From the NCBI GenBank assembly GCA_026391555.1, contig JAPLEB010000124.1:66268-130267 (forward strand): a DNA stretch of 64,000 bases, read 5' to 3'. The position numbers were made by a program, and so were the translations under genes. A model generated the notes under the pieces. The model ran no database searches, was not told the origin of the DNA, and saw nothing but the letters and a program-made list of their open reading frames with translations. The stretch comes from Bacteroidia bacterium. Its GTDB lineage: Bacteria > Bacteroidota > Bacteroidia > Bacteroidales > VadinHA17. Of the stretch, positions 1 through 64,000 are shown piece after piece (positions within the stretch are counted from its first letter, which is position 1; each line of letters starts with the position of its first letter).

Positions 1-989
1 CATATCTGATTCTTTGCATTGTGATGAATTGCATTGATTAATTGACTCGTTTCCGCTTTAATCATTCTTTTAGTATGAGTTGTTGGATCATAAGAATTTA
101 GACCAAGATCAGCCCCCACCCAGTCAAAACTTTTGTCTCCTTTAAATTCAATATTGTCGATTAACCCATTGTATTCAATGAAAGCAGCCTTCGCTTCATC
201 AAGTTTGAATAATCCGATATTTGAAAAAATCCAACAATTTCCAGTTGGTGACTCATAGAATGAAAACCTGCAATAATAATCAAAATCTAATCTCTTATGA
301 AGAAAAGAACTTTCCAGATTATATATATTCTTGATAATAAGCTTTCCGGTTGGCTCAAGTGAACTTCTAATTTCCATTTCGTAAACTTTGGGTCCGCTTA
401 ACCATATTTTATCTCTGCCTGAAAAATCAATGCCGCAAATACTCAAGAAATCAATTGGATAAAATCTTTTATTCTCTAAGAAAATTTCAAAATGAGTAAA
501 CTTACCTGTTTTGATATCTCTCTTAAGAAGTTCATTCTTACTGATAATCCAGAGATTCCCATTATTGTCTAAATTCATATTAAGAATAGGTCCGGGATTA
601 TTTTCTCCGAAATCATCAATCAGTTTGAAGTTGTCATTAATTCTGTCATATAAATCAATATTTCCTGCTGCAGTTAAACCCCAAAGGTTATTGGCTTTAT
701 CAACAACCAGATTCGCGATTGAAAAATTTGAAATTGAATTTGAATCCCCGTGCACATGATAATAGTTCTTAAATTCATAACCATCATACCTGCTTAATCC
801 ATCCCAGGTTCCGAACCACAGAAACCCGGTGCTGTCTTCGGCTATTGCCCTTACATTGTTATGTGGCAATCCATTGTCTGTTGTGAATGTTTTAATAGTA
901 TAGTTCTGAGCAGGGAGATGAAGTACCGGAAGAAGTAAGATAAAAACTACCGGAAGCCATTTCTGTAATATTTTCTGTAGATAATGCAT
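1..989 (-). CDS. Sensor protein N-terminus with two-component-regulator beta-propeller (Reg_prop) repeats; 3' part runs off the left edge
   Basis: Absent from the ORF track because there is no stop in the window. Reverse complement from ATG at 989-987 reads MHYLQKILQKWLPVVFILLLPVLHLPAQNYTIKTFTTDNGLPHNNVRAIAEDSTGFLWFGTWDGLSRYDGYEF... This is a signal/TM segment followed by the G.(L/I)WFGT..GL.RY propeller repeat also present in the 5198-9280 and 43675-46851 proteins. Confidence 0.7.
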   Translation of the reverse strand, partial: MHYLQKILQKWLPVVFILLLPVLHLPAQNYTIKTFTTDNGLPHNNVRAIAEDSTGFLWFGTWDGLSRYDGYEFKNYYHVHGDSNSISNFSIANLVVDKANNLWGLTAAGNIDLYDRINDNFKLIDDFGENNPGPILNMNLDNNGNLWIISKNELLKRDIKTGKFTHFEIFLENKRFYPIDFLSICGIDFSGRDKIWLSGPKVYEMEIRSSLEPTGKLIIKNIYNLESSFLHKRLDFDYYCRFSFYESPTGNCWIFSNIGLFKLDEAKAAFIEYNGLIDNIEFKGDKSFDWVGADLGLNSYDPTTHTKRMIKAETSQLINAIHHNAKNQI

Positions 990-1010
990 TCTGAGTTTTG
1001 CCCTGTATGC

Positions 1011-2135
1011 TTACATTATGAAGTCAATATAGTTTTCATTTGATATAATCTCTAATGTTGATCCGGGATATATTTCTAAAAAATATTTTTGAATTTTGGC
1101 TTTTTCCTTTTTCCATTTAAACTCGTACCCTGCCAATTTCCCTCCCGATTCTTCTATAAGGTCAATCTCTTTCTGGTCGTATGTACGCCAGAAATAGCAA
1201 TTAACCAACATTTGTTTGTAGTTGTTCATCTTTCTTCGCTCAGAAATACAATAATTTTCCCAAAGTTTACCAATATCGTCCCTGATGGCTATGCGATTGT
1301 AATTAAGAATGACCGAATTACGAATACCATTGTCCCAGAAATAGAATCGAGGCGACTTGGTAAACTCTTTTCTTAGATTTCTGCTGAACCCATAATGAGT
1401 AAAAATTATAAAACATTTTTCCAGAAGGTCAAGATACCTGATAACAGTCTTGCGGTTAACTTGCAGAGAGGAAGCCAATTCAGAAAGTGAAACATCATTG
1501 CCGATCTGAAATGCAAGTAATCTGAGCAGATTCAGTATGAAAAGGGAATTTTTGACATTATCCAGTTCAAGAATATCCTTTAGCAAATATCCATTTTTTA
1601 TTGATTCGAGAACAGATATTCTTTCCTTATCAGAATCTGCTGTTATCACTTGTGGATAATACCCAAAAACGAGTCTGCTTTCAAGATTCTGCTTTTTTTG
1701 CAGAAAATCTTCATCCAATTCTGCCTGGGCAAAAGGGAAAAGGGATAAATTTTTGCTCCGTCCGGTCAAAGGTTCTCCTGTTTTACGGCTCAGATCTAAA
1801 GTAGAAGATCCGGTAATGAATATTCCTGTTTCAGGGATTGTGTCCACAATAAGTTTGAGATTTGTACCTATGTTAGGTATTTTTTGTGCCTCATCGATAA
1901 ATAATAGATCATACCCAGCAAGAAAATTTTTCAGAATAGACGTACGCTGACTTGATAATATTTCAGCTGCATCAAGATTTTCTCCATGCACTTTAAGTAT
2001 TTTTTTGTCATGTAATTCATTCCTGATTATTTCCATTATAACAGTCTTGCCGGTTCTTCGTGCACCTAATAATGCTGTTACGAATCCTGGCCGGATACTT
2101 CTGATTATCTCATCTTTTATAATTCTTGATACCAC
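1011..2135 (-). CDS. AAA+ ATPase with C-terminal DUF4143-type domain
   Basis: 374-aa ORF with Walker A GARRTGKT and Walker B LLFIDEAQ. The C-terminal half has the DUF4143-like pattern (FYFWDNG..., EIDLI). It sits 21 nt upstream of the sensor gene on the same strand. Confidence 0.8.
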   Translation of the reverse strand: MVSRIIKDEIIRSIRPGFVTALLGARRTGKTVIMEIIRNELHDKKILKVHGENLDAAEILSSQRTSILKNFLAGYDLLFIDEAQKIPNIGTNLKLIVDTIPETGIFITGSSTLDLSRKTGEPLTGRSKNLSLFPFAQAELDEDFLQKKQNLESRLVFGYYPQVITADSDKERISVLESIKNGYLLKDILELDNVKNSLFILNLLRLLAFQIGNDVSLSELASSLQVNRKTVIRYLDLLEKCFIIFTHYGFSRNLRKEFTKSPRFYFWDNGIRNSVILNYNRIAIRDDIGKLWENYCISERRKMNNYKQMLVNCYFWRTYDQKEIDLIEESGGKLAGYEFKWKKEKAKIQKYFLEIYPGSTLEIISNENYIDFIM

Positions 2136-2315
2136 TATGTCGGAATTATTATAAATACCGACATCAAAGGTAATATATTTTTTGATTTCTTGTCATTTAT
2201 AATAGATTTTAAAATTCATAAAATCACAAAGAATTGGTTTTATGAATATACTTTCCTGAAAAGAAAAGCTAATTTTGATGATATAATATATGACAGAGAA
2301 AGGCAACCAAATTTT

Positions 2316-4331
2316 ATGGATTTCAAACTTATATCCGATTTTCAACCAACCGGCGACCAGCCTGAAGCTATAAAACAACTTGTAGAAGGTCTTGAAAAAG
2401 GAGTTCCTTTCCAAACACTTCTTGGCGTGACAGGTTCGGGTAAGACTTTCACAATTGCCAATGTAGTTGAGAGGGTTAATCGGCCCGTTCTTGTATTAAG
2501 CCATAATAAAACTCTGGCTGCACAGCTTTATGGAGAGTTCAAGCAGTTCTTTCCTGAAAACAGGGTTGAGTATTTCGTCTCATATTACGATTATTATCAG
2601 CCTGAAGCATATCTACCTGTATCAGATACTTATATAGAGAAAGACCTCTCAATTAACGAGGAAATAGAAAAGCTGCGGCTGAGCGCTACTTCATCACTGC
2701 TCTCGGGCCGTAACGATGTCATTGTTGTATCATCCGTCTCCTGCATTTATGGCATCGGTAACCCTGATGATTTTCATTCAAATACGGCCCATATCAGGAA
2801 AGGCCAGAATATCGGAAGAAATCTTTTCCTGAGGAAGCTTGTTGATAGCCTCTATTCACGTAACGAACTAGAATTTAAACATGGCACATTCAGAGTTCGC
2901 GGAGATACCGTTGATATCTTTCCTGCCTACGCCGACATAGCAGTAAGGGTGGTATTCTTCGGCGACCAGATTGAAGAGATAAATACTTTTGATCCTATTG
3001 ATGGTCACAGGCTTGACATACTGATTGAATACATAATATATCCTGCAAATATCTTTGTTACAACAAGGGAGAGAATTAACCTGGCCGTCAGCGATATACA
3101 GGATGACATGGTTCGCCAGGTTACGCATTTTAATGATATTGGTAAAAAGGAAGAGGCTAAAAGACTTGAACAAAGAGTGTTGTACGACCTTGAGATGATA
3201 AAGGAACTTGGCTATTGCAGCGGCATAGAAAATTATTCGCGGTATTTTGACGGAAGAAAACCGGGGACCAGGCCTTTCTGCCTGCTCGACTATTTTCCCG
3301 ATAAATTCATTACAGTAATTGATGAAAGTCATGTCAGTGTCCCTCAGATAAGAGCTATGTTCGGAGGCGACCATTCACGAAAACAGACTCTTGTTGAATA
3401 TGGATTCAGATTGCCGTCAGCGCTCGACAACAGGCCAATGAGGATTGAAGAATTCGAGTCGCTAACAGGCCAGACAATCTTTGTAAGTGCCACACCGGCT
3501 GATTATGAGCTGGAAAAGAGTGAAGGGGTTTTTGTTGACCAGGTAATCAGACCGACAGGTCTTCTTGATCCGCCAATTGAGGTGCGTCCCAGCCTTAACC
3601 AGATTGATGACCTGATGGCTGAGATCAGGGCACGCACCAAAGCAGGGGAGAGGACCCTTGTAACAACTATTACCAAAAGAATGGCTGAAGAGCTCTCTTC
3701 TTACCTGATAAGGTTTGATATAAAATGCAGTTACATCCACTCTGATATCGACACCCTCGATCGTATTGATATTATGGAAGAGCTTCGTACAGGTTCGATT
3801 GATGTTCTGGTCGGAGTCAACCTGCTCCGGGAAGGACTTGATCTTCCTGAAGTATCGCTTGTAGCCATTCTTGATGCCGATAAGGAAGGATTTCTCAGAT
3901 CATCGCGTTCACTTACCCAGACTTCAGGAAGAGCCGCACGTAATCTGAATGGTAAGGTAATAATGTATGCCGATAAAGTCACCCGGAGCATGCAGCAGAC
4001 TATTGATGAAACCAACCGGCGACGGGAAAAACAGCTGAAATACAATGAGGAGATGGGGATAACACCTACCCAGATCTCAAAGAAAACAGGATCAATTCTC
4101 AGCGGTCTGAGCAAAAAAGGGTTGGCTGCCAAAGCTTATATTGAGCCATCCAAACCTGATATTGCAGCAGATCCTGTTGTAAAGTATATGAACAGCGAGG
4201 CTCTTGAAAAAGCAATAGAAAAGACCAGAAAGAGTATGGAGAAAACTGCTGCCGAGCTTGATTATGTAGAGGCAGCCCGGTTCAGGGATGAGATGGCTGT
4301 TCTTCAAAAGCTGCTGAGAAGTAAATCATAG
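2316..4331 (+). CDS. uvrB: Excinuclease ABC subunit B
   Basis: Conserved UvrB N-terminus begins at ATG 2316 (MDFKLISDFQPTGDQPEAIKQL). Walker A GVTGSGKTFT, helicase motifs and a C-terminal UVR motif (EAARFRDEMAVL) are present. The track ORF starts at TTG 2190, but those 42 extra codons look non-coding. Confidence 0.96.
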   Translation: MDFKLISDFQPTGDQPEAIKQLVEGLEKGVPFQTLLGVTGSGKTFTIANVVERVNRPVLVLSHNKTLAAQLYGEFKQFFPENRVEYFVSYYDYYQPEAYLPVSDTYIEKDLSINEEIEKLRLSATSSLLSGRNDVIVVSSVSCIYGIGNPDDFHSNTAHIRKGQNIGRNLFLRKLVDSLYSRNELEFKHGTFRVRGDTVDIFPAYADIAVRVVFFGDQIEEINTFDPIDGHRLDILIEYIIYPANIFVTTRERINLAVSDIQDDMVRQVTHFNDIGKKEEAKRLEQRVLYDLEMIKELGYCSGIENYSRYFDGRKPGTRPFCLLDYFPDKFITVIDESHVSVPQIRAMFGGDHSRKQTLVEYGFRLPSALDNRPMRIEEFESLTGQTIFVSATPADYELEKSEGVFVDQVIRPTGLLDPPIEVRPSLNQIDDLMAEIRARTKAGERTLVTTITKRMAEELSSYLIRFDIKCSYIHSDIDTLDRIDIMEELRTGSIDVLVGVNLLREGLDLPEVSLVAILDADKEGFLRSSRSLTQTSGRAARNLNGKVIMYADKVTRSMQQTIDETNRRREKQLKYNEEMGITPTQISKKTGSILSGLSKKGLAAKAYIEPSKPDIAADPVVKYMNSEALEKAIEKTRKSMEKTAAELDYVEAARFRDEMAVLQKLLRSKS

Positions 4332-4403
4332 CTTTTTTAATTTCAGATCATTCAGATATTCTGAAGGTGTTTTTCCAAATTGCTTCCTTCAGTCTAATAT
4401 ACC
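4326..4403 (-). pseudogene. Decayed duplicate of the 3' end of the HTCS gene (AraC-type HTH tail)
   Basis: 4326-4387 matches 5198-5259 with 3 mismatches in 62 nt. The minus-strand translation is RKQFGKTPSEYLNDLKLKKL*, versus RKQFGKTPSDYLNDLKLKKL* in the intact gene. 4388-4403 then matches 5358-5373, so 98 nt are missing relative to the intact copy. Confidence 0.7.
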
Positions 4404-4414
4404 CTCTATTTTCG

Positions 4415-4816
4415 CTATCGTTCTATCCAGTTTTCAATTTTAACTTTCGATATTCGACTAAGATGTTTTTTGTTTTCTGTCACTAAAATTAAATTATTTG
4501 CTACCGCAGTTGTTCCAATCAGGATATCAAAATCGTCAATAAGTTTTCCGGTTTTTTTCAGTCTTGCTTTCTCTTTTGCATAAATGCTTAATGAATTAAA
4601 AATTGGAACTATTGTGATTACATTGGCAAAATCATCGACCATTCTCATGTTCTCATCGATTCGATCACTACATTCTGCTCCATATTTAAGTTCGGCCAGA
4701 GTCACTTCAGAAATACAACAGTTTTTTAAACCAACTTTTTTAAATTGTTCATTCAAACCATATTTCCCTTTTAAGAAAAACACACAAATATTGGTGTCCA
4801 AAAGAAATTTTTCCAT
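4415..4816 (-). CDS. vapC: PIN-domain toxin, VapC family (type II toxin-antitoxin)
   Basis: 133 aa. N-terminal LLDTN acidic motif, later conserved acidic residues (AELKYG, DDFDILIG) and a size typical of VapC. It lies 4 nt downstream of a small partner ORF. Confidence 0.85.
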   Translation of the reverse strand: MEKFLLDTNICVFFLKGKYGLNEQFKKVGLKNCCISEVTLAELKYGAECSDRIDENMRMVDDFANVITIVPIFNSLSIYAKEKARLKKTGKLIDDFDILIGTTAVANNLILVTENKKHLSRISKVKIENWIER

Positions 4817-4820
4817 TTAC

Positions 4821-5069
4821 TCAAAATGCTTCAATGGTGCGATTAAATGTTCTGCTTTCCCTAATCTCCTTTATAAGTTCTTCAGCACTTTTTTTAGACT
4901 CAAAAGCTCCAAAAAATTTATCAACAATATTTTCATTGTCAGTAGCTTCGTCAATAATAGAATTTGAGAGTTTTGCTATTAACTTTAATTTATTTTCCTT
5001 GCTCAAACTACTAAGCAATCCAAAATAGTTATCAATCAATATTGCATTCGTATTAGATCTCATATTCAA
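4821..5069 (-). CDS. Putative antitoxin partner of VapC
   Basis: 82-aa ORF immediately upstream of vapC on the same strand, with a 4-nt gap. Assigned by position and size only; no recognisable DNA-binding motif. Confidence 0.55.
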   Translation of the reverse strand: MNMRSNTNAILIDNYFGLLSSLSKENKLKLIAKLSNSIIDEATDNENIVDKFFGAFESKKSAEELIKEIRESRTFNRTIEAF

Positions 5070-5197
5070 ATGTTTTTACAAATATACTATATTTTCAAGG
5101 TAATTTTTTTCTCTATAAACTTTCTTTTCAGTTACCGCATTTTGTACACATCCTGATTAGCATGGTTCTTGGACATGAATACATTCCATTAGTCATC

Positions 5198-8100
5198 TCA
5201 TAGCTTTTTTAGTTTCAGATCATTCAGATAATCTGATGGTGTTTTTCCAAATTGCTTCCTGAAGCTGGTTGTAAAGTATGAATGAGAATTGAAACCAACA
5301 GCAAACCCAATTTCATCAACATTTGCATTTCCTTCATTCATCAGTGTGATTGCTTTCTTCAGTCTTATATACCTTACAAATTCTGTGGGTGATTGATTGG
5401 TTAATACTTTAATTTTTCTGTATAAAGAGCTGGTACTTATACTCAGGCTTGCTGCAAGATTGTCAACAACAAAAGTCTTGTCATTCAGGTGTTTTTCAAC
5501 AATTGAAGTTGCTTTTTCAATTAACAGCCTGTCGGAGTACAGAGGTTCCATCCCGTTTTTCCATTCAGAATCTGATACTGAAAATACCTCCCTGAGTTTT
5601 ACACGTGCTCTGATCAGACTATCTATCTGGGCCAGGAGAATATTTTCATTAAATGGTTTGGTTATGTAGGCATCTGCCCCGGTACTGAAGCCTCCAATCT
5701 GTTTTTCAGGTTCACTTAGAGCTGTTAACAAAATAACAGGGATATGACTGCTTCTGATGTCGTTTTTAAGCTGCCGGCAGACTTCAAAACCATCCAGATG
5801 TGGCATCAGGATATCGGTAATTACTAAATCGGGAATAATTATCAACGCGGCTTCCAGTCCTTGCTTTCCGTTTGCAGCAGTAAAAATCCGGTATTCATGC
5901 TTTAATAGGTTTTTAAGATAGTTTCTGAGCTCATGATTATCTTCAATAATTAAGATAGAGATTGTTTTCTCTTTTTCAGAAAGAGTAACAAGCTCTTTAC
6001 CAACTTCTCCTGATTGGAGTTTATTTTTGGGTGATTCAATGTAATCCGATGATTCTGTTGCTTTATCAAATCCCTCTTTTAGGGGAAGACAGATTGTGAA
6101 AGTCGATCCGGTGCCCATTTTTGATTTAACTCTGATGTTACCCTTATGCATTCGGGTATATTCATTTGCCATGTGCAACCCGATTCCTGTTCCGGATGAT
6201 TGATGATTTTCTCCCTGTTCAAACCGTTCAAAAATCAATTTGATCTCGGCAGGCACTATCCCTGCTCCCGTGTCAGTGACTTCAACACAAACGATATTGC
6301 CATCGACAGGTTCTCCTATTTGAACAGAATCATCAGTTAATTCAGCTGAATGTGAACAAAATACGGTTACACTGATCATTCCGTTTTCCCCTGTAAACTT
6401 CATTGCATTGGAAAGAATATTGAAGATTATTTTATCTGTTTTTTCGGGATCTATATCCACAATCAATTTTTCAGCTTCAGGGTTAAATATTAAATGGATA
6501 TGTTTGTCTTTGGCTTCCATTTCAAAGCAACTGATTACTTCCCTGCAGAGTGCTATCAGATCTGATTTTTTTGGCTGGAATACAGCTTTCCCCAATTCGA
6601 TTTTACGAATATCTATGAGCTGGTTGATTAACCGCAGGAGACGGTTTGAATTTCGATGCATGGTTAACAGGTGCTCCCTGACGTCAGGTTCTAAACTGAA
6701 TTTTTCAAGTAAAAGATTAACTGGTGAAGAGATTAGTGTGAGTGGTGTCCTGAACTCATGCGAAATGTTGGTAAAAAACCGTAGTTTCATATCCTGAATC
6801 TGTGCTTCAGATTCACGCAGAAGCCGTTCAAGCAAAAGTTCCTTTTTAAACCGTTGACGTTCGATGATGCCTTTCCTTAGAAAGTAGAAGACCAGGACTA
6901 AAACTGCTGTATAAACAAGATAGGCATATATTGAAAACCAGAATGGAGGAGAAATGGTTATCTTTAATTGAGTCGGGGTGTTATTCCACAAGTTATCATT
7001 GTTACAGGCAATAACTTCAAACAGGTAATTCCCTGGCGGAATTTTGGTAAAAGTGGCATAATTCAGAGTTCCGGCATCAACCCAGTTATTGTCATAGTTT
7101 ATTAACCGGTACTTAAATCTGTTTTTATCCGGCAACAAAAAGTTATTGGCGACGAAGCTAAAAGAAAGCGAGTTCTGGCGGTAGGAAAGGTTTAGAACAC
7201 TTTCCGTCTGAAGTGTGGTTTTTAACGGACTACCCTCAGTATGGTTATCAACCGGGTTATTATTTACAGACAATAATGTTAAAATAACTTTTGGAGGAAC
7301 AGGATTGCTTTTCATCTGTTCCGGAGTAAAAAACGTAAACCCTTTGGTATCACCAAAAAGTATTTCATCGCGACTCGTCTTAAATGCAGCTCCTGGATTA
7401 AACTGGTTTCCCTGCAACTCATCCTCGCGATAGAAATTCCGAAAGGTATGCAGAACCGGATTAATATTTGTGATTCCGTTATCTGTACTTATCCAGAGCA
7501 ATCCATTTTTATCTTCCTGAATACCATAAACATCATCACCTGCCAATCCGTCTTCTCTCCGGAATGCCTCAAAAGTATCTGTTTCATGATTGTACTTATT
7601 TACCCCCCCTCCTCCGGTTCCAATCCAGATCATTCCTTGTTGATCCTGATACAGCGTAAATATTTCGTCACTGCTAATAGAATTGATCTCATTTGGGCGG
7701 TAGTTGAATCGTTGAAACCGACCGGTTTTTGAATTGAGGCGATTCAAACCGCTGTTGGTTCCAACCCATAAACTATTGTCTTTTGTAACAATGACAGCCC
7801 GGATAAAATTATTACTTATTGAGGTTGTATCGCCGTTAATTGAAGTATACTTACTCATATATCCGGTACTGGGATTGTAATGGTATAATCCGGTTCCGAA
7901 TGTACCTATCCATAATCCGCTATCCGATTTTTCGAGTGCATAAACACTGACTCTCAGATTGCCAAAATTGCTTAAACGTCGTAAAACCTTCTCATTTTTA
8001 AGTTGATACCACAATCCATCCAGGAATGTGCCCACCCATAAGGTTTCGGTTTTTTTATCAAACAGAAGTGATTTAATATTTTCAATCCTTGTCCCGTTCT

Positions 8101-9280
8101 CTGTCTTGAAAGGAATATTTATCATTCTGTTGGAACTACGATCCAGCTTATTCAGATTTCCGAACTCAGTTCCAATTAAAACAGTTCCATCATTTTTTTC
8201 AGCAAATGAACTTATATACTCATCATTAACTTCCGAATCAGCCTGATCTTTCCGGGAGTGGATAAAATGATTATCAAAATCCGACCGGTATGCAAGACCT
8301 CCTGACCATGTTCCGATCCATATTCCATTCTTTGAATCACGAAATATTGAGTAAATACTGCTATAAGGCAATCCGGATATTTCCTGCGGTAACATATTAA
8401 AAATTTTATCATGGTCAATTATTGACATCCCTTTATATGTTGAAACCCAGATTCGCCCCGATTCATCTTTATAAATATCGCGAACCCTGTTATGATGAAT
8501 TTTATTAAGGTCTTCAGGATTACTGCCGAAATGGGTTATTAAACTTCCCTGCAACCCGGTGAAATCCAGTCCTGCCCAGTTATACCCGATCCAAATGCCA
8601 CCATCATCAGCGAAAATCTTGCCAATCGATTCGGAACGGTGTTTGCAAAACGTATTTACCTGCTGATTGGATTCGTCATAAAGCCATACAGTCCCATTTG
8701 AACCTCCAATCCATACATTCCCTTTTCTATCATAGGCAGCACTTGTAAAAGACTCATCAGATATTTTTTCAATAAGAATCTTTTCGAATTGATTTGTTTC
8801 TAAATTGAGTTTTCCAAGCATAATTGAACTTAAAAGGTAAATAGTTTTACCTTTTCCCTGAAGAATATTGAATATGCTGGATCCAAGGTGTTCTCCTGAT
8901 TTATCATGAAATACTTTTTGCACAAACTCATCTTTTGCGTTATCATAAACACATAATCCATTGGATGTTCCTACCCAGAGAGTTCCTTTTGCATCGCAGA
9001 AAATAGAACGTATTGAATTATTTGGAAGAGTTGTGGAATCCTTTGGATTATTAATAAATTTTTTTACATCCCTTGTATTATACCTGTATAAGCCACGGGT
9101 TGTTCCAAACCATATAAAACCTGTTGAGTCTTCTCCTATTGTATTAATAGCTCCATAAGTAAATCCACCTACAGGAGATATCCTACGAAATGACATATTA
9201 TGATTCTTAGAATCTAAGCCAAAAGAGACGGTTATTGCGCAACCTGAAATAAACAGGATAAAGAGAATTTGTTTAAACAT
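5198..9280 (-). CDS. Hybrid two-component system regulator (Reg_prop propellers, Y_Y_Y, TM, HisKA/HATPase, REC, AraC HTH)
   Basis: 1360 aa. Repeated G.IW(I/V)GT propeller motifs, FKYRLINYDNNW (Y_Y_Y) and one TM are present. The H-box is FFTNISHEFRTPLT, with HATPase G-boxes (DTGAGI, GTGIGL), a REC domain (ILIIEDN...DLVITDILMP) and a C-terminal AraC HTH. It is divergent from the SusC/SusD pair. Confidence 0.9.
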   Translation of the reverse strand: MFKQILFILFISGCAITVSFGLDSKNHNMSFRRISPVGGFTYGAINTIGEDSTGFIWFGTTRGLYRYNTRDVKKFINNPKDSTTLPNNSIRSIFCDAKGTLWVGTSNGLCVYDNAKDEFVQKVFHDKSGEHLGSSIFNILQGKGKTIYLLSSIMLGKLNLETNQFEKILIEKISDESFTSAAYDRKGNVWIGGSNGTVWLYDESNQQVNTFCKHRSESIGKIFADDGGIWIGYNWAGLDFTGLQGSLITHFGSNPEDLNKIHHNRVRDIYKDESGRIWVSTYKGMSIIDHDKIFNMLPQEISGLPYSSIYSIFRDSKNGIWIGTWSGGLAYRSDFDNHFIHSRKDQADSEVNDEYISSFAEKNDGTVLIGTEFGNLNKLDRSSNRMINIPFKTENGTRIENIKSLLFDKKTETLWVGTFLDGLWYQLKNEKVLRRLSNFGNLRVSVYALEKSDSGLWIGTFGTGLYHYNPSTGYMSKYTSINGDTTSISNNFIRAVIVTKDNSLWVGTNSGLNRLNSKTGRFQRFNYRPNEINSISSDEIFTLYQDQQGMIWIGTGGGGVNKYNHETDTFEAFRREDGLAGDDVYGIQEDKNGLLWISTDNGITNINPVLHTFRNFYREDELQGNQFNPGAAFKTSRDEILFGDTKGFTFFTPEQMKSNPVPPKVILTLLSVNNNPVDNHTEGSPLKTTLQTESVLNLSYRQNSLSFSFVANNFLLPDKNRFKYRLINYDNNWVDAGTLNYATFTKIPPGNYLFEVIACNNDNLWNNTPTQLKITISPPFWFSIYAYLVYTAVLVLVFYFLRKGIIERQRFKKELLLERLLRESEAQIQDMKLRFFTNISHEFRTPLTLISSPVNLLLEKFSLEPDVREHLLTMHRNSNRLLRLINQLIDIRKIELGKAVFQPKKSDLIALCREVISCFEMEAKDKHIHLIFNPEAEKLIVDIDPEKTDKIIFNILSNAMKFTGENGMISVTVFCSHSAELTDDSVQIGEPVDGNIVCVEVTDTGAGIVPAEIKLIFERFEQGENHQSSGTGIGLHMANEYTRMHKGNIRVKSKMGTGSTFTICLPLKEGFDKATESSDYIESPKNKLQSGEVGKELVTLSEKEKTISILIIEDNHELRNYLKNLLKHEYRIFTAANGKQGLEAALIIIPDLVITDILMPHLDGFEVCRQLKNDIRSSHIPVILLTALSEPEKQIGGFSTGADAYITKPFNENILLAQIDSLIRARVKLREVFSVSDSEWKNGMEPLYSDRLLIEKATSIVEKHLNDKTFVVDNLAASLSISTSSLYRKIKVLTNQSPTEFVRYIRLKKAITLMNEGNANVDEIGFAVGFNSHSYFTTSFRKQFGKTPSDYLNDLKLKKL

Positions 9281-9371
9281 TAATTGATTGTAATTGTTTA
9301 GCTGCTAAGATAAGAAAATTGTTTGTAAATGACTGACTTTTATCTTTTTACTTTTGTCTTTTATCTTTTAT

Positions 9372-9399
9372 CTTCTGCATGAATAATGCAGGTTAAATA
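9372..9399 (+). repeat. Solo IS-end-like motif (cttctgcatgaataatgcaggttaaata), exact copy of 56323-56350
   Basis: 28-nt exact repeat. It carries the ATGAATnAnnCAGG terminal consensus shared with 10875-10891, 43608-43624 and 56198-56214. It is preceded by tttatc/ttttac word repeats. Confidence 0.6.
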
Positions 9400-9479
9400 T
9401 TGAAATTTTTACTCAATTTAAAGCCGGGTTATTAATTTTATCTTATTTTGGCAGGCAAATAACTACAAAAAAGCAAAAT

Positions 9480-10268
9480 ATGAGAGGAAAACTATTAATC
9501 AGTTTGGCATTGCCGTTGCTGGGGAGCAATGCTCTTTTTTCGCAAACAAAACCCAATGTGCTGTTTATCATGACCGACCAGCAATCGTATAACATGATGA
9601 GCTGCATGGGGAATTAATGGCTAAGTACGCCGAATATGGACAAAATTGCCAATATGGGGTATAGGTTTGATAAAACATATTGCGTTAATCCTGTTTGTAT
9701 GCCCTCAAGATTTTCTTTGCATACCGGGCATTACGCTTCAGAAGTTGGAGTTAAAGAAAATACCATTATTGTTTTCACATCCGACCATGGAGATATGAAC
9801 GGTGCGCATGGATTAGTTACAAAGAACGTTTTGTTTGAAGAATGTCAGCGTGTGCCATTGATTTTTGCAGGCAAAGGAATTAAACCCAACTTTGCGGATA
9901 AAACAACCTTGGTTTGCAACGGGTTAGACTTCCTTCCAACCATCTGTGATCTCATCGGAATAGCAATTCCGGAAGGTCTTCCTGGAATTTCACTAAAACC
10001 ATTTCTTACCGGCGAGGGTCAAAAACCCGAACGTAAATTCATTATTACCGAAGACTATAATGGCTACCAGATCAATGATGGAAGGTACAAATACTCCATC
10101 TATGAACTGCCCGGATACCCGGAAATGCTGACCGATCTGCAAACGAACCCGGGTGAAACAATCAATTATTCAAACAACCCAACTTATAAAGACATTAAAT
10201 CAGGACTAAAAAATATATTAATGGATGATTTAACCAGACGTGGACTTACACCTTTGAAACAGGAATAA
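9480..10268 (+). pseudogene. Decayed S1 sulfatase, paralog of the 25038-26477 gene
   Basis: Same frame throughout. There is an in-frame TAA at 9615-9617, where the paralog has AAA (GN*W vs GNKW). 197 codons between two ENT-coding sites are missing. Residues otherwise align closely (MTDQQSYNMMSCMGN, SRFSL.TGHYASEVGVKENT, IIVFTSDHGDMNGAHGL). Confidence 0.85.
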
Positions 10269-10749
10269 TACCCGAATGGTATTAATCCTGATCCCCAAAA
10301 GGAAATTATATAAAAACAAAAAAGCAGAATAAATTCTGTAATTTTATGCATAAAGTGCTCAAAATTATTGTTTTAGCTTTAATGCTAATAAGAGGATCGC
10401 AAGCCTATAGTGCTCCCCCGGAGAAAAATGAAAAAAATGAAACTAATTCCTATGATAGAGAAATACTCGAAGCTACACGGTTAGAACAAAAATCAATTTT
10501 ACTATATATTGAAATCAGGGGAATGAAACTACTGTGGAAAAAAACACTTTCATAATAAATAATCAAAAATGCCGGCGAAAAGCAGTTAATAATTTCAAGA
10601 TTCTATCTGATTCGGAATTAACGCTATCACTTATCAGTCATTTTGACCGATAAATTATAATGTGACTTATATTTTCAAAAGCAAGCATAATTATTTATAA
10701 AGAATGAGGAACGGACTCAGTAACTTACCTGCTATTATTAAAATTTATT

Positions 10750-10895
10750 TTAGTTTGAATTATTCATAAATTCAGTTAAGATATTCTATTCCTTTGTGTT
10801 ACTTTGTGCTGTACTTTGTGATCCTTCGTGGTAAAAAAAGATTAAACACAAAGGATCACTAAGGTTCACAAAGGTTTATGAATAAGGCAGGCTAA
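10750..10895. mobile_element. MITE-like element with IS1380-like terminal inverted repeats and an internal tttgtg/cacaaag palindrome
   Basis: The left end, tttgaattattcataaa (10754-10770), is the inverted match of the right end, tttatgaataaggcagg (10875-10891). The left-end 15-mer tgaattattcataaa is identical to 43380-43394. Flanking tetranucleotides are ttag and ctaa. Confidence 0.5.
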
Positions 10896-10933
10896 ATATG
10901 TTCTTAAGAATTTGCTATCTAAAGCTAACAATT

Positions 10934-13900
10934 ATGGGAAAACTATTCGTATTATTAATGATCTGCCTGATGGCAACTGCTACTACAGGTTCTGCCTGCT
11001 CATCGGTATCCGGTTCTGTTAATTCAGAGTATGGACTGACGGGTGCGGAGAATGATCAGCAGTTTACAGTAACTGGCACAGTAACAGATGCAGCCAATGG
11101 CGAACCGATAGCAGGTGTTACTATTCTTGTCAAAGGAGCCGCCATCGGACAAATTACTGACGCCAACGGAAAATATTCAATTTCTGTTCCGGATCCAAAT
11201 TCGGTGCTGATATTTTCATTTATTGGCTACACATTCCAGGAAATAGAGACTGGTAGTCAAAAGATCATAGATGTACAGATGATTCAGAGTGTTGAAGCTT
11301 TAGATGAAGTAGTTATTGTTGCTTACGGTACTCAAAGAAAATCTCACCTGACAGGATCTGTGGCATCATTAAAAACAGACAAGCTGGATGAGGTTCCTGT
11401 ATCGCGGATCGACCAGGCGTTGCAGGGTAAACTTGCCGGGGTTCAGGTTCTGAACCAGAATCCGGAGGCCGGAGCAGCTCCAAAAATCAGGGTTCGTGGG
11501 ATGGGCTCCATAAGTGCAAGCACTGACCCGCTTGTCGTTGTGGATGGATTCCCTGTTCCAGAGGGTTTATCAATGGTTAGTATGGGTGATGTGGAATCGA
11601 TAGAAGTGCTTAAAGATGCCTCATCTGCAGCCCTTTATGGTTCGCGTGCCGCAGGTGGAGTTATTCTTGTAACAACAAAAAGCGGTAATGTAGCAAAACC
11701 AATATACAATTTCAAAATGTATGCAGGTGCACGTACGCCATTAAAGTTGCCTGATATGATGAGCACCTCTGAATATGTAAGCCTCCTATACAAAGAGGCT
11801 GATCAGCGGAGACTTGATCCTGCTCTCGACGGAACAACTGCAACAATGGTTTTCAGTACCGTTGGAAGTGGTGATCAGGCATCTTATTTAATAGAGCAAA
11901 TAATTGATAAACCAACTGACTGGATGAAAGAGGCGCTGAGAAGCTATGGATCAATGCAGAACTACCAGTTGAGCGCTTCCGGGGGTGATAAGAATTTAAA
12001 ATACTTTATCTCCGGAAACTACAATAAAGAGGAAGGTATTATGAAAAACAGCAGTTATGACAAGTATAGCTTTCGTGCTAAAGCCGATGTTAAGCTTTCA
12101 AACGCTGTTACATTAGGAGTTAACATAGTACCCACGGTAAGCATTACTGAGAATCCTCCGGTTGACCTGACTAACTATCAGCGTTATCCATCGTGGCTCC
12201 CTGTTCGACATAATGAAGCAACAGCCGCCCTTGTCGGGAAAAAAGCAGGTGACTACGCTCAGGCCTCAGAGTTTCTTGGTGTTACAATAAGCGGGGTAGG
12301 GTTAAATGATGAAATATGGCATATTACAGGAGCCAACCCTTCCGGCTCGAGTGTCCAGAATCCGGTCTCGGTAAGGGAGCGTACCTCTATTCTCACTAAT
12401 GATTACAGGTTGCAGAGTAATGTCTATATGACAATCGACATTTTGCCCGGACTGCAGTTTAAAACGTCGGATGGTCTTTATGCAGCATATAAAGAATACA
12501 ACAAGAAAGAGAAAACCGAAGCACAAAACGCCGGAGTTCCAAATTCACTTACCCGTCAATCTACTTTCCACACAGACCTTTTATCGGAAAATACACTGAA
12601 CTACACTAAAAAAACCGGAGATCATGAGATTGGCGCATTATTAGGTTTCACAATGCAAAAAACCGAAAATAAGTTCAACGCTGTTGTTGGCACAAATTTT
12701 CCTGATGAAGAGATGCTCTCTTTTAACCTGGCATCGGCACTTCTGCTCGACAGCCCTGCCCTTTCTGGAACCACTTCCTCTTATTATTCAGAATCAATGG
12801 CATCTTATATAGGAAGGTTAAATTATGCTTTTAAAGGCAGATACATGATCTCTGCCAGTATCAGGGCTGACGGAAGTTCAAAATTTGCTGAAGGTCATAA
12901 ATGGGGTAAATTCCCGGCAGTCTCTGCAGGTTGGCGTGCATCAGAAGAAAGCTTTTTGAAAAACCTTAAATGGTTATCAAATCTTAAAGTGAGAGCCAGC
13001 TATGGATTGACCGGTAATAATAATATTCCCCAGTATTCTTATATGAATTCTGTTAACACAAGCAATTACGTTACCGGTTCCGGAAACGGAATTCTAGTCC
13101 CCGGGATGGCTTCTAACAATACGATTTTGGGAAACCCCGATATTACCTGGGAACAAACTGAAGAGGCAAACTTTGGCCTTGATCTGGGAATATTTAAAAA
13201 CAGGTTAACAATTACTGCTGAATATTATTATTCAAACACTATCCAGTTGCTTCTTCAGCAACCTTCAATGTATATTACCGGTCACCAGACCTACTGGAAT
13301 AATATTGGAGAGGTAAATAATCAGGGTCTTGAAATTGAACTCACAACAACCAATATTGATAAAAAAGGCTTTACATGGAAAACTTCAGCTAACTTTTCTA
13401 CTAATAAAAACAAACTGCTGAACTATGGAAACAAGGAGAAGGAAGATAATTTCGGTGAAAGAAATGAAGTTTACCGGGCTGCTATCGGCCAGCCATCAAT
13501 CCAGTTCTTTGGCTACGTGAGCAACGGCGTTTATACTACTCTTGAGGAAGTGGCTGCTGCCAAGGCTATTACGGATGCAAATGGAGTACCATTCACCTAT
13601 ACAAAATATTCTCCTGTGTTGGGTGGATTGAAGGTCGTTAATATGAATGGCGACAATAGAATAGATCCCGAAGACCGTGTTGTACTGGGTGATCCATTCC
13701 CCGATTTAGTATGGGGTATAACCAACACAATTGCATACAAAGGGTTTGATCTGGTATTTCTGATACAGGGGGTTCAGGGAATATCTGTGATAAATGGAAA
13801 CCTTAATTACAACGAATCGCTTCGTCTTAACACAGTATATACAAATACCCGTTATGTAAGTCCTATGTTCCCGGGTGATGGAAAAACAACTTTTGATAAA

Positions 13901-14209
13901 AACACATCGGGAGGCGATCTGATGCTTAGTGATTATTGTATTGAAGATGGATCATACGCTGCATTAAGGGATTTTACTTTAGGATACTCAGTTCCGAAGA
14001 AGATTGTAAAAAAGTTAAAAATTGGCGCTCTCAGATGCTATTTCTCCGCGCAAAACCTGGTGTACCTTATGGCAAAGGATTACAGAGGAGTAAACCCTGA
14101 AGCCCGTAAAACATCCGGCTCTTATTCAAGCCCGTTGATCGACGGTTACCAGAGAGGAGTCTTTCCGCTGAACAGAACCTTTACAGGTGGAATCGATATC
14201 ACATTTTAA
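10934..14209 (+). CDS. susC: SusC/RagA-family TonB-dependent outer-membrane transporter
   Basis: CarboxypepD_reg-like N-domain (VTGTVTDAANGEPIAGVTILVKG...TDANGKYSI), plug region and a long beta-barrel ending in F. A SusD-family gene follows directly. The likely start is ATG 10934 (MGKLFVLLMICL signal); the track start 10898 abuts the MITE end. Confidence 0.9.
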   Translation: MGKLFVLLMICLMATATTGSACSSVSGSVNSEYGLTGAENDQQFTVTGTVTDAANGEPIAGVTILVKGAAIGQITDANGKYSISVPDPNSVLIFSFIGYTFQEIETGSQKIIDVQMIQSVEALDEVVIVAYGTQRKSHLTGSVASLKTDKLDEVPVSRIDQALQGKLAGVQVLNQNPEAGAAPKIRVRGMGSISASTDPLVVVDGFPVPEGLSMVSMGDVESIEVLKDASSAALYGSRAAGGVILVTTKSGNVAKPIYNFKMYAGARTPLKLPDMMSTSEYVSLLYKEADQRRLDPALDGTTATMVFSTVGSGDQASYLIEQIIDKPTDWMKEALRSYGSMQNYQLSASGGDKNLKYFISGNYNKEEGIMKNSSYDKYSFRAKADVKLSNAVTLGVNIVPTVSITENPPVDLTNYQRYPSWLPVRHNEATAALVGKKAGDYAQASEFLGVTISGVGLNDEIWHITGANPSGSSVQNPVSVRERTSILTNDYRLQSNVYMTIDILPGLQFKTSDGLYAAYKEYNKKEKTEAQNAGVPNSLTRQSTFHTDLLSENTLNYTKKTGDHEIGALLGFTMQKTENKFNAVVGTNFPDEEMLSFNLASALLLDSPALSGTTSSYYSESMASYIGRLNYAFKGRYMISASIRADGSSKFAEGHKWGKFPAVSAGWRASEESFLKNLKWLSNLKVRASYGLTGNNNIPQYSYMNSVNTSNYVTGSGNGILVPGMASNNTILGNPDITWEQTEEANFGLDLGIFKNRLTITAEYYYSNTIQLLLQQPSMYITGHQTYWNNIGEVNNQGLEIELTTTNIDKKGFTWKTSANFSTNKNKLLNYGNKEKEDNFGERNEVYRAAIGQPSIQFFGYVSNGVYTTLEEVAAAKAITDANGVPFTYTKYSPVLGGLKVVNMNGDNRIDPEDRVVLGDPFPDLVWGITNTIAYKGFDLVFLIQGVQGISVINGNLNYNESLRLNTVYTNTRYVSPMFPGDGKTTFDKNTSGGDLMLSDYCIEDGSYAALRDFTLGYSVPKKIVKKLKIGALRCYFSAQNLVYLMAKDYRGVNPEARKTSGSYSSPLIDGYQRGVFPLNRTFTGGIDITF

Positions 14210-14291
14210 AGTAAATAATCAGGAAAAATCATCAGCTAATTCAACCAATCTTTGAAATCAAGAATCGGACATTGGTTTAATATAAAGAAAA

Positions 14292-15836
14292 ATGAAAAAT
14301 AAAATTGTTTTGATAATAATAACATTGTCTGCAATAACAGCCTTCACAGGTTGTGAGAAATTTCTTACAGACAAACCCCAGTCAGTATTGACACAGGTTA
14401 ACTTTTACACTACTCCTGTCAGGATAAATCAGGGTGTACTCGGTTGTTATGCCGGTATGGCAAGTATAACTAATGATGAATGGATGTTCACAGAAATCCG
14501 GAGTGATAATACCTGTGTAAACAATTCTGGAACAGGTAGTACTGTAAGGGTTGATATGTGTGATATGAAGTTTTTCAGAACTTCACCCAGCTTACCTATG
14601 GTTCGTGATTTCTGGTACAAAATTTTCCAGAATATTTCCAATATTAATGCGGTTTTGCCTTCAGTTGCAGACAATAAATACGTTACATTAGAAGCCCAGC
14701 GTGCCCAATATGAAGGAGAGTTACTGTTTATGAGAGCATACCACTATTTTCAACTGGTTTGTTTGTGGGGTGATATGTTCAAGATCACTTCTGTTATTGG
14801 TCCTAATGAGGCAAAAAAAATAGAGCGTTCTCCCGCATCCGAGATATATGATGAGATCATAATCCCTGATCTTGTCAAAGCGGCCGGTGAAGCACTTCCT
14901 GTATACCCGGGGATTGAAACCGGGCGTATTACCAAATGGGCAGCCAAAAGCTTGCTGGCAAAAGTCTATATGATGATAGGCGGAGCTGATAATCTGGCTA
15001 AGGCTAAACCACTTCTGGAAGAGGTACTTACAGCATCTCCTCATGGATTATTGACCGGAACTGGTGCTTATGCCAAAGTATTTGATATTACAAATGAAAT
15101 GAATAGCGAGATTATCTTTGCTGTTCGATATAAAGGGGGAGCCCTGGGAATCGGTTCTCCATTCTGGGGAACATTTGCTCCCGATGGTTCAGGAAACACC
15201 ATCTTAAAAATAGGAACCCCTGTTGGAAACAATAATCCGACGTTTGAGATTATGGCAAAATTCAATGAAGACCCGAAAGATACAAGAAAAGCCACCTGCT
15301 ACGGAGTATGGTATAAAACTCCGACTACACCATTGCAATATATTTCAAAATATACAGATGCTACAATGGCTCTGGCTCTTCAATCGGAGAATGACTGGAT
15401 CGTTATCCGTTATGCTGATATCGTACTTCTCTATGCTGAGGTGCTCGCCCAGGATGGCAATCATGCAATTGCTCATAATGAGGTAAATAAAACGCGTGTG
15501 CGGGCCGGAATGGATCCTATTCTTACCCCGTTTGCATCACAGGAAGTAGCTCTGGATTCAGTTTATAATGAACGTCGCAAAGAACTTGCCTTCGAAAATC
15601 AGCGCTGGTTCGACCTTTTACGCATGGGGAAATCATATAATACTCCGGACAAAGCAGTAGCAATACTCAGGAAGCATACTTTCGTAACGGATTGGCTGGT
15701 CTTATATTCCAAATATAACCCTATACTGCCTCCGGAAGACCGCTTCTTCAAAATTGAGCGTCTTTTATTGCCTATTCCGCAAGCCGAGATAGACACTAAC
15801 AATGAGATACCGATTAAACAAAATGATGATTATTAA
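14292..15836 (+). CDS. susD: SusD/RagB-family nutrient-binding lipoprotein
   Basis: Lipobox FTGC at the N-terminus and a TPR-like helical SusD pattern (RAYHYFQLV, ERRKELAFENQRWFDL). Positioned immediately after susC. Confidence 0.9.
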   Translation: MKNKIVLIIITLSAITAFTGCEKFLTDKPQSVLTQVNFYTTPVRINQGVLGCYAGMASITNDEWMFTEIRSDNTCVNNSGTGSTVRVDMCDMKFFRTSPSLPMVRDFWYKIFQNISNINAVLPSVADNKYVTLEAQRAQYEGELLFMRAYHYFQLVCLWGDMFKITSVIGPNEAKKIERSPASEIYDEIIIPDLVKAAGEALPVYPGIETGRITKWAAKSLLAKVYMMIGGADNLAKAKPLLEEVLTASPHGLLTGTGAYAKVFDITNEMNSEIIFAVRYKGGALGIGSPFWGTFAPDGSGNTILKIGTPVGNNNPTFEIMAKFNEDPKDTRKATCYGVWYKTPTTPLQYISKYTDATMALALQSENDWIVIRYADIVLLYAEVLAQDGNHAIAHNEVNKTRVRAGMDPILTPFASQEVALDSVYNERRKELAFENQRWFDLLRMGKSYNTPDKAVAILRKHTFVTDWLVLYSKYNPILPPEDRFFKIERLLLPIPQAEIDTNNEIPIKQNDDY

Positions 15837-15949
15837 TAGAAAACAACTGATATCATGAAACCCACATGTTATGCTAACACAAACACTTATAAATATAATT
15901 TTTATCAACATGTGCGGTTCCATCATACCTTAAAAATCAAAATTATATT

Positions 15950-17044
15950 ATGATGAAAAAGATAAATATAAAATCTCATTTTCTCCTTTTTTCAGTTCTT
16001 GTTGCCTTTACTTTGTTTCTAAGCTCATGCAATAAAGAGAATGAGGAGACTGTAGTTCCGAAAACTATAGCTGACTACATTAAGACGATGGGAAGCTTTA
16101 TTGCTTCAGAAAAAGCGCTTATTGATACCTGTGCAATAGGTTATAATAAGTATAATTTTAAGGTATCAGGCACTGCCAACTTTGTTCCTTATAAAACTGC
16201 CTATCTTCTTGTATTGGATACTGCCAAAGCAAGGATTAACAGGGCCGGTATAACCATTGCCGATATTGTAGCATTGGATAAAACACTATCCATTCCCGGC
16301 AAAGCTTTCTGGGGTAGTCTTTTCCAGTCTGACAGGCGCCCTTTGAATGATTCGATTGTTAAAGCAGAGACTTTGAGCGCTGCAACAATCGTAGGAACAG
16401 GAGCAGGGCAAATTCTACAAGACCCTAAGACAGTTTTCACGGCAGCTGTCACAAAAGCTAAAGCTACCCGCGATGCGACAGTCACAATTGACAGGCAGGT
16501 GGCTGGTGCAATTCTTTTACTTTTTGATGCGGGAAATGTTTTCAAGGCTGCAATCATACCAAATACCGTTGTAGAGTATCAGAGTAAATCGAAGCAATAC
16601 GTTGCCTCAGAAAAAACATTAGTTACTGCTTCTTCCATTGGCTATAATAAGGATGATTATAATGTAACTCAGCAAACAGCTTACCTCACCGTTTTAAATG
16701 CTGCTGAACCAATAGTTAACAACTCCGCTTCTACATATACAGACATTTCTACTGCATTGGGTACATTGGTGGTGGCCGGCAAAGCATTCTATGCCAGTAA
16801 GTTTGTCTGTGACAGGCGTCCGCTGAATGATTCAATTGTAATTGCACAGACTCTGAATACAGTGATTCTCGTCGGAACTACTTCAGGAAAAGTTCCACAG
16901 ACAGCTAAAACCGTCTTCACAACTGCCATCACAACTGCATCAACAGCTCGCGATAAGGCAACAACCACCGAGGGGCAGGTAAAAGAAACTGTATATTCTC
17001 TCGGAGAGGCTAAAAAGGTATTTGTTTTAGCAATAATACCATAA
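15950..17044 (+). CDS. Surface lipoprotein made of two tandem ~160-aa repeats (candidate glycan-binding protein)
   Basis: Lipobox LSSC is followed by an acidic NKENEE stretch. Residues ~36-204 and 205-364 align: ASEK.L...(S/A)IGYNK, GKAF....F..DRRPLNDSIV.A.TL and KTVFT.A.T both end in AIIP. It occupies the position after SusD. Confidence 0.7.
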   Translation: MMKKINIKSHFLLFSVLVAFTLFLSSCNKENEETVVPKTIADYIKTMGSFIASEKALIDTCAIGYNKYNFKVSGTANFVPYKTAYLLVLDTAKARINRAGITIADIVALDKTLSIPGKAFWGSLFQSDRRPLNDSIVKAETLSAATIVGTGAGQILQDPKTVFTAAVTKAKATRDATVTIDRQVAGAILLLFDAGNVFKAAIIPNTVVEYQSKSKQYVASEKTLVTASSIGYNKDDYNVTQQTAYLTVLNAAEPIVNNSASTYTDISTALGTLVVAGKAFYASKFVCDRRPLNDSIVIAQTLNTVILVGTTSGKVPQTAKTVFTTAITTASTARDKATTTEGQVKETVYSLGEAKKVFVLAIIP

Positions 17045-17169
17045 TTCTCTGATCTTCACTGCCGCGGGAATAAATCGGGCAGTGGTGTTAAAAACCAACT
17101 AAAGAAGACGAATATTATTAGGAAAAAGGAAGAATACACCAGTAAATTTTTTTAAAATATATTACATTA

Positions 17170-18615
17170 ATGAAATACAGGTTACTGATATTAATATATT
17201 TTGCAATAATCACATATTCAGATATATATGCGAAATATATTAAGGTCAGTAACATTATCCAATACAACGGAAAGATTAAAACATTAACACCGGGAGATTC
17301 CATTGTTTTGGCCAATGGAGTATGGAAAGATGTACAGCTTGTTTTTAAAGGGAAAGGGGAAAATGGGAAATACATTTATCTGACAGCAGAAACACCAGGC
17401 AGGGTTACTATTGAAGGAGAATCATGTTTGCAGATATCAGGAGAATGGCTGAATACTTCGGGTTTGGTTTTCGTGAATGGAAACACACCGAAAAAAACAA
17501 TTGTCGAATTCAGGACAAGTTCAAAGGATTATGCTTACAACTGCGTTATGACGAATTGTGTTATCGATAGTTATAATCAAAAATCAAAAGATATAGCTGA
17601 TCATTGGGTCGGTGTCTGGGGTAAGCAGAATTCCGTTGAGTATTGCTATTTCGGGGGAAAGACTAACACCGGAACCACGCTGGTAATATGGCCTGACGAT
17701 TCAAATTGCATAGATAATAATCATTTTGTTTATCGTAACTACTTCGGCCCTCGTCCACCGTTGGGCTCAAACGGAGGCGAATCGATAAGAATAGGAACAA
17801 GTGAGGTCTGTAAAAATAACTCAGGGTCAATCGTAGAAGGAAATTTCTTTGAACGATGCAATGGGGAAGGAGAGATAATCTCAAATAAATCAGGTGGGAA
17901 TAAATTTTTAAACAATACTTTTTTTGAATGTGAAGGGAGCTTAACTCTCCGGCATGGCAACAATGGTGTTGTTTCCGGAAACTGGTTTATCGGAAACGGG
18001 AAAAAGCTTACCGGAGGAGTTCGTGTTATTAACGAAGGTCACCGGATTTACAATAATTTCTTTTTTAAACTCACCGGAGATGAATTCCGTTCCGCTCTTT
18101 CCATCATGAATGCCATTCCTGATTCACCGCCCTCCGGTTATGCAGCCGTGAAAAACGTAATTGTTGCCAATAACACATTTGCTGATTGTAATGTTCCCTG
18201 GAGTTTTTGTGTTAATGCAGGTGAGAAAAACTGCACCATAAAACCTGAAAGTACTCTCCTGATCAATAATTTAGTGTATTGCCTCAGCGAGAGAGAACTT
18301 ATAATAAGTTATGATAAGACTGATGGCATCACCCTGGAAAATAACCTGATGGTTAATGAAAGGGGCTTCTATAAAGCAAAGGGTTCTGTGTCTGGCGAAG
18401 TTTTAACGAGAAAAGCAGGGGGCTTTGTTATTCCTTTTACAATCAAAGAAGCAAAGAGACTTCCTTTTGTGAAATATGATATATCGGGCAACTCTTTTGA
18501 AAAACCTGTGATCGGTGCTTTTCAGAATAATGAAGAAGTCCCTAAAGTGGAACTTGCAACTGCCATTAACTGCGGGCCTTCCTGGTACAAACCGGTTTTA
18601 TCAGCAAATAAATGA
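17170..18615 (+). CDS. Polysaccharide lyase family 6 (chondroitinase-B/alginate-lyase-type beta-helix)
   Basis: Has a signal peptide. The chondroitinase-B-type block is NGGESIRIGTSE...GEGEIISNKSGGN...GSLTLRHGN...GGVRVINEGHRIYNNFF. Confidence 0.8.
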   Translation: MKYRLLILIYFAIITYSDIYAKYIKVSNIIQYNGKIKTLTPGDSIVLANGVWKDVQLVFKGKGENGKYIYLTAETPGRVTIEGESCLQISGEWLNTSGLVFVNGNTPKKTIVEFRTSSKDYAYNCVMTNCVIDSYNQKSKDIADHWVGVWGKQNSVEYCYFGGKTNTGTTLVIWPDDSNCIDNNHFVYRNYFGPRPPLGSNGGESIRIGTSEVCKNNSGSIVEGNFFERCNGEGEIISNKSGGNKFLNNTFFECEGSLTLRHGNNGVVSGNWFIGNGKKLTGGVRVINEGHRIYNNFFFKLTGDEFRSALSIMNAIPDSPPSGYAAVKNVIVANNTFADCNVPWSFCVNAGEKNCTIKPESTLLINNLVYCLSERELIISYDKTDGITLENNLMVNERGFYKAKGSVSGEVLTRKAGGFVIPFTIKEAKRLPFVKYDISGNSFEKPVIGAFQNNEEVPKVELATAINCGPSWYKPVLSANK

Positions 18616-20363
18616 AAAAACTCAAGCCATACTCATCCCGCGGTACCGGAATTGATAATTTCAATATTTTTTTATTGAGGTTCAGTCCTTTGGAATCGAA
18701 AATAATTCTCCCCTACTGTTTTATGTTGAGTTTATTGTCTTTTATGAATGTAAGCGGGGCAACAATTAATGTTTCTACAATTGGCGGATTGCAATCTGCA
18801 ATTAATAATGCCTCGGCTGGCGATATAATTATCCTGGCTGATGGCACTTACGTCAACAGTACAATTAATATTAGTGCAAGTAATATCACAGTAAGTTCAG
18901 CAACACCCGGGGGTGTATTCCTGAATGGGACCAATGTAATCGATATTAGTGGTAATCATAACACTTTCAGCGGTTTCCAATTTACATCAGGTTCAATCTC
19001 CGGAGTAGTTATCACCGTAAGTGGCAATTATAACATCCTGACTCAATTAAACTTTAAAGGATATTCAGCCCAAAAATATATCAATCTGCAGGGTCAGTAT
19101 GACGAAATTTCATATTGCAACTTCGAAAATAAACCCATCGGAGCTCCTGCAGGTAATCTGATTCATATTGCACCGGATGCCACACTTTCCGGATATCACA
19201 GGATAAGATATTGCTCCTTTCAAAATATGCCAGGTGCAGGCGGAGACAACGGGAATGAATGTATCAGAATCAGCAATGGAGCAACATCAACTTACGTTTC
19301 AAGGACAATCGTGGAATTTTGTTTTTTTAACAATACAGGGCCTGGAGACAGCGAGGCTATTTCCGTAAAATGCCAGGAAAATGTTCTCAGATATAATACA
19401 AATACAAATAATCAGGGTGCAAATTTCTGTTTCAGGAATGGTGATAATAATATTGCGTATGGCAATTTCTTTATTAACGCCGGAGGTATCAGGGTGAAGG
19501 AAGCTAACAGTATTTATTGCTATAATAACTATTTCGAAAACTGTGGCGATGGGTCAATAACAGCTCCTGTTAAATATGTGTATGTGAGCCCTAATCTTAA
19601 TAATATCAACGTTATCCACAATACATTTGTAAATGGCACATCGATCGAATTAGCCAGTGGTGCAAGTTCAAATACCTGGGCGAATAATATTTTTAAAAAG
19701 ACATCCGGGGATATCTTTACAGGTTCCACTACAGGAATAACTTTTGTTGGAAACATATATAGTGGTTCCATGGGAGTTACTATTCCTTCGGGTATGACTA
19801 ATGCTGACCCGAAACTTGTAATGAATTCTGATGGCTACTATGGCTTATCTTCATCAAGCCCCGCCATTGATGTATCATCATCCGGTTATCCTGCTATCCT
19901 GGATATTGCTGACATTGACGATGATCCTTCCCTCCTGTTTGATATTAGCGGGCAGTCAAGACCAGTAACAACAACATTAATGGATGTCGGTTGTGATGAG
20001 TACACAACAGGAACGATATCAAATCGCCCTTTGCTTTTATCAGATGTTGGCCCTTCATACCTTGGCGGACCGGTGACATCAGCTCAAGATCTGAATTCAG
20101 AAAACATCAGCTTAAGTTTATACCCTAATCCGGCTTCCCAATATGTAAGAATAATATATTGCTTATCAGAAGAGTCTTCTATTCAGTTAGTTATTTACAG
20201 TTTAAGTGGTCAGGTTGAAAAAATACTTATCGAAAATGAACATCAACCGGCTGGTAACTTTAATCTTTCCTTTGACGCAACTGATTTAAAGGATGGCATG
20301 CATTTTGTAAGATTCATTAATGGAAATTTCACAAAAACGATAAAATTAATTGTAACAAAATAG
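18612..20363 (+). CDS. Divergent PL6-like beta-helix protein with T9SS C-terminal sorting domain
   Basis: ATGA overlap with the preceding stop. N-terminal GDIIILADGTY and the central block NGNECIRIS...DSEAISVKCQEN...FCFRNGDNN...GGIRVKE parallel PL6. The C-terminus LYPNPASQYVRI...GMHFVRFINGNFTKTIKLIVTK is a type-A Por sorting domain. The true start is uncertain. Confidence 0.7.
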   Translation: MKKLKPYSSRGTGIDNFNIFLLRFSPLESKIILPYCFMLSLLSFMNVSGATINVSTIGGLQSAINNASAGDIIILADGTYVNSTINISASNITVSSATPGGVFLNGTNVIDISGNHNTFSGFQFTSGSISGVVITVSGNYNILTQLNFKGYSAQKYINLQGQYDEISYCNFENKPIGAPAGNLIHIAPDATLSGYHRIRYCSFQNMPGAGGDNGNECIRISNGATSTYVSRTIVEFCFFNNTGPGDSEAISVKCQENVLRYNTNTNNQGANFCFRNGDNNIAYGNFFINAGGIRVKEANSIYCYNNYFENCGDGSITAPVKYVYVSPNLNNINVIHNTFVNGTSIELASGASSNTWANNIFKKTSGDIFTGSTTGITFVGNIYSGSMGVTIPSGMTNADPKLVMNSDGYYGLSSSSPAIDVSSSGYPAILDIADIDDDPSLLFDISGQSRPVTTTLMDVGCDEYTTGTISNRPLLLSDVGPSYLGGPVTSAQDLNSENISLSLYPNPASQYVRIIYCLSEESSIQLVIYSLSGQVEKILIENEHQPAGNFNLSFDATDLKDGMHFVRFINGNFTKTIKLIVTK

Positions 20364-20430
20364 ATTGACTTTTAAGGAATTAAGTCCTTCACAATAATTA
20401 AGAAAGAAATTTAATTTAATTTTGATATAA

Positions 20431-21960
20431 ATGAATAAATTAATTACATCATTGGGTATTTTAAGCCAGGTAGGGTTGAGTATGACCCAACTTCATGCCC
20501 AGGAAAAAAAGTTAAATGTGCTGTTTATTGCTGTCGACGATCTGAAACCATTGGTGAGTGCCTATGGTGACAAACATGCCAAAACACCGGGTATGGACAG
20601 GCTTGCCAAAGAAGGTATAGTCTTTCAGAATACTTACTGCCAGCAGGCTATAAGCGGTGCTACACGGGCAAGCTTGCTCACCGGCATGTACCCCGACAAG
20701 ACCAGGGTATGGGATCTGATTACTGATTTCAGGCAGGTAAATCCCAATGCAGTAAGCCTGCCACAGTATTTCAAATCAAATGGTTACGAAACAGCCGGTA
20801 TGGGTAAAATCTATCACATGGGCAGTACAGGTCCGGGCCATGATGCCCCCTCATGGAGCATTCCGTACCGTGATGCAAAAACCGATAAGTATGCCTTATC
20901 TTATAAACCTAATGCGCTTGGCAGAGGTCCGGCTGTTGAATGTGCTGATGTGCCTGACGACACTTACCATGATGGTAAACTGACGGGAATGGCCATTAAG
21001 TTACTCGACAGTCTGAGCAATAATAAAAAGCCTTTCTTTCTGGCTGTAGGGTTTTTAAAGCCCCACCTGCCTTTTGTAGCGCCAAAGAAATACTGGGATA
21101 TGTATGACAGGAACGAATTTGACATTGCTCCTTATCAGAAAAAGGCGCTCAACAGTCCGGATATTGCCTATCACCGTTCAGGGGAGCTTAAAAACTACTC
21201 AGATATACCTGAATTTGACAGTTATTCAGAAAAAGAGCTTGATCATCTTTCAGTTGATAAGCAAAAAGAGCTGATCCATGGTTATTATGCTGCTACCTCA
21301 TACACTGATGCTCAGATTATGCAGTTACTTAATGAACTCGACCGTCTTGGAATCCGCGAGAATACGATAATAGTTTTATGGGGCGACCATGGCTGGCATC
21401 TTGGTGATCATGGCTTGTGGAATAAGCACACAAATTTCGAACAGGCAACCCATACATTATTCATGATGAGTGTTCCAGGACAAAAGCCCGGTCTCAGACC
21501 CGTTACACAGTCTGAATTTGTAGATATCTTTCCTACACTATGTGATCTGACAGGGATTCCGGCACCAAAACATCTTGACGGAATGAGCCTTGTTCCGGCA
21601 ATTAAAAACCCTTCGGCTGAATTAAAAGTTTATTCATTAAGCCAGTATCCGCGTGCAAAAGATGTTATGGGCTATTCAATCCGTACAAAGCGTTTCCGCT
21701 ATACCGTATGGTTTAATAAGGGTTTCAGGACCAACATGGCCTATGACCCGAAATATGTAGTTGCCAGGGAACTCTATGATTATGAAAAAGATCCGCTGGA
21801 AAAGGAAAATCTATTGGATAAGCCTGAATACCAAAAAGATAAAGCAGCCATGGAACAGCTTTTCAAAGAGTGCATGGAACGGGAGTTCAAAAGTAATATA
21901 GAATATACAAAAATTGCAGATTTCAGAGCTCCGGTAAATACAAGTACCAAAGAAGAATAG
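20431..21960 (+). CDS. S1 sulfatase, iduronate-2-sulfatase-like, Ser-type active site
   Basis: Signal peptide, then NVLFIAVDDLKP and CQQAISGATRASLLTGMYPD (S-G-A-T-R where IDS has C-A-P-S-R), then WGDHGWHLGDHG. Confidence 0.9.
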   Translation: MNKLITSLGILSQVGLSMTQLHAQEKKLNVLFIAVDDLKPLVSAYGDKHAKTPGMDRLAKEGIVFQNTYCQQAISGATRASLLTGMYPDKTRVWDLITDFRQVNPNAVSLPQYFKSNGYETAGMGKIYHMGSTGPGHDAPSWSIPYRDAKTDKYALSYKPNALGRGPAVECADVPDDTYHDGKLTGMAIKLLDSLSNNKKPFFLAVGFLKPHLPFVAPKKYWDMYDRNEFDIAPYQKKALNSPDIAYHRSGELKNYSDIPEFDSYSEKELDHLSVDKQKELIHGYYAATSYTDAQIMQLLNELDRLGIRENTIIVLWGDHGWHLGDHGLWNKHTNFEQATHTLFMMSVPGQKPGLRPVTQSEFVDIFPTLCDLTGIPAPKHLDGMSLVPAIKNPSAELKVYSLSQYPRAKDVMGYSIRTKRFRYTVWFNKGFRTNMAYDPKYVVARELYDYEKDPLEKENLLDKPEYQKDKAAMEQLFKECMEREFKSNIEYTKIADFRAPVNTSTKEE

Positions 21961-22024
21961 TAAACTAACTAAACGCAAAATGCTTAACTTTTAACTATTA
22001 ACTTTATGCTATAATCTATCTATC

Positions 22025-22603
22025 ATGAAACAGACCCTTACATTCATCTTAATCTTCCTGGCAGCAATAACCTCGAATGCACAGGTTGTTCTTTTGCAGG
22101 AAACATTTCAGGATTGGACCGCTGAACCGGGTACCCCGCCTGTGGCTCCAAGCAAGGCTTATTCAGGCCTTCCATATTCTATTACGAAAAAACTTTTTGA
22201 CGGAAAAACAGATGGTACTTTTACCTCAAATGCCCTTATTGCTGCTCCGGGCCAGTCTATTGGTTCACCCGGTGCAGCTGAAGGAAACGGGAGCCCGTCA
22301 AAAGGACGTATTGCTTTGAGAGGGACTTCAACTTATCTGCAGCTTCCGGAATTGCCAAGTGTTGGGAAAGTTAATATCAAGGCAAATGCCGGCACGGACC
22401 TTAAGGAATTCAAACTTCAGGTTTCAACCGGAGGTTCTTTTGAAGACATTCCAGGTACTGTAACTGCATGTTCAAAAACGGTGACAAAGTTATTCACTTT
22501 TAACCTCTCTTACTCGTCTCCAACTACTTTAAGAATAGTACCTGTTTCAAACAGTTCTATTTTCTTTTACGATCTGGAGGTTTATTCCTTCCCAAAACGC
22601 TAA
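22025..22603 (+). CDS. Small secreted protein of unknown function
   Basis: Signal peptide MKQTLTFILIFLAAITSNAQ. The domain (ETFQDW...LQLPELPSVGKVNIKANAG.DLKEFKLQVS) resembles an internal domain of the next protein (NFGDGTW...LEFPTVNSLKQIEIHVSGSDTKDFLLKEY). Confidence 0.6.
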   Translation: MKQTLTFILIFLAAITSNAQVVLLQETFQDWTAEPGTPPVAPSKAYSGLPYSITKKLFDGKTDGTFTSNALIAAPGQSIGSPGAAEGNGSPSKGRIALRGTSTYLQLPELPSVGKVNIKANAGTDLKEFKLQVSTGGSFEDIPGTVTACSKTVTKLFTFNLSYSSPTTLRIVPVSNSSIFFYDLEVYSFPKR

Positions 22604-22752
22604 TTAACTCTTTAATAAATACTAATTAAAACTTACTATTATGTGAGACAGGCCCGGCATTTCCTGCTGGTGAAGGAAGAACTATCGTTAACCCACCATT
22701 ATCTTATTCAGATGGAGTTGGAACATATGCTCTTTCAAACTTAGGATACGGC

Positions 22753-24930
22753 ATGTTTACTTATTCAACCGCGGGCGTATCCGATAATTACGCATATAAA
22801 CCATTTGTATCCACACCCATTAGCAGTGGTGTTGTTTATTTATCTTTTTTACTTAATGTAACAGCTGCTGTATCTTCAACCAATTGTGAGGCAATGGGAT
22901 TAGCTGATGGTACCAGTGCCGGCCCCAAGGTATTGATAGGAAAAACAACTACAGGGTTCTACAAAATTGGAACAGTAAGAGGAAAGACATCTTCTGCTGA
23001 TTATAAATACGCTACAGCTCCAACTCAATTAGTTGTTGGTACAGTATATTTGATTGTGTCAAAATATGATTTTGCCACTCAAGAATCATCTGTATTTATC
23101 AATCCTCCTATTGGGTCCACAGTTGAACCTTCTACACCAGAAGCTATTGATAATATTTCTACAACAATCAGAACCCAACTCAGCTCCTTATGGTTTAGAA
23201 ATAATAATGCCAAGGCAAGTAATATTATTAGCGGTGCAAGAGTTTCGACCAGTTGGGCGGCAGCAGTTGCCATTCCTGCAATCCCATTGTCAGTTCCTGT
23301 TGTCGGTTCTGCCGGCAGCATTACTAATTATGGTTTTACCGCAAACTGGACTGTAGTTGCAAATGCAAGCAGCTACGATGTGGCAGTTTATCAGGGAACT
23401 ACCCTGGTTAGTACTACCAATGCAAGTGGTCAGGCTACACAAAGTGTTGCGATCACCGGACTTTCATCTAGTACTTCATATACTTATACTGTTGTAGCAA
23501 AAGGTGATGGATTGGTCTATCGATCCTCTGATCCCTCTTCGGCATCTGCAGGTTTTAATACCGTGGGACTTCCTGCACCTGCAGTTGGTACAGCATCTCT
23601 TATCACTTCATCTGGTTTCACTGCAAATTGGTCGACAGTTACAAACGCAACAGGATATGATGTTCAGGTATATTTATTGACAACCCTGGTCAGCACAACA
23701 AACGTGAGCGGACAGGCTGCAACAAGTTTAGCCATTACAGGTCTTTCAATGGGTACTGCCTATACCTATAAAGTTGTAGCAAAAGGCGATGGATCAACTT
23801 ATCTTGATTCAAGTCCCTCCGTGGCATCTGCTGTTTTCGTAACTACTGCACTTTCGGTAAATACTATCAATACCAACTTTGGAGATGGTACATGGGGAAC
23901 AGTAACTCCTCCACCAGCTAGTCTTCTTCCGGGTGTTTTATATACTTTTTCGGTCAATGGTTTTAGTGTCACTGACGGGGTATTATACGGATCTATACCT
24001 ACCGGCCTTAAAGGAGAAATCCACACTAATGTAATGAGATTAAATAAGAACGTGAATTCCAAATTGGAATTCCCAACAGTAAATTCCTTAAAACAAATTG
24101 AGATACATGTATCAGGATCAGACACCAAGGACTTTTTACTAAAAGAGTATAATTCTGGAACTTCAGCATTTGATATTTCTGTTGGCACCTTTACCCTTGT
24201 TGGGACAGATGAGAATATTTTTATTATTCCCATTACCAGAGATGTACCAACTAAATTCAGAATTGAGAATAACCAAACCAACTCATTGAATATTAATCAG
24301 GTGATTACCCGTACCACCAATCCGACATTGTTATCCATACCCACCATCGGGGTAGCATCTGATATCGTTGGAAATGGGTTCACAGCAAACTGGACACCAA
24401 ATGATGCCAATGCAACAGGATATAAAGTATTTGTTTATGCAACAAGTGCTTCAGGTGCTACTACAACATTGAGGAACACCTTCACAGCCAGTGGTCAGGC
24501 AACAAATAGTTTTGTTGTTACAGGCATTGATACTGCTGCTAATTGCACATATAAAGTTGTTGCTCTTGGTGATGACTATGTTTTATTCTCAGATTCTTAT
24601 CAATCGGCAGCTTCCGCTATCTTTACAGTTGCAGGTATCCCAACTGAGATTTCAGATCAGATTCTTGGAGATAGCAGTTTTAAAGTTTACCCAAATCCAG
24701 TCTCTGAGAATTTGAATATTGAGTATAACATTCAGGATAATGCTAATGTGCAACTTGTTCTATTCAACATTAATAGTCAGGCTGTAAGTACATTAATAAG
24801 TGATAAAAACCACATGGCTGGCAGTTATACCAAAACCTTTGATGTTTCAGGGTTAAAGCCAGGGATTTATTTCGCCAGACTAATGGCAGGAAGATCATCA
24901 AAAACAGTTAAAATTGTGATTAACAGGTAG
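22753..24930 (+). CDS. Multi-domain protein with three Fn3-like repeats and a T9SS sorting domain; no N-terminal signal peptide as called
   Basis: Repeats of GFTANW....NA.(S/G)YDV.VY....V.T.N.SGQA..S..ITGL......Y.Y.VVAKGD occur. The C-terminus is VYPNPVSENLNIEY...GIYFARLMAGRSSKTVKIVINR. The frame is open for 41 codons upstream of ATG 22753, with no start codon in them. Confidence 0.7.
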   Translation: MFTYSTAGVSDNYAYKPFVSTPISSGVVYLSFLLNVTAAVSSTNCEAMGLADGTSAGPKVLIGKTTTGFYKIGTVRGKTSSADYKYATAPTQLVVGTVYLIVSKYDFATQESSVFINPPIGSTVEPSTPEAIDNISTTIRTQLSSLWFRNNNAKASNIISGARVSTSWAAAVAIPAIPLSVPVVGSAGSITNYGFTANWTVVANASSYDVAVYQGTTLVSTTNASGQATQSVAITGLSSSTSYTYTVVAKGDGLVYRSSDPSSASAGFNTVGLPAPAVGTASLITSSGFTANWSTVTNATGYDVQVYLLTTLVSTTNVSGQAATSLAITGLSMGTAYTYKVVAKGDGSTYLDSSPSVASAVFVTTALSVNTINTNFGDGTWGTVTPPPASLLPGVLYTFSVNGFSVTDGVLYGSIPTGLKGEIHTNVMRLNKNVNSKLEFPTVNSLKQIEIHVSGSDTKDFLLKEYNSGTSAFDISVGTFTLVGTDENIFIIPITRDVPTKFRIENNQTNSLNINQVITRTTNPTLLSIPTIGVASDIVGNGFTANWTPNDANATGYKVFVYATSASGATTTLRNTFTASGQATNSFVVTGIDTAANCTYKVVALGDDYVLFSDSYQSAASAIFTVAGIPTEISDQILGDSSFKVYPNPVSENLNIEYNIQDNANVQLVLFNINSQAVSTLISDKNHMAGSYTKTFDVSGLKPGIYFARLMAGRSSKTVKIVINR

Positions 24931-24949
24931 ATTGGTTAGGTATGTAAGA

Positions 24950-24988
24950 AATCTTACGGGTTTAAGAGACCCGTAGGATTCTTTCTTT
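24950..24988 (+). terminator. Putative intrinsic terminator
   Basis: The stem aatcttacgggt / acccgtaggatt pairs at 11 of 12 positions around a 7-nt loop and is followed by ctttcttt. It starts 20 nt after the 24930 stop. Confidence 0.45.
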
Positions 24989-25037
24989 AAAAAAATGTTA
25001 TGTGTTAACAGAGTAGCGATCATAAATAAATAATTAA

Positions 25038-26477
25038 ATGAAAAGTAAAGCAGTAATGAGCATTGCTCTGTCGATTTTAGGGAGTAATGCGCTTATATCA
25101 CAAAGTAAGCCAAACGTCCTTTTTATAATGACCGATCAGCAATCGTACAATATGATGAGCTGTATGGGCAATAAATGGCTGAGCACTCCGAATATGGACA
25201 AGATCGCCATTGCAGGTTATCGTTTCGAGAGAAACTATTGTGTAAATCCGGTGAGCATGCCTTCAAGGTTTTCTCTCCTTACCGGGCATTACGCCTCTGA
25301 GGTTGGCGTAAAGGAGAATACTTCTGCCTACGACGACTCAAAAGTGCAAAAAATTGTTTCTGCCAATGCTTTAGGGATGGTTTTTCGTAAAGCCGGTTAT
25401 GAAACTCTCTACTCAGGTAAGACACATCTTTATGGAACAAAAGATGTGTCTGAGTATGGTTTCACTTTAGATGGTAGAGATCCTTATGATGGTCCGGCTA
25501 TATATGCAGAAAAGGTACTTGATGAGATAGGAAAAGGTAAAAAAAGTAAACCATTTCTGCTCTTCCTGTCTTTCCTGAATCCTCACGACATTTGTTATAA
25601 AGCAGGAATGGATAAACGTTTCCCTGAAGGTCTGTCACCGGAGAATGCGCGTGAGACCGGAAGGCAACTGGCGCTTCAGAAAACTCTCAGCGCCGATGAG
25701 TACCGCAAACAAATTCCTCCCAGACCATCCAACCCTGATCCGATAAATGGTGAACAGGAAGAAATGGTTGTTATGGATATTGACTCAAGAGTTTGGAATG
25801 TAGCTCAATGGGATCTCTATAACTGGATGTATCACAGGTTAACTGAAAGTGTTGATGCTCAGATTGGCAGAGTATTAAATGCCCTTAAGAAAGCAGGACT
25901 CGAAGAGAATACTATAATTGTTTTTACTTCAGACCATGGAGATATGAACGGAGCACATGGATTAGCTTTAAAGAACGTTTTGTTCGAAGAGTGCCAGCGG
26001 GTACCATTTATTTTTGTCGGGAAAGGTATTAAACAGAACTATGCAGATAAGTCAACATTGGTTTGTAATGGATTGGATTTTCTTCCAACTATCTGCGACC
26101 TGGTTGGAATAGAATATCCCAAAGGACTTGCAGGAATCTCCCTTAAGCCTTTTCTTACAGGACAAGGTCCAAAGACTGAACGTAAATATATTATTACTGA
26201 GGACCATAACGGGTATCAGATTAATGACGGAAGATATAAATATACTATTTATGAATTGCCCGGATATCCCGAGATTCTGACTGATATTCAAACCAATCCG
26301 GGAGAAACAATAAACTTTAGTAATGATCCGTCGTGTGCTTTAATCAAATCTTCATTAAAGAAGGAATTGATGGCTGATCTGGCAAAAAGAGGTCTTACTC
26401 CACTGCCGGAAAACAGAACCATTGAAAATATCCGGAAAGCAGAGAAATCAAAAGGTAAGGTAGAGGTGGAATATTGA
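25038..26477 (+). CDS. S1 sulfatase, Ser-type active site
   Basis: Signal peptide, FIMTDQQ, and the motif NPVSMPSRFSLLTGHY (Ser codon AGC at 25254-25256), then FTSDHGDMNGAHG. Confidence 0.9.
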   Translation: MKSKAVMSIALSILGSNALISQSKPNVLFIMTDQQSYNMMSCMGNKWLSTPNMDKIAIAGYRFERNYCVNPVSMPSRFSLLTGHYASEVGVKENTSAYDDSKVQKIVSANALGMVFRKAGYETLYSGKTHLYGTKDVSEYGFTLDGRDPYDGPAIYAEKVLDEIGKGKKSKPFLLFLSFLNPHDICYKAGMDKRFPEGLSPENARETGRQLALQKTLSADEYRKQIPPRPSNPDPINGEQEEMVVMDIDSRVWNVAQWDLYNWMYHRLTESVDAQIGRVLNALKKAGLEENTIIVFTSDHGDMNGAHGLALKNVLFEECQRVPFIFVGKGIKQNYADKSTLVCNGLDFLPTICDLVGIEYPKGLAGISLKPFLTGQGPKTERKYIITEDHNGYQINDGRYKYTIYELPGYPEILTDIQTNPGETINFSNDPSCALIKSSLKKELMADLAKRGLTPLPENRTIENIRKAEKSKGKVEVEY

Positions 26478-26492
26478 ATTCAAAAATAAAGA

Positions 26493-28271
26493 ATGGGAAA
26501 ACTGTTTCTTCTTATTTTATTCCCTGCATTCATCCTGATCGGAAGGGCACAGCAACCATGGCAATCATCGTTAGTTTCAATCTCAGGCACGGGGAAACTG
26601 GTTTATGCTGCCGATAATGAAGGTAACACAATACCTGATTTCAGTCTTGCAGGTTATGGCTGCGGACAAATTGCGATTCCTGATGTTTCTGTACAGGAAA
26701 CTCTCTACCCTGTTTCAGGAGATAACCTGGCAAATATTCAGAATGCCATCAACAGAGTGTCGTTAAAGCCATTGGATGCTAATGGTTTCAGAGGAACAGT
26801 CTTCCTTACCAAAGGATTGTATGAAGTAAATGGGTCAATAATAATTGAGAAATCGGGTGTTGTGATCAGAGGAGAAGGTACTGCAGTTTCAGGCGGGACA
26901 ATTGTCAGAGAAACAGCGACAACACAGCTCGATCTTTTCCTTTTCAAAGGAGCAGGAAGCATCTCGAGAGCAGAATCTTCTAAAGTAGCAATTTCAGAAA
27001 GTTTTGTTCCGACAGGCAGGAAATTAGTGAATGTTTCCAATGCTTCATCTTTTCATGTTGGCGATTCCATCCTGATCTTCCGCCCGGGAACCGATAACTG
27101 GATACACGATCTGAAGATGGATCAGATAGCCAACACAGATGGCACTACAGAACAGTGGATTGCTTCATCATATAATTTGTATTGGGAACGAATTGTTACA
27201 GCAATTGATGGTAATAAAGTCAGCTTCGATAATCCGGTTGTGATGCAGATAGATAATAATTATGGTGGAGGTTACCTGATGCATTATAGCTTCCCAGGCC
27301 GTATATGGAATTGCGGAATAGAAAACCTGCGTCTGGAATCTTCTTTCGCATCAGCTACTGACGAAGCTCACGGCTGGAATGCAATCAATATAAGCAGGGT
27401 TGTAAACAGTTGGGTAAGAAACGTAACCTCTGTCTATTTTGGAATGGGGTGCGTTTATATTGATAATAAATCACGAAATATTTCGGTGCTTAACAGCCAG
27501 TGCCTGGATGCAAAATCAATTATTACAGGAAGCAGACGTTATTCATTCAACTGTGAAGGACAGTTGAACCTTTTTAAAAACTGCTATACAACGGAAGGAA
27601 GACATGATTATGTAACCGGGTCGCGTACATGCGGACCGAATGTATTCACACAATGTAAATCACGCAACACCCATGCCGACATTGGCCCTCACCATCGTTG
27701 GGCTAGCGGAACGCTCTTCGATGTAATAGATACCGATGGTGAAATAAACGTGCAGGACCGTGGAGACTATGGTTCTGGTCATGGCTGGGCAGGTGTTACA
27801 CAGGTACTCTGGAACTGCAAATCTACTGCTACTGCTGTTCAGTCTCCATGGGTGAGTGGTAAGAACTATTGCATCGGCCTTATTGGCGGGAAATATCCTG
27901 GAAGGTTTAACGATCGACCCGATGGAGTATGGGAAGGCTTAAATGTGGCTGGCCTTGTTCCTGAATCTCTATATGAGGCTCAGTTGAACGACAGATTGTT
28001 GACTGCTGTTGTTTCTGAAAAATTTACCAAACAAGAGATCAGATTTTACCCTAATCCCTCAGAAGGCCATTTCAATATAAGTTATACCGGAGATCAATTG
28101 AAATACATTGTCTTAAGTTTATCTGGCAAGAAACTGATGTCTGGTCTGACTTCAGAAAACCCTGTTCTACTTGATATTACAGGCTTCAGCAATGGTATTT
28201 ATCTTATGGAATGTAATGATGGGGAAAAAAGGAGCACACATAAAATTGTCATTAATAAATATACTAAATAA
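26493..28271 (+). CDS. Pectate-lyase-superfamily-like right-handed beta-helix protein with T9SS sorting domain; activity unknown
   Basis: Has a signal peptide. The N-terminal block IPDFSLAGYG...GDNLANIQNAINRV...GTVFLTKGLYEVNGSIIIEKSGVVIRGEG resembles Pectate_lyase_3-type domains. The C-terminus is FYPNPSEGHFNISY...GIYLMECNDG...HKIVINK. Confidence 0.65.
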   Translation: MGKLFLLILFPAFILIGRAQQPWQSSLVSISGTGKLVYAADNEGNTIPDFSLAGYGCGQIAIPDVSVQETLYPVSGDNLANIQNAINRVSLKPLDANGFRGTVFLTKGLYEVNGSIIIEKSGVVIRGEGTAVSGGTIVRETATTQLDLFLFKGAGSISRAESSKVAISESFVPTGRKLVNVSNASSFHVGDSILIFRPGTDNWIHDLKMDQIANTDGTTEQWIASSYNLYWERIVTAIDGNKVSFDNPVVMQIDNNYGGGYLMHYSFPGRIWNCGIENLRLESSFASATDEAHGWNAINISRVVNSWVRNVTSVYFGMGCVYIDNKSRNISVLNSQCLDAKSIITGSRRYSFNCEGQLNLFKNCYTTEGRHDYVTGSRTCGPNVFTQCKSRNTHADIGPHHRWASGTLFDVIDTDGEINVQDRGDYGSGHGWAGVTQVLWNCKSTATAVQSPWVSGKNYCIGLIGGKYPGRFNDRPDGVWEGLNVAGLVPESLYEAQLNDRLLTAVVSEKFTKQEIRFYPNPSEGHFNISYTGDQLKYIVLSLSGKKLMSGLTSENPVLLDITGFSNGIYLMECNDGEKRSTHKIVINKYTK

Positions 28272-28380
28272 TTATTTACGGAAAGTTTAAAAAATAGTTT
28301 CAAGCGTGATTCTATAAACTGGAAGAAGTCGGGAGATTAATGCATTGACCTTAGTATTAAATTAAACCAATCTGTTACAA

Positions 28381-29058
28381 ATGAAAGCTTTTGTTATTAT
28401 ACTGATTATTTCTTTTCTTGGATATGGAGATATCCTGTCTGATAAACTATCCTCGAAACAACAGAACAAGAGAATGATTATTAAGCCTGTATATCTGTCC
28501 GATTCAATAGCTCTTGATAATGAGTATTTCAGAATAATGCGTAATTCAACTTACTGCTCATCTGCTTATACTCCTGGTTTTGGTACACGTGTAATCGTAG
28601 CATTATCAGAAATAGAAGTTCAGAGCAACAAAGGCATTGCGAAACTTAAGCGAGGCGGAGTTGCTGTTTTCCCTGCTGCTGAATCTTATGAATCTCCAGA
28701 TGGGGAATATTTTGAAGTGGCCATCAAAGCAAATTATCCATCTCTGAAAAAACCTGAAGAATGGATTGAGCCTGTAAAAAACACGATAGTATATGAAGAT
28801 GATCAGTTCCGTGTTTTTGAAGAGAGACTTGCCCCGGGGGATACAAGGAAATTGCATAGTCATGCTCAAAGAATTGTTGTGCGCCTTAACGAAGTTCAGC
28901 TCACAGATCCAGGAACCAGGCCAAATGGTACTCCAGGTGGCGGTATTCAGGTTCCAAACACCGCGAAATTTGCAGAACCCGTTGTTCATGTTGTTCATAA
29001 TCTTAGCAAAACAACACCTCTTTTTAACATTGTTATTGAATTTAAGATTAACCAATAA
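28381..29058 (+). CDS. Secreted hypothetical protein, possibly bicupin-like
   Basis: Has a signal peptide. Two halves share the pattern (N/D)..FR(I/V)...........(R/K).(I/V)V.L.E(I/V)(E/Q). The second half contains HSH. The fold call is weak. Confidence 0.45.
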   Translation: MKAFVIILIISFLGYGDILSDKLSSKQQNKRMIIKPVYLSDSIALDNEYFRIMRNSTYCSSAYTPGFGTRVIVALSEIEVQSNKGIAKLKRGGVAVFPAAESYESPDGEYFEVAIKANYPSLKKPEEWIEPVKNTIVYEDDQFRVFEERLAPGDTRKLHSHAQRIVVRLNEVQLTDPGTRPNGTPGGGIQVPNTAKFAEPVVHVVHNLSKTTPLFNIVIEFKINQ

Positions 29059-29112
29059 AAACACTCTATTAACTCATTCAATAAATGAATTAATAATACA
29101 ACATTTTTGAAA

Positions 29113-29682
29113 ATGATCACATTCACCAAAATCCCCTTTCAATTGACTATGTTCTTATTGATTAGTTTATTGAATACCAATTGTCATACTAATACATTAC
29201 CCTCTGCTTTAAAAATTCATTATCAGCCGGAGAGCCCCACGCAATCCTTTGGAATGGCTGAAAACCATTTCAATGCCTTAACTCTGTGGAATTTGCATCC
29301 TTTTTCGTATATGCTGCGGACAAAAAACTTTCCGGATGCCTGTCCATATTCTGACACTGAATTAAAGGTATGGCAGGATTGGATAGTAAATACCTGTTTT
29401 GATGAAATAAATAATGCAGGCCGGAAAGTAGAATTTATTATCCGTGCTCATTCTCATTCGGCTCCCGGGCTTACCCGAATGGCAGTTGAAGAAAACGCCA
29501 ACAGGCTTGGAACAGTCTATATGGATGTGAAGTTTAACTGGTCGCATGGTCATGCAACTCCCGATCTGATGTATATACATGGAGGTTCAAGATCAAAGTC
29601 ATTATGGAAACCGGCGCCAAAGAATTATAAGATGATCTTTACCATAGTGAGCTGCCGGGAGTTTATTAACTATGTTCTATGA
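29113..29682 (+). CDS. Hypothetical lipoprotein with His-rich motifs
   Basis: Start taken at ATG 29113. Possible lipobox LLNTNC; motifs AHSHSAPG and WSHGHATPD. No family recognised. Confidence 0.4.
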   Translation: MITFTKIPFQLTMFLLISLLNTNCHTNTLPSALKIHYQPESPTQSFGMAENHFNALTLWNLHPFSYMLRTKNFPDACPYSDTELKVWQDWIVNTCFDEINNAGRKVEFIIRAHSHSAPGLTRMAVEENANRLGTVYMDVKFNWSHGHATPDLMYIHGGSRSKSLWKPAPKNYKMIFTIVSCREFINYVL

Positions 29683-29755
29683 TTATTAAATTAGTAATAC
29701 TTTATGCCGAAATAATATACAAATAGTATTACTTTTATAGAATATTTTAATCATT

Positions 29756-30925
29756 ATGAAAGAAAGAATTTTATACCTGGACTTGGTTAAGCACCTCGTA
29801 AATAAGCAGGTAACTGTTATTTCAGGAATGCGAAGAGTAGGTAAAACCACAGCTTTAAAATATTTATTGGAACATATAGATTCTGATAATAAAATATATC
29901 TGGACCTTGAAAAAATTGAAAACCGTTTCATTTTTAACCAGCCGACAACTAAAGACGTTCAAATATCTTTGCAAATTGAAGGTATTGATTTTGAACGTAA
30001 AGCATTTATTGCAATTGACGAAATTCAACTTGTTCCTACTATTACAAGCACAATTAAATATTTGTATGATAATTATGATATTAAATTTCTGGTTAGCGGA
30101 TCCAGTTCTTTTTATTTAAAGAATCACTTTACAGAAAGTCTTGCCGGGAGAAAAACCATTTTTGAAATGTTCCCTTTAACATTCAATGAATTTTTAAATT
30201 TTAAGAATGTTGAAGTGTCCTCTTATCCGAGAGAAAAATTTGATGAATTCAATATGACTTTTTACAACAAATATAAAAATCTGTATATCGAGTATCTTAC
30301 TTTTGGTGGTTTCCCTGAAGTAGTTACCTGTTCAAATGAAAAAGATAAACTCAACTACCTGAAAGATATAATCAATTCATACATTGAACTTGATGTTAAA
30401 CTTTTATCCGATTTTTCGCAGTCAGATAACTTATATAAATTAATTCGTTTATTGAGTTCAAGGGCTGGCAACAAAGTGGAATATAATAAGCTGAGTGCAA
30501 TTTTAGGTCTCAACCGACAAAAAGTAAAAGATTATATTTCTCTTCTGAAATATACTTATTTTATCAAATTAATTCCACCCTATTCTAACAATCCGGATAG
30601 AGAAATTGCGATGCAAAAGAAACTCTATTTTGCAGATAATGGCTTACTTAGGGCACTTTCCAATAACAATACCGGTGCTCTACTTGAAAATTCCATTGCG
30701 AACCAGTTATCAAATCATGGCGAGGTTCAATATTATGCCCGAAAAACAGGTCAGGAAATTGATTTCATACTGAATAAAAATATTGCAATTGAAGTGAAAG
30801 AAACTCCGGTTGACTCTGACTTTAATACACTTGAGCGTCGGGCAAAAAGTATTGGGTTAAAAAATTATTTTTTAGTCGGACTGCATCCTGCAACAAAAAA
30901 ATTTGTATGGGCAGGGAGTATTTAA
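29756..30925 (+). CDS. AAA+ ATPase with DUF4143-type C-terminal domain (second, distant paralog)
   Basis: Walker A GMRRVGKT, Walker B FIAIDEIQ, and a C-terminal YFADNG...EIDFIL pattern as in 1011-2135. The gene is noticeably more AT-rich than its neighbours. Confidence 0.8.
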   Translation: MKERILYLDLVKHLVNKQVTVISGMRRVGKTTALKYLLEHIDSDNKIYLDLEKIENRFIFNQPTTKDVQISLQIEGIDFERKAFIAIDEIQLVPTITSTIKYLYDNYDIKFLVSGSSSFYLKNHFTESLAGRKTIFEMFPLTFNEFLNFKNVEVSSYPREKFDEFNMTFYNKYKNLYIEYLTFGGFPEVVTCSNEKDKLNYLKDIINSYIELDVKLLSDFSQSDNLYKLIRLLSSRAGNKVEYNKLSAILGLNRQKVKDYISLLKYTYFIKLIPPYSNNPDREIAMQKKLYFADNGLLRALSNNNTGALLENSIANQLSNHGEVQYYARKTGQEIDFILNKNIAIEVKETPVDSDFNTLERRAKSIGLKNYFLVGLHPATKKFVWAGSI

Positions 30926-31052
30926 TTATTTGGCATCATTGATGGATAGGATGTTCTCTGGCAATTTGAACGGATGGGCACTTTTTGAATAGTTTTATTT
31001 TGTATAAAGAATCGGTTAGCAAATAGTTACAAATATTGAACTCATAACAAAC

Positions 31053-32663
31053 ATGAATAAATTAATAACCTCACTCGGTATTGCAGCTCAGGTCGGACTA
31101 ACCATTGGTCCACTTGCAGCCCAGGATAAAAAGATGAATATTCTGTTTATTGCAGTCGATGATCTGAAACCCATTCTAGGCTGTTATGGCGATAAGCTCG
31201 TAAAAACTCCTAACATCGACAGGTTGGCGAAAAGAGGCACGATCTTCATGCAGAATTACTGCCAGCAGGCTGTCTCCGGACCAACCCGTGCAAGCCTGAT
31301 GACAGGTATGCGTCCCGATCATACCGGAGTATGGGATCTGAAAACACTTATGCGCGATGTAAATCCGGGCATCCTTAGCCTGCCTCAATTTTTTGTCAGT
31401 CAGGGTTATTCAACCCAGGGAATTGGTAAAGTTTATGATCCACGGTGTGTCGATAAAGACCTGGATGGTCCTTCGTGGAGTGTTCCATATTACAGAAATT
31501 CAGATAAGTATATTTCCAAAATAACAGGTAAGCCGGAAGGTAATTATCAGCTTTCTGAAACAAAAGAGCTCTTCAGAAAATACAGGGCAGAGGGGCAGGC
31601 TAAAGGGTTAAAAGGAACTGAACTGACTGATTATATAGCAAAATTAATAAAACCCTCAGTTGAATGTGCCGATGTTCCTGACAATGCATATAATGACGGT
31701 GCAAATGCATTGAATGCCAAAGAAATACTGACACAGTTATCAAAAGAGAATAAGCCATTCTTCTTTGCTGTTGGATTCTCCAAACCTCACCTGCCTTTTG
31801 TTGCTCCAAAAAAATACTGGGATATGTATAAACGCGATGAAATGCCTCTGCCTCCATTTCAGCAACAGGCAAAGAATAGTCCGGGCCTTGCTTATCATAA
31901 TGCTGCTGAATTATATGCATATTCAGATATTCCGCCGATTTCTTCTTTCTCTGATCAGAAAGTCGGGCTGGATATGCCGGTAGAAAAACAGAAAGAGCTG
32001 ATTCACGGATATTATGCCGCAACATCATACACCGATGCCCAGGTTGGAATCCTTTTAAATACTCTTGATTCACTTGGACTTACAGAAAATACAATTATTG
32101 TACTTTGGGGCGACCATGGCTGGCATCTCGGTGACCATAACCTGTGGTGCAAACATACCAATTTCGAACAGGCAACAAAAGCGCCGCTTCTTATTTCAGC
32201 GCCATGGATAAAACCATCAAAAACCAATTCACCTTCTGAGTTTATCGATATTTTCCCAACACTTTGTGATCTGGCGGGTGTAAATGTTCCTGCACATCTT
32301 GATGGGAAAAGCCTGGTTCCTGTTATGAAAGATCCGGAAAAATCAGTAAAAGAGTTTTCAGTCAGCCAGTATCCAAGGACAAGTAATGTTCTTGATTCAG
32401 AAAGGCTGGGTTGGTCTGATGGTCAATATATGGGTTATTCTATCAGAACTGCCAGGTATCGTTATACATTATGGATGAAAAATAGTTTCAGAAGCACAAG
32501 TCCTTTTAATAAAGAGCTTATTGAAGCCGGTGAATTGTATGATTATAACAAAGATCCCAATGAAACAATCAATGTTGCCGGAGAAAAGGAATACTCGAAG
32601 GTTCTGATGGATATGAATGAAAAAATATTAAGGTTTCTTGAAACCCAGGTTAAAAAGAATTAG
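31053..32663 (+). CDS. S1 sulfatase, iduronate-2-sulfatase-like, Ser-type (paralog of 20431-21960)
   Basis: The N-terminus MNKLITSLGI is identical to the 20431 protein. The motif is CQQAVSGPTRASLMTGMRPD, followed by WGDHGWHLGDHN. Confidence 0.9.
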   Translation: MNKLITSLGIAAQVGLTIGPLAAQDKKMNILFIAVDDLKPILGCYGDKLVKTPNIDRLAKRGTIFMQNYCQQAVSGPTRASLMTGMRPDHTGVWDLKTLMRDVNPGILSLPQFFVSQGYSTQGIGKVYDPRCVDKDLDGPSWSVPYYRNSDKYISKITGKPEGNYQLSETKELFRKYRAEGQAKGLKGTELTDYIAKLIKPSVECADVPDNAYNDGANALNAKEILTQLSKENKPFFFAVGFSKPHLPFVAPKKYWDMYKRDEMPLPPFQQQAKNSPGLAYHNAAELYAYSDIPPISSFSDQKVGLDMPVEKQKELIHGYYAATSYTDAQVGILLNTLDSLGLTENTIIVLWGDHGWHLGDHNLWCKHTNFEQATKAPLLISAPWIKPSKTNSPSEFIDIFPTLCDLAGVNVPAHLDGKSLVPVMKDPEKSVKEFSVSQYPRTSNVLDSERLGWSDGQYMGYSIRTARYRYTLWMKNSFRSTSPFNKELIEAGELYDYNKDPNETINVAGEKEYSKVLMDMNEKILRFLETQVKKN

Positions 32664-32698
32664 AAATTGAAAGAACCATAATATTACAGGTTAATAAA

Positions 32699-33808
32699 AT
32701 GATAAATTATATACGTGCAGCTAAGATTCTTTTATTGACAATATTTTTTGTTTCAGGTTCATCATTCTCATATTCACAGGTGATACTTGAGGCCGACGGA
32801 CCTGGTAATACCTATGAGTTAATTAATAGTGTTCTGGCTCCCGGATATGATGTAGTCGAAAATCCGGAATGTATTCATCCTGAATTTGGAAGGCATATTG
32901 CTGAAGTATGGGATGCTGACCTGAATCAATATGTATTTGAATTCTATATACATGTCACACCTGACAACGACAGGTGCATTATGTTCGACAGACAACGGAT
33001 GGAGATAAAAACATACGATAAGTCACCTGAAAATCTGAAAGGAGTAACAGGTGAAACGGTAGTCTATAAATGGAAATTCAGGCTTCCGGCCGGTTTTCAG
33101 CCTTCATCCAGCTTTACGCATATTCACCAGATAAAGGCAGTGGGTGGCAATGACAGCGACCCGATTTTCACCTTAACTCCAAGAAAAGGAACAACTAATA
33201 AACTGGAACTTATTCATAATAACCTCACTAAACCTGTAATTGTAGATCTCGCCCCGTTTCTCGGAACCTGGGTTGAGGCAACGGAAAGAATTAAAATCGA
33301 CAGCCTCCATGGTACATATTCAATTGTCATTAATAGGGTAAGCGACGGTATAACTTTGCTATCATATAGTAATAATAACTTAATGACTATCAGATCCGAT
33401 AATGTTTTCATCAGACCAAAATGGGGAATTTACCGTAGCTTAAATAACCCTTCAGACCTTCGCGATGAAGCAGTTCGCTTTGCGGGATTTTTCATTTCAG
33501 AAGAGACCCTTACTGCTGATATATTGATTCCTGACCAGGAAAAGATTCTTGTCAGTTTGTTTCCAAATCCATCATCAGGGAAAGTCTTTATTGAATACAG
33601 CATTAAGGGAAAGGCAGATGTAAACATAGAACTGCTAAATCTGAAAGGGGAAAAGATAAAAACACTTTTAACACACGAAATTCCTCAGCCGGGTAAAAAT
33701 CAGAAAACCTTTGATATTTCTGATATAAAAACCGGGTTATATTTTGTTCGATTCAATTCCGGAAAATTCACCAGAACAATTAAACTATGTGTTGAAAATA
33801 AGAAATAG
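32699..33808 (+). CDS. Jelly-roll protein resembling heparin-lyase-I/glucuronan-lyase-type polysaccharide lyases, with T9SS sorting domain
   Basis: Has a signal peptide. The pattern DRQRMEIKTY...GETVVYKWKFRLP...SSSFTHIHQIKAVGG...PIFTLT recalls the PF14099-type lyase fold. The C-terminus is LFPNPSSGKVFIEY...GLYFVRFNSGKFTRTIKL. The family call is tentative. Confidence 0.5.
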   Translation: MINYIRAAKILLLTIFFVSGSSFSYSQVILEADGPGNTYELINSVLAPGYDVVENPECIHPEFGRHIAEVWDADLNQYVFEFYIHVTPDNDRCIMFDRQRMEIKTYDKSPENLKGVTGETVVYKWKFRLPAGFQPSSSFTHIHQIKAVGGNDSDPIFTLTPRKGTTNKLELIHNNLTKPVIVDLAPFLGTWVEATERIKIDSLHGTYSIVINRVSDGITLLSYSNNNLMTIRSDNVFIRPKWGIYRSLNNPSDLRDEAVRFAGFFISEETLTADILIPDQEKILVSLFPNPSSGKVFIEYSIKGKADVNIELLNLKGEKIKTLLTHEIPQPGKNQKTFDISDIKTGLYFVRFNSGKFTRTIKLCVENKK

Positions 33809-33866
33809 TTAACTTTAAAAAGCTGGATTGTAATTAATTAAATACACTTAATTTAAAAAATGTGAT

Positions 33867-35216
33867 ATGAAAATTTTTGAAAACATCTTTAGAAATGGCT
33901 CTGTAAAATCAATAGGTATGATGACCTTACCAGTTATCGGAGCCTTGATGAACCCTTCAAGTGCTGAAGCACAGCAAGGTCAGAAAAGGAAACCCAATAT
34001 TATTTTCATCCTTGCCGATGATTTAGGTATTGGTGATGTTGGTTGTTATGGTGCCGACAATTACAAGACACCCAATATCGACAGACTGGCAAGCCAGGGA
34101 ATCCGTTTTACAAATGCTTATACAGCGCCATTATCCGGCCCATCCCGTGCGACTATTCTTACGGGACGCCATCTGTTCCGCACCGGAGCCACCAACCAGG
34201 ATGCGTGCGGACTATTAAAACCTTCGGTGGAAACAATGATGCCAACTTACCTGAAACAGGCAGGTTATGTAACTACAGCCATAGGAAAATGGGGGCAACT
34301 TTCTCTTGAACCATCCGATTGGGGATTTGATGATTATCTGAAATTTCAGGGCAGTGGAGTTTATTGGAATACCCAGGAAAAGGGCAAAACTTACACTGTT
34401 AACGGAGTCATGACGGAATTGAAAGATAAAGAATACTTGCCCGATGTAATGCACAAGCGCCTGGTTGAATTTATGACTCAAAACAAGAATAAACCATTTT
34501 ACGCGTATTATTCTTTGTCACACGTTCATGGCGAAATTCTGCCAACGCCCGACAGTAAGGCTGACAGTAAAAACCTGTATAACGACAATATTTCCTATAT
34601 GGACAAGCTTGTTGGTCAATTAGTTTCTGAGCTTGAGAGATTAAAACTGAGTGATAATACAATACTCGTTTTCTTTGGCGATAATGGAACCGCTGCAGGC
34701 AAAGCTGACGCTGCAACAATTGGTGGACGAAGACTTATCGGTCAGAAGGGTTCGATGCTCGAAGGCGGAAGTCTTGAACCTCTGATTGTCTATTGGCCGG
34801 GTGTTACTCCCAAAGGCAAAGTTTCAAATGATTTGATCAGTGCAACCGATTTTGTCCCGACATTTGCAGAAATTGCCGGAGCTCAGCTTACTAAAGATAA
34901 AATTCTTGATGGCCAGAGCTTTAATGCTCAGCTTCATGACGAAAAAGGAAATCCACGATCATCGATTTTTGTTCAGCTTGCCAACAACTGGTATGTAAGG
35001 AGTTCGGAATATAAATTGAATCAATCCGGAGAATTATTTGATATGAGCAAAGCGCCTTTCGAAGAAATTTCTGTTCCTGCTGAAACTAAAAACCCAAATG
35101 CTATCGCTGCCCGCAAAAGTCTGCAGACTGAACTCGACAGGCTGAATCCTGCAGGAGGTTTTAAGGATACTGGCGATGGGAGTGGTCGTCATGCCAATAA
35201 GATTAAGAAAAAATAA
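33867..35216 (+). CDS. S1 sulfatase, Ser-type active site
   Basis: NIIFILADDLGIGD, the motif PLSGPSRATILTGRH, and FFGDNG. A signal-like segment lies near the N-terminus, so the true start may be an internal Met. Confidence 0.88.
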   Translation: MKIFENIFRNGSVKSIGMMTLPVIGALMNPSSAEAQQGQKRKPNIIFILADDLGIGDVGCYGADNYKTPNIDRLASQGIRFTNAYTAPLSGPSRATILTGRHLFRTGATNQDACGLLKPSVETMMPTYLKQAGYVTTAIGKWGQLSLEPSDWGFDDYLKFQGSGVYWNTQEKGKTYTVNGVMTELKDKEYLPDVMHKRLVEFMTQNKNKPFYAYYSLSHVHGEILPTPDSKADSKNLYNDNISYMDKLVGQLVSELERLKLSDNTILVFFGDNGTAAGKADAATIGGRRLIGQKGSMLEGGSLEPLIVYWPGVTPKGKVSNDLISATDFVPTFAEIAGAQLTKDKILDGQSFNAQLHDEKGNPRSSIFVQLANNWYVRSSEYKLNQSGELFDMSKAPFEEISVPAETKNPNAIAARKSLQTELDRLNPAGGFKDTGDGSGRHANKIKKK

Positions 35217-35220
35217 AAAC

Positions 35221-36618
35221 ATGAAAAATAATCAAACCAGAAGAAATTTCATAAAGCAATCAGCAATCACTACTGTTGGTCTTGCTGCCGGTTTAAAGGC
35301 TATTAGCGTATCGCAAAATGGAAGGATATCAGGTGCCAATGACAGAATACGGGTGGGTTTTATCGGAACCGGGAACAGAGGTTCACAGCTTTTAGAACTG
35401 TTCATGCAAAACAAAGACGTTGAGATCGCAGCACTGTGCGATGTTTACGAGCCTTATTTATTGCGTGACCGTAGCAAGGTTGACCCCCGCTATTTAGCTG
35501 ACAGAGCAGGGCAAATACCCCAGATGGGTGAAAAATTTCCTGCAAAACCTGCTCTCTACAACGATTATCGAAAGCTGTTGGAAGACAAGAGTATTGATGC
35601 GGTGTGTATTGCTTCACCAGACCACTGGCATGCCATTCAAATGATTGAGGCTGTCAAAGCAGGTAAGGATGTTTATGTTGAAAAACCATTAACCCAGACT
35701 ATAAAGGAAGGCAGGACAATGGTTAATGTATGGAAGGCCAGTAACCGTGTTGTCGCGGTTGGTCTCAACCGCAGGGGAAATGAAGTTTATCAGAAGCTTG
35801 CCAAAGAGATTCCTGCAGGGAAAATTGGTCAGGTAACAGTTGCCCGTGCTGCCCGTGTCAGTAATATGTTTCCCAACGGCATCGGAAAACTGAAAGCTGA
35901 ACAACCACCTAAAGATTTTAACTGGGATATGTGGCTTGGTCCAAGGGGTTACCGTCCTTATCAATATAATATTGCACCTTACATGTTCCGATGGTGGGGC
36001 GATTATTCCAGCCAGATGGGAAATTGGGGCGTTCATTACATGGATGCCATCCGCTGGATGATGGGAGAAGTTGCTCCGGTGGCTATTACTGCACATGGCG
36101 GAAAATATGTCCTGGACCATGACGGCGACATAGCTGACACTATGCATGTAACTTTCGAATTTGCATCAAAGAAAATAATCTCATTTAGCATTTTTGAAGC
36201 AAGCAGCGGAGACATTCTGCCTTTTGGTGAAATTGAGCTCCGCGGAACAAAGGGAAACCTTTATGCCAGTCAGGATGGCTATCGAGTAATACCGGCAAAA
36301 AAAGGCCAGTTCCAAAATTGGAATCAAATGATTGAAGGTGAGGAGTTTAATATTCCGACCCAGGATTTGAAAGATGGAAGCAATGCTTTTGCGACTGCTA
36401 ACCTCATACGTAACTTTCTCGATTGTATAAAGACAAGGGAAATACCGTTGTGTCCTTTGGAGGAAGGCCATCGTTCAACAAGTTTTGCCCATCTTGCCAA
36501 TATTGCACTTGCAACCCATGAACGCCTTCAGTGGGATCCGGGAAATGAAGTATTCACAAATTCCAATGAAGCCAATAAGCTTTTACATTACGAGTACCGT
36601 AAACCCTGGAAGTTATAA
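35221..36618 (+). CDS. Gfo/Idh/MocA-family oxidoreductase with twin-arginine signal
   Basis: Start taken at ATG 35221 (MKNNQTRRNFIKQSAITTVGLAAG). Rossmann motif VGFIGTGNRG and EKP motif VYVEKPL. It begins 4 nt after the sulfatase stop. Confidence 0.85.
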   Translation: MKNNQTRRNFIKQSAITTVGLAAGLKAISVSQNGRISGANDRIRVGFIGTGNRGSQLLELFMQNKDVEIAALCDVYEPYLLRDRSKVDPRYLADRAGQIPQMGEKFPAKPALYNDYRKLLEDKSIDAVCIASPDHWHAIQMIEAVKAGKDVYVEKPLTQTIKEGRTMVNVWKASNRVVAVGLNRRGNEVYQKLAKEIPAGKIGQVTVARAARVSNMFPNGIGKLKAEQPPKDFNWDMWLGPRGYRPYQYNIAPYMFRWWGDYSSQMGNWGVHYMDAIRWMMGEVAPVAITAHGGKYVLDHDGDIADTMHVTFEFASKKIISFSIFEASSGDILPFGEIELRGTKGNLYASQDGYRVIPAKKGQFQNWNQMIEGEEFNIPTQDLKDGSNAFATANLIRNFLDCIKTREIPLCPLEEGHRSTSFAHLANIALATHERLQWDPGNEVFTNSNEANKLLHYEYRKPWKL

Positions 36619-36641
36619 GCAGTGAAAATTATTCTGAGAAT

Positions 36642-37598
36642 ATGCAACGACGTAATTTTATCAAAACAACCGGCCTTTCGGTTGCCGGAATAAGTCTGGC
36701 AGGACCGGGATTAGCAAAATCTATTATGGCTGACAGAACATATAAAAGGCCCGTATGTGCTTTCACCAAATGCCTTCAGTTCCTGACCTTGGACCAGATG
36801 GGTGAAGTGATGGGCAGACTCGGCTTTGATGGTGCTGATGTGCCGGTAAGACCGGATGGACATATTGAACCGAAAAATGTAAAAGCTGACCTGCCTCAGG
36901 CAGTGAAAATTCTTAGTAAATACGGAGTTGAAATGCCTATGATAGTGACCGCTATCACCGATCCTTCTGAACCGTTTGCCCTTGATACTCTTCAGGCCGC
37001 CTCCGATTCAGGAATAAAGTATTACCGTACAGGAACTTATAAATACGATCTTTCCAGGTCCATTCAGCAAAACCTCGACGAACACAAAAAAACGATTGAA
37101 AAATTGGCTGCTCTGAACGAAAAATTGGGCATTCACGGGGGGTACCAGAACCACTCTGGAATGAATATAGGATCACCTGTTTGGGATTTATTTGAACTTA
37201 TGAAAGATGTTGATCCGCGTTATATGGGTATTCAGTATGATATCCGGCACGCAGTTACTGAAGCGGGCTATTCATGGAAACTGGGAATGAAGCGAATAGC
37301 TCCATGGATCAGAACAATCGACATTAAGGATTTTGTCTGGGGGAAGAATCCCAACGGTGAATGGCGTCATCAAAATGTGCCGCTGGGCGAAGGAATGGTC
37401 AATTTCGACGAATTCCTGAAAGAATATGCCAGTCTGAAAATTGAAGCTCCCATCAGCATCCATTACGAATATGATCTGGGTGGTGCCGAAAGTGGAAAAA
37501 AAGAAACGATCATGGATCATGAAAAAATTTATGGCCTGATGAAAAAAGACCTCGACTGGTTCCGTAAAAATCTGTTAAAAAATCAAATCGAAGCTTAA
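36642..37598 (+). CDS. Xylose-isomerase-like TIM-barrel (sugar phosphate isomerase/epimerase family) with twin-arginine signal
   Basis: N-terminus MQRRNFIKTTGLSVAGISLAG. The body has the AP-endonuclease-2/xylose-isomerase-like TIM pattern (GFDGADV, GGYQNHSG, QYDIRH, IHYEYD). Confidence 0.8.
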   Translation: MQRRNFIKTTGLSVAGISLAGPGLAKSIMADRTYKRPVCAFTKCLQFLTLDQMGEVMGRLGFDGADVPVRPDGHIEPKNVKADLPQAVKILSKYGVEMPMIVTAITDPSEPFALDTLQAASDSGIKYYRTGTYKYDLSRSIQQNLDEHKKTIEKLAALNEKLGIHGGYQNHSGMNIGSPVWDLFELMKDVDPRYMGIQYDIRHAVTEAGYSWKLGMKRIAPWIRTIDIKDFVWGKNPNGEWRHQNVPLGEGMVNFDEFLKEYASLKIEAPISIHYEYDLGGAESGKKETIMDHEKIYGLMKKDLDWFRKNLLKNQIEA

Positions 37599-38999
37599 AT
37601 GAAAAATCCGGTAACAAGAAGAGAATTCCTTAGAACTACTGGAGTTGCAGGTGTTGCAACATTGGCCGGAGCTCACCTGATAGGCTCTTCGGCTGTAAAC
37701 GAAACAAAAAAAAAAATTACAATTACCGAAGTCAGTTCCAATTTTGAAAGAGAGCCGCTTATCAGGCCTTTTGGATTTAAAGGAGGGTACATGACTGAAA
37801 TCTGGCAAACGGTAAATTATCTTAAAAGCAGTTCAGGAGAACATAAGATTGGCCTTTGCACTCAGAATGTGCTTTGGTCAGATGCTCAGGTTTTTGCTGC
37901 CCACTCAGAAAGTGGTGGTAATGCCGTGATGTTTGCACTTACAGAGAGAGCTCTCCAGATTGTCAAAGGGCAAAGTTTTGGTACACCAGTTGAATTGCTT
38001 GACAATATATTGCCTGAAGTATATGAATTTGGTAAAAAAATTACTTCAAGAGCTGATCTCAGAAAGACATTCGCGTTAAATGCACTTGTCGGAATCGATA
38101 ATGCTGCATGGTTACTATATGCTAAAGAAAACGGGTTAAGCACTTTCGATGAAATGATACCACCGGAATACAAACCGGCACTTTCGAACCATCACGATAA
38201 GGTTGCTGCAATTCCATTAATGGCCTACAATATTCCAATCGATGAAATAGAAGCAGCCGTTAATCAGGGATACTTCTTTATGAAAATAAAAATTGGTCAG
38301 CCTGGAACACAGGAAGAGATGCTGGAAAAAGACAAAGCTCGTCTCTCAGCAATCCACCAGGCAATCGGCAATATACGAACCCCTCACACCAAAGACGGCA
38401 GATTACCTTACTATTTCGATGCCAATGGCAGGTATGAGAAAAAAGAATCACTTTTAAAACTTCTTGATCACGCCAGGAAGATTGGAGCATTTGAACAGAT
38501 AGCAATAATCGAAGAACCATTTGCGGAAGAACCGGAGATCGACGTTTCAGATATCCCTGTAAGGCTGGCTGCCGACGAAAGTGCTCATACTGATGCAGAT
38601 GCAATTAAACGGATACAAATGGGATACAAAGCCATCGCTCTGAAAGCGATAGCCAAGACATTAAGCATGACCATGAAAATTGCACAGGCTGCCTACGAAC
38701 GGAATATTCCATGTTTTTGTGCCGATCTGACAGTAAATCCGGTATTGGTTGAATGGAACAAAAATGTAGCTGCCCGCCTGAAATCACTTCCCGGTATGGG
38801 GAGTCTTGGACTGATGGAAAGCAACGGACATCAAAACTATAAGAACTGGAGTACCATGATGAGTTATCATCCACGCGGTGATGCGCCATGGGTAAAAGTA
38901 ATAAATGGTGTTTATGAACTGAATAGTGAATTCTATCGGACAGGCGGCGGAATATTTGATAAAATGCCGCATTACGAGGAAATGTTTTCATATAAATAA
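37599..38999 (+). CDS. Enolase-superfamily (mandelate racemase/muconate-lactonizing-enzyme-like) protein with twin-arginine signal
   Basis: N-terminus MKNPVTRREFLRTTGVAGVATLAGA. Candidate catalytic and metal residues are in MKIKIG, YFDANG, IIEEPF, AADES and ALKAIAK. The ATG directly abuts the previous TAA. Confidence 0.7.
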   Translation: MKNPVTRREFLRTTGVAGVATLAGAHLIGSSAVNETKKKITITEVSSNFEREPLIRPFGFKGGYMTEIWQTVNYLKSSSGEHKIGLCTQNVLWSDAQVFAAHSESGGNAVMFALTERALQIVKGQSFGTPVELLDNILPEVYEFGKKITSRADLRKTFALNALVGIDNAAWLLYAKENGLSTFDEMIPPEYKPALSNHHDKVAAIPLMAYNIPIDEIEAAVNQGYFFMKIKIGQPGTQEEMLEKDKARLSAIHQAIGNIRTPHTKDGRLPYYFDANGRYEKKESLLKLLDHARKIGAFEQIAIIEEPFAEEPEIDVSDIPVRLAADESAHTDADAIKRIQMGYKAIALKAIAKTLSMTMKIAQAAYERNIPCFCADLTVNPVLVEWNKNVAARLKSLPGMGSLGLMESNGHQNYKNWSTMMSYHPRGDAPWVKVINGVYELNSEFYRTGGGIFDKMPHYEEMFSYK

Positions 39000-39040
39000 A
39001 TTATTAGAATCGGTAATATTTTAAATATTAAAACTGTAAT

Positions 39041-40765
39041 ATGAAGAATCTCATTGGATACAAAAGTTTTAACATGGCATTGCTTGGTTTGGTATCTGCT
39101 CCTGTCTTTTCGCAGAATAGCCAACCAATTCAAAAAATGCCCAACATCATCGTCATTCTATGTGATGATATGGGCTATTCCGATATCGGGTGTTTCGGAT
39201 CAGAGATAAAAACACCGAATATAGATCGCCTGGCAGCAAATGGATTGCGCTTTACTCAATTCTATAATACTGCACGCTGCAGCCCGTCGCGTGCTTCCCT
39301 GCTTACTGGTTTGTACCCGCATCAGGCCGGTATGGGCCATCTTTCCACAGAGAATTATAAAGAGCCAGGTTATGTTGATGATCTGAGCAAGAATGCTGTT
39401 ACTATGGCTGAAGTTTTTAAACAGGCCGGCTATGCAACCTATATGACCGGGAAATGGCATATTGCCAGAGAAATGACTGGTACAGGAGATAAAAGTAACT
39501 GGCCTCTCCAGCGTGGATTTCAAAGATACTTCGGTACACTAAACGGTTCAGGTAGTTATTACGATCCCGGTACTCTGATTAGCAACAATACTTTTATTGC
39601 ACCCGGGAAAGATTTTTATTATACCAATGCCATCAGCGATACCACAGTGAAATTTATCCGGGAGCATCCAAATGGGAAGCCATTCTTCTTTTATGTAGCC
39701 TATACTGCAGCACACTGGCCACTGCATGCTCCGGGAAAAGAGATAGCAAAATATAAAGGGATTTATGATAAAGGATGGGATACCATTCGTGAACAACGTT
39801 TTATTAAGCTCAGGAAGCTTGGCATTATTGATGAAAATTGTATACTGACAGAGAGAGGAGCTGAGATCCCGGCATGGAAGGATGAACCGATGAAAGAATG
39901 GCAGGTGAGGAGAATGGAGGTATATGCTGCCATGATCGATGTGATGGACCAGGGGATAGGAAGGATTATTTCTGCACTCGAACAAAAAGGAGAATTGGAA
40001 AACACTCTCATTTTTTACATGCAAGATAACGGAGGTTGCGCTGAACCACAAGGTTCCGATAAACTGACTGTCCCATTGACTGATGAGCAGAAAATTATGA
40101 GGCCCTTTTCTTATGAGGCCATTTCCATTGAGAAAAGACCGGTCTATGCACGTGATGGCCGGTTTGTAAGAAGTGGCAGAGGCGTAATGTCGGGTGATGC
40201 TGATACATGGACTGCATATGGTGTAGAATGGGCAAATGTTAGCAACACTCCATTCAGGCTGTACAAACACTGGACTCACGAAGGAGGAATCGCATCGCCG
40301 CTAATTGTGCAATGGCCAAAAGGCATAACAATGAAAGGAGAACTTCGAAAACAACCCTCCCACTTAATTGATATTATGGCAACCTGTATTGATATTGCAG
40401 GTATTGATTATCCAAAACAGTTCAACGGAAATACAATCCAGCCTTACGAAGGAAAAAGCCTGGTTTCCGCTTTCAATAATAAAGAAATTAAAAGGGATTT
40501 TATTTTCTGGGAACATGAAGGAAACCGGGCTATTCGCAAAGACAATTGGAAACTGGTCTCAAGAACTGAAAAAATCAAAAAATTCACAGAAACTGATCAG
40601 AAAATGTGGGAGTTATATGATCTGGACAAAGACCCGTCGGAAACGGTCAACCTGGCTTCAAAATATCCTGAAAAGGTTAAAGAACTATCAGAAAAATGGG
40701 AAAAAGAAGCACTACGGACAAGAGCTAAACCCTGGCCTTGGCAGGTTATTAACGAGGGAAAGTAA
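39041..40765 (+). CDS. S1 arylsulfatase, Cys-type active site
   Basis: Signal peptide, NIIVILCDDMGYSD, the motif ARCSPSRASLLTGLYPHQ, and GKWH. Confidence 0.9.
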   Translation: MKNLIGYKSFNMALLGLVSAPVFSQNSQPIQKMPNIIVILCDDMGYSDIGCFGSEIKTPNIDRLAANGLRFTQFYNTARCSPSRASLLTGLYPHQAGMGHLSTENYKEPGYVDDLSKNAVTMAEVFKQAGYATYMTGKWHIAREMTGTGDKSNWPLQRGFQRYFGTLNGSGSYYDPGTLISNNTFIAPGKDFYYTNAISDTTVKFIREHPNGKPFFFYVAYTAAHWPLHAPGKEIAKYKGIYDKGWDTIREQRFIKLRKLGIIDENCILTERGAEIPAWKDEPMKEWQVRRMEVYAAMIDVMDQGIGRIISALEQKGELENTLIFYMQDNGGCAEPQGSDKLTVPLTDEQKIMRPFSYEAISIEKRPVYARDGRFVRSGRGVMSGDADTWTAYGVEWANVSNTPFRLYKHWTHEGGIASPLIVQWPKGITMKGELRKQPSHLIDIMATCIDIAGIDYPKQFNGNTIQPYEGKSLVSAFNNKEIKRDFIFWEHEGNRAIRKDNWKLVSRTEKIKKFTETDQKMWELYDLDKDPSETVNLASKYPEKVKELSEKWEKEALRTRAKPWPWQVINEGK

Positions 40766-40818
40766 ATAAGTGTACCTGGCACATTTAATCTCTGTTTTTA
40801 TACCTATTTGAATATCAG

Positions 40819-43296
40819 ATGAAAAATAGAATACTAATCAGCATTGTTTTAATAGCGCTGGGGATATCAAATTCCCTGAATGGCCAGCAGGAAAATAAAA
40901 TAAGGCTTAATGATAACTGGAAATTTCTTAAAGGTGACCTGGGAGGGGTATGGGAAGCTGTAAGGCCGGTAGAAGCCGGTAATCCTGAGGGTTTTCCGAT
41001 CTGGGAAAATGTTACCCTTCCTCATTGCTTCAACGCGACTGATGCAGTTGATCCTGATGTTAACTATTACCAGGGACCGGGATGGTACACAACCCGGATT
41101 GATGTCAAAAATCCATACACAAATGGCAGGACTATTCTCCACTTTGAGGGTGCCGGACAAAAGACAGAAGTCTATGTTTACACAACAAAAGTCGGGTCTC
41201 ATGTAGGTGGGTATAATGAATGGAGTGTTGATATTACTGACGCCGTAAATGATTTTGTTCAGAATAAGACGATTGCCGCAACATTCAAAGGTAAGGTTCC
41301 TGTCTCAATCAGATGCGACAATTCAAGAGATCTGGAGATGATACCTTCCGATATGTCGGATTTTAACCTTTATGGCGGAATTTACAGGTATTTAAACCTG
41401 GTTTATGTGCCCTCATTTTCGATCGAACGTCTGTTTGTAAATGCAAATGTTGATTCAAAAGGTTTGGAAGGGAAATTCGATTTGAGTATCAGATTGCGGA
41501 ACAAATCAGACTCCCCGAAGGCTCATCTCAAAATTGAAGTTACCGATCCTAAAGGCAAGCTGATAAGCTCTGAAGAACAGGATATTGATTCGTTTGAAGG
41601 TGAAAATGTTATTTACAAAAATGTTATAAAAAAGCCAGAGTTATGGTCACCTTCCCGACCCAATTTATACACAGGAAATGTTACCATTTCAAGCGAATCC
41701 GGCACCCGGTCAGTCATAGAAAAGTTTGGTTTCCGGAATTTTGAATTTGTCGATTATGGCCCTTTTAAGCTCAATGGTGCCAGGTTACTTCTCCGTGGAA
41801 CACATCGTCACGAAGATCATGCGGGAGTCGCTGCTGCAATGACTGAGGATATGATCAGAACTGAAATGATAATGATTAAGGAAATGGGGGTCAACTTTAT
41901 CAGATTAGGTCATTATCAGCAATCGCGGATTGTACTTGAATTATGCGATAGTCTTGGAATTCTGGTATGGGAAGAAATTCCCTGGTGCCGTGGCGGACTG
42001 GGTGGTGAACGGTACAAGGAACAGGCCCGGAATATGCTCACTGACATGATTGAGCAGCATCGTAACCATCCTTCAGTTATCATCTGGGGTCTGGGAAATG
42101 AGAATGACTGGCCTGGCGACTTTCCTGAATTTGATAAGGGAAAAATCCGCGCATTTATGTCCGAGCTGAATATTCTGTCTCATAAACTTGATCTAACACG
42201 TATGACAGCCATCCGCAGATGTGATTTTTGCAAAGATATCCCCGATGTTTATTCCCCTTCGATCTGGGCCGGCTGGTACCGTGGAATATATACAGAATAC
42301 CGCGCAGCAACAGAGACTGAGATAAAGGGAGTTAAACATTTTCTTCATGCTGAATGGGGTGGTGATAGCCATGCTATGAGACATTCAGAAACACCCGACA
42401 AAGTTCTTCAGCAAATTAAAACAGGAGATGGCGCAGATGAAAGGTTTGGTGATGCCTCACTTTTTGGAGGTGCAGCACGTGTTTCCAAAGATGGTGACTG
42501 GAGCGAGTCGTACATCTGCAACCTTATTGACTGGCACCTTAAAGAGCAGGAAAATATGCCGCTTTTAACCGGTTCAGCATACTGGCCTTTCAAGGATTTT
42601 TCTACACCTATACGACCTGAAAATCCGGTACCTTATGTGAATCAGAAAGGGGTGGTTGAGCGCGATCTTACAAAAAAGGAGGCATATTATGTATTTCAGT
42701 CATGGTGGACAGATAAGCCTATGGTTCATATCTATGGACATAGCTGGCCGGTAAGATGGGGTGATGCAGGTGAAGAAAAAATGGTAAAAGTTTATTCCAA
42801 TTGCGATGAAGCTGAATTGTTTGTAAACGGGGTAAGCTATGGTGTAAAAATGCGGAATGGACAGAATTTTCCGGCAGCCGGGTTGAGGTGGAATGTTCAA
42901 TTTAAAAATGGAGAAAACAAGGTCAGTGCTGTGGCTAATAAAGGGAAAGAGAGAGTGACAGATGAGATCTCATTTATCTATCAGACTGAAAAATGGGAAA
43001 AACCAGCGAGACTGATTCTTGAAAAAACTGACCAAAAGGCCGATACAATTACAATACAGGTTAAAATAGTCGATGACAAAGGGATCTTATGTCTCGATGC
43101 ACGTAATTACATAGAGTTTCTGCTTTCAGGTGACGGGAAACTAATTTATAACCAGGGCACTTCAAGCGGATCAAGAAAAGTACAGGCATACAACGGAAGG
43201 GCTATTATCAGGATGAAAACAAACAATGGGAAAAACATAGCCGGCGTGAAATCAGAATGGTTGAAGACAGTTTTTCTTGAAATCAATCAGGAATGA
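40819..43296 (+). CDS. Glycoside hydrolase family 2
   Basis: Has a signal peptide and the N-terminal sugar-binding pattern LNDNWKF. The TIM barrel has NHPSVIIWGLGNE (acid/base region) and HAEWGGDS (nucleophile region). Confidence 0.85.
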   Translation: MKNRILISIVLIALGISNSLNGQQENKIRLNDNWKFLKGDLGGVWEAVRPVEAGNPEGFPIWENVTLPHCFNATDAVDPDVNYYQGPGWYTTRIDVKNPYTNGRTILHFEGAGQKTEVYVYTTKVGSHVGGYNEWSVDITDAVNDFVQNKTIAATFKGKVPVSIRCDNSRDLEMIPSDMSDFNLYGGIYRYLNLVYVPSFSIERLFVNANVDSKGLEGKFDLSIRLRNKSDSPKAHLKIEVTDPKGKLISSEEQDIDSFEGENVIYKNVIKKPELWSPSRPNLYTGNVTISSESGTRSVIEKFGFRNFEFVDYGPFKLNGARLLLRGTHRHEDHAGVAAAMTEDMIRTEMIMIKEMGVNFIRLGHYQQSRIVLELCDSLGILVWEEIPWCRGGLGGERYKEQARNMLTDMIEQHRNHPSVIIWGLGNENDWPGDFPEFDKGKIRAFMSELNILSHKLDLTRMTAIRRCDFCKDIPDVYSPSIWAGWYRGIYTEYRAATETEIKGVKHFLHAEWGGDSHAMRHSETPDKVLQQIKTGDGADERFGDASLFGGAARVSKDGDWSESYICNLIDWHLKEQENMPLLTGSAYWPFKDFSTPIRPENPVPYVNQKGVVERDLTKKEAYYVFQSWWTDKPMVHIYGHSWPVRWGDAGEEKMVKVYSNCDEAELFVNGVSYGVKMRNGQNFPAAGLRWNVQFKNGENKVSAVANKGKERVTDEISFIYQTEKWEKPARLILEKTDQKADTITIQVKIVDDKGILCLDARNYIEFLLSGDGKLIYNQGTSSGSRKVQAYNGRAIIRMKTNNGKNIAGVKSEWLKTVFLEINQE

Positions 43297-43373
43297 TTTT
43301 GAACCTTCTCAATTTGCCCCCAACAGTCATGTTTTATTATTGATTTCAGATAGACATAAAAAATGTTATTTAT

Positions 43374-43628
43374 CTAGCCTGAATTATTCATAAAAAAGGG
43401 GGTTTTTTGTTCTTCATTTACAACTTAATTAGTTATATTTGAAATGCTTACAACAAAAAGCCCCTCTCTATTATGATAAACAAAAATACAGAAAATTTCG
43501 CACAAGAACTGGCAATATTTATCACCTATTACAACCGAAAAATAAAATCACAACCCCAAGCAGAATAATGACAACCTCAAAAGTCAAATATTATTCTTAA
43601 TTTTAAGTTTATGAATTAATCAGGTTAG
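43374..43628 (+). mobile_element. Internally deleted IS1380-like element (MITE-like, ~250 bp) with terminal inverted repeats
   Basis: The left end is cctgaattattcataaa (43378-43394). The right end, tttatgaattaatcagg (43608-43624), is its inverted match. The CC...GG ends are flanked by ctag and ttag. The last 123 bp (43502-43624) match 56092-56214 with 2 mismatches. Confidence 0.6.
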
Positions 43629-43674
43629 ATTTGTTAAAGATTATAACCGATACAGGGGTTGAAAAGAAAAACTT

Positions 43675-46600
43675 ATGCAATCACTTAAAAGAATTCTGAT
43701 CACATGTTTTCTATTATTGGTAGTTTTAGAAAGCTATTCCCAGGAAGCCGGCAGACCTTTCATTCGGAATTTTACTCCCAAAGAATACGGTGCCAGCCAG
43801 CAGAACTGGTCGATTGCGCAGGACCAAAGGGGCATAATGTATTTTGCCAATAATGATGGATTACTTGAATTTGACGGAGTCAGCTGGAAGCTTGTGTCAC
43901 TTCCGGGATTACGAAGCGTTGTCATAGACACTATGGGAAGGATTTATGCCGGAATGGAAAATGATATGGGGTATCTGGAACCTGACAGCAGGGGCAATCT
44001 TAAGTTTTATTCACTGAAAGATAAAATCCCGGGAGGACCAGCAGATATTACTACAGTATATTCAATGCATAAAATGGGAGATCAGATCATATTTCAAACT
44101 GATGACAATATTTATCTATACCGGGATGAAAAGATGAAAATCCTTCAGTCCAAAGAGAGTTTCTTATTTGGTTATGTTGTGCATGACCGGTTTTATGCCA
44201 TGGAGATGAAAAGCGGGCTTTATTACCTGAATAATGACAGCCTTGTTTTTATTAAAGGCAGCGATTTTTTTACCGGAGAAAAGATTTCTTTTATGCTACC
44301 GTATGGGACAAATCAGGTCTTAATTGGGACCCGTAATAAGGGCTTATATATATATTCTCCCGATGGGCCTGAAGTATTTTATAAACCAGCATACTTTAAA
44401 GAAGTTGATGATTTTCTGGTCAGGAACCAGTCATACTGCGGAACGGTATTAACCGGTGGCGATTTTGCAATTGGATCAATAACAGAAGGCATAATCGTTT
44501 TTGATACGCTTGGCAGAATAAAAGATAAGTATTATAAGAATGCCGGACTTCAGGATAATACAGTTTTATCCCTCTATTCTGACCAGAGCGGGCAACTCTG
44601 GACAGCATTAGATATAGGTATCAGCCTGATACAAAACAACCTGCCATTCCGTAATTATACAGATCTGGATGGTCTGTTTGGTTCTCCATTGTGTCTTAAA
44701 TATTTCCGTGACCGGTTTTATGTCGGAACCGGTCAGTATTTACATATTCAAAACCGGAAAGGTGTCTTTGAGACGATTGAGGGCACGGAGAGTCAAAACT
44801 TTATTTTGTTTGAAGCTAATGGAATATTGCTTTTAGGATGTACTTCCGGGATTTTTGAAATCAAAGACCGTCAGGCCATTCCCCTTGAAAACACTTCTGC
44901 TCTCGCTATTCTTTCAATAGTGCCACTAAAAAACCATCCGGGATATTTTCTGGCAGGGGAAGGAAACGGATTATTTTTACTGGAATACCGGAATTCAAAG
45001 TGGAAATTAAACCACCGGATAAAGGGTTTTGAAAAAGCGGCATATGATATTTGTGTTGATGAAAATGAAAATATCTGGGTATCAACAACCATTGAATTAT
45101 TGAGGTTAAAAATCAATGCTGAGTCAGATAGTGTAATATTGATGCAAAAAGGTGCAGATATCAAAGGGTTCCCGTCAAATTATGGCTGGCCTTTTGCCCT
45201 GAATTCGGGAGAGGTGGTTTTTGGCAGCGGGAAAGGAATTTATCGTTATATAGATCAAAAGGAGTTGTTTGAACCACATCCTGATTTTAATATGATAAAA
45301 GGAAAGGTACTGCCATTCAGTCAGGTAAAAAACGGGGATATCTGGTTTGATGAAGAAATGGAGACAGGGCACCATGAAAGAGGTGTTTTGATGTACAGAA
45401 ACGGGAAATATCTTATGTATAAAACACCTTTTTATAAATTCACTGATCTTGAATCCGGGGAAAGTCCACATAATGTTTGTCAGGCTCCGGACAGTACCAT
45501 TTTCTATGGTACCTCTTCAGGCCTGATTCAGTACAATCCAAAACTTAAATTTAATACTGCCAGTAGTTTTCAGACACTAATAAGGAAGGTTTACTGCAAA
45601 GATTCCCTTCTGTTTGGAGGCGGGCAAAAATTGAATTCGGATTTTGCAAAAAATAATAATTACGAAATTGCATATAAACAAAATGATATGACCTTTCATT
45701 TTGCTGCAGCATATTATGAAGATTCTGAGAAAAATCTTTACAGTTACCGTCTTGTTGGAGCAGATACCAGCTGGTCAGAATGGGTAAGGGACAATAAGAA
45801 GGAATATACCAATCTGCCTGAAGGCAAATATAGATTTGAAGTTAAATCAAAGAACCAGTACCAGATGGTTGGAGTCACAGCTTCCTATTCCTTCCATATC
45901 AAGCCGCCATGGTACAGGGAATGGTGGGCTTACGGATTGTATGTAATTTTATTAGTCACTCTTATCTGGATTATAGTTAAATATAACATCCGGCGGCTTG
46001 TAAAACAAAAAGATCAGTTGCAGAAAATTGTAGAAGAACGTACCGCCGAGGTACTTGAACAGAAAATAGAGATAGAAGCGGCTTATGGACAAATTACTGA
46101 CAGCATTCAATATGCACAAATAATTCAGCAGGCAGTATTACCTGCAAGCGATATAATTCAACAATCATTTCCGGAGCACTTTGTGCTTTTCAAACCTCGC
46201 AATGTTGTTAGTGGGGATTTCTACTGGTATGCAAAAGTTGAAAATCAAATTGTCATTACCGTTGCAGACTGTACGGGTCATGGCGTACCTGGTGCATTTA
46301 TGAGTATGCTGGGAATGTCACTTTTGAAGGAAATAGTATTAAAGGAATATATGACTCAACCAGATATTATACTAAGGAGGTTAAGAAAAGAAATAATCAG
46401 ATCGCTGGGTCAAAGCGGTAAGTTTGGAGAGGCAAAAGACGGAATGGACATTTCATTATGTTCCATAAACTTAGAAACAATGGAGATGAAGTGGTCCGGT
46501 GCATACAATCCATGCTGGATAATAAAAGAAGGAAAATTAATAAAACTGGAACCAGATAAAATGCCTATTGGAATTTCCTTCAGGATGGAAAAATTTACTT

Positions 46601-46851
46601 TACACGAAATAAAGCTGCAAAAGGGCTGGATTATTTATCTTGCCAGTGATGGTTTTACTGACCAGTTCGGAGGACCACTAAACAAGAAATTCATGGTTAA
46701 CCGGTTTAAAGAATTATTGTTAACTATTTCAGAAAAGCCAATGGTTGAACAGAAAGAAATATTAGACATAACAATAGAGCAGTGGATGGGAAGCGGCAAT
46801 AGAAAGAGGGAGCAAACGGATGATATAACAGTCATGGGGATAAAAATCTGA
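43675..46851 (+). CDS. Sensor protein: Reg_prop propellers + Y_Y_Y + TM + PP2C/SpoIIE phosphatase domain
   Basis: 1058 aa. Propeller repeats and YSYRLVGADTSWSEW (Y_Y_Y) are followed by one TM (WWAYGLYVILLVTLIWIIV). The phosphatase motifs are SGDFYW, DCTGHGVPGAFMSMLG, DGMD, SDGFTDQ and DDITVMG. Confidence 0.85.
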   Translation: MQSLKRILITCFLLLVVLESYSQEAGRPFIRNFTPKEYGASQQNWSIAQDQRGIMYFANNDGLLEFDGVSWKLVSLPGLRSVVIDTMGRIYAGMENDMGYLEPDSRGNLKFYSLKDKIPGGPADITTVYSMHKMGDQIIFQTDDNIYLYRDEKMKILQSKESFLFGYVVHDRFYAMEMKSGLYYLNNDSLVFIKGSDFFTGEKISFMLPYGTNQVLIGTRNKGLYIYSPDGPEVFYKPAYFKEVDDFLVRNQSYCGTVLTGGDFAIGSITEGIIVFDTLGRIKDKYYKNAGLQDNTVLSLYSDQSGQLWTALDIGISLIQNNLPFRNYTDLDGLFGSPLCLKYFRDRFYVGTGQYLHIQNRKGVFETIEGTESQNFILFEANGILLLGCTSGIFEIKDRQAIPLENTSALAILSIVPLKNHPGYFLAGEGNGLFLLEYRNSKWKLNHRIKGFEKAAYDICVDENENIWVSTTIELLRLKINAESDSVILMQKGADIKGFPSNYGWPFALNSGEVVFGSGKGIYRYIDQKELFEPHPDFNMIKGKVLPFSQVKNGDIWFDEEMETGHHERGVLMYRNGKYLMYKTPFYKFTDLESGESPHNVCQAPDSTIFYGTSSGLIQYNPKLKFNTASSFQTLIRKVYCKDSLLFGGGQKLNSDFAKNNNYEIAYKQNDMTFHFAAAYYEDSEKNLYSYRLVGADTSWSEWVRDNKKEYTNLPEGKYRFEVKSKNQYQMVGVTASYSFHIKPPWYREWWAYGLYVILLVTLIWIIVKYNIRRLVKQKDQLQKIVEERTAEVLEQKIEIEAAYGQITDSIQYAQIIQQAVLPASDIIQQSFPEHFVLFKPRNVVSGDFYWYAKVENQIVITVADCTGHGVPGAFMSMLGMSLLKEIVLKEYMTQPDIILRRLRKEIIRSLGQSGKFGEAKDGMDISLCSINLETMEMKWSGAYNPCWIIKEGKLIKLEPDKMPIGISFRMEKFTLHEIKLQKGWIIYLASDGFTDQFGGPLNKKFMVNRFKELLLTISEKPMVEQKEILDITIEQWMGSGNRKREQTDDITVMGIKI

Positions 46852-47257
46852 TAAGATCCGAAACCCCCTTTTGGAAGAAAGAGAAAGTTGCAACCATATG
46901 ATCGATCACCTTATTTTCAATTTATTCTGATGTTTCCATTATTTGTTCATCAAATCAATGGATTAATTTTGATAGACAGAAAAAAAAGTTTTATATTTAA
47001 TGACGAGAAGACTCATTCAAATGCAATGACAGGAAATCCAAGATTTCCAAATACGGCGAGGTAAGAAATTACCTTATTTTCTTTAATTTAGGGACCTTTT
47101 TAGTATAAATACGATTGAGATTTAAAGAATAAATGATAATTTAGCTTTTAATAGACAGAGTGTTTTGTAACTTTCTTAACAGTAATCAAATGAAAGTGAC
47201 TGGTAAAATTTGAGCAATTATCCTTAACTAGTTTATATTTTCCACCAAATCATCAAA

Positions 47258-48817
47258 ATGAAAAAAGGGGTCAACTTCTATAAATGGCTTATGATTCTGG
47301 GCATCGACGAAGCCACTTCCACAGGTAATGCCATAAAATTAAAAATCGTAAATGTAATTGCAGCCGTTTGCTGCTTTCTTATGTTTATTTCAGCAATAAT
47401 TATATTAGTTATAGGCGTCTCAAATTCTCATACTATAAAAGAGTTTTTTAGTCCTTATCATTTCCCGGAGATATTTTCTGGTGACGGGAACAGATCCTAT
47501 GGCATTTTTATACTTGTCGATTTATTAAGCGGATTGATATGTATTGCTGCATTGTTACTGAACCATCTGAAAAAGTACAATTATGCAATACTTCTCCTCT
47601 GTTTGTTTGCTATAATAATAGTGGCTTTCCATTATATGATGAAAGGAAGCCTGAACTCGTTTTTCTTTTTTATCCCCATCGTTCTCAGCATTATTTTCTA
47701 TGATAAAAAATCCAGCTACATTATTCTTGTATTATTAAACCTGGCTATAATGTATGTAATATCCTTATGGCTGTTTAAGTACAATCAGCTTTTCAAAATA
47801 CCCAATCCCGATTCGCCCGGACTATTTATCTACTTCATGAATTTCACAATAACGTATATAATAGTATTTGTCGTAACGGTTCATTTCAAAGCGGAGAAGA
47901 TCAGAAGTGAACGTAACCTTATTAATAAAAACTCCCTGCTTGAATCCCAGGCAGTCAGGATAATGACTCAGCGTGATGAAATAATAAAAAGAGAAATTGA
48001 ACTTGAGGTCAAGAACACAAACATAACTGACAGTATAAACTATGCCAAAAATATCCAGACTGCCCTCCTTCCCAGGCATGAGCTTCTTGATGAGATACTA
48101 CCTGACCATTTTATTCTCCTGAAACCCAGAGATATTGTGAGCGGTGATTTTTACTGGTTCACCTATATTGAGAATCTATCAGTCATAGCAGCTGTCGATT
48201 GTACCGGACATGGAGTGCCTGGTGCCTTCATGAGCATGTTGGGATCGGCCTTTCTAAACGAGATTGTAAATAAGGAATACATTACTCATCCCGGTGTAAT
48301 CCTTAGGCGGTTAAGGAAAGAGGTGATAAGGTCACTTCATCAGAAGGGTGAGAGCTGTGAGGCAAAAGATGGGATGGATATTTCACTTTGCGTTATTGAC
48401 AATAAGAATATGAAGTTGCAGTTCGCAGGTGCCAACAATCCCCTCTATATTGTGAGAAATAAGGATGCCAATTCACCGGGTGACTTTAGAAAGCTGGAAG
48501 ATGGGGAAAATATACTTTACGAGGTCAAGGCTGATCGGATGTCTGTATCGGTATCATATTCTATGAATAATTTTAATAATCACGAGATCGATTTTCTGAA
48601 GGGTGATATGATCTATCTTTTTTCAGACGGATATGCCGATCAATTTGGAGGACCACTCGGAAAGAAATTCAGTTACAGCAGTTTCAGGAAGCTCCTCTTG
48701 GAGAACAGCTCTGCCCCACTTGCGGTTCAGCAGCAGAAGCTTGAAGCGAACCTTGAAAAATGGAAAGGCGAACTCAGTCAGGTTGATGACATTATGGTTC
48801 TTGGGATAAGACTCTGA
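47258..48817 (+). CDS. Multi-pass membrane sensor with PP2C/SpoIIE phosphatase domain
   Basis: 519 aa. Roughly 6-7 hydrophobic helices sit in the N-terminal half. The C-terminal half is paralogous to 43675-46851 (SGDFYW, DCTGHGVPGAFMSMLG, DGMDISLC, SDGYADQ, DDIMVLG). Confidence 0.8.
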   Translation: MKKGVNFYKWLMILGIDEATSTGNAIKLKIVNVIAAVCCFLMFISAIIILVIGVSNSHTIKEFFSPYHFPEIFSGDGNRSYGIFILVDLLSGLICIAALLLNHLKKYNYAILLLCLFAIIIVAFHYMMKGSLNSFFFFIPIVLSIIFYDKKSSYIILVLLNLAIMYVISLWLFKYNQLFKIPNPDSPGLFIYFMNFTITYIIVFVVTVHFKAEKIRSERNLINKNSLLESQAVRIMTQRDEIIKREIELEVKNTNITDSINYAKNIQTALLPRHELLDEILPDHFILLKPRDIVSGDFYWFTYIENLSVIAAVDCTGHGVPGAFMSMLGSAFLNEIVNKEYITHPGVILRRLRKEVIRSLHQKGESCEAKDGMDISLCVIDNKNMKLQFAGANNPLYIVRNKDANSPGDFRKLEDGENILYEVKADRMSVSVSYSMNNFNNHEIDFLKGDMIYLFSDGYADQFGGPLGKKFSYSSFRKLLLENSSAPLAVQQQKLEANLEKWKGELSQVDDIMVLGIRL

Positions 48818-48890
48818 CTGCAATAGGTCTATTTCCAGCAGGTGCAGGTCTTTTATACTAATATATTGTCGGATAGAGAAAGAAATCCCA

Positions 48891-49049
48891 ATGCTGCAGG
48901 ACCTCCTGGAGCGTTACAGGAAGTCAGACGATGCCACCAAGAAGAAGGTCCTCGGTTGCATCTTTGCCGAAAAACTCGCTGTAAAGCTCAGGGCTCAGAG
49001 CGCAGAGCTCAGTGTTAGTGAGACTTTCTGCGACTATCAGACCGCATGA
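48891..49049 (+). pseudogene. Possible fragment of a large serine recombinase gene
   Basis: A 52-codon ORF, MLQDLLERYRKSDDATKKKVLGCIFAEKL..., resembles by recollection a conserved internal segment of Bacteroidota recombinase-family proteins (...K.I.GSIFPEKL). The surrounding ~400 bp is distinctly more GC-rich. Weak call. Confidence 0.3.
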
Positions 49050-49094
49050 CTGCAAGACCGCAAGACGAATAAGAGTGAGGTTTTGGGAAGTTCC

Positions 49095-49129
49095 AAAAAG
49101 AAAAACAAGAGGTCAATTCTGACCTCTTG
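49095..49129 (-). terminator. Intrinsic terminator of the LytTR operon
   Basis: Perfect 10-bp stem caagaggtca / tgacctcttg with a 4-nt loop. On the minus strand it is followed by tttttcttttt. It lies ~100 nt downstream of the 49227 stop. Confidence 0.7.
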
Positions 49130-49226
49130 TGCCTCTGGGTACCCCGAACCCGCCGGTTGGCGGACAGGCGGACAAAAGTTGCAACCAGTCAAGTGAACTT
49201 TTTATGTTCCATACTGGTAGATTATC

Positions 49227-49946
49227 TTAAACAAAATTCCCCTCAATGTACTTCTGAAATATTTCTTTGTATTGTTCACCGACAGGGATATATACTTTAC
49301 CGTCAAATACGATCCTGTTTCGCTCTATCACCTGAATCTTTGAAAGATTAACTATATACGAACGCTGAACTCTCATAAACCGGTTGGATGGCAGATGTTC
49401 TTCAATTGATTTCATACTAAGCTTTGTCATCACAGGCTTATTGTTAATCAAATGTATTTTTATATACTCATGCTGGCTTTCAATATATTTTATATCACAC
49501 AGTTCGATGCGAACTAGCTTATATTCTGATTTAACAAATAAATGATCAGCTGTTGCCCTGATGACTTCTTTTTTGTTAGAATCGGTTAATTCAATAAGTT
49601 TTTTAACCCTGTTTGCCGCCTTCAGAAAATTGCTGAAGGTTATAGGTTTTAATAAATAATCTACTGCTTCTACCTGAAAACCTTCAACAGCGTATTCACT
49701 ATAGGCAGTAGTAAATATAATATATGGTTTGTTTGTCAAGGATTTTACAAATTCAATCCCGTTCATATCAGGCATATTAATGTCAATAAACAAGAGTTGA
49801 ATATCAACTTTACTCAGGAAGCTCATTGCCTCAATTGCGCTCCGGCATTCAGCTACCAGTTCCAGAAAAGGAATTTTCTGAATATAACCTGCCATCTTTT
49901 TTACTGCCAGAGGTTCATCGTCGATAGCAATACATTTTATCCTCAT
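49227..49946 (-). CDS. LytTR-family response regulator
   Basis: REC domain (IAIDDEPLA...LLFIDINMPDMNG...KP) plus a C-terminal LytTR DNA-binding domain. It overlaps the kinase gene by 4 nt. Confidence 0.9.
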   Translation of the reverse strand: MRIKCIAIDDEPLAVKKMAGYIQKIPFLELVAECRSAIEAMSFLSKVDIQLLFIDINMPDMNGIEFVKSLTNKPYIIFTTAYSEYAVEGFQVEAVDYLLKPITFSNFLKAANRVKKLIELTDSNKKEVIRATADHLFVKSEYKLVRIELCDIKYIESQHEYIKIHLINNKPVMTKLSMKSIEEHLPSNRFMRVQRSYIVNLSKIQVIERNRIVFDGKVYIPVGEQYKEIFQKYIEGNFV

Positions 49947-51004
49947 AATGGAATCGATAGTGTTACTTCAAATTCATTTTCAGCGTCAAGTATATTCAAT
50001 TGGAATTTATCATCATATAATAACCTGAGGCTCTCTTTAATATTGCTGAGACCTATTCCGGAGTATTCACCTTGTTGATTTGATCTATTCTTGTGTTTGC
50101 TGTTCTTAATAATACAATGGAGAGATGTTTCATGAATCTGCAGTTCAAAAAAAATGTAAGACTTCAATGGATAAGACACGCCATGTTTAAAGGAATTTTC
50201 TATTAGGGAAATAAAAAGCATCGGAGGTATCTGGGCATCAGGAATATGTTCAGGAATAACTGTTTTAACATCAACTTCATCCGAATGCCTTAGCAGCATC
50301 AACGATATAAAGCTATGTATAAATTCAATTTCTTTTTTCAGTTCGATTGTGTTTTGGGCTGAATCATACAGTAAATACTGCATCAACGTGGACAATCGTT
50401 CTATTGCTTCCTGTGCTTTTGATGAATCAATTTCAACCAGGGCATGAATGTTGTTGAGCGTATTCAAAAAAAAATGAGGGCTTACCTGATGTTTCAGTAA
50501 GGCCAGGTTGGTTTTGAGATGTTCCTTTTCCGCATCTTTTCGCAATTTTTGTTCGCTCCGCCATTTGTACTCGAGTTCAAGAGCTGTGCTGCTGCCAATG
50601 ATGAGTAATGCTGCAATTAAATTGTTAAAAATTGCACCCAGTATAGATTGAAGGTTAAAGGGTGAATTCTGCAGATATTCCGGGGGAGGATTACCTATTT
50701 CAGGATGCAGAGGTGGCCCTATAAAAGGATGAAGAATAATATTCACAACTGCAACCACAGATATCATAACAATTACAATTATGGTATACTGCGATCGTTT
50801 GTTGTTGAACAGGAATTTAGGCACCAGTACAAATAAATTCAACAGAAAGACCAGAAAGAGCAAGGAAAGATTTGTCCAATCCCCGATCATTCTGTTCCAA
50901 CCATTCGGACTAATATCCTGCAAGTAACGTAAATAGGGCGAAATCAATACAAGTACCCAGATTACAGTGTACAGCAGGAGAAACCATTTTCTTGTTTTAA
51001 ACAT
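49943..51004 (-). CDS. LytS/YehU-type sensor histidine kinase
   Basis: Membrane N-terminal half. The H-box region LLKHQVSPHFFLNTLNNI is typical of PF06580, followed by an HATPase-like C-terminus (IENSFKHG, GIGLSN). Confidence 0.85.
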   Translation of the reverse strand: MFKTRKWFLLLYTVIWVLVLISPYLRYLQDISPNGWNRMIGDWTNLSLLFLVFLLNLFVLVPKFLFNNKRSQYTIIVIVMISVVAVVNIILHPFIGPPLHPEIGNPPPEYLQNSPFNLQSILGAIFNNLIAALLIIGSSTALELEYKWRSEQKLRKDAEKEHLKTNLALLKHQVSPHFFLNTLNNIHALVEIDSSKAQEAIERLSTLMQYLLYDSAQNTIELKKEIEFIHSFISLMLLRHSDEVDVKTVIPEHIPDAQIPPMLFISLIENSFKHGVSYPLKSYIFFELQIHETSLHCIIKNSKHKNRSNQQGEYSGIGLSNIKESLRLLYDDKFQLNILDAENEFEVTLSIPL

Positions 51005-51011
51005 TTCTCTT

Positions 51012-52511
51012 TTAATTCAGGTTTTGATAAGCAATAAAAAATGGAGAATTATATATTAATTTAAAATTTTCCGGAACCGGACGGCCCATTGGCGGACCCA
51101 TTGACCGGCCTGGTGGAGGTCCCATTGGCGGGAAACCACCTTTGGAACCAATGGGTTTATGTAATGGCCTCTTACCCAATGGACTTTCCCTGAATTCGTT
51201 TTTTTGCTGCAAAATAATAATATTTCTGAACTTATCTGACACTAGTTTATCCATTGCCCTGTCATTTCCAACTTTTACATTCAATGTCCATGCTGTCCAA
51301 AATTCCAAACCGTGACTTGCAATAATAATAGTACTGTCAGTATTTACAGGAATATATTTGATAATATTTTGCAGATCCCGGAGCGCAAGATTATCAATAA
51401 CTGGCTTTTTCATTTCACGGAGATTCATGGAAATTGAGAAAGTTGCCATAAGAACAAAAATAATTGAAAAAGGAACTGCCAGGTTTTTATTCATTCGTAT
51501 TAAATTAAGAATCAATAAACTCTGAGGAATAAAAAGCAATATCTCAAATCTATGAAAATATTCTATATCAAAAAAAGGAAATGCAAAAATGGAAATTAAA
51601 GCAGCTAATATTAGTACCATATATCCGGTAATGCCAGAGTTGCTCTTTTTATATTTTCTGTATTGAAAAATCGCAAAAAGGGCAAGAAAATATGAAAAGA
51701 GGATATTGAACAAAAGTGGCGGTGGCATAGGTCCTTGCAGCAATGCAGGGTTTTCAAATATTACATTCCAGAAAGTGATTAATCGAAAAGCTCTGTTAAT
51801 ATCAAAAACTGAGATTACTGCAACTCCGATGAGTATGGTTAGTATTGAGGGAAGGATTGCCTTTTTCCGATAAACAAAGAACAGTGAGATTATTAAGAAA
51901 GCCATGCCAAACACAAAAACGCCAAAATGGGTAAGCGCTATTATAAACAACGTTAGTAATGCCAATAGCAGATTACGCTTTTGGTGAGTAATTAAATAAT
52001 TCTCAAAGAAATTAATGAACATAAACAAAAACGGAATGGCAAAAGCATTTTTTTGTAAATCACCAAGCATAATGAATGGTGAAAATGAGAATACCGCAAA
52101 AAACAGAATGGCAATCTCTGCAAAAAAAGGAATATGGCGCTCTTTTACGGATGCGAGTTTGAAAACCGGAACTGCCAATAAAGGCAATGCAATACAATCA
52201 ATTATTTTGATAACCAAAATAATTGATTCATTGGCTATGGCAAGTCCAAATAGAGAAGCAATTTTTATTACAAACGCACAAAAGTAAAAATATATCGGAA
52301 CATCATTATAAGCAAGATGTCCGTTATTCAATATATTCCTGACCTGCAAAGGATAATATCCGCCATCAACACCTAAAATCAAATCATTGGAAAAACTTAT
52401 ATATAACCTTAAGATTATCGCTGTCAGAGTTAATATAATAAATGCAAGAACTCTGGCTGAAAAAATATTCTCAGAGAAAAACGGAATTAACTTACTACGC
52501 TTTTTTTCCAT
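51012..52511 (-). CDS. Large polytopic membrane protein, GT-C-like by topology, with Pro/Gly/Met-rich C-terminal region
   Basis: 499 aa with at least 10 hydrophobic segments. An acidic motif GVDGGYYP follows the first helix. The soluble tail contains GGFPPMGPPPGRSMGPPMGRPVP. The family assignment is inference only. Confidence 0.55.
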   Translation of the reverse strand: MEKKRSKLIPFFSENIFSARVLAFIILTLTAIILRLYISFSNDLILGVDGGYYPLQVRNILNNGHLAYNDVPIYFYFCAFVIKIASLFGLAIANESIILVIKIIDCIALPLLAVPVFKLASVKERHIPFFAEIAILFFAVFSFSPFIMLGDLQKNAFAIPFLFMFINFFENYLITHQKRNLLLALLTLFIIALTHFGVFVFGMAFLIISLFFVYRKKAILPSILTILIGVAVISVFDINRAFRLITFWNVIFENPALLQGPMPPPLLFNILFSYFLALFAIFQYRKYKKSNSGITGYMVLILAALISIFAFPFFDIEYFHRFEILLFIPQSLLILNLIRMNKNLAVPFSIIFVLMATFSISMNLREMKKPVIDNLALRDLQNIIKYIPVNTDSTIIIASHGLEFWTAWTLNVKVGNDRAMDKLVSDKFRNIIILQQKNEFRESPLGKRPLHKPIGSKGGFPPMGPPPGRSMGPPMGRPVPENFKLIYNSPFFIAYQNLN

Positions 52512-52583
52512 TCTATAATTATTTTTATTCCAGTCTAATAAACAATTTGATCCTAAAAACAGGTGTTAATATTTTTACTGAAA

Positions 52584-54935
52584 TTAAAATTGAATTTTGT
52601 AAATGAAATTCGGAAAAAATCCAAGTTGCCAGGTGGTTTTTATCGAACTGTTTCTATCGTCATATTCTTGCGAAAAAACGTTTTTACTATTAGTTACATT
52701 TTGTAAGTCAAGCGAAAACGATTGCGATAATTTTCTTGAACGGCTGTTTTGTGTATATCCGATTTTAAAATCCAATCGAAAATAATTGGAATAATAATCT
52801 GAAAAGGCATTGGTTGATAATTGCGGGTGTCCAAGAGTTTGCGAAGCCGTTAAATCAATTGGAGTGTAAGCTCTTCCACCTGCGTAGGTGAGTTTTAAAT
52901 CTGTACTAATTTTATTTCTGTTTTCACCGCCAACTTTCCATTCTTTTCCGCCTAAGATATTTAAAACGTATCTGCCGTTGAAAGCTGTATTTCGCTCAAA
53001 TCCATCGCTTCCTTTATATTTAGAGCTGTAAAGTGAAGAAGTAAACAAGCCATAATATCCGTTACTGAAGAATTTTTCTATTGTTAATTCAACTCCATAA
53101 TTTTTTCCAGTGCCACTGTTTGTAAGACTGTCTTCCAGATCAGCTTTGAAGCCGGCACCGGTATTTAACATTGAATAGCTGCTGGGAAAGGTATTAACAG
53201 GCACATTGTAGAGATATTGATAATAAACTTCTGCTTTCATTCGCCAGTTTTCAAAAGGGTGCAAGTCGTAACCCAAAACAAAGTGATGACTTTTCGTAAA
53301 ATCCAGATTCTTATTATTATAGCTGTACGAGCCATCATTGTTTTGTGTTTGTAAGAAATAGACATTTATCGGTTGCATTTGCGAATGAAGTCCATATCCA
53401 AAACTTAAGCTGCTTCTTTTATTAATATCATATTTCAGCCCCAGCCGGGGCTCAAAAGAAACAGAATTGTTCAGGAAAAACACTTGGGAATGTACTCCAG
53501 CATTCAGTGTCAGCTTATTGCTAAAACTATATTTGGCATGTATGTAGGCTTGTGCCAGGTTGGTGAAACTGTCATAATCCCATATCTGCTTCCAATCAGA
53601 TAGAATCCTGTCTTTTGTCCGGTAATAAAGATTCAATCCGATCAGCTCATCCTGTATCCCCACCTTTATGAACAACCTTGAATTTATCTTGGAATTAAAA
53701 CTAGTTGAAACATTATACCCTGATTTGGCCACATTATTTTCTTCTTTAGTGAAAGTTTCGTTGGTTTGACGGTCAAAAGCATAATCGGTTTGGTCGGTTT
53801 TTGAATAGTTTAATCCAAGGGTAGAACTGAAATATGATCTATTATTAATTTGTTTGAAATGGTTTAAGCCGATAATGCCAATTTTACTGCTTAAATCATG
53901 CCCGTCTTTACCATACATAGAACCTGTATTTCCTCCGGTAATATTAATGCTGCTTGTTGCCAGGATGCCAAACAAAGTAAACCTGCCGTATTTGGTATTT
54001 CCGCTGTTTATATTAAACGACAGATCCTGATAAGAAGGCATTGCTGTCGTTCCAATGTTTATTCCCATAGCCTGGGCAATACCGGCAAGCGCATATCTGT
54101 ACCCTATAATATATGAAGCACCGGTAGATTTGTTTAATGGCCCTTCAGTTGTAGCTTCAAGACCTGTTATTAAACCTGCCTGCAATGTAGTTTCTCTTTT
54201 CTGTGTATTCCCGTTTCTGAAACCAAGATCGAAAACACCGGCAGTTGCATTTCCATATTCTGCAGGGAAAGCTGAAGTTAAAAAATCGGAGCTTTTAAGC
54301 AGATTGGTGTTTAAGGCACTGACTGCTCCCCCTGTTGTACCCACCGAAGCAAAATGATTAGGGTTTGTAACGTTCATTCCATTGATGCGCCACAAGACAC
54401 CTACTGGTGAATTGCCTCGTATAACAATATCATTTCGGGAATCATCAGGTGCACTGACTCCTGCAAAATTGGCTGCCAGGCGTGCCACATCACTTCTCCC
54501 GCCCGAATAGCGGTTTACTTCTTCTGTTGAAAATGTACGGGCGCTGATAGATGTTAAATTGTTTATTGTTTTGTCTTTGCGATTACCATTTATAACTATC
54601 TCATTCAGTTTTGTAACCGCTTCCTCCATTTCAATATCAAGAATAGTTTCTTTGCCAGATGTTACTGTCACATTCGGAATTATTACTTCTTTGTAACCAA
54701 TAAATGAAGCTTTTATTTCATACCTGTCTGGTGACAAATCAGTAAGGATATACATTCCATAAGCATCAGTCATTGTTCCCTTGCTTGCCGTTTTATTGAT
54801 TATCTGAACCGTAGCTCCCGGAAGCGTTATTTGTGAAAGTTTATCAGTTACGACACCCCGTATATTTTGCTTGTTGTTTTGAGCAAAAGACATTTGTGCA
54901 ATGCAAAGAGGAATTATAAAAATGTATTTTTTCAT
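52584..54935 (-). CDS. TonB-dependent receptor (no SusD partner)
   Basis: Signal peptide, CarboxypepD_reg-like domain (IRGVVTDKLSQITLPGATVQI), plug, and a beta-barrel ending in a terminal F. Confidence 0.85.
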   Translation of the reverse strand: MKKYIFIIPLCIAQMSFAQNNKQNIRGVVTDKLSQITLPGATVQIINKTASKGTMTDAYGMYILTDLSPDRYEIKASFIGYKEVIIPNVTVTSGKETILDIEMEEAVTKLNEIVINGNRKDKTINNLTSISARTFSTEEVNRYSGGRSDVARLAANFAGVSAPDDSRNDIVIRGNSPVGVLWRINGMNVTNPNHFASVGTTGGAVSALNTNLLKSSDFLTSAFPAEYGNATAGVFDLGFRNGNTQKRETTLQAGLITGLEATTEGPLNKSTGASYIIGYRYALAGIAQAMGINIGTTAMPSYQDLSFNINSGNTKYGRFTLFGILATSSINITGGNTGSMYGKDGHDLSSKIGIIGLNHFKQINNRSYFSSTLGLNYSKTDQTDYAFDRQTNETFTKEENNVAKSGYNVSTSFNSKINSRLFIKVGIQDELIGLNLYYRTKDRILSDWKQIWDYDSFTNLAQAYIHAKYSFSNKLTLNAGVHSQVFFLNNSVSFEPRLGLKYDINKRSSLSFGYGLHSQMQPINVYFLQTQNNDGSYSYNNKNLDFTKSHHFVLGYDLHPFENWRMKAEVYYQYLYNVPVNTFPSSYSMLNTGAGFKADLEDSLTNSGTGKNYGVELTIEKFFSNGYYGLFTSSLYSSKYKGSDGFERNTAFNGRYVLNILGGKEWKVGGENRNKISTDLKLTYAGGRAYTPIDLTASQTLGHPQLSTNAFSDYYSNYFRLDFKIGYTQNSRSRKLSQSFSLDLQNVTNSKNVFSQEYDDRNSSIKTTWQLGFFPNFIYKIQF

Positions 54936-54944
54936 TTTTAATGG

Positions 54945-55763
54945 TTATTGAATATTTCTTACGAGACGCACATAGTTTAATATTCTGATAGCATCACCTT
55001 GCGGACCACGTCCTTGTGGAAAATCAGATGCATTACCTGTTTTGGGGTCGCTGCGCTGGCATCCTGCGCCATGAACATCTATCCAGCCTCCGATAGATAA
55101 ATTCATTGGGTCAGTCATATAGCCCATAGCACGTCCAAAAGAGACATAGGCGGCAGCAGAACATCCCATTTGCGAAGACCAACTTACATGTGTTGTACTG
55201 CTCCAATAAAAAGGGTAGTCTTCGTTGCCAGCCTCATTAGTAATTTTGGTGCAACTAAAAAGAGGATCTATTGCGGCTGAATTGCTGGTTGAGGGAGAGC
55301 GTGTATAATCCACAATGCTTTGCAGCTCTTTAGCATCGGGTAAGTGCCAGTCGCTATATCCAGCGAATTGAGCGGTGTCAGCATATTTCAAAGCATCCTG
55401 CCAGTTCATCCCTTCGCCATAATCATTCTGCTTCCACATTAGACCTGTAGCATTATCGCTTATCGTGCCATAACCATTATCGGTAATAGTACCATCGCAG
55501 TTGTTTACATAATCAGGGGAATTTCCGGGATAATTGGCATTTTGACCATAAAATGCTGTGCCTGATGTTGGTGCTGAAATTTCGATTAAACTGTTGTAAA
55601 ATTTTATTTGATTCGTACCTGCAATAGGATAACCCTTGATAGCTGGCAGATTATCAACTATTGCAGTTGTATCTTTTGAACATCCTGCCAAACAAGTGTT
55701 TACGAGGGATAAGCCAGCTATAAATATCGATACCATACTTACGAAATTCATTTTTGTTTTCAT
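54945..55763 (-). CDS. DUF1566 (Lcl C-terminal-like) domain lipoprotein
   Basis: Lipobox LAGC. Contains GLMWKQNDYG...MNWQDALKYA...AGYSDWHLPDAKELQSIVDY, the hallmark DUF1566 motif. Confidence 0.75.
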   Translation of the reverse strand: MKTKMNFVSMVSIFIAGLSLVNTCLAGCSKDTTAIVDNLPAIKGYPIAGTNQIKFYNSLIEISAPTSGTAFYGQNANYPGNSPDYVNNCDGTITDNGYGTISDNATGLMWKQNDYGEGMNWQDALKYADTAQFAGYSDWHLPDAKELQSIVDYTRSPSTSNSAAIDPLFSCTKITNEAGNEDYPFYWSSTTHVSWSSQMGCSAAAYVSFGRAMGYMTDPMNLSIGGWIDVHGAGCQRSDPKTGNASDFPQGRGPQGDAIRILNYVRLVRNIQ

Positions 55764-55845
55764 TGTACTGATGTTTAATAATTTGAAAACAAAAGTGCGA
55801 CTTATAAGGTTTTTAAGAAAATGGAATCAACGAATGATGTGAATG

Positions 55846-55875
55846 CGTCACCAGAAAATAGTTTCTCGTCACCAG
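55846..55875 (-). promoter_or_regulatory. Candidate LytTR-type operator: two 9-bp direct repeats with a 12-bp spacer
   Basis: cgtcaccag occurs at 55846-55854 and again at 55867-55875, a 21-nt start-to-start spacing. The site lies 83-112 nt upstream of the first gene of the operon that encodes the LytTR regulator. Confidence 0.4.
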
Positions 55876-55930
55876 GTAAAAAACCAGTAGTCTTGAGTTT
55901 ATTTGGGTTACCTGCTGTTTTCTTTATGTT

Positions 55931-56214
55931 TTAGCAAAATTTATTAGTGGTTTAGCTGGTTATGAAGATTGCAATGACTGCAATGATTTGCGTGAAGATA
56001 TGATATTCAAAATGTGCGCAGGCAGATTGCCCCAGAGCGACAATGATTTAGCGTCTCAGCCAACAATGACACCTATGGGCAACAAGAACTGGCAATATTT
56101 ATCACCTATTACAACCGAAAATTAAAATCACAACCCCAAGCAGAATAATGACAACCTCAAAAGTCAAATATTATGCTTAATTTTAAGTTTATGAATTAAT
56201 CAGGCTAAATTCAG
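55931..56214 (+). mobile_element. IS1380-family remnant: N-terminal transposase fragment fused to the last ~123 bp of the element
   Basis: Translation LAKFISGLAGYEDCNDCNDLREDMIFKMCAGRLPQSDNDLASQPTMT matches the conserved N-terminal block of IS1380-type DDE transposases. 56092-56214 repeats 43502-43624. No intact ORF. Confidence 0.55.
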
Positions 56215-56322
56215 CTTATTATGAAAAAAGCGAATCTCATTAAATAGAGTATTGTCAGTTTATTTCTTTTCTTCTTTTTAGCCTGTTTAATTAACTTCGT
56301 TGAGGGCTTCGCCGTTCATAAA

Positions 56323-56350
56323 CTTCTGCATGAATAATGCAGGTTAAATA
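56323..56350 (+). repeat. Solo IS-end-like motif, exact copy of 9372-9399
   Basis: The 28-nt exact repeat cttctgcatgaataatgcaggttaaata. It is preceded by cttcgt/cttcgc word repeats and lies 130 bp after the previous element end. Confidence 0.6.
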
Positions 56351-56556
56351 ACGAATCACATCTTAAAAGAAATGTTGGTCAGAAAGGGCATATTGCGTTG
56401 CAGCTTCACACAAAGAGCCGCCTGAAAATGAAATATTAAGGATATCTTTATAAGGGAAATCAAATAAGTTATCTATTAATTCATAATTTTATCAAACGGT
56501 TGTTTTCGTTCATAACGGATTAACATTAACAGGCAGACAAATAAAATGACAACGAA

Positions 56557-57735
56557 ATGAAAAAGGCAGTTCTATTATTTCTCTTGTTATTATCGGTTTT
56601 TTTGATTCCGGTAAGCGGAGTCAAAGCCGATAAAAAAATTGAACGTCAGGTAATGAAACTTCTTAAAAATGAGGTCATTGCACAAGCTGACAAATTATTG
56701 GTCGAAAAACCTGTAACAATCACAAGTTTTGTATGCAAACGCAGTGCCGGAGGTATTCATGATTTCTATTCCGAGGGAGATTACTGGTGGCCAGATCCGG
56801 CTAATCCGGAAGGCCCTTATATCCAGCGTGATGGTATGACCAATCCTGAAAATTTTGTTGACCACAGGAAAGCGATGATAAGATTAAGCCAGATCGTTGG
56901 TTCTTTAGCTTCAGCATATAAAATTACTGGAGATGAAAAATATGTAAAGCAGGCTTTTGTTCATCTCAGGACGTGGTTTGTAGATACTGCCACTCGAATG
57001 AACCCTTCACTTTTATATTCACAGGCAATAAAAGGCAGGTTCACCGGAAGAGGAGTTGGAATAATAGATACTATTCAGCTTATGGAAGTTGCACAGGGAA
57101 TTATTGCAATGGGACAGGCAAAATGTATTGATAAACAACTTCTTAATGCAATAAAGTCGTGGTTTGCCGATTACCTCCAATGGCTGATGACCCATCAGTA
57201 CGGGAAAGACGAGATGAATGCGAAAAATAATCATGGTACATGCTGGGTAATGCAGGCTGCCTCTTTTGCAAAACTGACAGGCAATAATGAGATTCTTGAT
57301 TTTTGTCGTAAGAGATATAAAGAGGCGCTTCTTCCTGACCAAATGGGACCAGATGGTAGTTTTCCACAGGAGATACGACGAACCAAACCTTATGGTTATT
57401 CGCTTTTTAATCTGGATGCTATGACTATGGTTTGCCTCATCCTTTCTGATAAAGACAATGATCTTTGGAATTTTCAGACTTCAGACGGGAAATCAATCCG
57501 CAACGGTATTGAGTTTCTATACCCGTATGTTTCTGACAAAAGTAAATGGCCTTATAAAAAAGATGTAATGTATTGGGATGACTGGCCGGTTGCCCACCCG
57601 TTCCTGCTTTTTGGAGCAAATCAATTTAATGTCATGCCATGGTTTAAAACATGGAGCTCTCTTGACCATTTTCCGAAAGTGGAGGAGGTGGTCAGGAATT
57701 TGCCGGTACGGAATCCTTTAATATGGTTTAACTGA
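56557..57735 (+). CDS. Alginate-lyase-family (PF05426-like, alpha/alpha toroid) protein
   Basis: Has a signal peptide. Motifs: GGIHDFYSEGDYWWPDP, RKAM, GIIDT and NNHGTCW. Confidence 0.65.
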   Translation: MKKAVLLFLLLLSVFLIPVSGVKADKKIERQVMKLLKNEVIAQADKLLVEKPVTITSFVCKRSAGGIHDFYSEGDYWWPDPANPEGPYIQRDGMTNPENFVDHRKAMIRLSQIVGSLASAYKITGDEKYVKQAFVHLRTWFVDTATRMNPSLLYSQAIKGRFTGRGVGIIDTIQLMEVAQGIIAMGQAKCIDKQLLNAIKSWFADYLQWLMTHQYGKDEMNAKNNHGTCWVMQAASFAKLTGNNEILDFCRKRYKEALLPDQMGPDGSFPQEIRRTKPYGYSLFNLDAMTMVCLILSDKDNDLWNFQTSDGKSIRNGIEFLYPYVSDKSKWPYKKDVMYWDDWPVAHPFLLFGANQFNVMPWFKTWSSLDHFPKVEEVVRNLPVRNPLIWFN

Positions 57736-57804
57736 TCCATGTCAACAGGAACATTGCTTGCACAGATAATTCACGGAGATTGAAAAGAATCTAATTAACG
57801 CAAA

Positions 57805-58929
57805 TTATATTGTATTATTAATCAGGCCATTTACATATTTTGCAATCGCAATTGAAGAAGTTAATGCCGGCGATTCCATGCCAATCAGGTTAATAAAATC
57901 CGGAAACCCTCTGTTACTCTCTTCCATAATATAATAATCCCTGAGAGGCTCTCCCGGCTTCTGTATCTTCGGACGGATTCCTGCCATTTCAGGAGCAATA
58001 TCTTCATACTCAAGGAAAGGAAGGAATTTCTTTGCCGACTTATAGAATGCCTCTTGTTTAGAGGCGGTTAGTTTGTAATCATAAACATTTGATTCAAGAT
58101 ATTTCACATCGGGACCAAGTTTAACCCCGCCACCCATATCAATAGTAACATGAACACCAATACCCTCCATATTTGGATGTGGAACCGGATAAATCAGTCT
58201 TTTTACCAGCCTGTTTTTTGGCGGATTAATTCTGAAATACTCCCCTTTGCAGAATAAAATCTTCAGGTTTTCATCAATTATTCCAACCATTTCAGATACT
58301 TTGTCCGAAGTAAGTCCTGCAGAGTTGATCACAATCCCGGAGGTAAAACTGTATTTGCTTTTATCGGCATCGAGAAGTGAAACCTCGTATCCATTTTTAA
58401 TCCGCTTTATTCCGGTCACTTCACTTCCATAAACAATCTGACAGCCATTATTTATGCTATTTGTTTCGTACTGTTTCATCAGAGAATGGGAGTCAATAAT
58501 TCCTGTTGAGGGCGAAAAGAGAGCTTTTAAAGCAAAGATGTTTGGTTCCATTTCAGCTATCTGATACTTTTCAAGCACAACCAGATCATCAACCCCGTTC
58601 TTTATTGCTGTCTGCCTTATCCCCTCAATAACAGAAATTTCATTTTCAGAAGTGGCTACAATCAGTTTTCCGCAATTATTAAAAGGGACGTCATATTTTT
58701 TGCAATAGTCATATAGAAGTCTCTTCCCCTCAACACAAAGCCTGGCCTTCAGGCTATCTTTAGTGTAATAGATCCCGGCATGTATCACTTCGCTGTTCCG
58801 GCTGCTGGTCTCCTGCCCGAACGACGGATGTTTTTCGATCAGGAAAACATTGGAATATTCCTCTGATACCTTTTCAGCAATAGCAAGACCGACTACCCCT
58901 GCACCGATAATTGTGATTTCAGCATCCAT
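57805..58929 (-). CDS. FAD-dependent oxidoreductase, L-2-hydroxyglutarate-oxidase-like
   Basis: Start taken at ATG 58929 (MDAEITIIGAGVVGLAIA, a dinucleotide-binding fold). The 48 upstream codons in the track ORF look non-coding. Confidence 0.75.
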   Translation of the reverse strand: MDAEITIIGAGVVGLAIAEKVSEEYSNVFLIEKHPSFGQETSSRNSEVIHAGIYYTKDSLKARLCVEGKRLLYDYCKKYDVPFNNCGKLIVATSENEISVIEGIRQTAIKNGVDDLVVLEKYQIAEMEPNIFALKALFSPSTGIIDSHSLMKQYETNSINNGCQIVYGSEVTGIKRIKNGYEVSLLDADKSKYSFTSGIVINSAGLTSDKVSEMVGIIDENLKILFCKGEYFRINPPKNRLVKRLIYPVPHPNMEGIGVHVTIDMGGGVKLGPDVKYLESNVYDYKLTASKQEAFYKSAKKFLPFLEYEDIAPEMAGIRPKIQKPGEPLRDYYIMEESNRGFPDFINLIGMESPALTSSIAIAKYVNGLINNTI

Positions 58930-59046
58930 TATTTCAATTCTTCTGATAATAAATAAAATTGCAATATTTTCGTCTGTTAAAAATATGAGAAAAACCGGTT
59001 GATATATTAACAGATCAATATTATATTTACAAGTAATAAAAAATTG

Positions 59047-59748
59047 ATGAAAAACAGATTTAAGATGAGACATTTTAAGAATCGGATTAACATCGTTAAA
59101 ACCATACTAATGGTGATCATTTTTGGTCTCTCTTTACCGCTTAAGTCACAAACCACCTCTGACGGATCTTCACCACAATTCCTTTTTCCTGATTTTTCCA
59201 AGGGCCAGGTCAGTTTGAAAAACGGCAGTAGTCAAACTGCTCTATTGAATTATAATACGCTATCAGAAAAGATGGTATTTGAAAAGGAGGGCAAATTGTA
59301 TAATCTGGAGAACAGCCAAATGATTGATTCTGTTTACCTGCAAAATAGTAAGTTTGTCCCGATCGGGAAGATTTATTACGAAGTATTGCTTATTGCTCCC
59401 ATCTCCCTGTTTATCCAGAACAAATCGGAATTGGTGCCTGCCGGAACTCCGGCGGCTTACGGCGGTACTTCACAGGTTTCCAGTACAAAAGTTTTATCAT
59501 CAGTTGAACTTTCAGGTGGTTATTATAATCTTAAGTTGCCTCCGGATTATATAGTAAAAGCAGATCCTGTTTATTGGATCAGAAAGGATAATAATATGTA
59601 CAGTTTTATGAATGAAAGGCAGTTTCTCAAAATATTTCCCGATAAAGAAGTGGCGTTAAAACGATTCATTAAACAAAACCGTATCAAATTTGATATACTT
59701 TCCAATTTGGTCAGTCTTGTTGAACACTGCAACGAATTGAATCAATAA
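59047..59748 (+). CDS. Secreted hypothetical protein
   Basis: A hydrophobic signal-like segment ILMVIIFGLSLPLKSQ follows a basic N-terminus. No family recognised. Confidence 0.45.
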   Translation: MKNRFKMRHFKNRINIVKTILMVIIFGLSLPLKSQTTSDGSSPQFLFPDFSKGQVSLKNGSSQTALLNYNTLSEKMVFEKEGKLYNLENSQMIDSVYLQNSKFVPIGKIYYEVLLIAPISLFIQNKSELVPAGTPAAYGGTSQVSSTKVLSSVELSGGYYNLKLPPDYIVKADPVYWIRKDNNMYSFMNERQFLKIFPDKEVALKRFIKQNRIKFDILSNLVSLVEHCNELNQ

Positions 59749-59893
59749 AAACTTTCTTCAGGATACAGATTAAGGCAGGTCAACCAGAAAAGTTTTGGAT
59801 TTTTTTCTGAAAGGATTATAATTATATCAGGATAATTATTAATTTTATAATATTGAATATTAGTATTTTTGGATTTGGTAATAAAAAGTGAGT

Positions 59894-60622
59894 ATGAAAA
59901 GGGCGCTAATATTTGTTTGTTTTGTAGTTCTTCTGGTATGTCCGGTAGATGCTCAGCAGAATATCACAGCTTTAAACAAGGTTGATCCCGGTTACTTCGT
60001 TACCCATAATCGCGAGGAATTAATCCGGAAACTTATTGATCTGCCTTGTGGAATACAGGCTGATGATCCGGTAAAATTAATCCTCGAGAAGGTGCAGAAC
60101 TATCTTGTTGCATTTCAACCGTCTGAAGAGTATTCAGATGACGCGTATGCAAAAGCAGCTAATCTTCAGGCACTAAAGAGTGTAATGCAGGGAGGGTATG
60201 GCATTGGGTCTGTACTCATTGACCAGAAAGGCAAAATAATCGCTGCGGCTCACAACAGCCAGATTCAGAAACACCGCTCTGATCTGCATGCTGAGATGAC
60301 TCTGCTGACAAATTTTGAGGAGAGTTGCCTTGCTAAGCAATATGTTAATATTTACGTATATAAGCCAGGGTTAATTGTATTCAGTTCAGCTGAACCATGC
60401 CCGATGTGTTATATAAGGATTAATACCGCCGGTGCAGATACCAAATATTGCACACCGGGACCAGATGACGGAATGGTAAGCCGTACTGATTTTCTTCCCC
60501 CGGCATGGAAAGAGATGGCAATGAAACGGAAAGTCAGTATTGGTGTTTGCTCACCTGTAATGCAAAAGATATCGCACCTTCTATTCTATTCCTTCCTCCT
60601 CGATGACCGTGGGCCGAAATAG
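59894..60622 (+). CDS. CDA-fold (cytidine/deoxycytidylate-type) zinc deaminase with N-terminal signal peptide
   Basis: N-terminus MKRALIFVCFVVLLVCPVDAQQ. Zinc motifs HAEMTLL and PCPMC are at the expected spacing. Confidence 0.7.
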   Translation: MKRALIFVCFVVLLVCPVDAQQNITALNKVDPGYFVTHNREELIRKLIDLPCGIQADDPVKLILEKVQNYLVAFQPSEEYSDDAYAKAANLQALKSVMQGGYGIGSVLIDQKGKIIAAAHNSQIQKHRSDLHAEMTLLTNFEESCLAKQYVNIYVYKPGLIVFSSAEPCPMCYIRINTAGADTKYCTPGPDDGMVSRTDFLPPAWKEMAMKRKVSIGVCSPVMQKISHLLFYSFLLDDRGPK

Positions 60623-60877
60623 ATAATTTTATCTTTTTACCTGGCAACAGTGAATCACTTATTAAAATAAGAAAACTCTTTAAGAAAACAGCAACTTCAA
60701 TGTAGCCAATTTAGTCCGGCTTTTGTATTAATATCTGACAGTTTTGTTGCGTCTTCTAATAATTAAAGTTGCGTTATCGAGTTTAACCTGCATTTATAAT
60801 AAAATATTAATTTGTTTTGCACTTTATGCTTGTTTTCCTACTTTTGTCGAACTCTGTAAATCATTTCGTCTGATTAT

Positions 60878-61092
<215 letters not shown>

Positions 61093-61392
61093 AAGGCTCC
61101 CCCAGGGGATCACGACCGAACGAAGTGAGGTCGTAATCCCCTTGACTCTCAAACTCATTAAACGCTTGTCATTCTGAGCGAAGCGAAGAATCTCATACTT
61201 TTAGTCGGTCAGTAATGATTGATTATTTATGTTTTAGAAGCATATTTTTTTCACGGGATTAAGATTATTTGATTTTTATTTTGTATTATTCCATAATTTA
61301 ATTATATTCGCACTGTAATTTTTAAACTGAAACGATTAAAATATATAGATCGGAAGTTGTTAAATAAACAAAGAATTAAAAAGATTAGAAAA

Positions 61393-61992
61393 ATGAAGAA
61401 CAAAGTTTTAATGGGATTAGCAACTATAGTAATGGTTGCAGTCCTTTCTGGTTGTGGTAAAAAACCACAGGTTGAAATTGATGCAACTAATGCAGCTATT
61501 GAAGCTGCCAAAACTGCTGAAGCAGCAGTTTACGTACCTGCTGAATTTGCAGCTGTACAGGATTCAATGAATGCTATTAATGCTGACATTGCAGTTCAGG
61601 AATCAAAATTATTTAAGAACTTTAAAACAGCTAAAGCAAAACTTGCCACTACCTTAACTCTTGCAAATCAGGTTGCTGCTAATGCTGCTGTTAAGAAAGA
61701 AGAAGTTAAGAAAGAGGTAGAAACCTTAATGACAGAGATCAAAACTGTTCTTGAAGAGAACAAAACTCTTATGAAAAAAGCTCCAAGAGGAAAAGAAGGA
61801 GCAGCTGTTCTTGAACAGATTAAAACTGAAATGGCTACAATCGAAGGTTCTGTAGTTGAAGCACAGGGTTTGTATGATAGTGGTACATACATGGATGCTC
61901 TCAACAAAGTTAAAGCTGCTAAAGAAAGAGCAGTTGGTATCAATACCGAACTTAAAGAAGCTATTGCAAAAGTAAAAGGAAAGAAAAAGTAA
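61393..61992 (+). CDS. Ala/Lys/Glu-rich helical lipoprotein (DUF4398-like) ending in KGKKK
   Basis: Start taken at ATG 61393 (MKNKVLMGLATIVMVAVLSGC lipobox). The motif AAIEAAKTAEAAVYVPAEFAAVQDSM is DUF4398-like. The sequence is predicted helical throughout. Confidence 0.7.
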   Translation: MKNKVLMGLATIVMVAVLSGCGKKPQVEIDATNAAIEAAKTAEAAVYVPAEFAAVQDSMNAINADIAVQESKLFKNFKTAKAKLATTLTLANQVAANAAVKKEEVKKEVETLMTEIKTVLEENKTLMKKAPRGKEGAAVLEQIKTEMATIEGSVVEAQGLYDSGTYMDALNKVKAAKERAVGINTELKEAIAKVKGKKK

Positions 61993-62023
61993 TTAATAAT
62001 TACTATCTTATTTAATATATAAT

Positions 62024-62050
62024 CCCCGGGAAATTCCCGGGGTTTTTTTT
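62024..62050 (+). terminator. Intrinsic terminator
   Basis: The palindrome ccccgggaaattcccgggg is followed by a run of eight T, 32 nt after the stop. Confidence 0.75.
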
Positions 62051-62069
62051 AAAATCGTCACAGGTTTAC

Positions 62070-63182
62070 ATGAGAAAGGATTGGAGAGATGTGCTGATTT
62101 TCGCTGCTGTTGCAGTGTCTATGCCCTTAATTGTCTTGCTTTTAATCCGTTTTACCCCTCAGCCTCCCATTGGTGAAATGGAATATGCCAGAGAAACTCT
62201 ATCAAAGGCAGGGAAAAACAATGCCGATACTTACTCTAAAAAGTTATATTCCGAGGCAAAAATCTTCTATGATTCAGCAATGGTAAACTGGCAGAAAGAA
62301 AACGAAAGATTTCTTTATTTCAGAGATTACGATAAGGTTGCAATGTTCGCAGAACTTTCAGCAAAAAAAGCAAGCCAGGCAGGAGCGAATTCCATAAGCA
62401 GTACATCAAACCTTAAAATAAACCTGAAACAGAAAATTGATTTTCTTAATGATCTTATTTCTGATATCAATGAACTGTTCACTACTTATCCGCTGAGCTC
62501 TGAAATAAGAAACCGCATCTCCAAAGGAAAAATGTTGCTTACGGAGGCAGAAATAGCATATAAAAAAGGGCAATATCTGCAGGCGAACAGAAAAATAACT
62601 GATTCGGAATATCTCCTCACAGCATCATATGAAAATGCAGCATCAAATCTTAAGAACTATTTCAAGTCATATTCAGTCTGGGAAAATTGGGTTGAAAAGA
62701 CAATAAATGAATCGAAAAAAAATCGTGATTATTCAATAATTATCGATAAATATTCAAGAAAATGCTTTGTCTATCTTAATGGTACCAAAAAATACGAATT
62801 TGAAGCCGAACTGGGCAAAAACTGGGTTGGCGATAAAAGAGTGAAAGGAGATAAAGCTACCCCGGAAGGGATGTACAAGATAACGAAAAAAATCGAAGGA
62901 CGTAAGACCAAATACTATAAAGCCCTGTTACTCGACTATCCAAATGATGAAGATAAGGAGAAATTCAAATCGGAGATTGCACGTGGCTCACTTCCTGCAT
63001 CTGCAAAGATCGGTGATTTGATCGAGATACACGGTAACGGTGGAAAGGGGATAGACTGGACTGAAGGATGTGTTGCTCTCACTGACAAGGAAATGGATGT
63101 GATCTTTAAGATTGTAAAAGTGGGTACTCTTGTTACAATAGTAGGTTCGATGGTTGATCTTCAAAATGTTGTGAACAGATAA
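62070..63182 (+). CDS. L,D-transpeptidase (YkuD) with N-terminal TM anchor and DUF4398-like helical region
   Basis: The C-terminal catalytic motif IEIHGNGGKGIDWTEGCVAL fits H..G....T.GC. The N-terminal YARETLSKAGKNNADTYSKKLYSEAKIFYDSA resembles the preceding lipoprotein. Confidence 0.85.
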   Translation: MRKDWRDVLIFAAVAVSMPLIVLLLIRFTPQPPIGEMEYARETLSKAGKNNADTYSKKLYSEAKIFYDSAMVNWQKENERFLYFRDYDKVAMFAELSAKKASQAGANSISSTSNLKINLKQKIDFLNDLISDINELFTTYPLSSEIRNRISKGKMLLTEAEIAYKKGQYLQANRKITDSEYLLTASYENAASNLKNYFKSYSVWENWVEKTINESKKNRDYSIIIDKYSRKCFVYLNGTKKYEFEAELGKNWVGDKRVKGDKATPEGMYKITKKIEGRKTKYYKALLLDYPNDEDKEKFKSEIARGSLPASAKIGDLIEIHGNGGKGIDWTEGCVALTDKEMDVIFKIVKVGTLVTIVGSMVDLQNVVNR

Positions 63183-63192
63183 ATTATCTGAT

Positions 63193-64000
63193 ATGGAAAA
63201 TAACAAGATAATGAATGACGGGTCACAGCCTGAAGTTGAGAAAAATCTTGGTGAGGCCGATCTTACTAATAATGAGGGTATTATTCAGATAATAAACTCA
63301 TTAAGGCAAAAGTTACTTGCAAAGGAAAAACTTTTCCATATTTTGCACAGTCTTCTTATTATCCTTATTCCAATTATTGTTGTTTTTTCCATATTTATCT
63401 TCATCCTTTACCTTGTCCCTGTTTTACAGGAAATGATGCCAGGTCAGAAAACTGAAATAACAAACGATAAGGAATTAAAGAAGAGCGCCTCCTATAAAAA
63501 GCAAATAAGCCTGATGAAAGCTGATATTCAGCGTCTCTCAAGAAAATATAATTCATATACTTCCGGGCAATCATACATTGTTATTAATACCACCGGTAAC
63601 AGATTCTTTCTTTATAGAAATAAAATACTTCTGAGAGAGGGATTCTGCAGTACAGGCAGCTTAATGATGCTTAAAACAGAAAAGGGCAAGGTTTGGGTTT
63701 TTAAAACACCAAGGGGAAAACGTTGGATACAAGGAAAAATAACAAATCCTTCATGGAAAAGACCAGACTGGTCATTTATTGAAGAGGGATCACCTGTACC
63801 CGCAAAGGATGACCCCTCCCGATGGGAATCCGGGGTGCTGGGCGATTATGCCTTGGGTATCGGTGACGGATACCTGATACACGGAACTATTTATAAGCGT
63901 TTTCTTGGAATGCCTGTTACTCATGGCTGTGTCCGGTTGAATGATGAAGATCTTGAAGTAGTCTATAATAACCTTAACATTGGTTCTAAAGTATATATTT
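63193..64000 (+). CDS. L,D-transpeptidase (YkuD) with TM anchor; runs off the right edge
   Basis: Absent from the track because there is no stop in the window. From ATG 63193 it reads MENNKIMNDG..., then a TM (LLIILIPIIVVFSIFIFILYLV), then YLIHGTIYKRFLGMPVTHGCVRL. Confidence 0.8.
   Translation, partial: MENNKIMNDGSQPEVEKNLGEADLTNNEGIIQIINSLRQKLLAKEKLFHILHSLLIILIPIIVVFSIFIFILYLVPVLQEMMPGQKTEITNDKELKKSASYKKQISLMKADIQRLSRKYNSYTSGQSYIVINTTGNRFFLYRNKILLREGFCSTGSLMMLKTEKGKVWVFKTPRGKRWIQGKITNPSWKRPDWSFIEEGSPVPAKDDPSRWESGVLGDYALGIGDGYLIHGTIYKRFLGMPVTHGCVRLNDEDLEVVYNNLNIGSKVYI

Follow-up and report, generated by a model that had tools for sequence, protein, structure and literature searches.

In a 64,000-nucleotide stretch of Bacteroidia DNA (the window), the products of three consecutive PUL genes are an oxidoreductase of the Gfo/Idh/MocA family (GFO), a TIM barrel like that of xylose isomerase (XITIM) and a member of the enolase superfamily (ENOL). 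Each protein carries a Tat signal, and synteny followed in both directions shows that the trio is a real conserved module. We read it tentatively, in the knowledge that this may well be wrong, as a variant of periplasmic 3-keto (oxidation-elimination) glycoside cleavage, exported in folded form, with ENOL acting on the carboxylate of a uronate. If this reading is true, ENOL is a new component on an otherwise known route.

Gene structure and the surrounding PUL

The stop codon of the upstream sulfatase (TAA, 35214-35216) is followed by the spacer aaac and the ATG of GFO. The GFO stop (TAA, 36616-36618) lies 23 nt before the ATG of XITIM, whose own stop (TAA, 37596-37598) abuts the ATG of ENOL with no spacer, in agreement with the tight packing that the earlier note had described. 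A longer call for GFO, starting at 35176, was rejected because it would run into the sulfatase; from the start in Table 1 the protein equals its orthologues in length. Pfam likewise agrees with the family that had been assigned to each protein.

Table 1. The trio, its signal peptides and the surrounding PUL
Feature	Positions	Strand	Basis
GFO, Tat-type Gfo/Idh/MocA oxidoreductase, 465 aa	35221..36618	+	Pfam GFO_IDH_MocA + C2/C3/C
XITIM, Tat-type xylose-isomerase-like TIM barrel, 318 aa	36642..37598	+	Pfam AP_endonuc_2
ENOL, Tat-type enolase-superfamily protein, MLE-subgroup-like, 466 aa	37599..38999	+	Pfam MR_MLE_C 4.4e-11
GFO Tat signal peptide, MKNNQTRRNFIKQSAITTVGLAAGLKAISVS, end approximate	35221..35313	+	TIGR01409; RR motif in orthologues
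XITIM Tat signal peptide, MQRRNFIKTTGLSVAGISLAGPGLAKSI, end approximate	36642..36725	+	RR motif in orthologues; pLDDT
ENOL Tat signal peptide, MKNPVTRREFLRTTGVAGVATLAGAHLIGSSAVN, end approximate	37599..37700	+	TIGR01409; disorder in model
Hybrid two-component regulator (HTCS) of the PUL	5198..9280	-	Reg_prop, Y_Y_Y, HisKA, HATPase_c, Response_reg, HTH_18
SusC/SusD pair, PUL-defining	10898..15836	+	Plug + CarboxypepD_reg; SusD_RagB + SusD-like_3
Two PL6-type lyases, T9SS tail on the second	17170..20363	+	Chondroitinas_B Pfam
Sulfatase directly 5' of GFO, 4-nt spacer	33867..35216	+	Sulfatase Pfam + junction sequence
Further sulfatases	20431-21960, 25038-26477, 31053-32663, 39041-40765		Sulfatase Pfam
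GH2 glycosidase, final PUL gene, 3' of the trio	40819..43296	+	Glyco_hydro_2 domains

This PUL carries PL6 and PL38-like uronate lyases, and the best PDB matches of the first PL6-type lyase are PL6 alginate/poly-M lyases (1e-91). As had been noted, GH88 and GH105 are absent: Pfam found neither in any of the ORFs scanned, which make up nearly all non-overlapping window ORFs of at least 150 residues.

A conserved, Tat-exported module

The N-termini of the trio (GFO, MKNNQTRRNFIK; XITIM, MQRRNFIK; ENOL, MKNPVTRREFLR) each open with a twin-arginine motif. GFO (20.9) and ENOL (18.1) score above the 16.7 cut-off of the NCBIfam Tat-signal model TIGR01409, which the NCBIfam scan did not report for XITIM. 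The AF2 models give XITIM residues 1-31 a pLDDT below 50 and leave ENOL residues 1-33 disordered, and the RR pair is kept in 50/50 GFO, 48/52 XITIM and 74/82 ENOL orthologues, the ENOL exceptions being mostly contig-end cuts or Opitutales/Pirellulales. The motifs therefore stand at the real N-termini, as claimed, and are not chance. Cofactor loading, offered earlier as the reason for Tat export, is documented only for the GFO type with its tightly held NAD; for XITIM and ENOL it is no more than a plausible idea that a metal is loaded, or an oligomer assembled, ahead of export. ENOL homologues devoid of a signal also exist, and these too adjoin GFO/XITIM or lactonase-like genes. Periplasmic location thus characterises this ENOL clade and does not extend to every member of the family.

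The synteny holds from either side. ENOL was used to seed 57 genome loci that extend at least 3.5 kb upstream; an orthologous GFO at 58-86% identity occurs in 49 of them, other GFO paralogues there reaching only 22-30%, XITIM is present in 41, and XITIM or a DUF1080 protein in 50. Conversely, 55 metagenome loci were seeded with GFO and reach at least 1.5 kb downstream; ENOL follows in 48 and XITIM in 41. DUF1080 replaces or accompanies XITIM in 13 of the 57 genome loci: it lies within 6 kb of ENOL in 9 of the 16 that lack XITIM, directly 5' of GFO in 7 of those 9. In 5 of the 57, GFO and ENOL stand without either partner. The exchange of XITIM for DUF1080 mirrors the overlapping lyase/hydratase roles of TIM-barrel and DUF1080 enzymes in the 3-keto pathway (10.1101/2024.03.25.586180). 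The module is spread over Bacteroidota orders, Pirellulales, Verrucomicrobiota, Kiritimatiellia, Lentisphaeraceae, Calditrichaceae and Rhodothermaceae, and identity across phyla is 65-85% for both ENOL and GFO. ENOL is an uncharacterised but widespread family, nearly always found beside GFO/XITIM.

Relatives of the three enzymes and the proposed chemistry

Sequence comparison makes GFO a probable NAD-bound glycoside 3-dehydrogenase. Its best NCBIfam match, the BT_2158 glycoside 3-dehydrogenase family, scores 129.7 bits against an equivalog cut-off of 750, and with a score so far below the cut-off the C3 regiochemistry is not established; IolG is second (3.8e-29). The closest solved structures, 8tdf and 8tdh (2e-29), bear the generic depositor names 'Dehydrogenase' and 'Predicted dehydrogenases'. 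The neighbouring entry 8tdi, which GFO matches at 2e-9, is named 'P2B11 Glucuronide-3-dehydrogenase' after a fosmid find of the Withers-lab 3-keto-pathway paper, and for this reason 8tdf and 8tdh are by inference glycoside 3-dehydrogenases of the Nasseri/Withers pathway. These relatives favor the likeness, drawn in the earlier note, between a GFO plus TIM-barrel pair and oxidative glycoside cleavage.

XITIM is a probable metal-dependent 3-keto-sugar lyase or hydratase (or epimerase), with conserved residues H171, D200, H203, E207, D230, H274 and E276. Its profile matches 3tva (4e-13) and, marginally, 8tcs/8tcd (5e-3), which by accession proximity we take to be TIM-barrel lyases of the 3-keto pathway. 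Foldseek with the AF2 model (pLDDT 83.7) returned SCO6571, BDI_1903, Art22, the AtHYD 2-hydroxy-3-keto-glucal hydratase (rank 5), ketose 3-epimerases and DgpB-C, the fold resembling hydratases, epimerases and unknowns to an equal degree. IolE and UlaE are also among the XITIM matches.

ENOL, which matches MR_MLE_C and TAT_signal in Pfam, has a confident muconate-lactonizing-enzyme (MLE)-subgroup fold (AF2 pLDDT 91.9). Its top Foldseek matches are MLE-subgroup enzymes (target-normalised TM 0.70-0.76, identity 15-18%), and its profile finds 2zad in the PDB at 1.7e-13. The top matches of both searches comprise dipeptide epimerases, AEE, OSBS/NSAR, MLE and 3,6-anhydrogalactonate cycloisomerase; talarate dehydratase is a further Foldseek match. 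The metal and base motifs proposed earlier could be mapped to KxK (K229/K231), D274, E305, D326/E327 and K349 (plus K353). In the AF2 model, the ends of barrel strands 2-6 carry K229/K231, D274, E305, D326 and K349, and D376 and E407 are further strand-end residues; ligand geometry was judged from sequence position and these predicted strand ends. In an alignment of 24 sequences spanning 30-55% identity, K229, K231, D274, E305, D326 and K349 are kept in 24, 21, 24, 24, 23 and 22 sequences, respectively, and K353 in all 24.

We infer every chemical step and the substrate as follows. By homology, GFO, with tightly bound NAD, would oxidise the 3-OH of the non-reducing-end sugar. XITIM, with a bound divalent metal, would eliminate the aglycone and/or hydrate the 2-hydroxy-3-keto-glycal, a step that the DUF1080 protein would take over in loci devoid of XITIM. 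ENOL would be the added component: to our knowledge, characterised members of its superfamily all act on a carboxylate, abstracting the alpha-proton by means of a divalent metal and Lys bases, and the MLE-type ENOL would do the same. We guess that the carboxylate in question is the C6 group of a uronic acid, which may still be glycan-bound or may belong to the released 3-keto/unsaturated product. ENOL would take H5, leading to C5 epimerisation or 4,5-elimination/hydration, and acidic residues would pass through 4-deoxy-5-keto-uronate to KduI/KduD. The series offered in the earlier note for desulfated oligosaccharides (oxidation, isomerisation, then epimerisation or dehydration) is a hypothesis. 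The Nasseri/Withers pathway, in contrast, has no enolase-superfamily component, and no paper describing one was found in the literature. The ENOL step is not demanded by known chemistry, since the P2B11 cluster cleaves glucuronides by the 3-keto route without such an enzyme.

An unlikely alternative is oxidative peeling, in which GFO would oxidise the reducing-end C1 to a lactone or aldonate and ENOL would be an aldonate/aldarate dehydratase, abstracting H2 and eliminating the 3-substituent (OH, sulfate or the remaining glycan). Glucose-fructose oxidoreductase (GFOR), which is Tat-exported and oxidises C1, is among the PDB matches of GFO (8e-11), and Foldseek links ENOL to talarate dehydratase as well as anhydrogalactonate cycloisomerase. 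Signal-less, cytoplasmic ENOL homologues lie with GFO, lactonase-type and 2-hydroxyacid dehydrogenase genes in the classic oxidative sugar-acid layout (L083, with two Amidohydro_2 genes; L086 and L090, with a Glucosamine_iso/6PGL-family gene), a setting more typical of aldonate/aldarate dehydratase pathways. The periplasmic module, however, has no lactonase, the best relatives of GFO (8tdf/8tdh and the BT_2158 family) point to a 3- and not a 1-dehydrogenase, and the family that stands in for or beside XITIM, DUF1080, is one of 3-keto-glycoside lyases/hydratases. Moreover, C1 oxidation would produce bound NADH for which the periplasm has no obvious re-oxidant; the 3-keto cycle, by comparison, is redox-neutral. 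We take the ENOL residues to be of MLE type, as opposed to the dyads (His-Asp or Tyr-Arg) that mark acid-sugar dehydratase subgroups.

Neighboring genes and the nature of the substrate

Acidic (uronic-acid) sugars are probably the substrates of ENOL. GH88, KduI, a KduD-like reductase, an acid-sugar transporter and uronate lyases near the trio in related loci all point to uronic acids and lend independent support to the idea first raised from the sequence. Locus L041 has the order SusC-SusD-GH88-KduI-GFO-XITIM-ENOL-SDR-ACS-type MFS, where KduI, directly 5' of GFO, is bona fide (419 bits against a cut-off of 250). GH88 also precedes the trio in L001 and, judged by its clustering with the gene of that locus, in L003. 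An SDR, a KduI/IolB-family gene and an MFS gene follow the trio in L003-L005; KduD-like SDRs and an ACS-type acid-sugar MFS transporter are among the neighbors in related loci. Directly 5' of GFO, four loci (L010, L020, L024, L071) have a PL38-like lyase, and L003 and L008 have one no more than 8 kb away; CE15-like esterases lie near the trio in three loci, and a signal-less ENOL homologue adjoins a TctABC carboxylate transporter. The trio is not a replacement for GH88, because both occur together in related loci. The proposed tie to sulfatase/lyase PULs also fails to generalize: of 82 genome loci, about 13 have a sulfatase within 8 kb, and of 80 metagenome loci seeded with GFO, 1 has a sulfatase within 5 kb. 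Many related loci hold GH29 fucosidases (12), GH140/GH141-like, GH3 and GH31 genes and no recognisable uronate gene.

It is quite unlikely that the trio acts on a free small molecule (a cyclitol, an ascorbate-like compound or free hexuronate), with GFO and XITIM as a periplasmic analogue of IolG/IolE, a dehydrogenase plus a TIM-barrel dehydratase, and ENOL converting the keto-acid. The IolG, IolE and UlaE matches and the better score of the L005 KduI/IolB-family gene against IolB favor this, and the high identity across phyla fits one small invariant substrate. Nevertheless, the IolG/IolE scores are all far under their cut-offs, SusC/SusD pairs, TonB-dependent receptors, GHs, PLs, esterases and sulfatases dominate the neighborhoods, and IolD, IolC and IolJ genes were not seen there.

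Very improbably, ENOL would act on a non-carboxylate 3-keto intermediate, hydrating or tautomerising the 2-hydroxy-3-keto-glycal as a third interchangeable lyase/hydratase, with the vicinal oxygens of the glycal chelating its metal. ENOL does stay with GFO where both XITIM and DUF1080 are missing, and many loci lack a uronate-related gene. Against this stand the carboxylate substrates of characterised superfamily members, the full KxK/D/E/D/K set kept in ENOL and a hydratase role that is usually filled already. It is hardly credible that ENOL is an epimerase whose substrate contains an amino acid or peptide, for example an N-acyl amino acid, a dipeptide or a conjugate of an amino acid with a uronoyl group. 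Its nearest structural relatives are indeed dipeptide epimerases, AEE and NSAR, L086 has a CN_hydrolase gene next to the homologue and L002 one near the trio, and L086 and L090 contain NagA/NagB-like genes. However, identity to the dipeptide epimerases, AEE and NSAR is low, strand 8 bears ESNG where dipeptide epimerases presumably have a DxD ammonium-binding motif, and the synteny is with sugar enzymes, with no conserved peptidase nearby. In L001, L003, L008 and L010, too, an orthologue of the GH2 gene that ends the PUL is found close to the trio.

The three genes and their twin-arginine N-termini

The genes encoding a Gfo/Idh/MocA oxidoreductase (GFO), a xylose-isomerase-like TIM barrel (XITIM) and an enolase-superfamily protein (ENOL) are co-directional and tightly packed, and their products probably combine a known oxidation-elimination module with an additional, uncharacterised enolase-superfamily component in the periplasm. 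The sulfatase gene 5' of GFO stops at 35216 and the GFO ATG lies four bases on, at 35221; a 23-nt spacer separates GFO from XITIM, and the TAA of XITIM abuts the ATG of ENOL. A check of the sequence returned the two junctions within the trio as they had been described in the earlier note, and the note's three family assignments agree with the Pfam matches listed in the table.

Features of the window discussed in the text
Feature	Position	Strand	Assignment
AAA_14/DUF4143 gene	1011-2135	-	AAA_14/DUF4143
HTCS regulator	5198-9280		
210-aa ORF	9636-10268	+	C-terminal part of Sulfatase profile only; SGSH_C
SusC	10898 (start)		
SusD	14292 (start)		
T9SS-tailed protein	18612-20363		T9SS C-terminal sorting domain
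T9SS-tailed protein	22753-24930		T9SS C-terminal sorting domain
T9SS-tailed protein	26493-28271		T9SS C-terminal sorting domain
AAA_14/DUF4143 block	28381-30925	+	two small ORFs without Pfam matches, then AAA_14/DUF4143 ATPase
T9SS-tailed protein	32699-33808		T9SS C-terminal sorting domain
GFO	35221-36618	+	GFO_IDH_MocA + C2/C3/C
XITIM	36642-37598	+	AP_endonuc_2
ENOL	37599-38999	+	MR_MLE_C + TAT_signal
Sensor-phosphatase fusion	43675-46851	+	Reg_prop, Y_Y_Y; SpoIIE/PP2C
Second SpoIIE-domain protein	47258-48817	+	SpoIIE
PL38-like protein	56557-57735	+	Alginate_lyase

The proteins begin with MKNNQTRRNFIK (GFO), MQRRNFIK (XITIM) and MKNPVTRREFLR (ENOL). Their motifs, TRRNFIK, QRRNFIK and TRREFLR, respectively, satisfy the Tat criterion used here, an N-terminal S/T-R-R-x-F-L-K followed by a hydrophobic stretch. 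GFO and ENOL exceed the cut-off of the NCBIfam TAT-signal model TIGR01409, while XITIM is not reported. An RR-x-hydrophobic motif is present in the in-frame N-terminal extensions of 74/82 ENOL, 50/50 GFO and 48/52 XITIM orthologues, and the ENOL orthologues without it are mostly cut at contig ends or come from Opitutales and Pirellulales. The first 31-33 residues are unstructured in the AF2 models of both ENOL and XITIM. Together, conservation and disorder place the motifs at genuine, conserved N-termini, as the earlier note had supposed, and Tat export is predicted from the motif for all three proteins.

The association extends far beyond this genome. It was followed in two sets of 80 loci, one from genomes with ENOL as the seed and one from metagenomes with GFO as the seed; the genome scan used a closer ENOL alignment, since the wide 24-sequence alignment lacked enough conserved stretches. 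ORF clustering of the ENOL-seeded loci found ENOL in 76; a single GFO cluster recurs in 55 and a single XITIM cluster in 52, and these two are by far the most frequent ENOL neighbours, almost always in the order GFO-XITIM-ENOL on a single strand. Where a genome locus offered at least 3.5 kb upstream, GFO was present in 49/57, XITIM in 41/57, and either XITIM or a DUF1080 protein in 50/57. The adjacent GFO is 58-86% identical to that of the window, compared with only 22-30% for other GFO paralogues in the same loci. Reciprocally, GFO-seeded metagenome loci with enough downstream sequence carry ENOL in 48 of 55 and XITIM in 41 of 55. The module occurs in at least 573 species genomes, with carriers in several Bacteroidota orders, Pirellulales, Verrucomicrobiota, Kiritimatiellia, Lentisphaeraceae, Calditrichaceae and Rhodothermaceae. 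We consider it very probable that the module and its family assignments are real.

Fold and candidate active site of the enolase-superfamily protein

A single-sequence phmmer search with ENOL found no relative in the PDB, and Pfam detects only its C-terminal domain, MR_MLE_N being undetected. A profile made from the wide alignment (24 family members, 30-55% identity) matched MLE-subgroup structures in the PDB, namely the dipeptide epimerase 2zad (1.7e-13), 4gfi, the MLE 3i4k and the AEE 1jpd, with KIKxG, DxN, EEP, ADES and the strand-6 Lys in register. The structure prediction proposed in the earlier note gave an AF2 model of pLDDT 91.9 and pTM 0.89 with the superfamily's N-terminal alpha+beta capping domain and C-terminal (beta/alpha)7-beta barrel. 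Foldseek matched it to 409 PDB entries at E <= 0.001. The best 50 all belong to the enolase superfamily (15-18% identity; target-normalised TM 0.59-0.76, mostly 0.65-0.76) and include OSBS/NSAR-like proteins, dipeptide epimerases, AEE, MLE, anhydrogalactonate cycloisomerase and talarate dehydratase.

In the model, the predicted strands of the barrel terminate at K229/K231, D274, E305, D326, K349, D376 and E407. The candidate metal ligands, placed by sequence register and predicted strand ends rather than by coordinates, are D274, E305 and D326; these three carboxylates follow strands 271-274, 301-305 and 323-325 and align to the DxN, ExP and ADE ligands of 2zad. K229/K231 in strand 228-231 and K349 after strand 345-348 align to the KIKVG and strand-6 Lys of 2zad, as expected of an MLE-type enzyme. 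In the wide alignment these residues are almost invariant (K229, D274 and E305 24/24; D326 23/24; K349 22/24; K231 21/24). The catalytic motifs picked out in the earlier note are thus borne out by register, strand ends and conservation. A further set is equally constant: K353, D376, E407, D245 and N276 (24/24), N409 (23/24), R278 and Y279 (22/24) and K61 (21/24).

ENOL shares with the MLE subgroup (MLE, OSBS/NSAR, L-Ala-D/L-Glu and dipeptide epimerases; 2zad, 1jpm, 3jva, 1wue) a two-domain fold, the KxK of strand 2, the D/E/D ligands of strands 3-5 and the Lys of strand 6. In contrast to that subgroup, to which it is just 15-18% identical, ENOL carries a Tat signal, stands in constant synteny with sugar oxidoreductases, has a mature length of ~430 aa compared with ~350-390 aa for the PDB chains, and possesses the extra invariant residues K61, D245, N276/R278/Y279, K353, D376 and E407/N409. 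It falls in none of the characterised isofunctional families (MLE, OSBS, NSAR, AEE/dipeptide epimerase), and its NCBIfam scores for named MLE-subgroup functions are 27 bits for DgcA racemase, against a cut-off of 400, and 25 for MenC, against 200; every other functional NCBIfam model likewise stays far under its cut-off. Only 564 representative clusters among 1.84 billion proteins match at E <= 1e-3. The low scores and the small number of clusters show a family remote from every characterised one. At 90% identity the family comprises over 6,000 protein clusters, which go under generic database names ('L-alanine-DL-glutamate epimerase-like' or 'enolase C-terminal domain-like', for example). An L-fuconate dehydratase function, suggested by GH29 and FucU neighbours, was set aside given the MLE-type residues and the lack of FucD-like matches.

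Oxidation-elimination systems and the candidate substrate

The 3-keto pathway of glycoside cleavage starts with a Gfo/Idh/MocA enzyme that is exported by Tat, binds NAD tightly and oxidises the non-reducing sugar at C3 (10.1101/2024.03.25.586180). Elimination of the aglycone and hydration of the glycal are the work of a 'sugar phosphate isomerase' TIM barrel (Co2+) and a DUF1080 protein, and the oxidoreductase finally reduces the 3-keto sugar, which makes the cycle redox-neutral (10.1101/2024.03.25.586180). The lyase and hydratase roles of the TIM barrel and DUF1080 proteins are interchangeable (10.1101/2024.03.25.586180). Like the trio, the AL1-AL3 / BT2156-BT2160 cluster (Nasseri et al., 10.1101/2024.03.25.586180; Liu et al. 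2021, PMC8121099) pairs a periplasmic, Tat-type Gfo/Idh/MocA protein of ~450-470 aa with a TIM barrel and/or DUF1080 protein in Bacteroidota glycan loci. The differences are several. All three trio proteins bear Tat signals, whereas AL1 is equipped with a Sec and AL2 with a lipoprotein signal (10.1101/2024.03.25.586180); the AL/BT type includes DUF1080 and a cytosolic second oxidoreductase, neither of which was found in the window; and neither this system nor the glucuronide-specific P2B11 cluster contains an enolase-superfamily protein like that of the trio (10.1101/2024.03.25.586180). The P2B11 cluster (8tdi and two TIM-barrel 'isomerases') applies the oxidation-elimination logic to uronic-acid glycosides (10.1101/2024.03.25.586180); unlike the trio, it is Gram-positive and cytoplasmic, with two oxidoreductases and two TIM barrels.

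GFO and XITIM are distant from the characterised enzymes of these systems. The best PDB matches of GFO are 8tdf/8tdh (2e-29, covering residues 104-278 only), and the 'glucuronide-3-dehydrogenase' 8tdi follows at 2e-9. We infer that 8tdf/8tdh, which bear generic depositor names, are linked to the Nasseri/Withers study from the proximity of their accessions to 8tdi, named for the P2B11 fosmid hit. The best NCBIfam family of GFO is the BT_2158 / AL3-type glycoside 3-dehydrogenase (1.1e-37), at 129.7 bits against a cut-off of 750. The XITIM profile matches the TIM-barrel entries 8tcs/8tcd marginally (5e-3), and these are absent from the best 50 Foldseek matches of its AF2 model (pLDDT 83.7, built with database homologues). 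Those matches place proteins of no known function, AtHYD 2-hydroxy-3-keto-glucal hydratase (rank 5), ketose 3-epimerases, UlaE and DgpB-C about equal, giving no split between lyase, hydratase and epimerase. The AL1/BT1 type of TIM barrel is a 3-keto-glycoside 1,2-lyase in which His, Asp and His bind the metal and a Glu is catalytic. XITIM residues H171, D200, H203, H274 and E276 are conserved, a pattern read from sequence rather than from superposition on that site.

The placement of the module in the 3-keto rather than a C1-oxidation pathway rests chiefly on loci lacking XITIM. Seven of these have a DUF1080 gene immediately 5' of GFO, and 9/16 have one within 6 kb of ENOL, which fits the interchangeable lyase and hydratase roles; across the related loci, the DUF1080 family (3keto-disac_hyd) is near the trio in 13/57. 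The earlier note's comparison with oxidative cleavage of the LgdA/B and DgpA/BC type is upheld, with 8tdf/8tdh as the nearest solved relatives of GFO, and on balance we favour membership of the 3-keto pathway. Zymomonas GFOR (1ofg/1h6a), a GFO match at about 1e-10, is a Gfo/Idh/MocA enzyme that passes through Tat with the nicotinamide cofactor already in place. Its reaction is the oxidation of C1 of free glucose, and unlike the trio it acts outside any multi-enzyme glycan module. Cofactor loading as the reason for Tat export is documented for the GFO type only; for XITIM and ENOL it is a plausible idea.

To our knowledge, all characterised enolase-superfamily members are cytoplasmic, act on small carboxylic acids and abstract the proton alpha to a carboxylate. 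A carboxylated sugar is therefore the default substrate of ENOL. Comparative gene context points to uronic acids. One related locus (L041) reads SusC-SusD-GH88-KduI-GFO-XITIM-ENOL-SDR-ACS-type acid-sugar MFS-RbsD/FucU-SDR, its KduI scoring 419 bits, above cut-off. Both L001 and L003 encode a GH88 upstream of the trio, and in L003-L005 ENOL is followed by a gluconate-5-dehydrogenase/KduD-like SDR, a KduI/IolB-family protein and an MFS transporter. A PL38-like lyase, of the same family as the window's PL38-like protein, is directly upstream of GFO in L010, L020, L024 and L071 and within 8 kb in L003 and L008. Three related loci have CE15-like esterases, one cytoplasmic ENOL homologue adjoins a TctABC carboxylate transporter, and the window PUL itself carries uronate lyases. 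The uronate connection proposed in the earlier note is probably right.

We tentatively propose that ENOL acts on H5 of a uronic acid. Abstraction of this proton could lead to C5 epimerisation, the chemistry of its nearest structural relatives; to 4,5-elimination, the unsaturated uronate then feeding GH88/KduI/KduD; or to the reverse hydration. Several observations speak against a uronate substrate. Many loci contain GH29 fucosidases (12), sulfatases (14), GH140/GH141-like proteins, GH3, GH31 and acetyl-esterases but no recognisable uronate gene, and cytoplasmic homologues have lactonase-like and 2-hydroxyacid dehydrogenase genes as neighbours, a layout seen in aldonate/aldarate dehydratase pathways. 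Nor does the glucuronide 3-keto system already described need such an enzyme (10.1101/2024.03.25.586180).

A signal-less homologue 55% identical to ENOL (P0121; L086, 7358-11528) belongs to an ABC-transporter operon ordered CN_hydrolase-ENOL-GFO-GFO-XITIM, then Glucosamine_iso, Amidohydro_1, URO-D and 2-Hacid_dh; the association of the three families hence exists in a cytoplasmic form too. The genome context of the distant homologues P0138, P0131 and P0194 was uninformative. The 3,6-anhydro-L-galactonate cycloisomerase (5xd7-5xd9) and DauB of red-algal galactan catabolism are likewise enolase-superfamily enzymes encoded in marine polysaccharide loci, combining alpha-proton abstraction with beta-elimination of the ring oxygen. 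The 5xd7-5xd9 group is among the ENOL Foldseek matches at 1e-17, with negligible sequence similarity (profile E about 0.8). Unlike ENOL, these enzymes are cytoplasmic and act on free sugar acids downstream of an aldehyde dehydrogenase.

Two further proposals of the earlier note found no support. Sulfatases are near the trio in just 13/82 genome and 1/80 metagenome loci, which rejects specificity for sulfatase-rich PULs and gives no support to a link with sulfated substrates. No GH88 or GH105 was found among the window ORFs scanned with Pfam, as had been stated; the trio does not stand in for GH88, however, because the two co-occur in L001, L003 and L041.

A literature search for enolase-superfamily enzymes that are exported by Tat or linked to PULs found none described. 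That ENOL is the first member of its superfamily to work outside the cytoplasm directly on glycans, removing H5 from a glycan-bound or 3-keto-activated uronic acid as an exo-lyase, 4,5-dehydratase/hydratase or C5-epimerase, is a speculative and rather unlikely reading. If true, it would extend oxidation-elimination to acidic polysaccharides (alginate, glucuronan, GAG-like polymers, fucoidan side chains) through a mechanistic class unrelated to PL families and known C5-epimerases. Action on periplasmic uronic acids would represent a new enzymatic handling of acidic sugars in marine and sediment carbon turnover and a new functional family in a textbook mechanistic superfamily. The location and partners of ENOL are surprising for that superfamily; its chemistry we infer. 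The oxidation-elimination route, known only since 2024, was reported with three types of enzyme, and ENOL is a fourth, tightly linked component. Even with another substrate, this is an abundant module that is conserved among phyla and wholly uncharacterised, and cultured carriers (Mariniphaga anaerophila DSM 26910, Hyunsoonleella species) make it directly testable.

Surroundings of the module in the window and in related loci

The window locus has the defining parts of a PUL, an adjacent SusC/SusD pair, co-directional CAZymes and a regulator. It contains two PL6 lyases, whose nearest solved relatives are alginate/poly-M lyases, five complete sulfatases and one truncated fragment, one GH2, and a PL-like protein bearing a T9SS tail. 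No DUF1080 was found among the window ORFs scanned. T9SS C-terminal sorting domains occur on four PUL proteins, including one PL6-like and one Polysacc_lyase-like protein, so that some of the breakdown probably takes place outside the cell, by enzymes that leave through type IX secretion. The 210-aa ORF between the HTCS and SusC genes looks, from its partial profile match, like a truncated sulfatase or pseudogene. The mid-PUL AAA_14/DUF4143 block may be an insertion; a second such gene stands at the window start. Directly downstream of the PUL, an HTCS-type periplasmic sensor is fused to a SpoIIE/PP2C phosphatase domain in place of kinase/receiver/AraC modules, and a second SpoIIE-domain gene follows it. 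Further from the trio, the closest solved relatives of the PL38-like protein are 3nfv and 8bdq (PL38-type).

Other arrangements recur elsewhere. In eight loci (L011, L012, L016, L018, L019, L022, L033, L037), a TonB-dependent receptor, a DUF4249 protein and a 728-aa MG2-like protein lie directly upstream of GFO-XITIM-ENOL and may form a dedicated uptake system not of the SusC/D type. A DUF1080-DUF6340-DUF1080 block precedes GFO-ENOL in XITIM-less loci (L002, L017, L023, L026, L030, L038, L051 and others); we know of no function for DUF6340. Finally, in one Bacteroidales lineage (L044, 6713-7954 and 9550-10890), XITIM and ENOL are separated by an inserted fusion of an aldo/keto reductase with a 4Fe-4S dicluster domain, and the gene after ENOL encodes a purple-acid-phosphatase-like protein.
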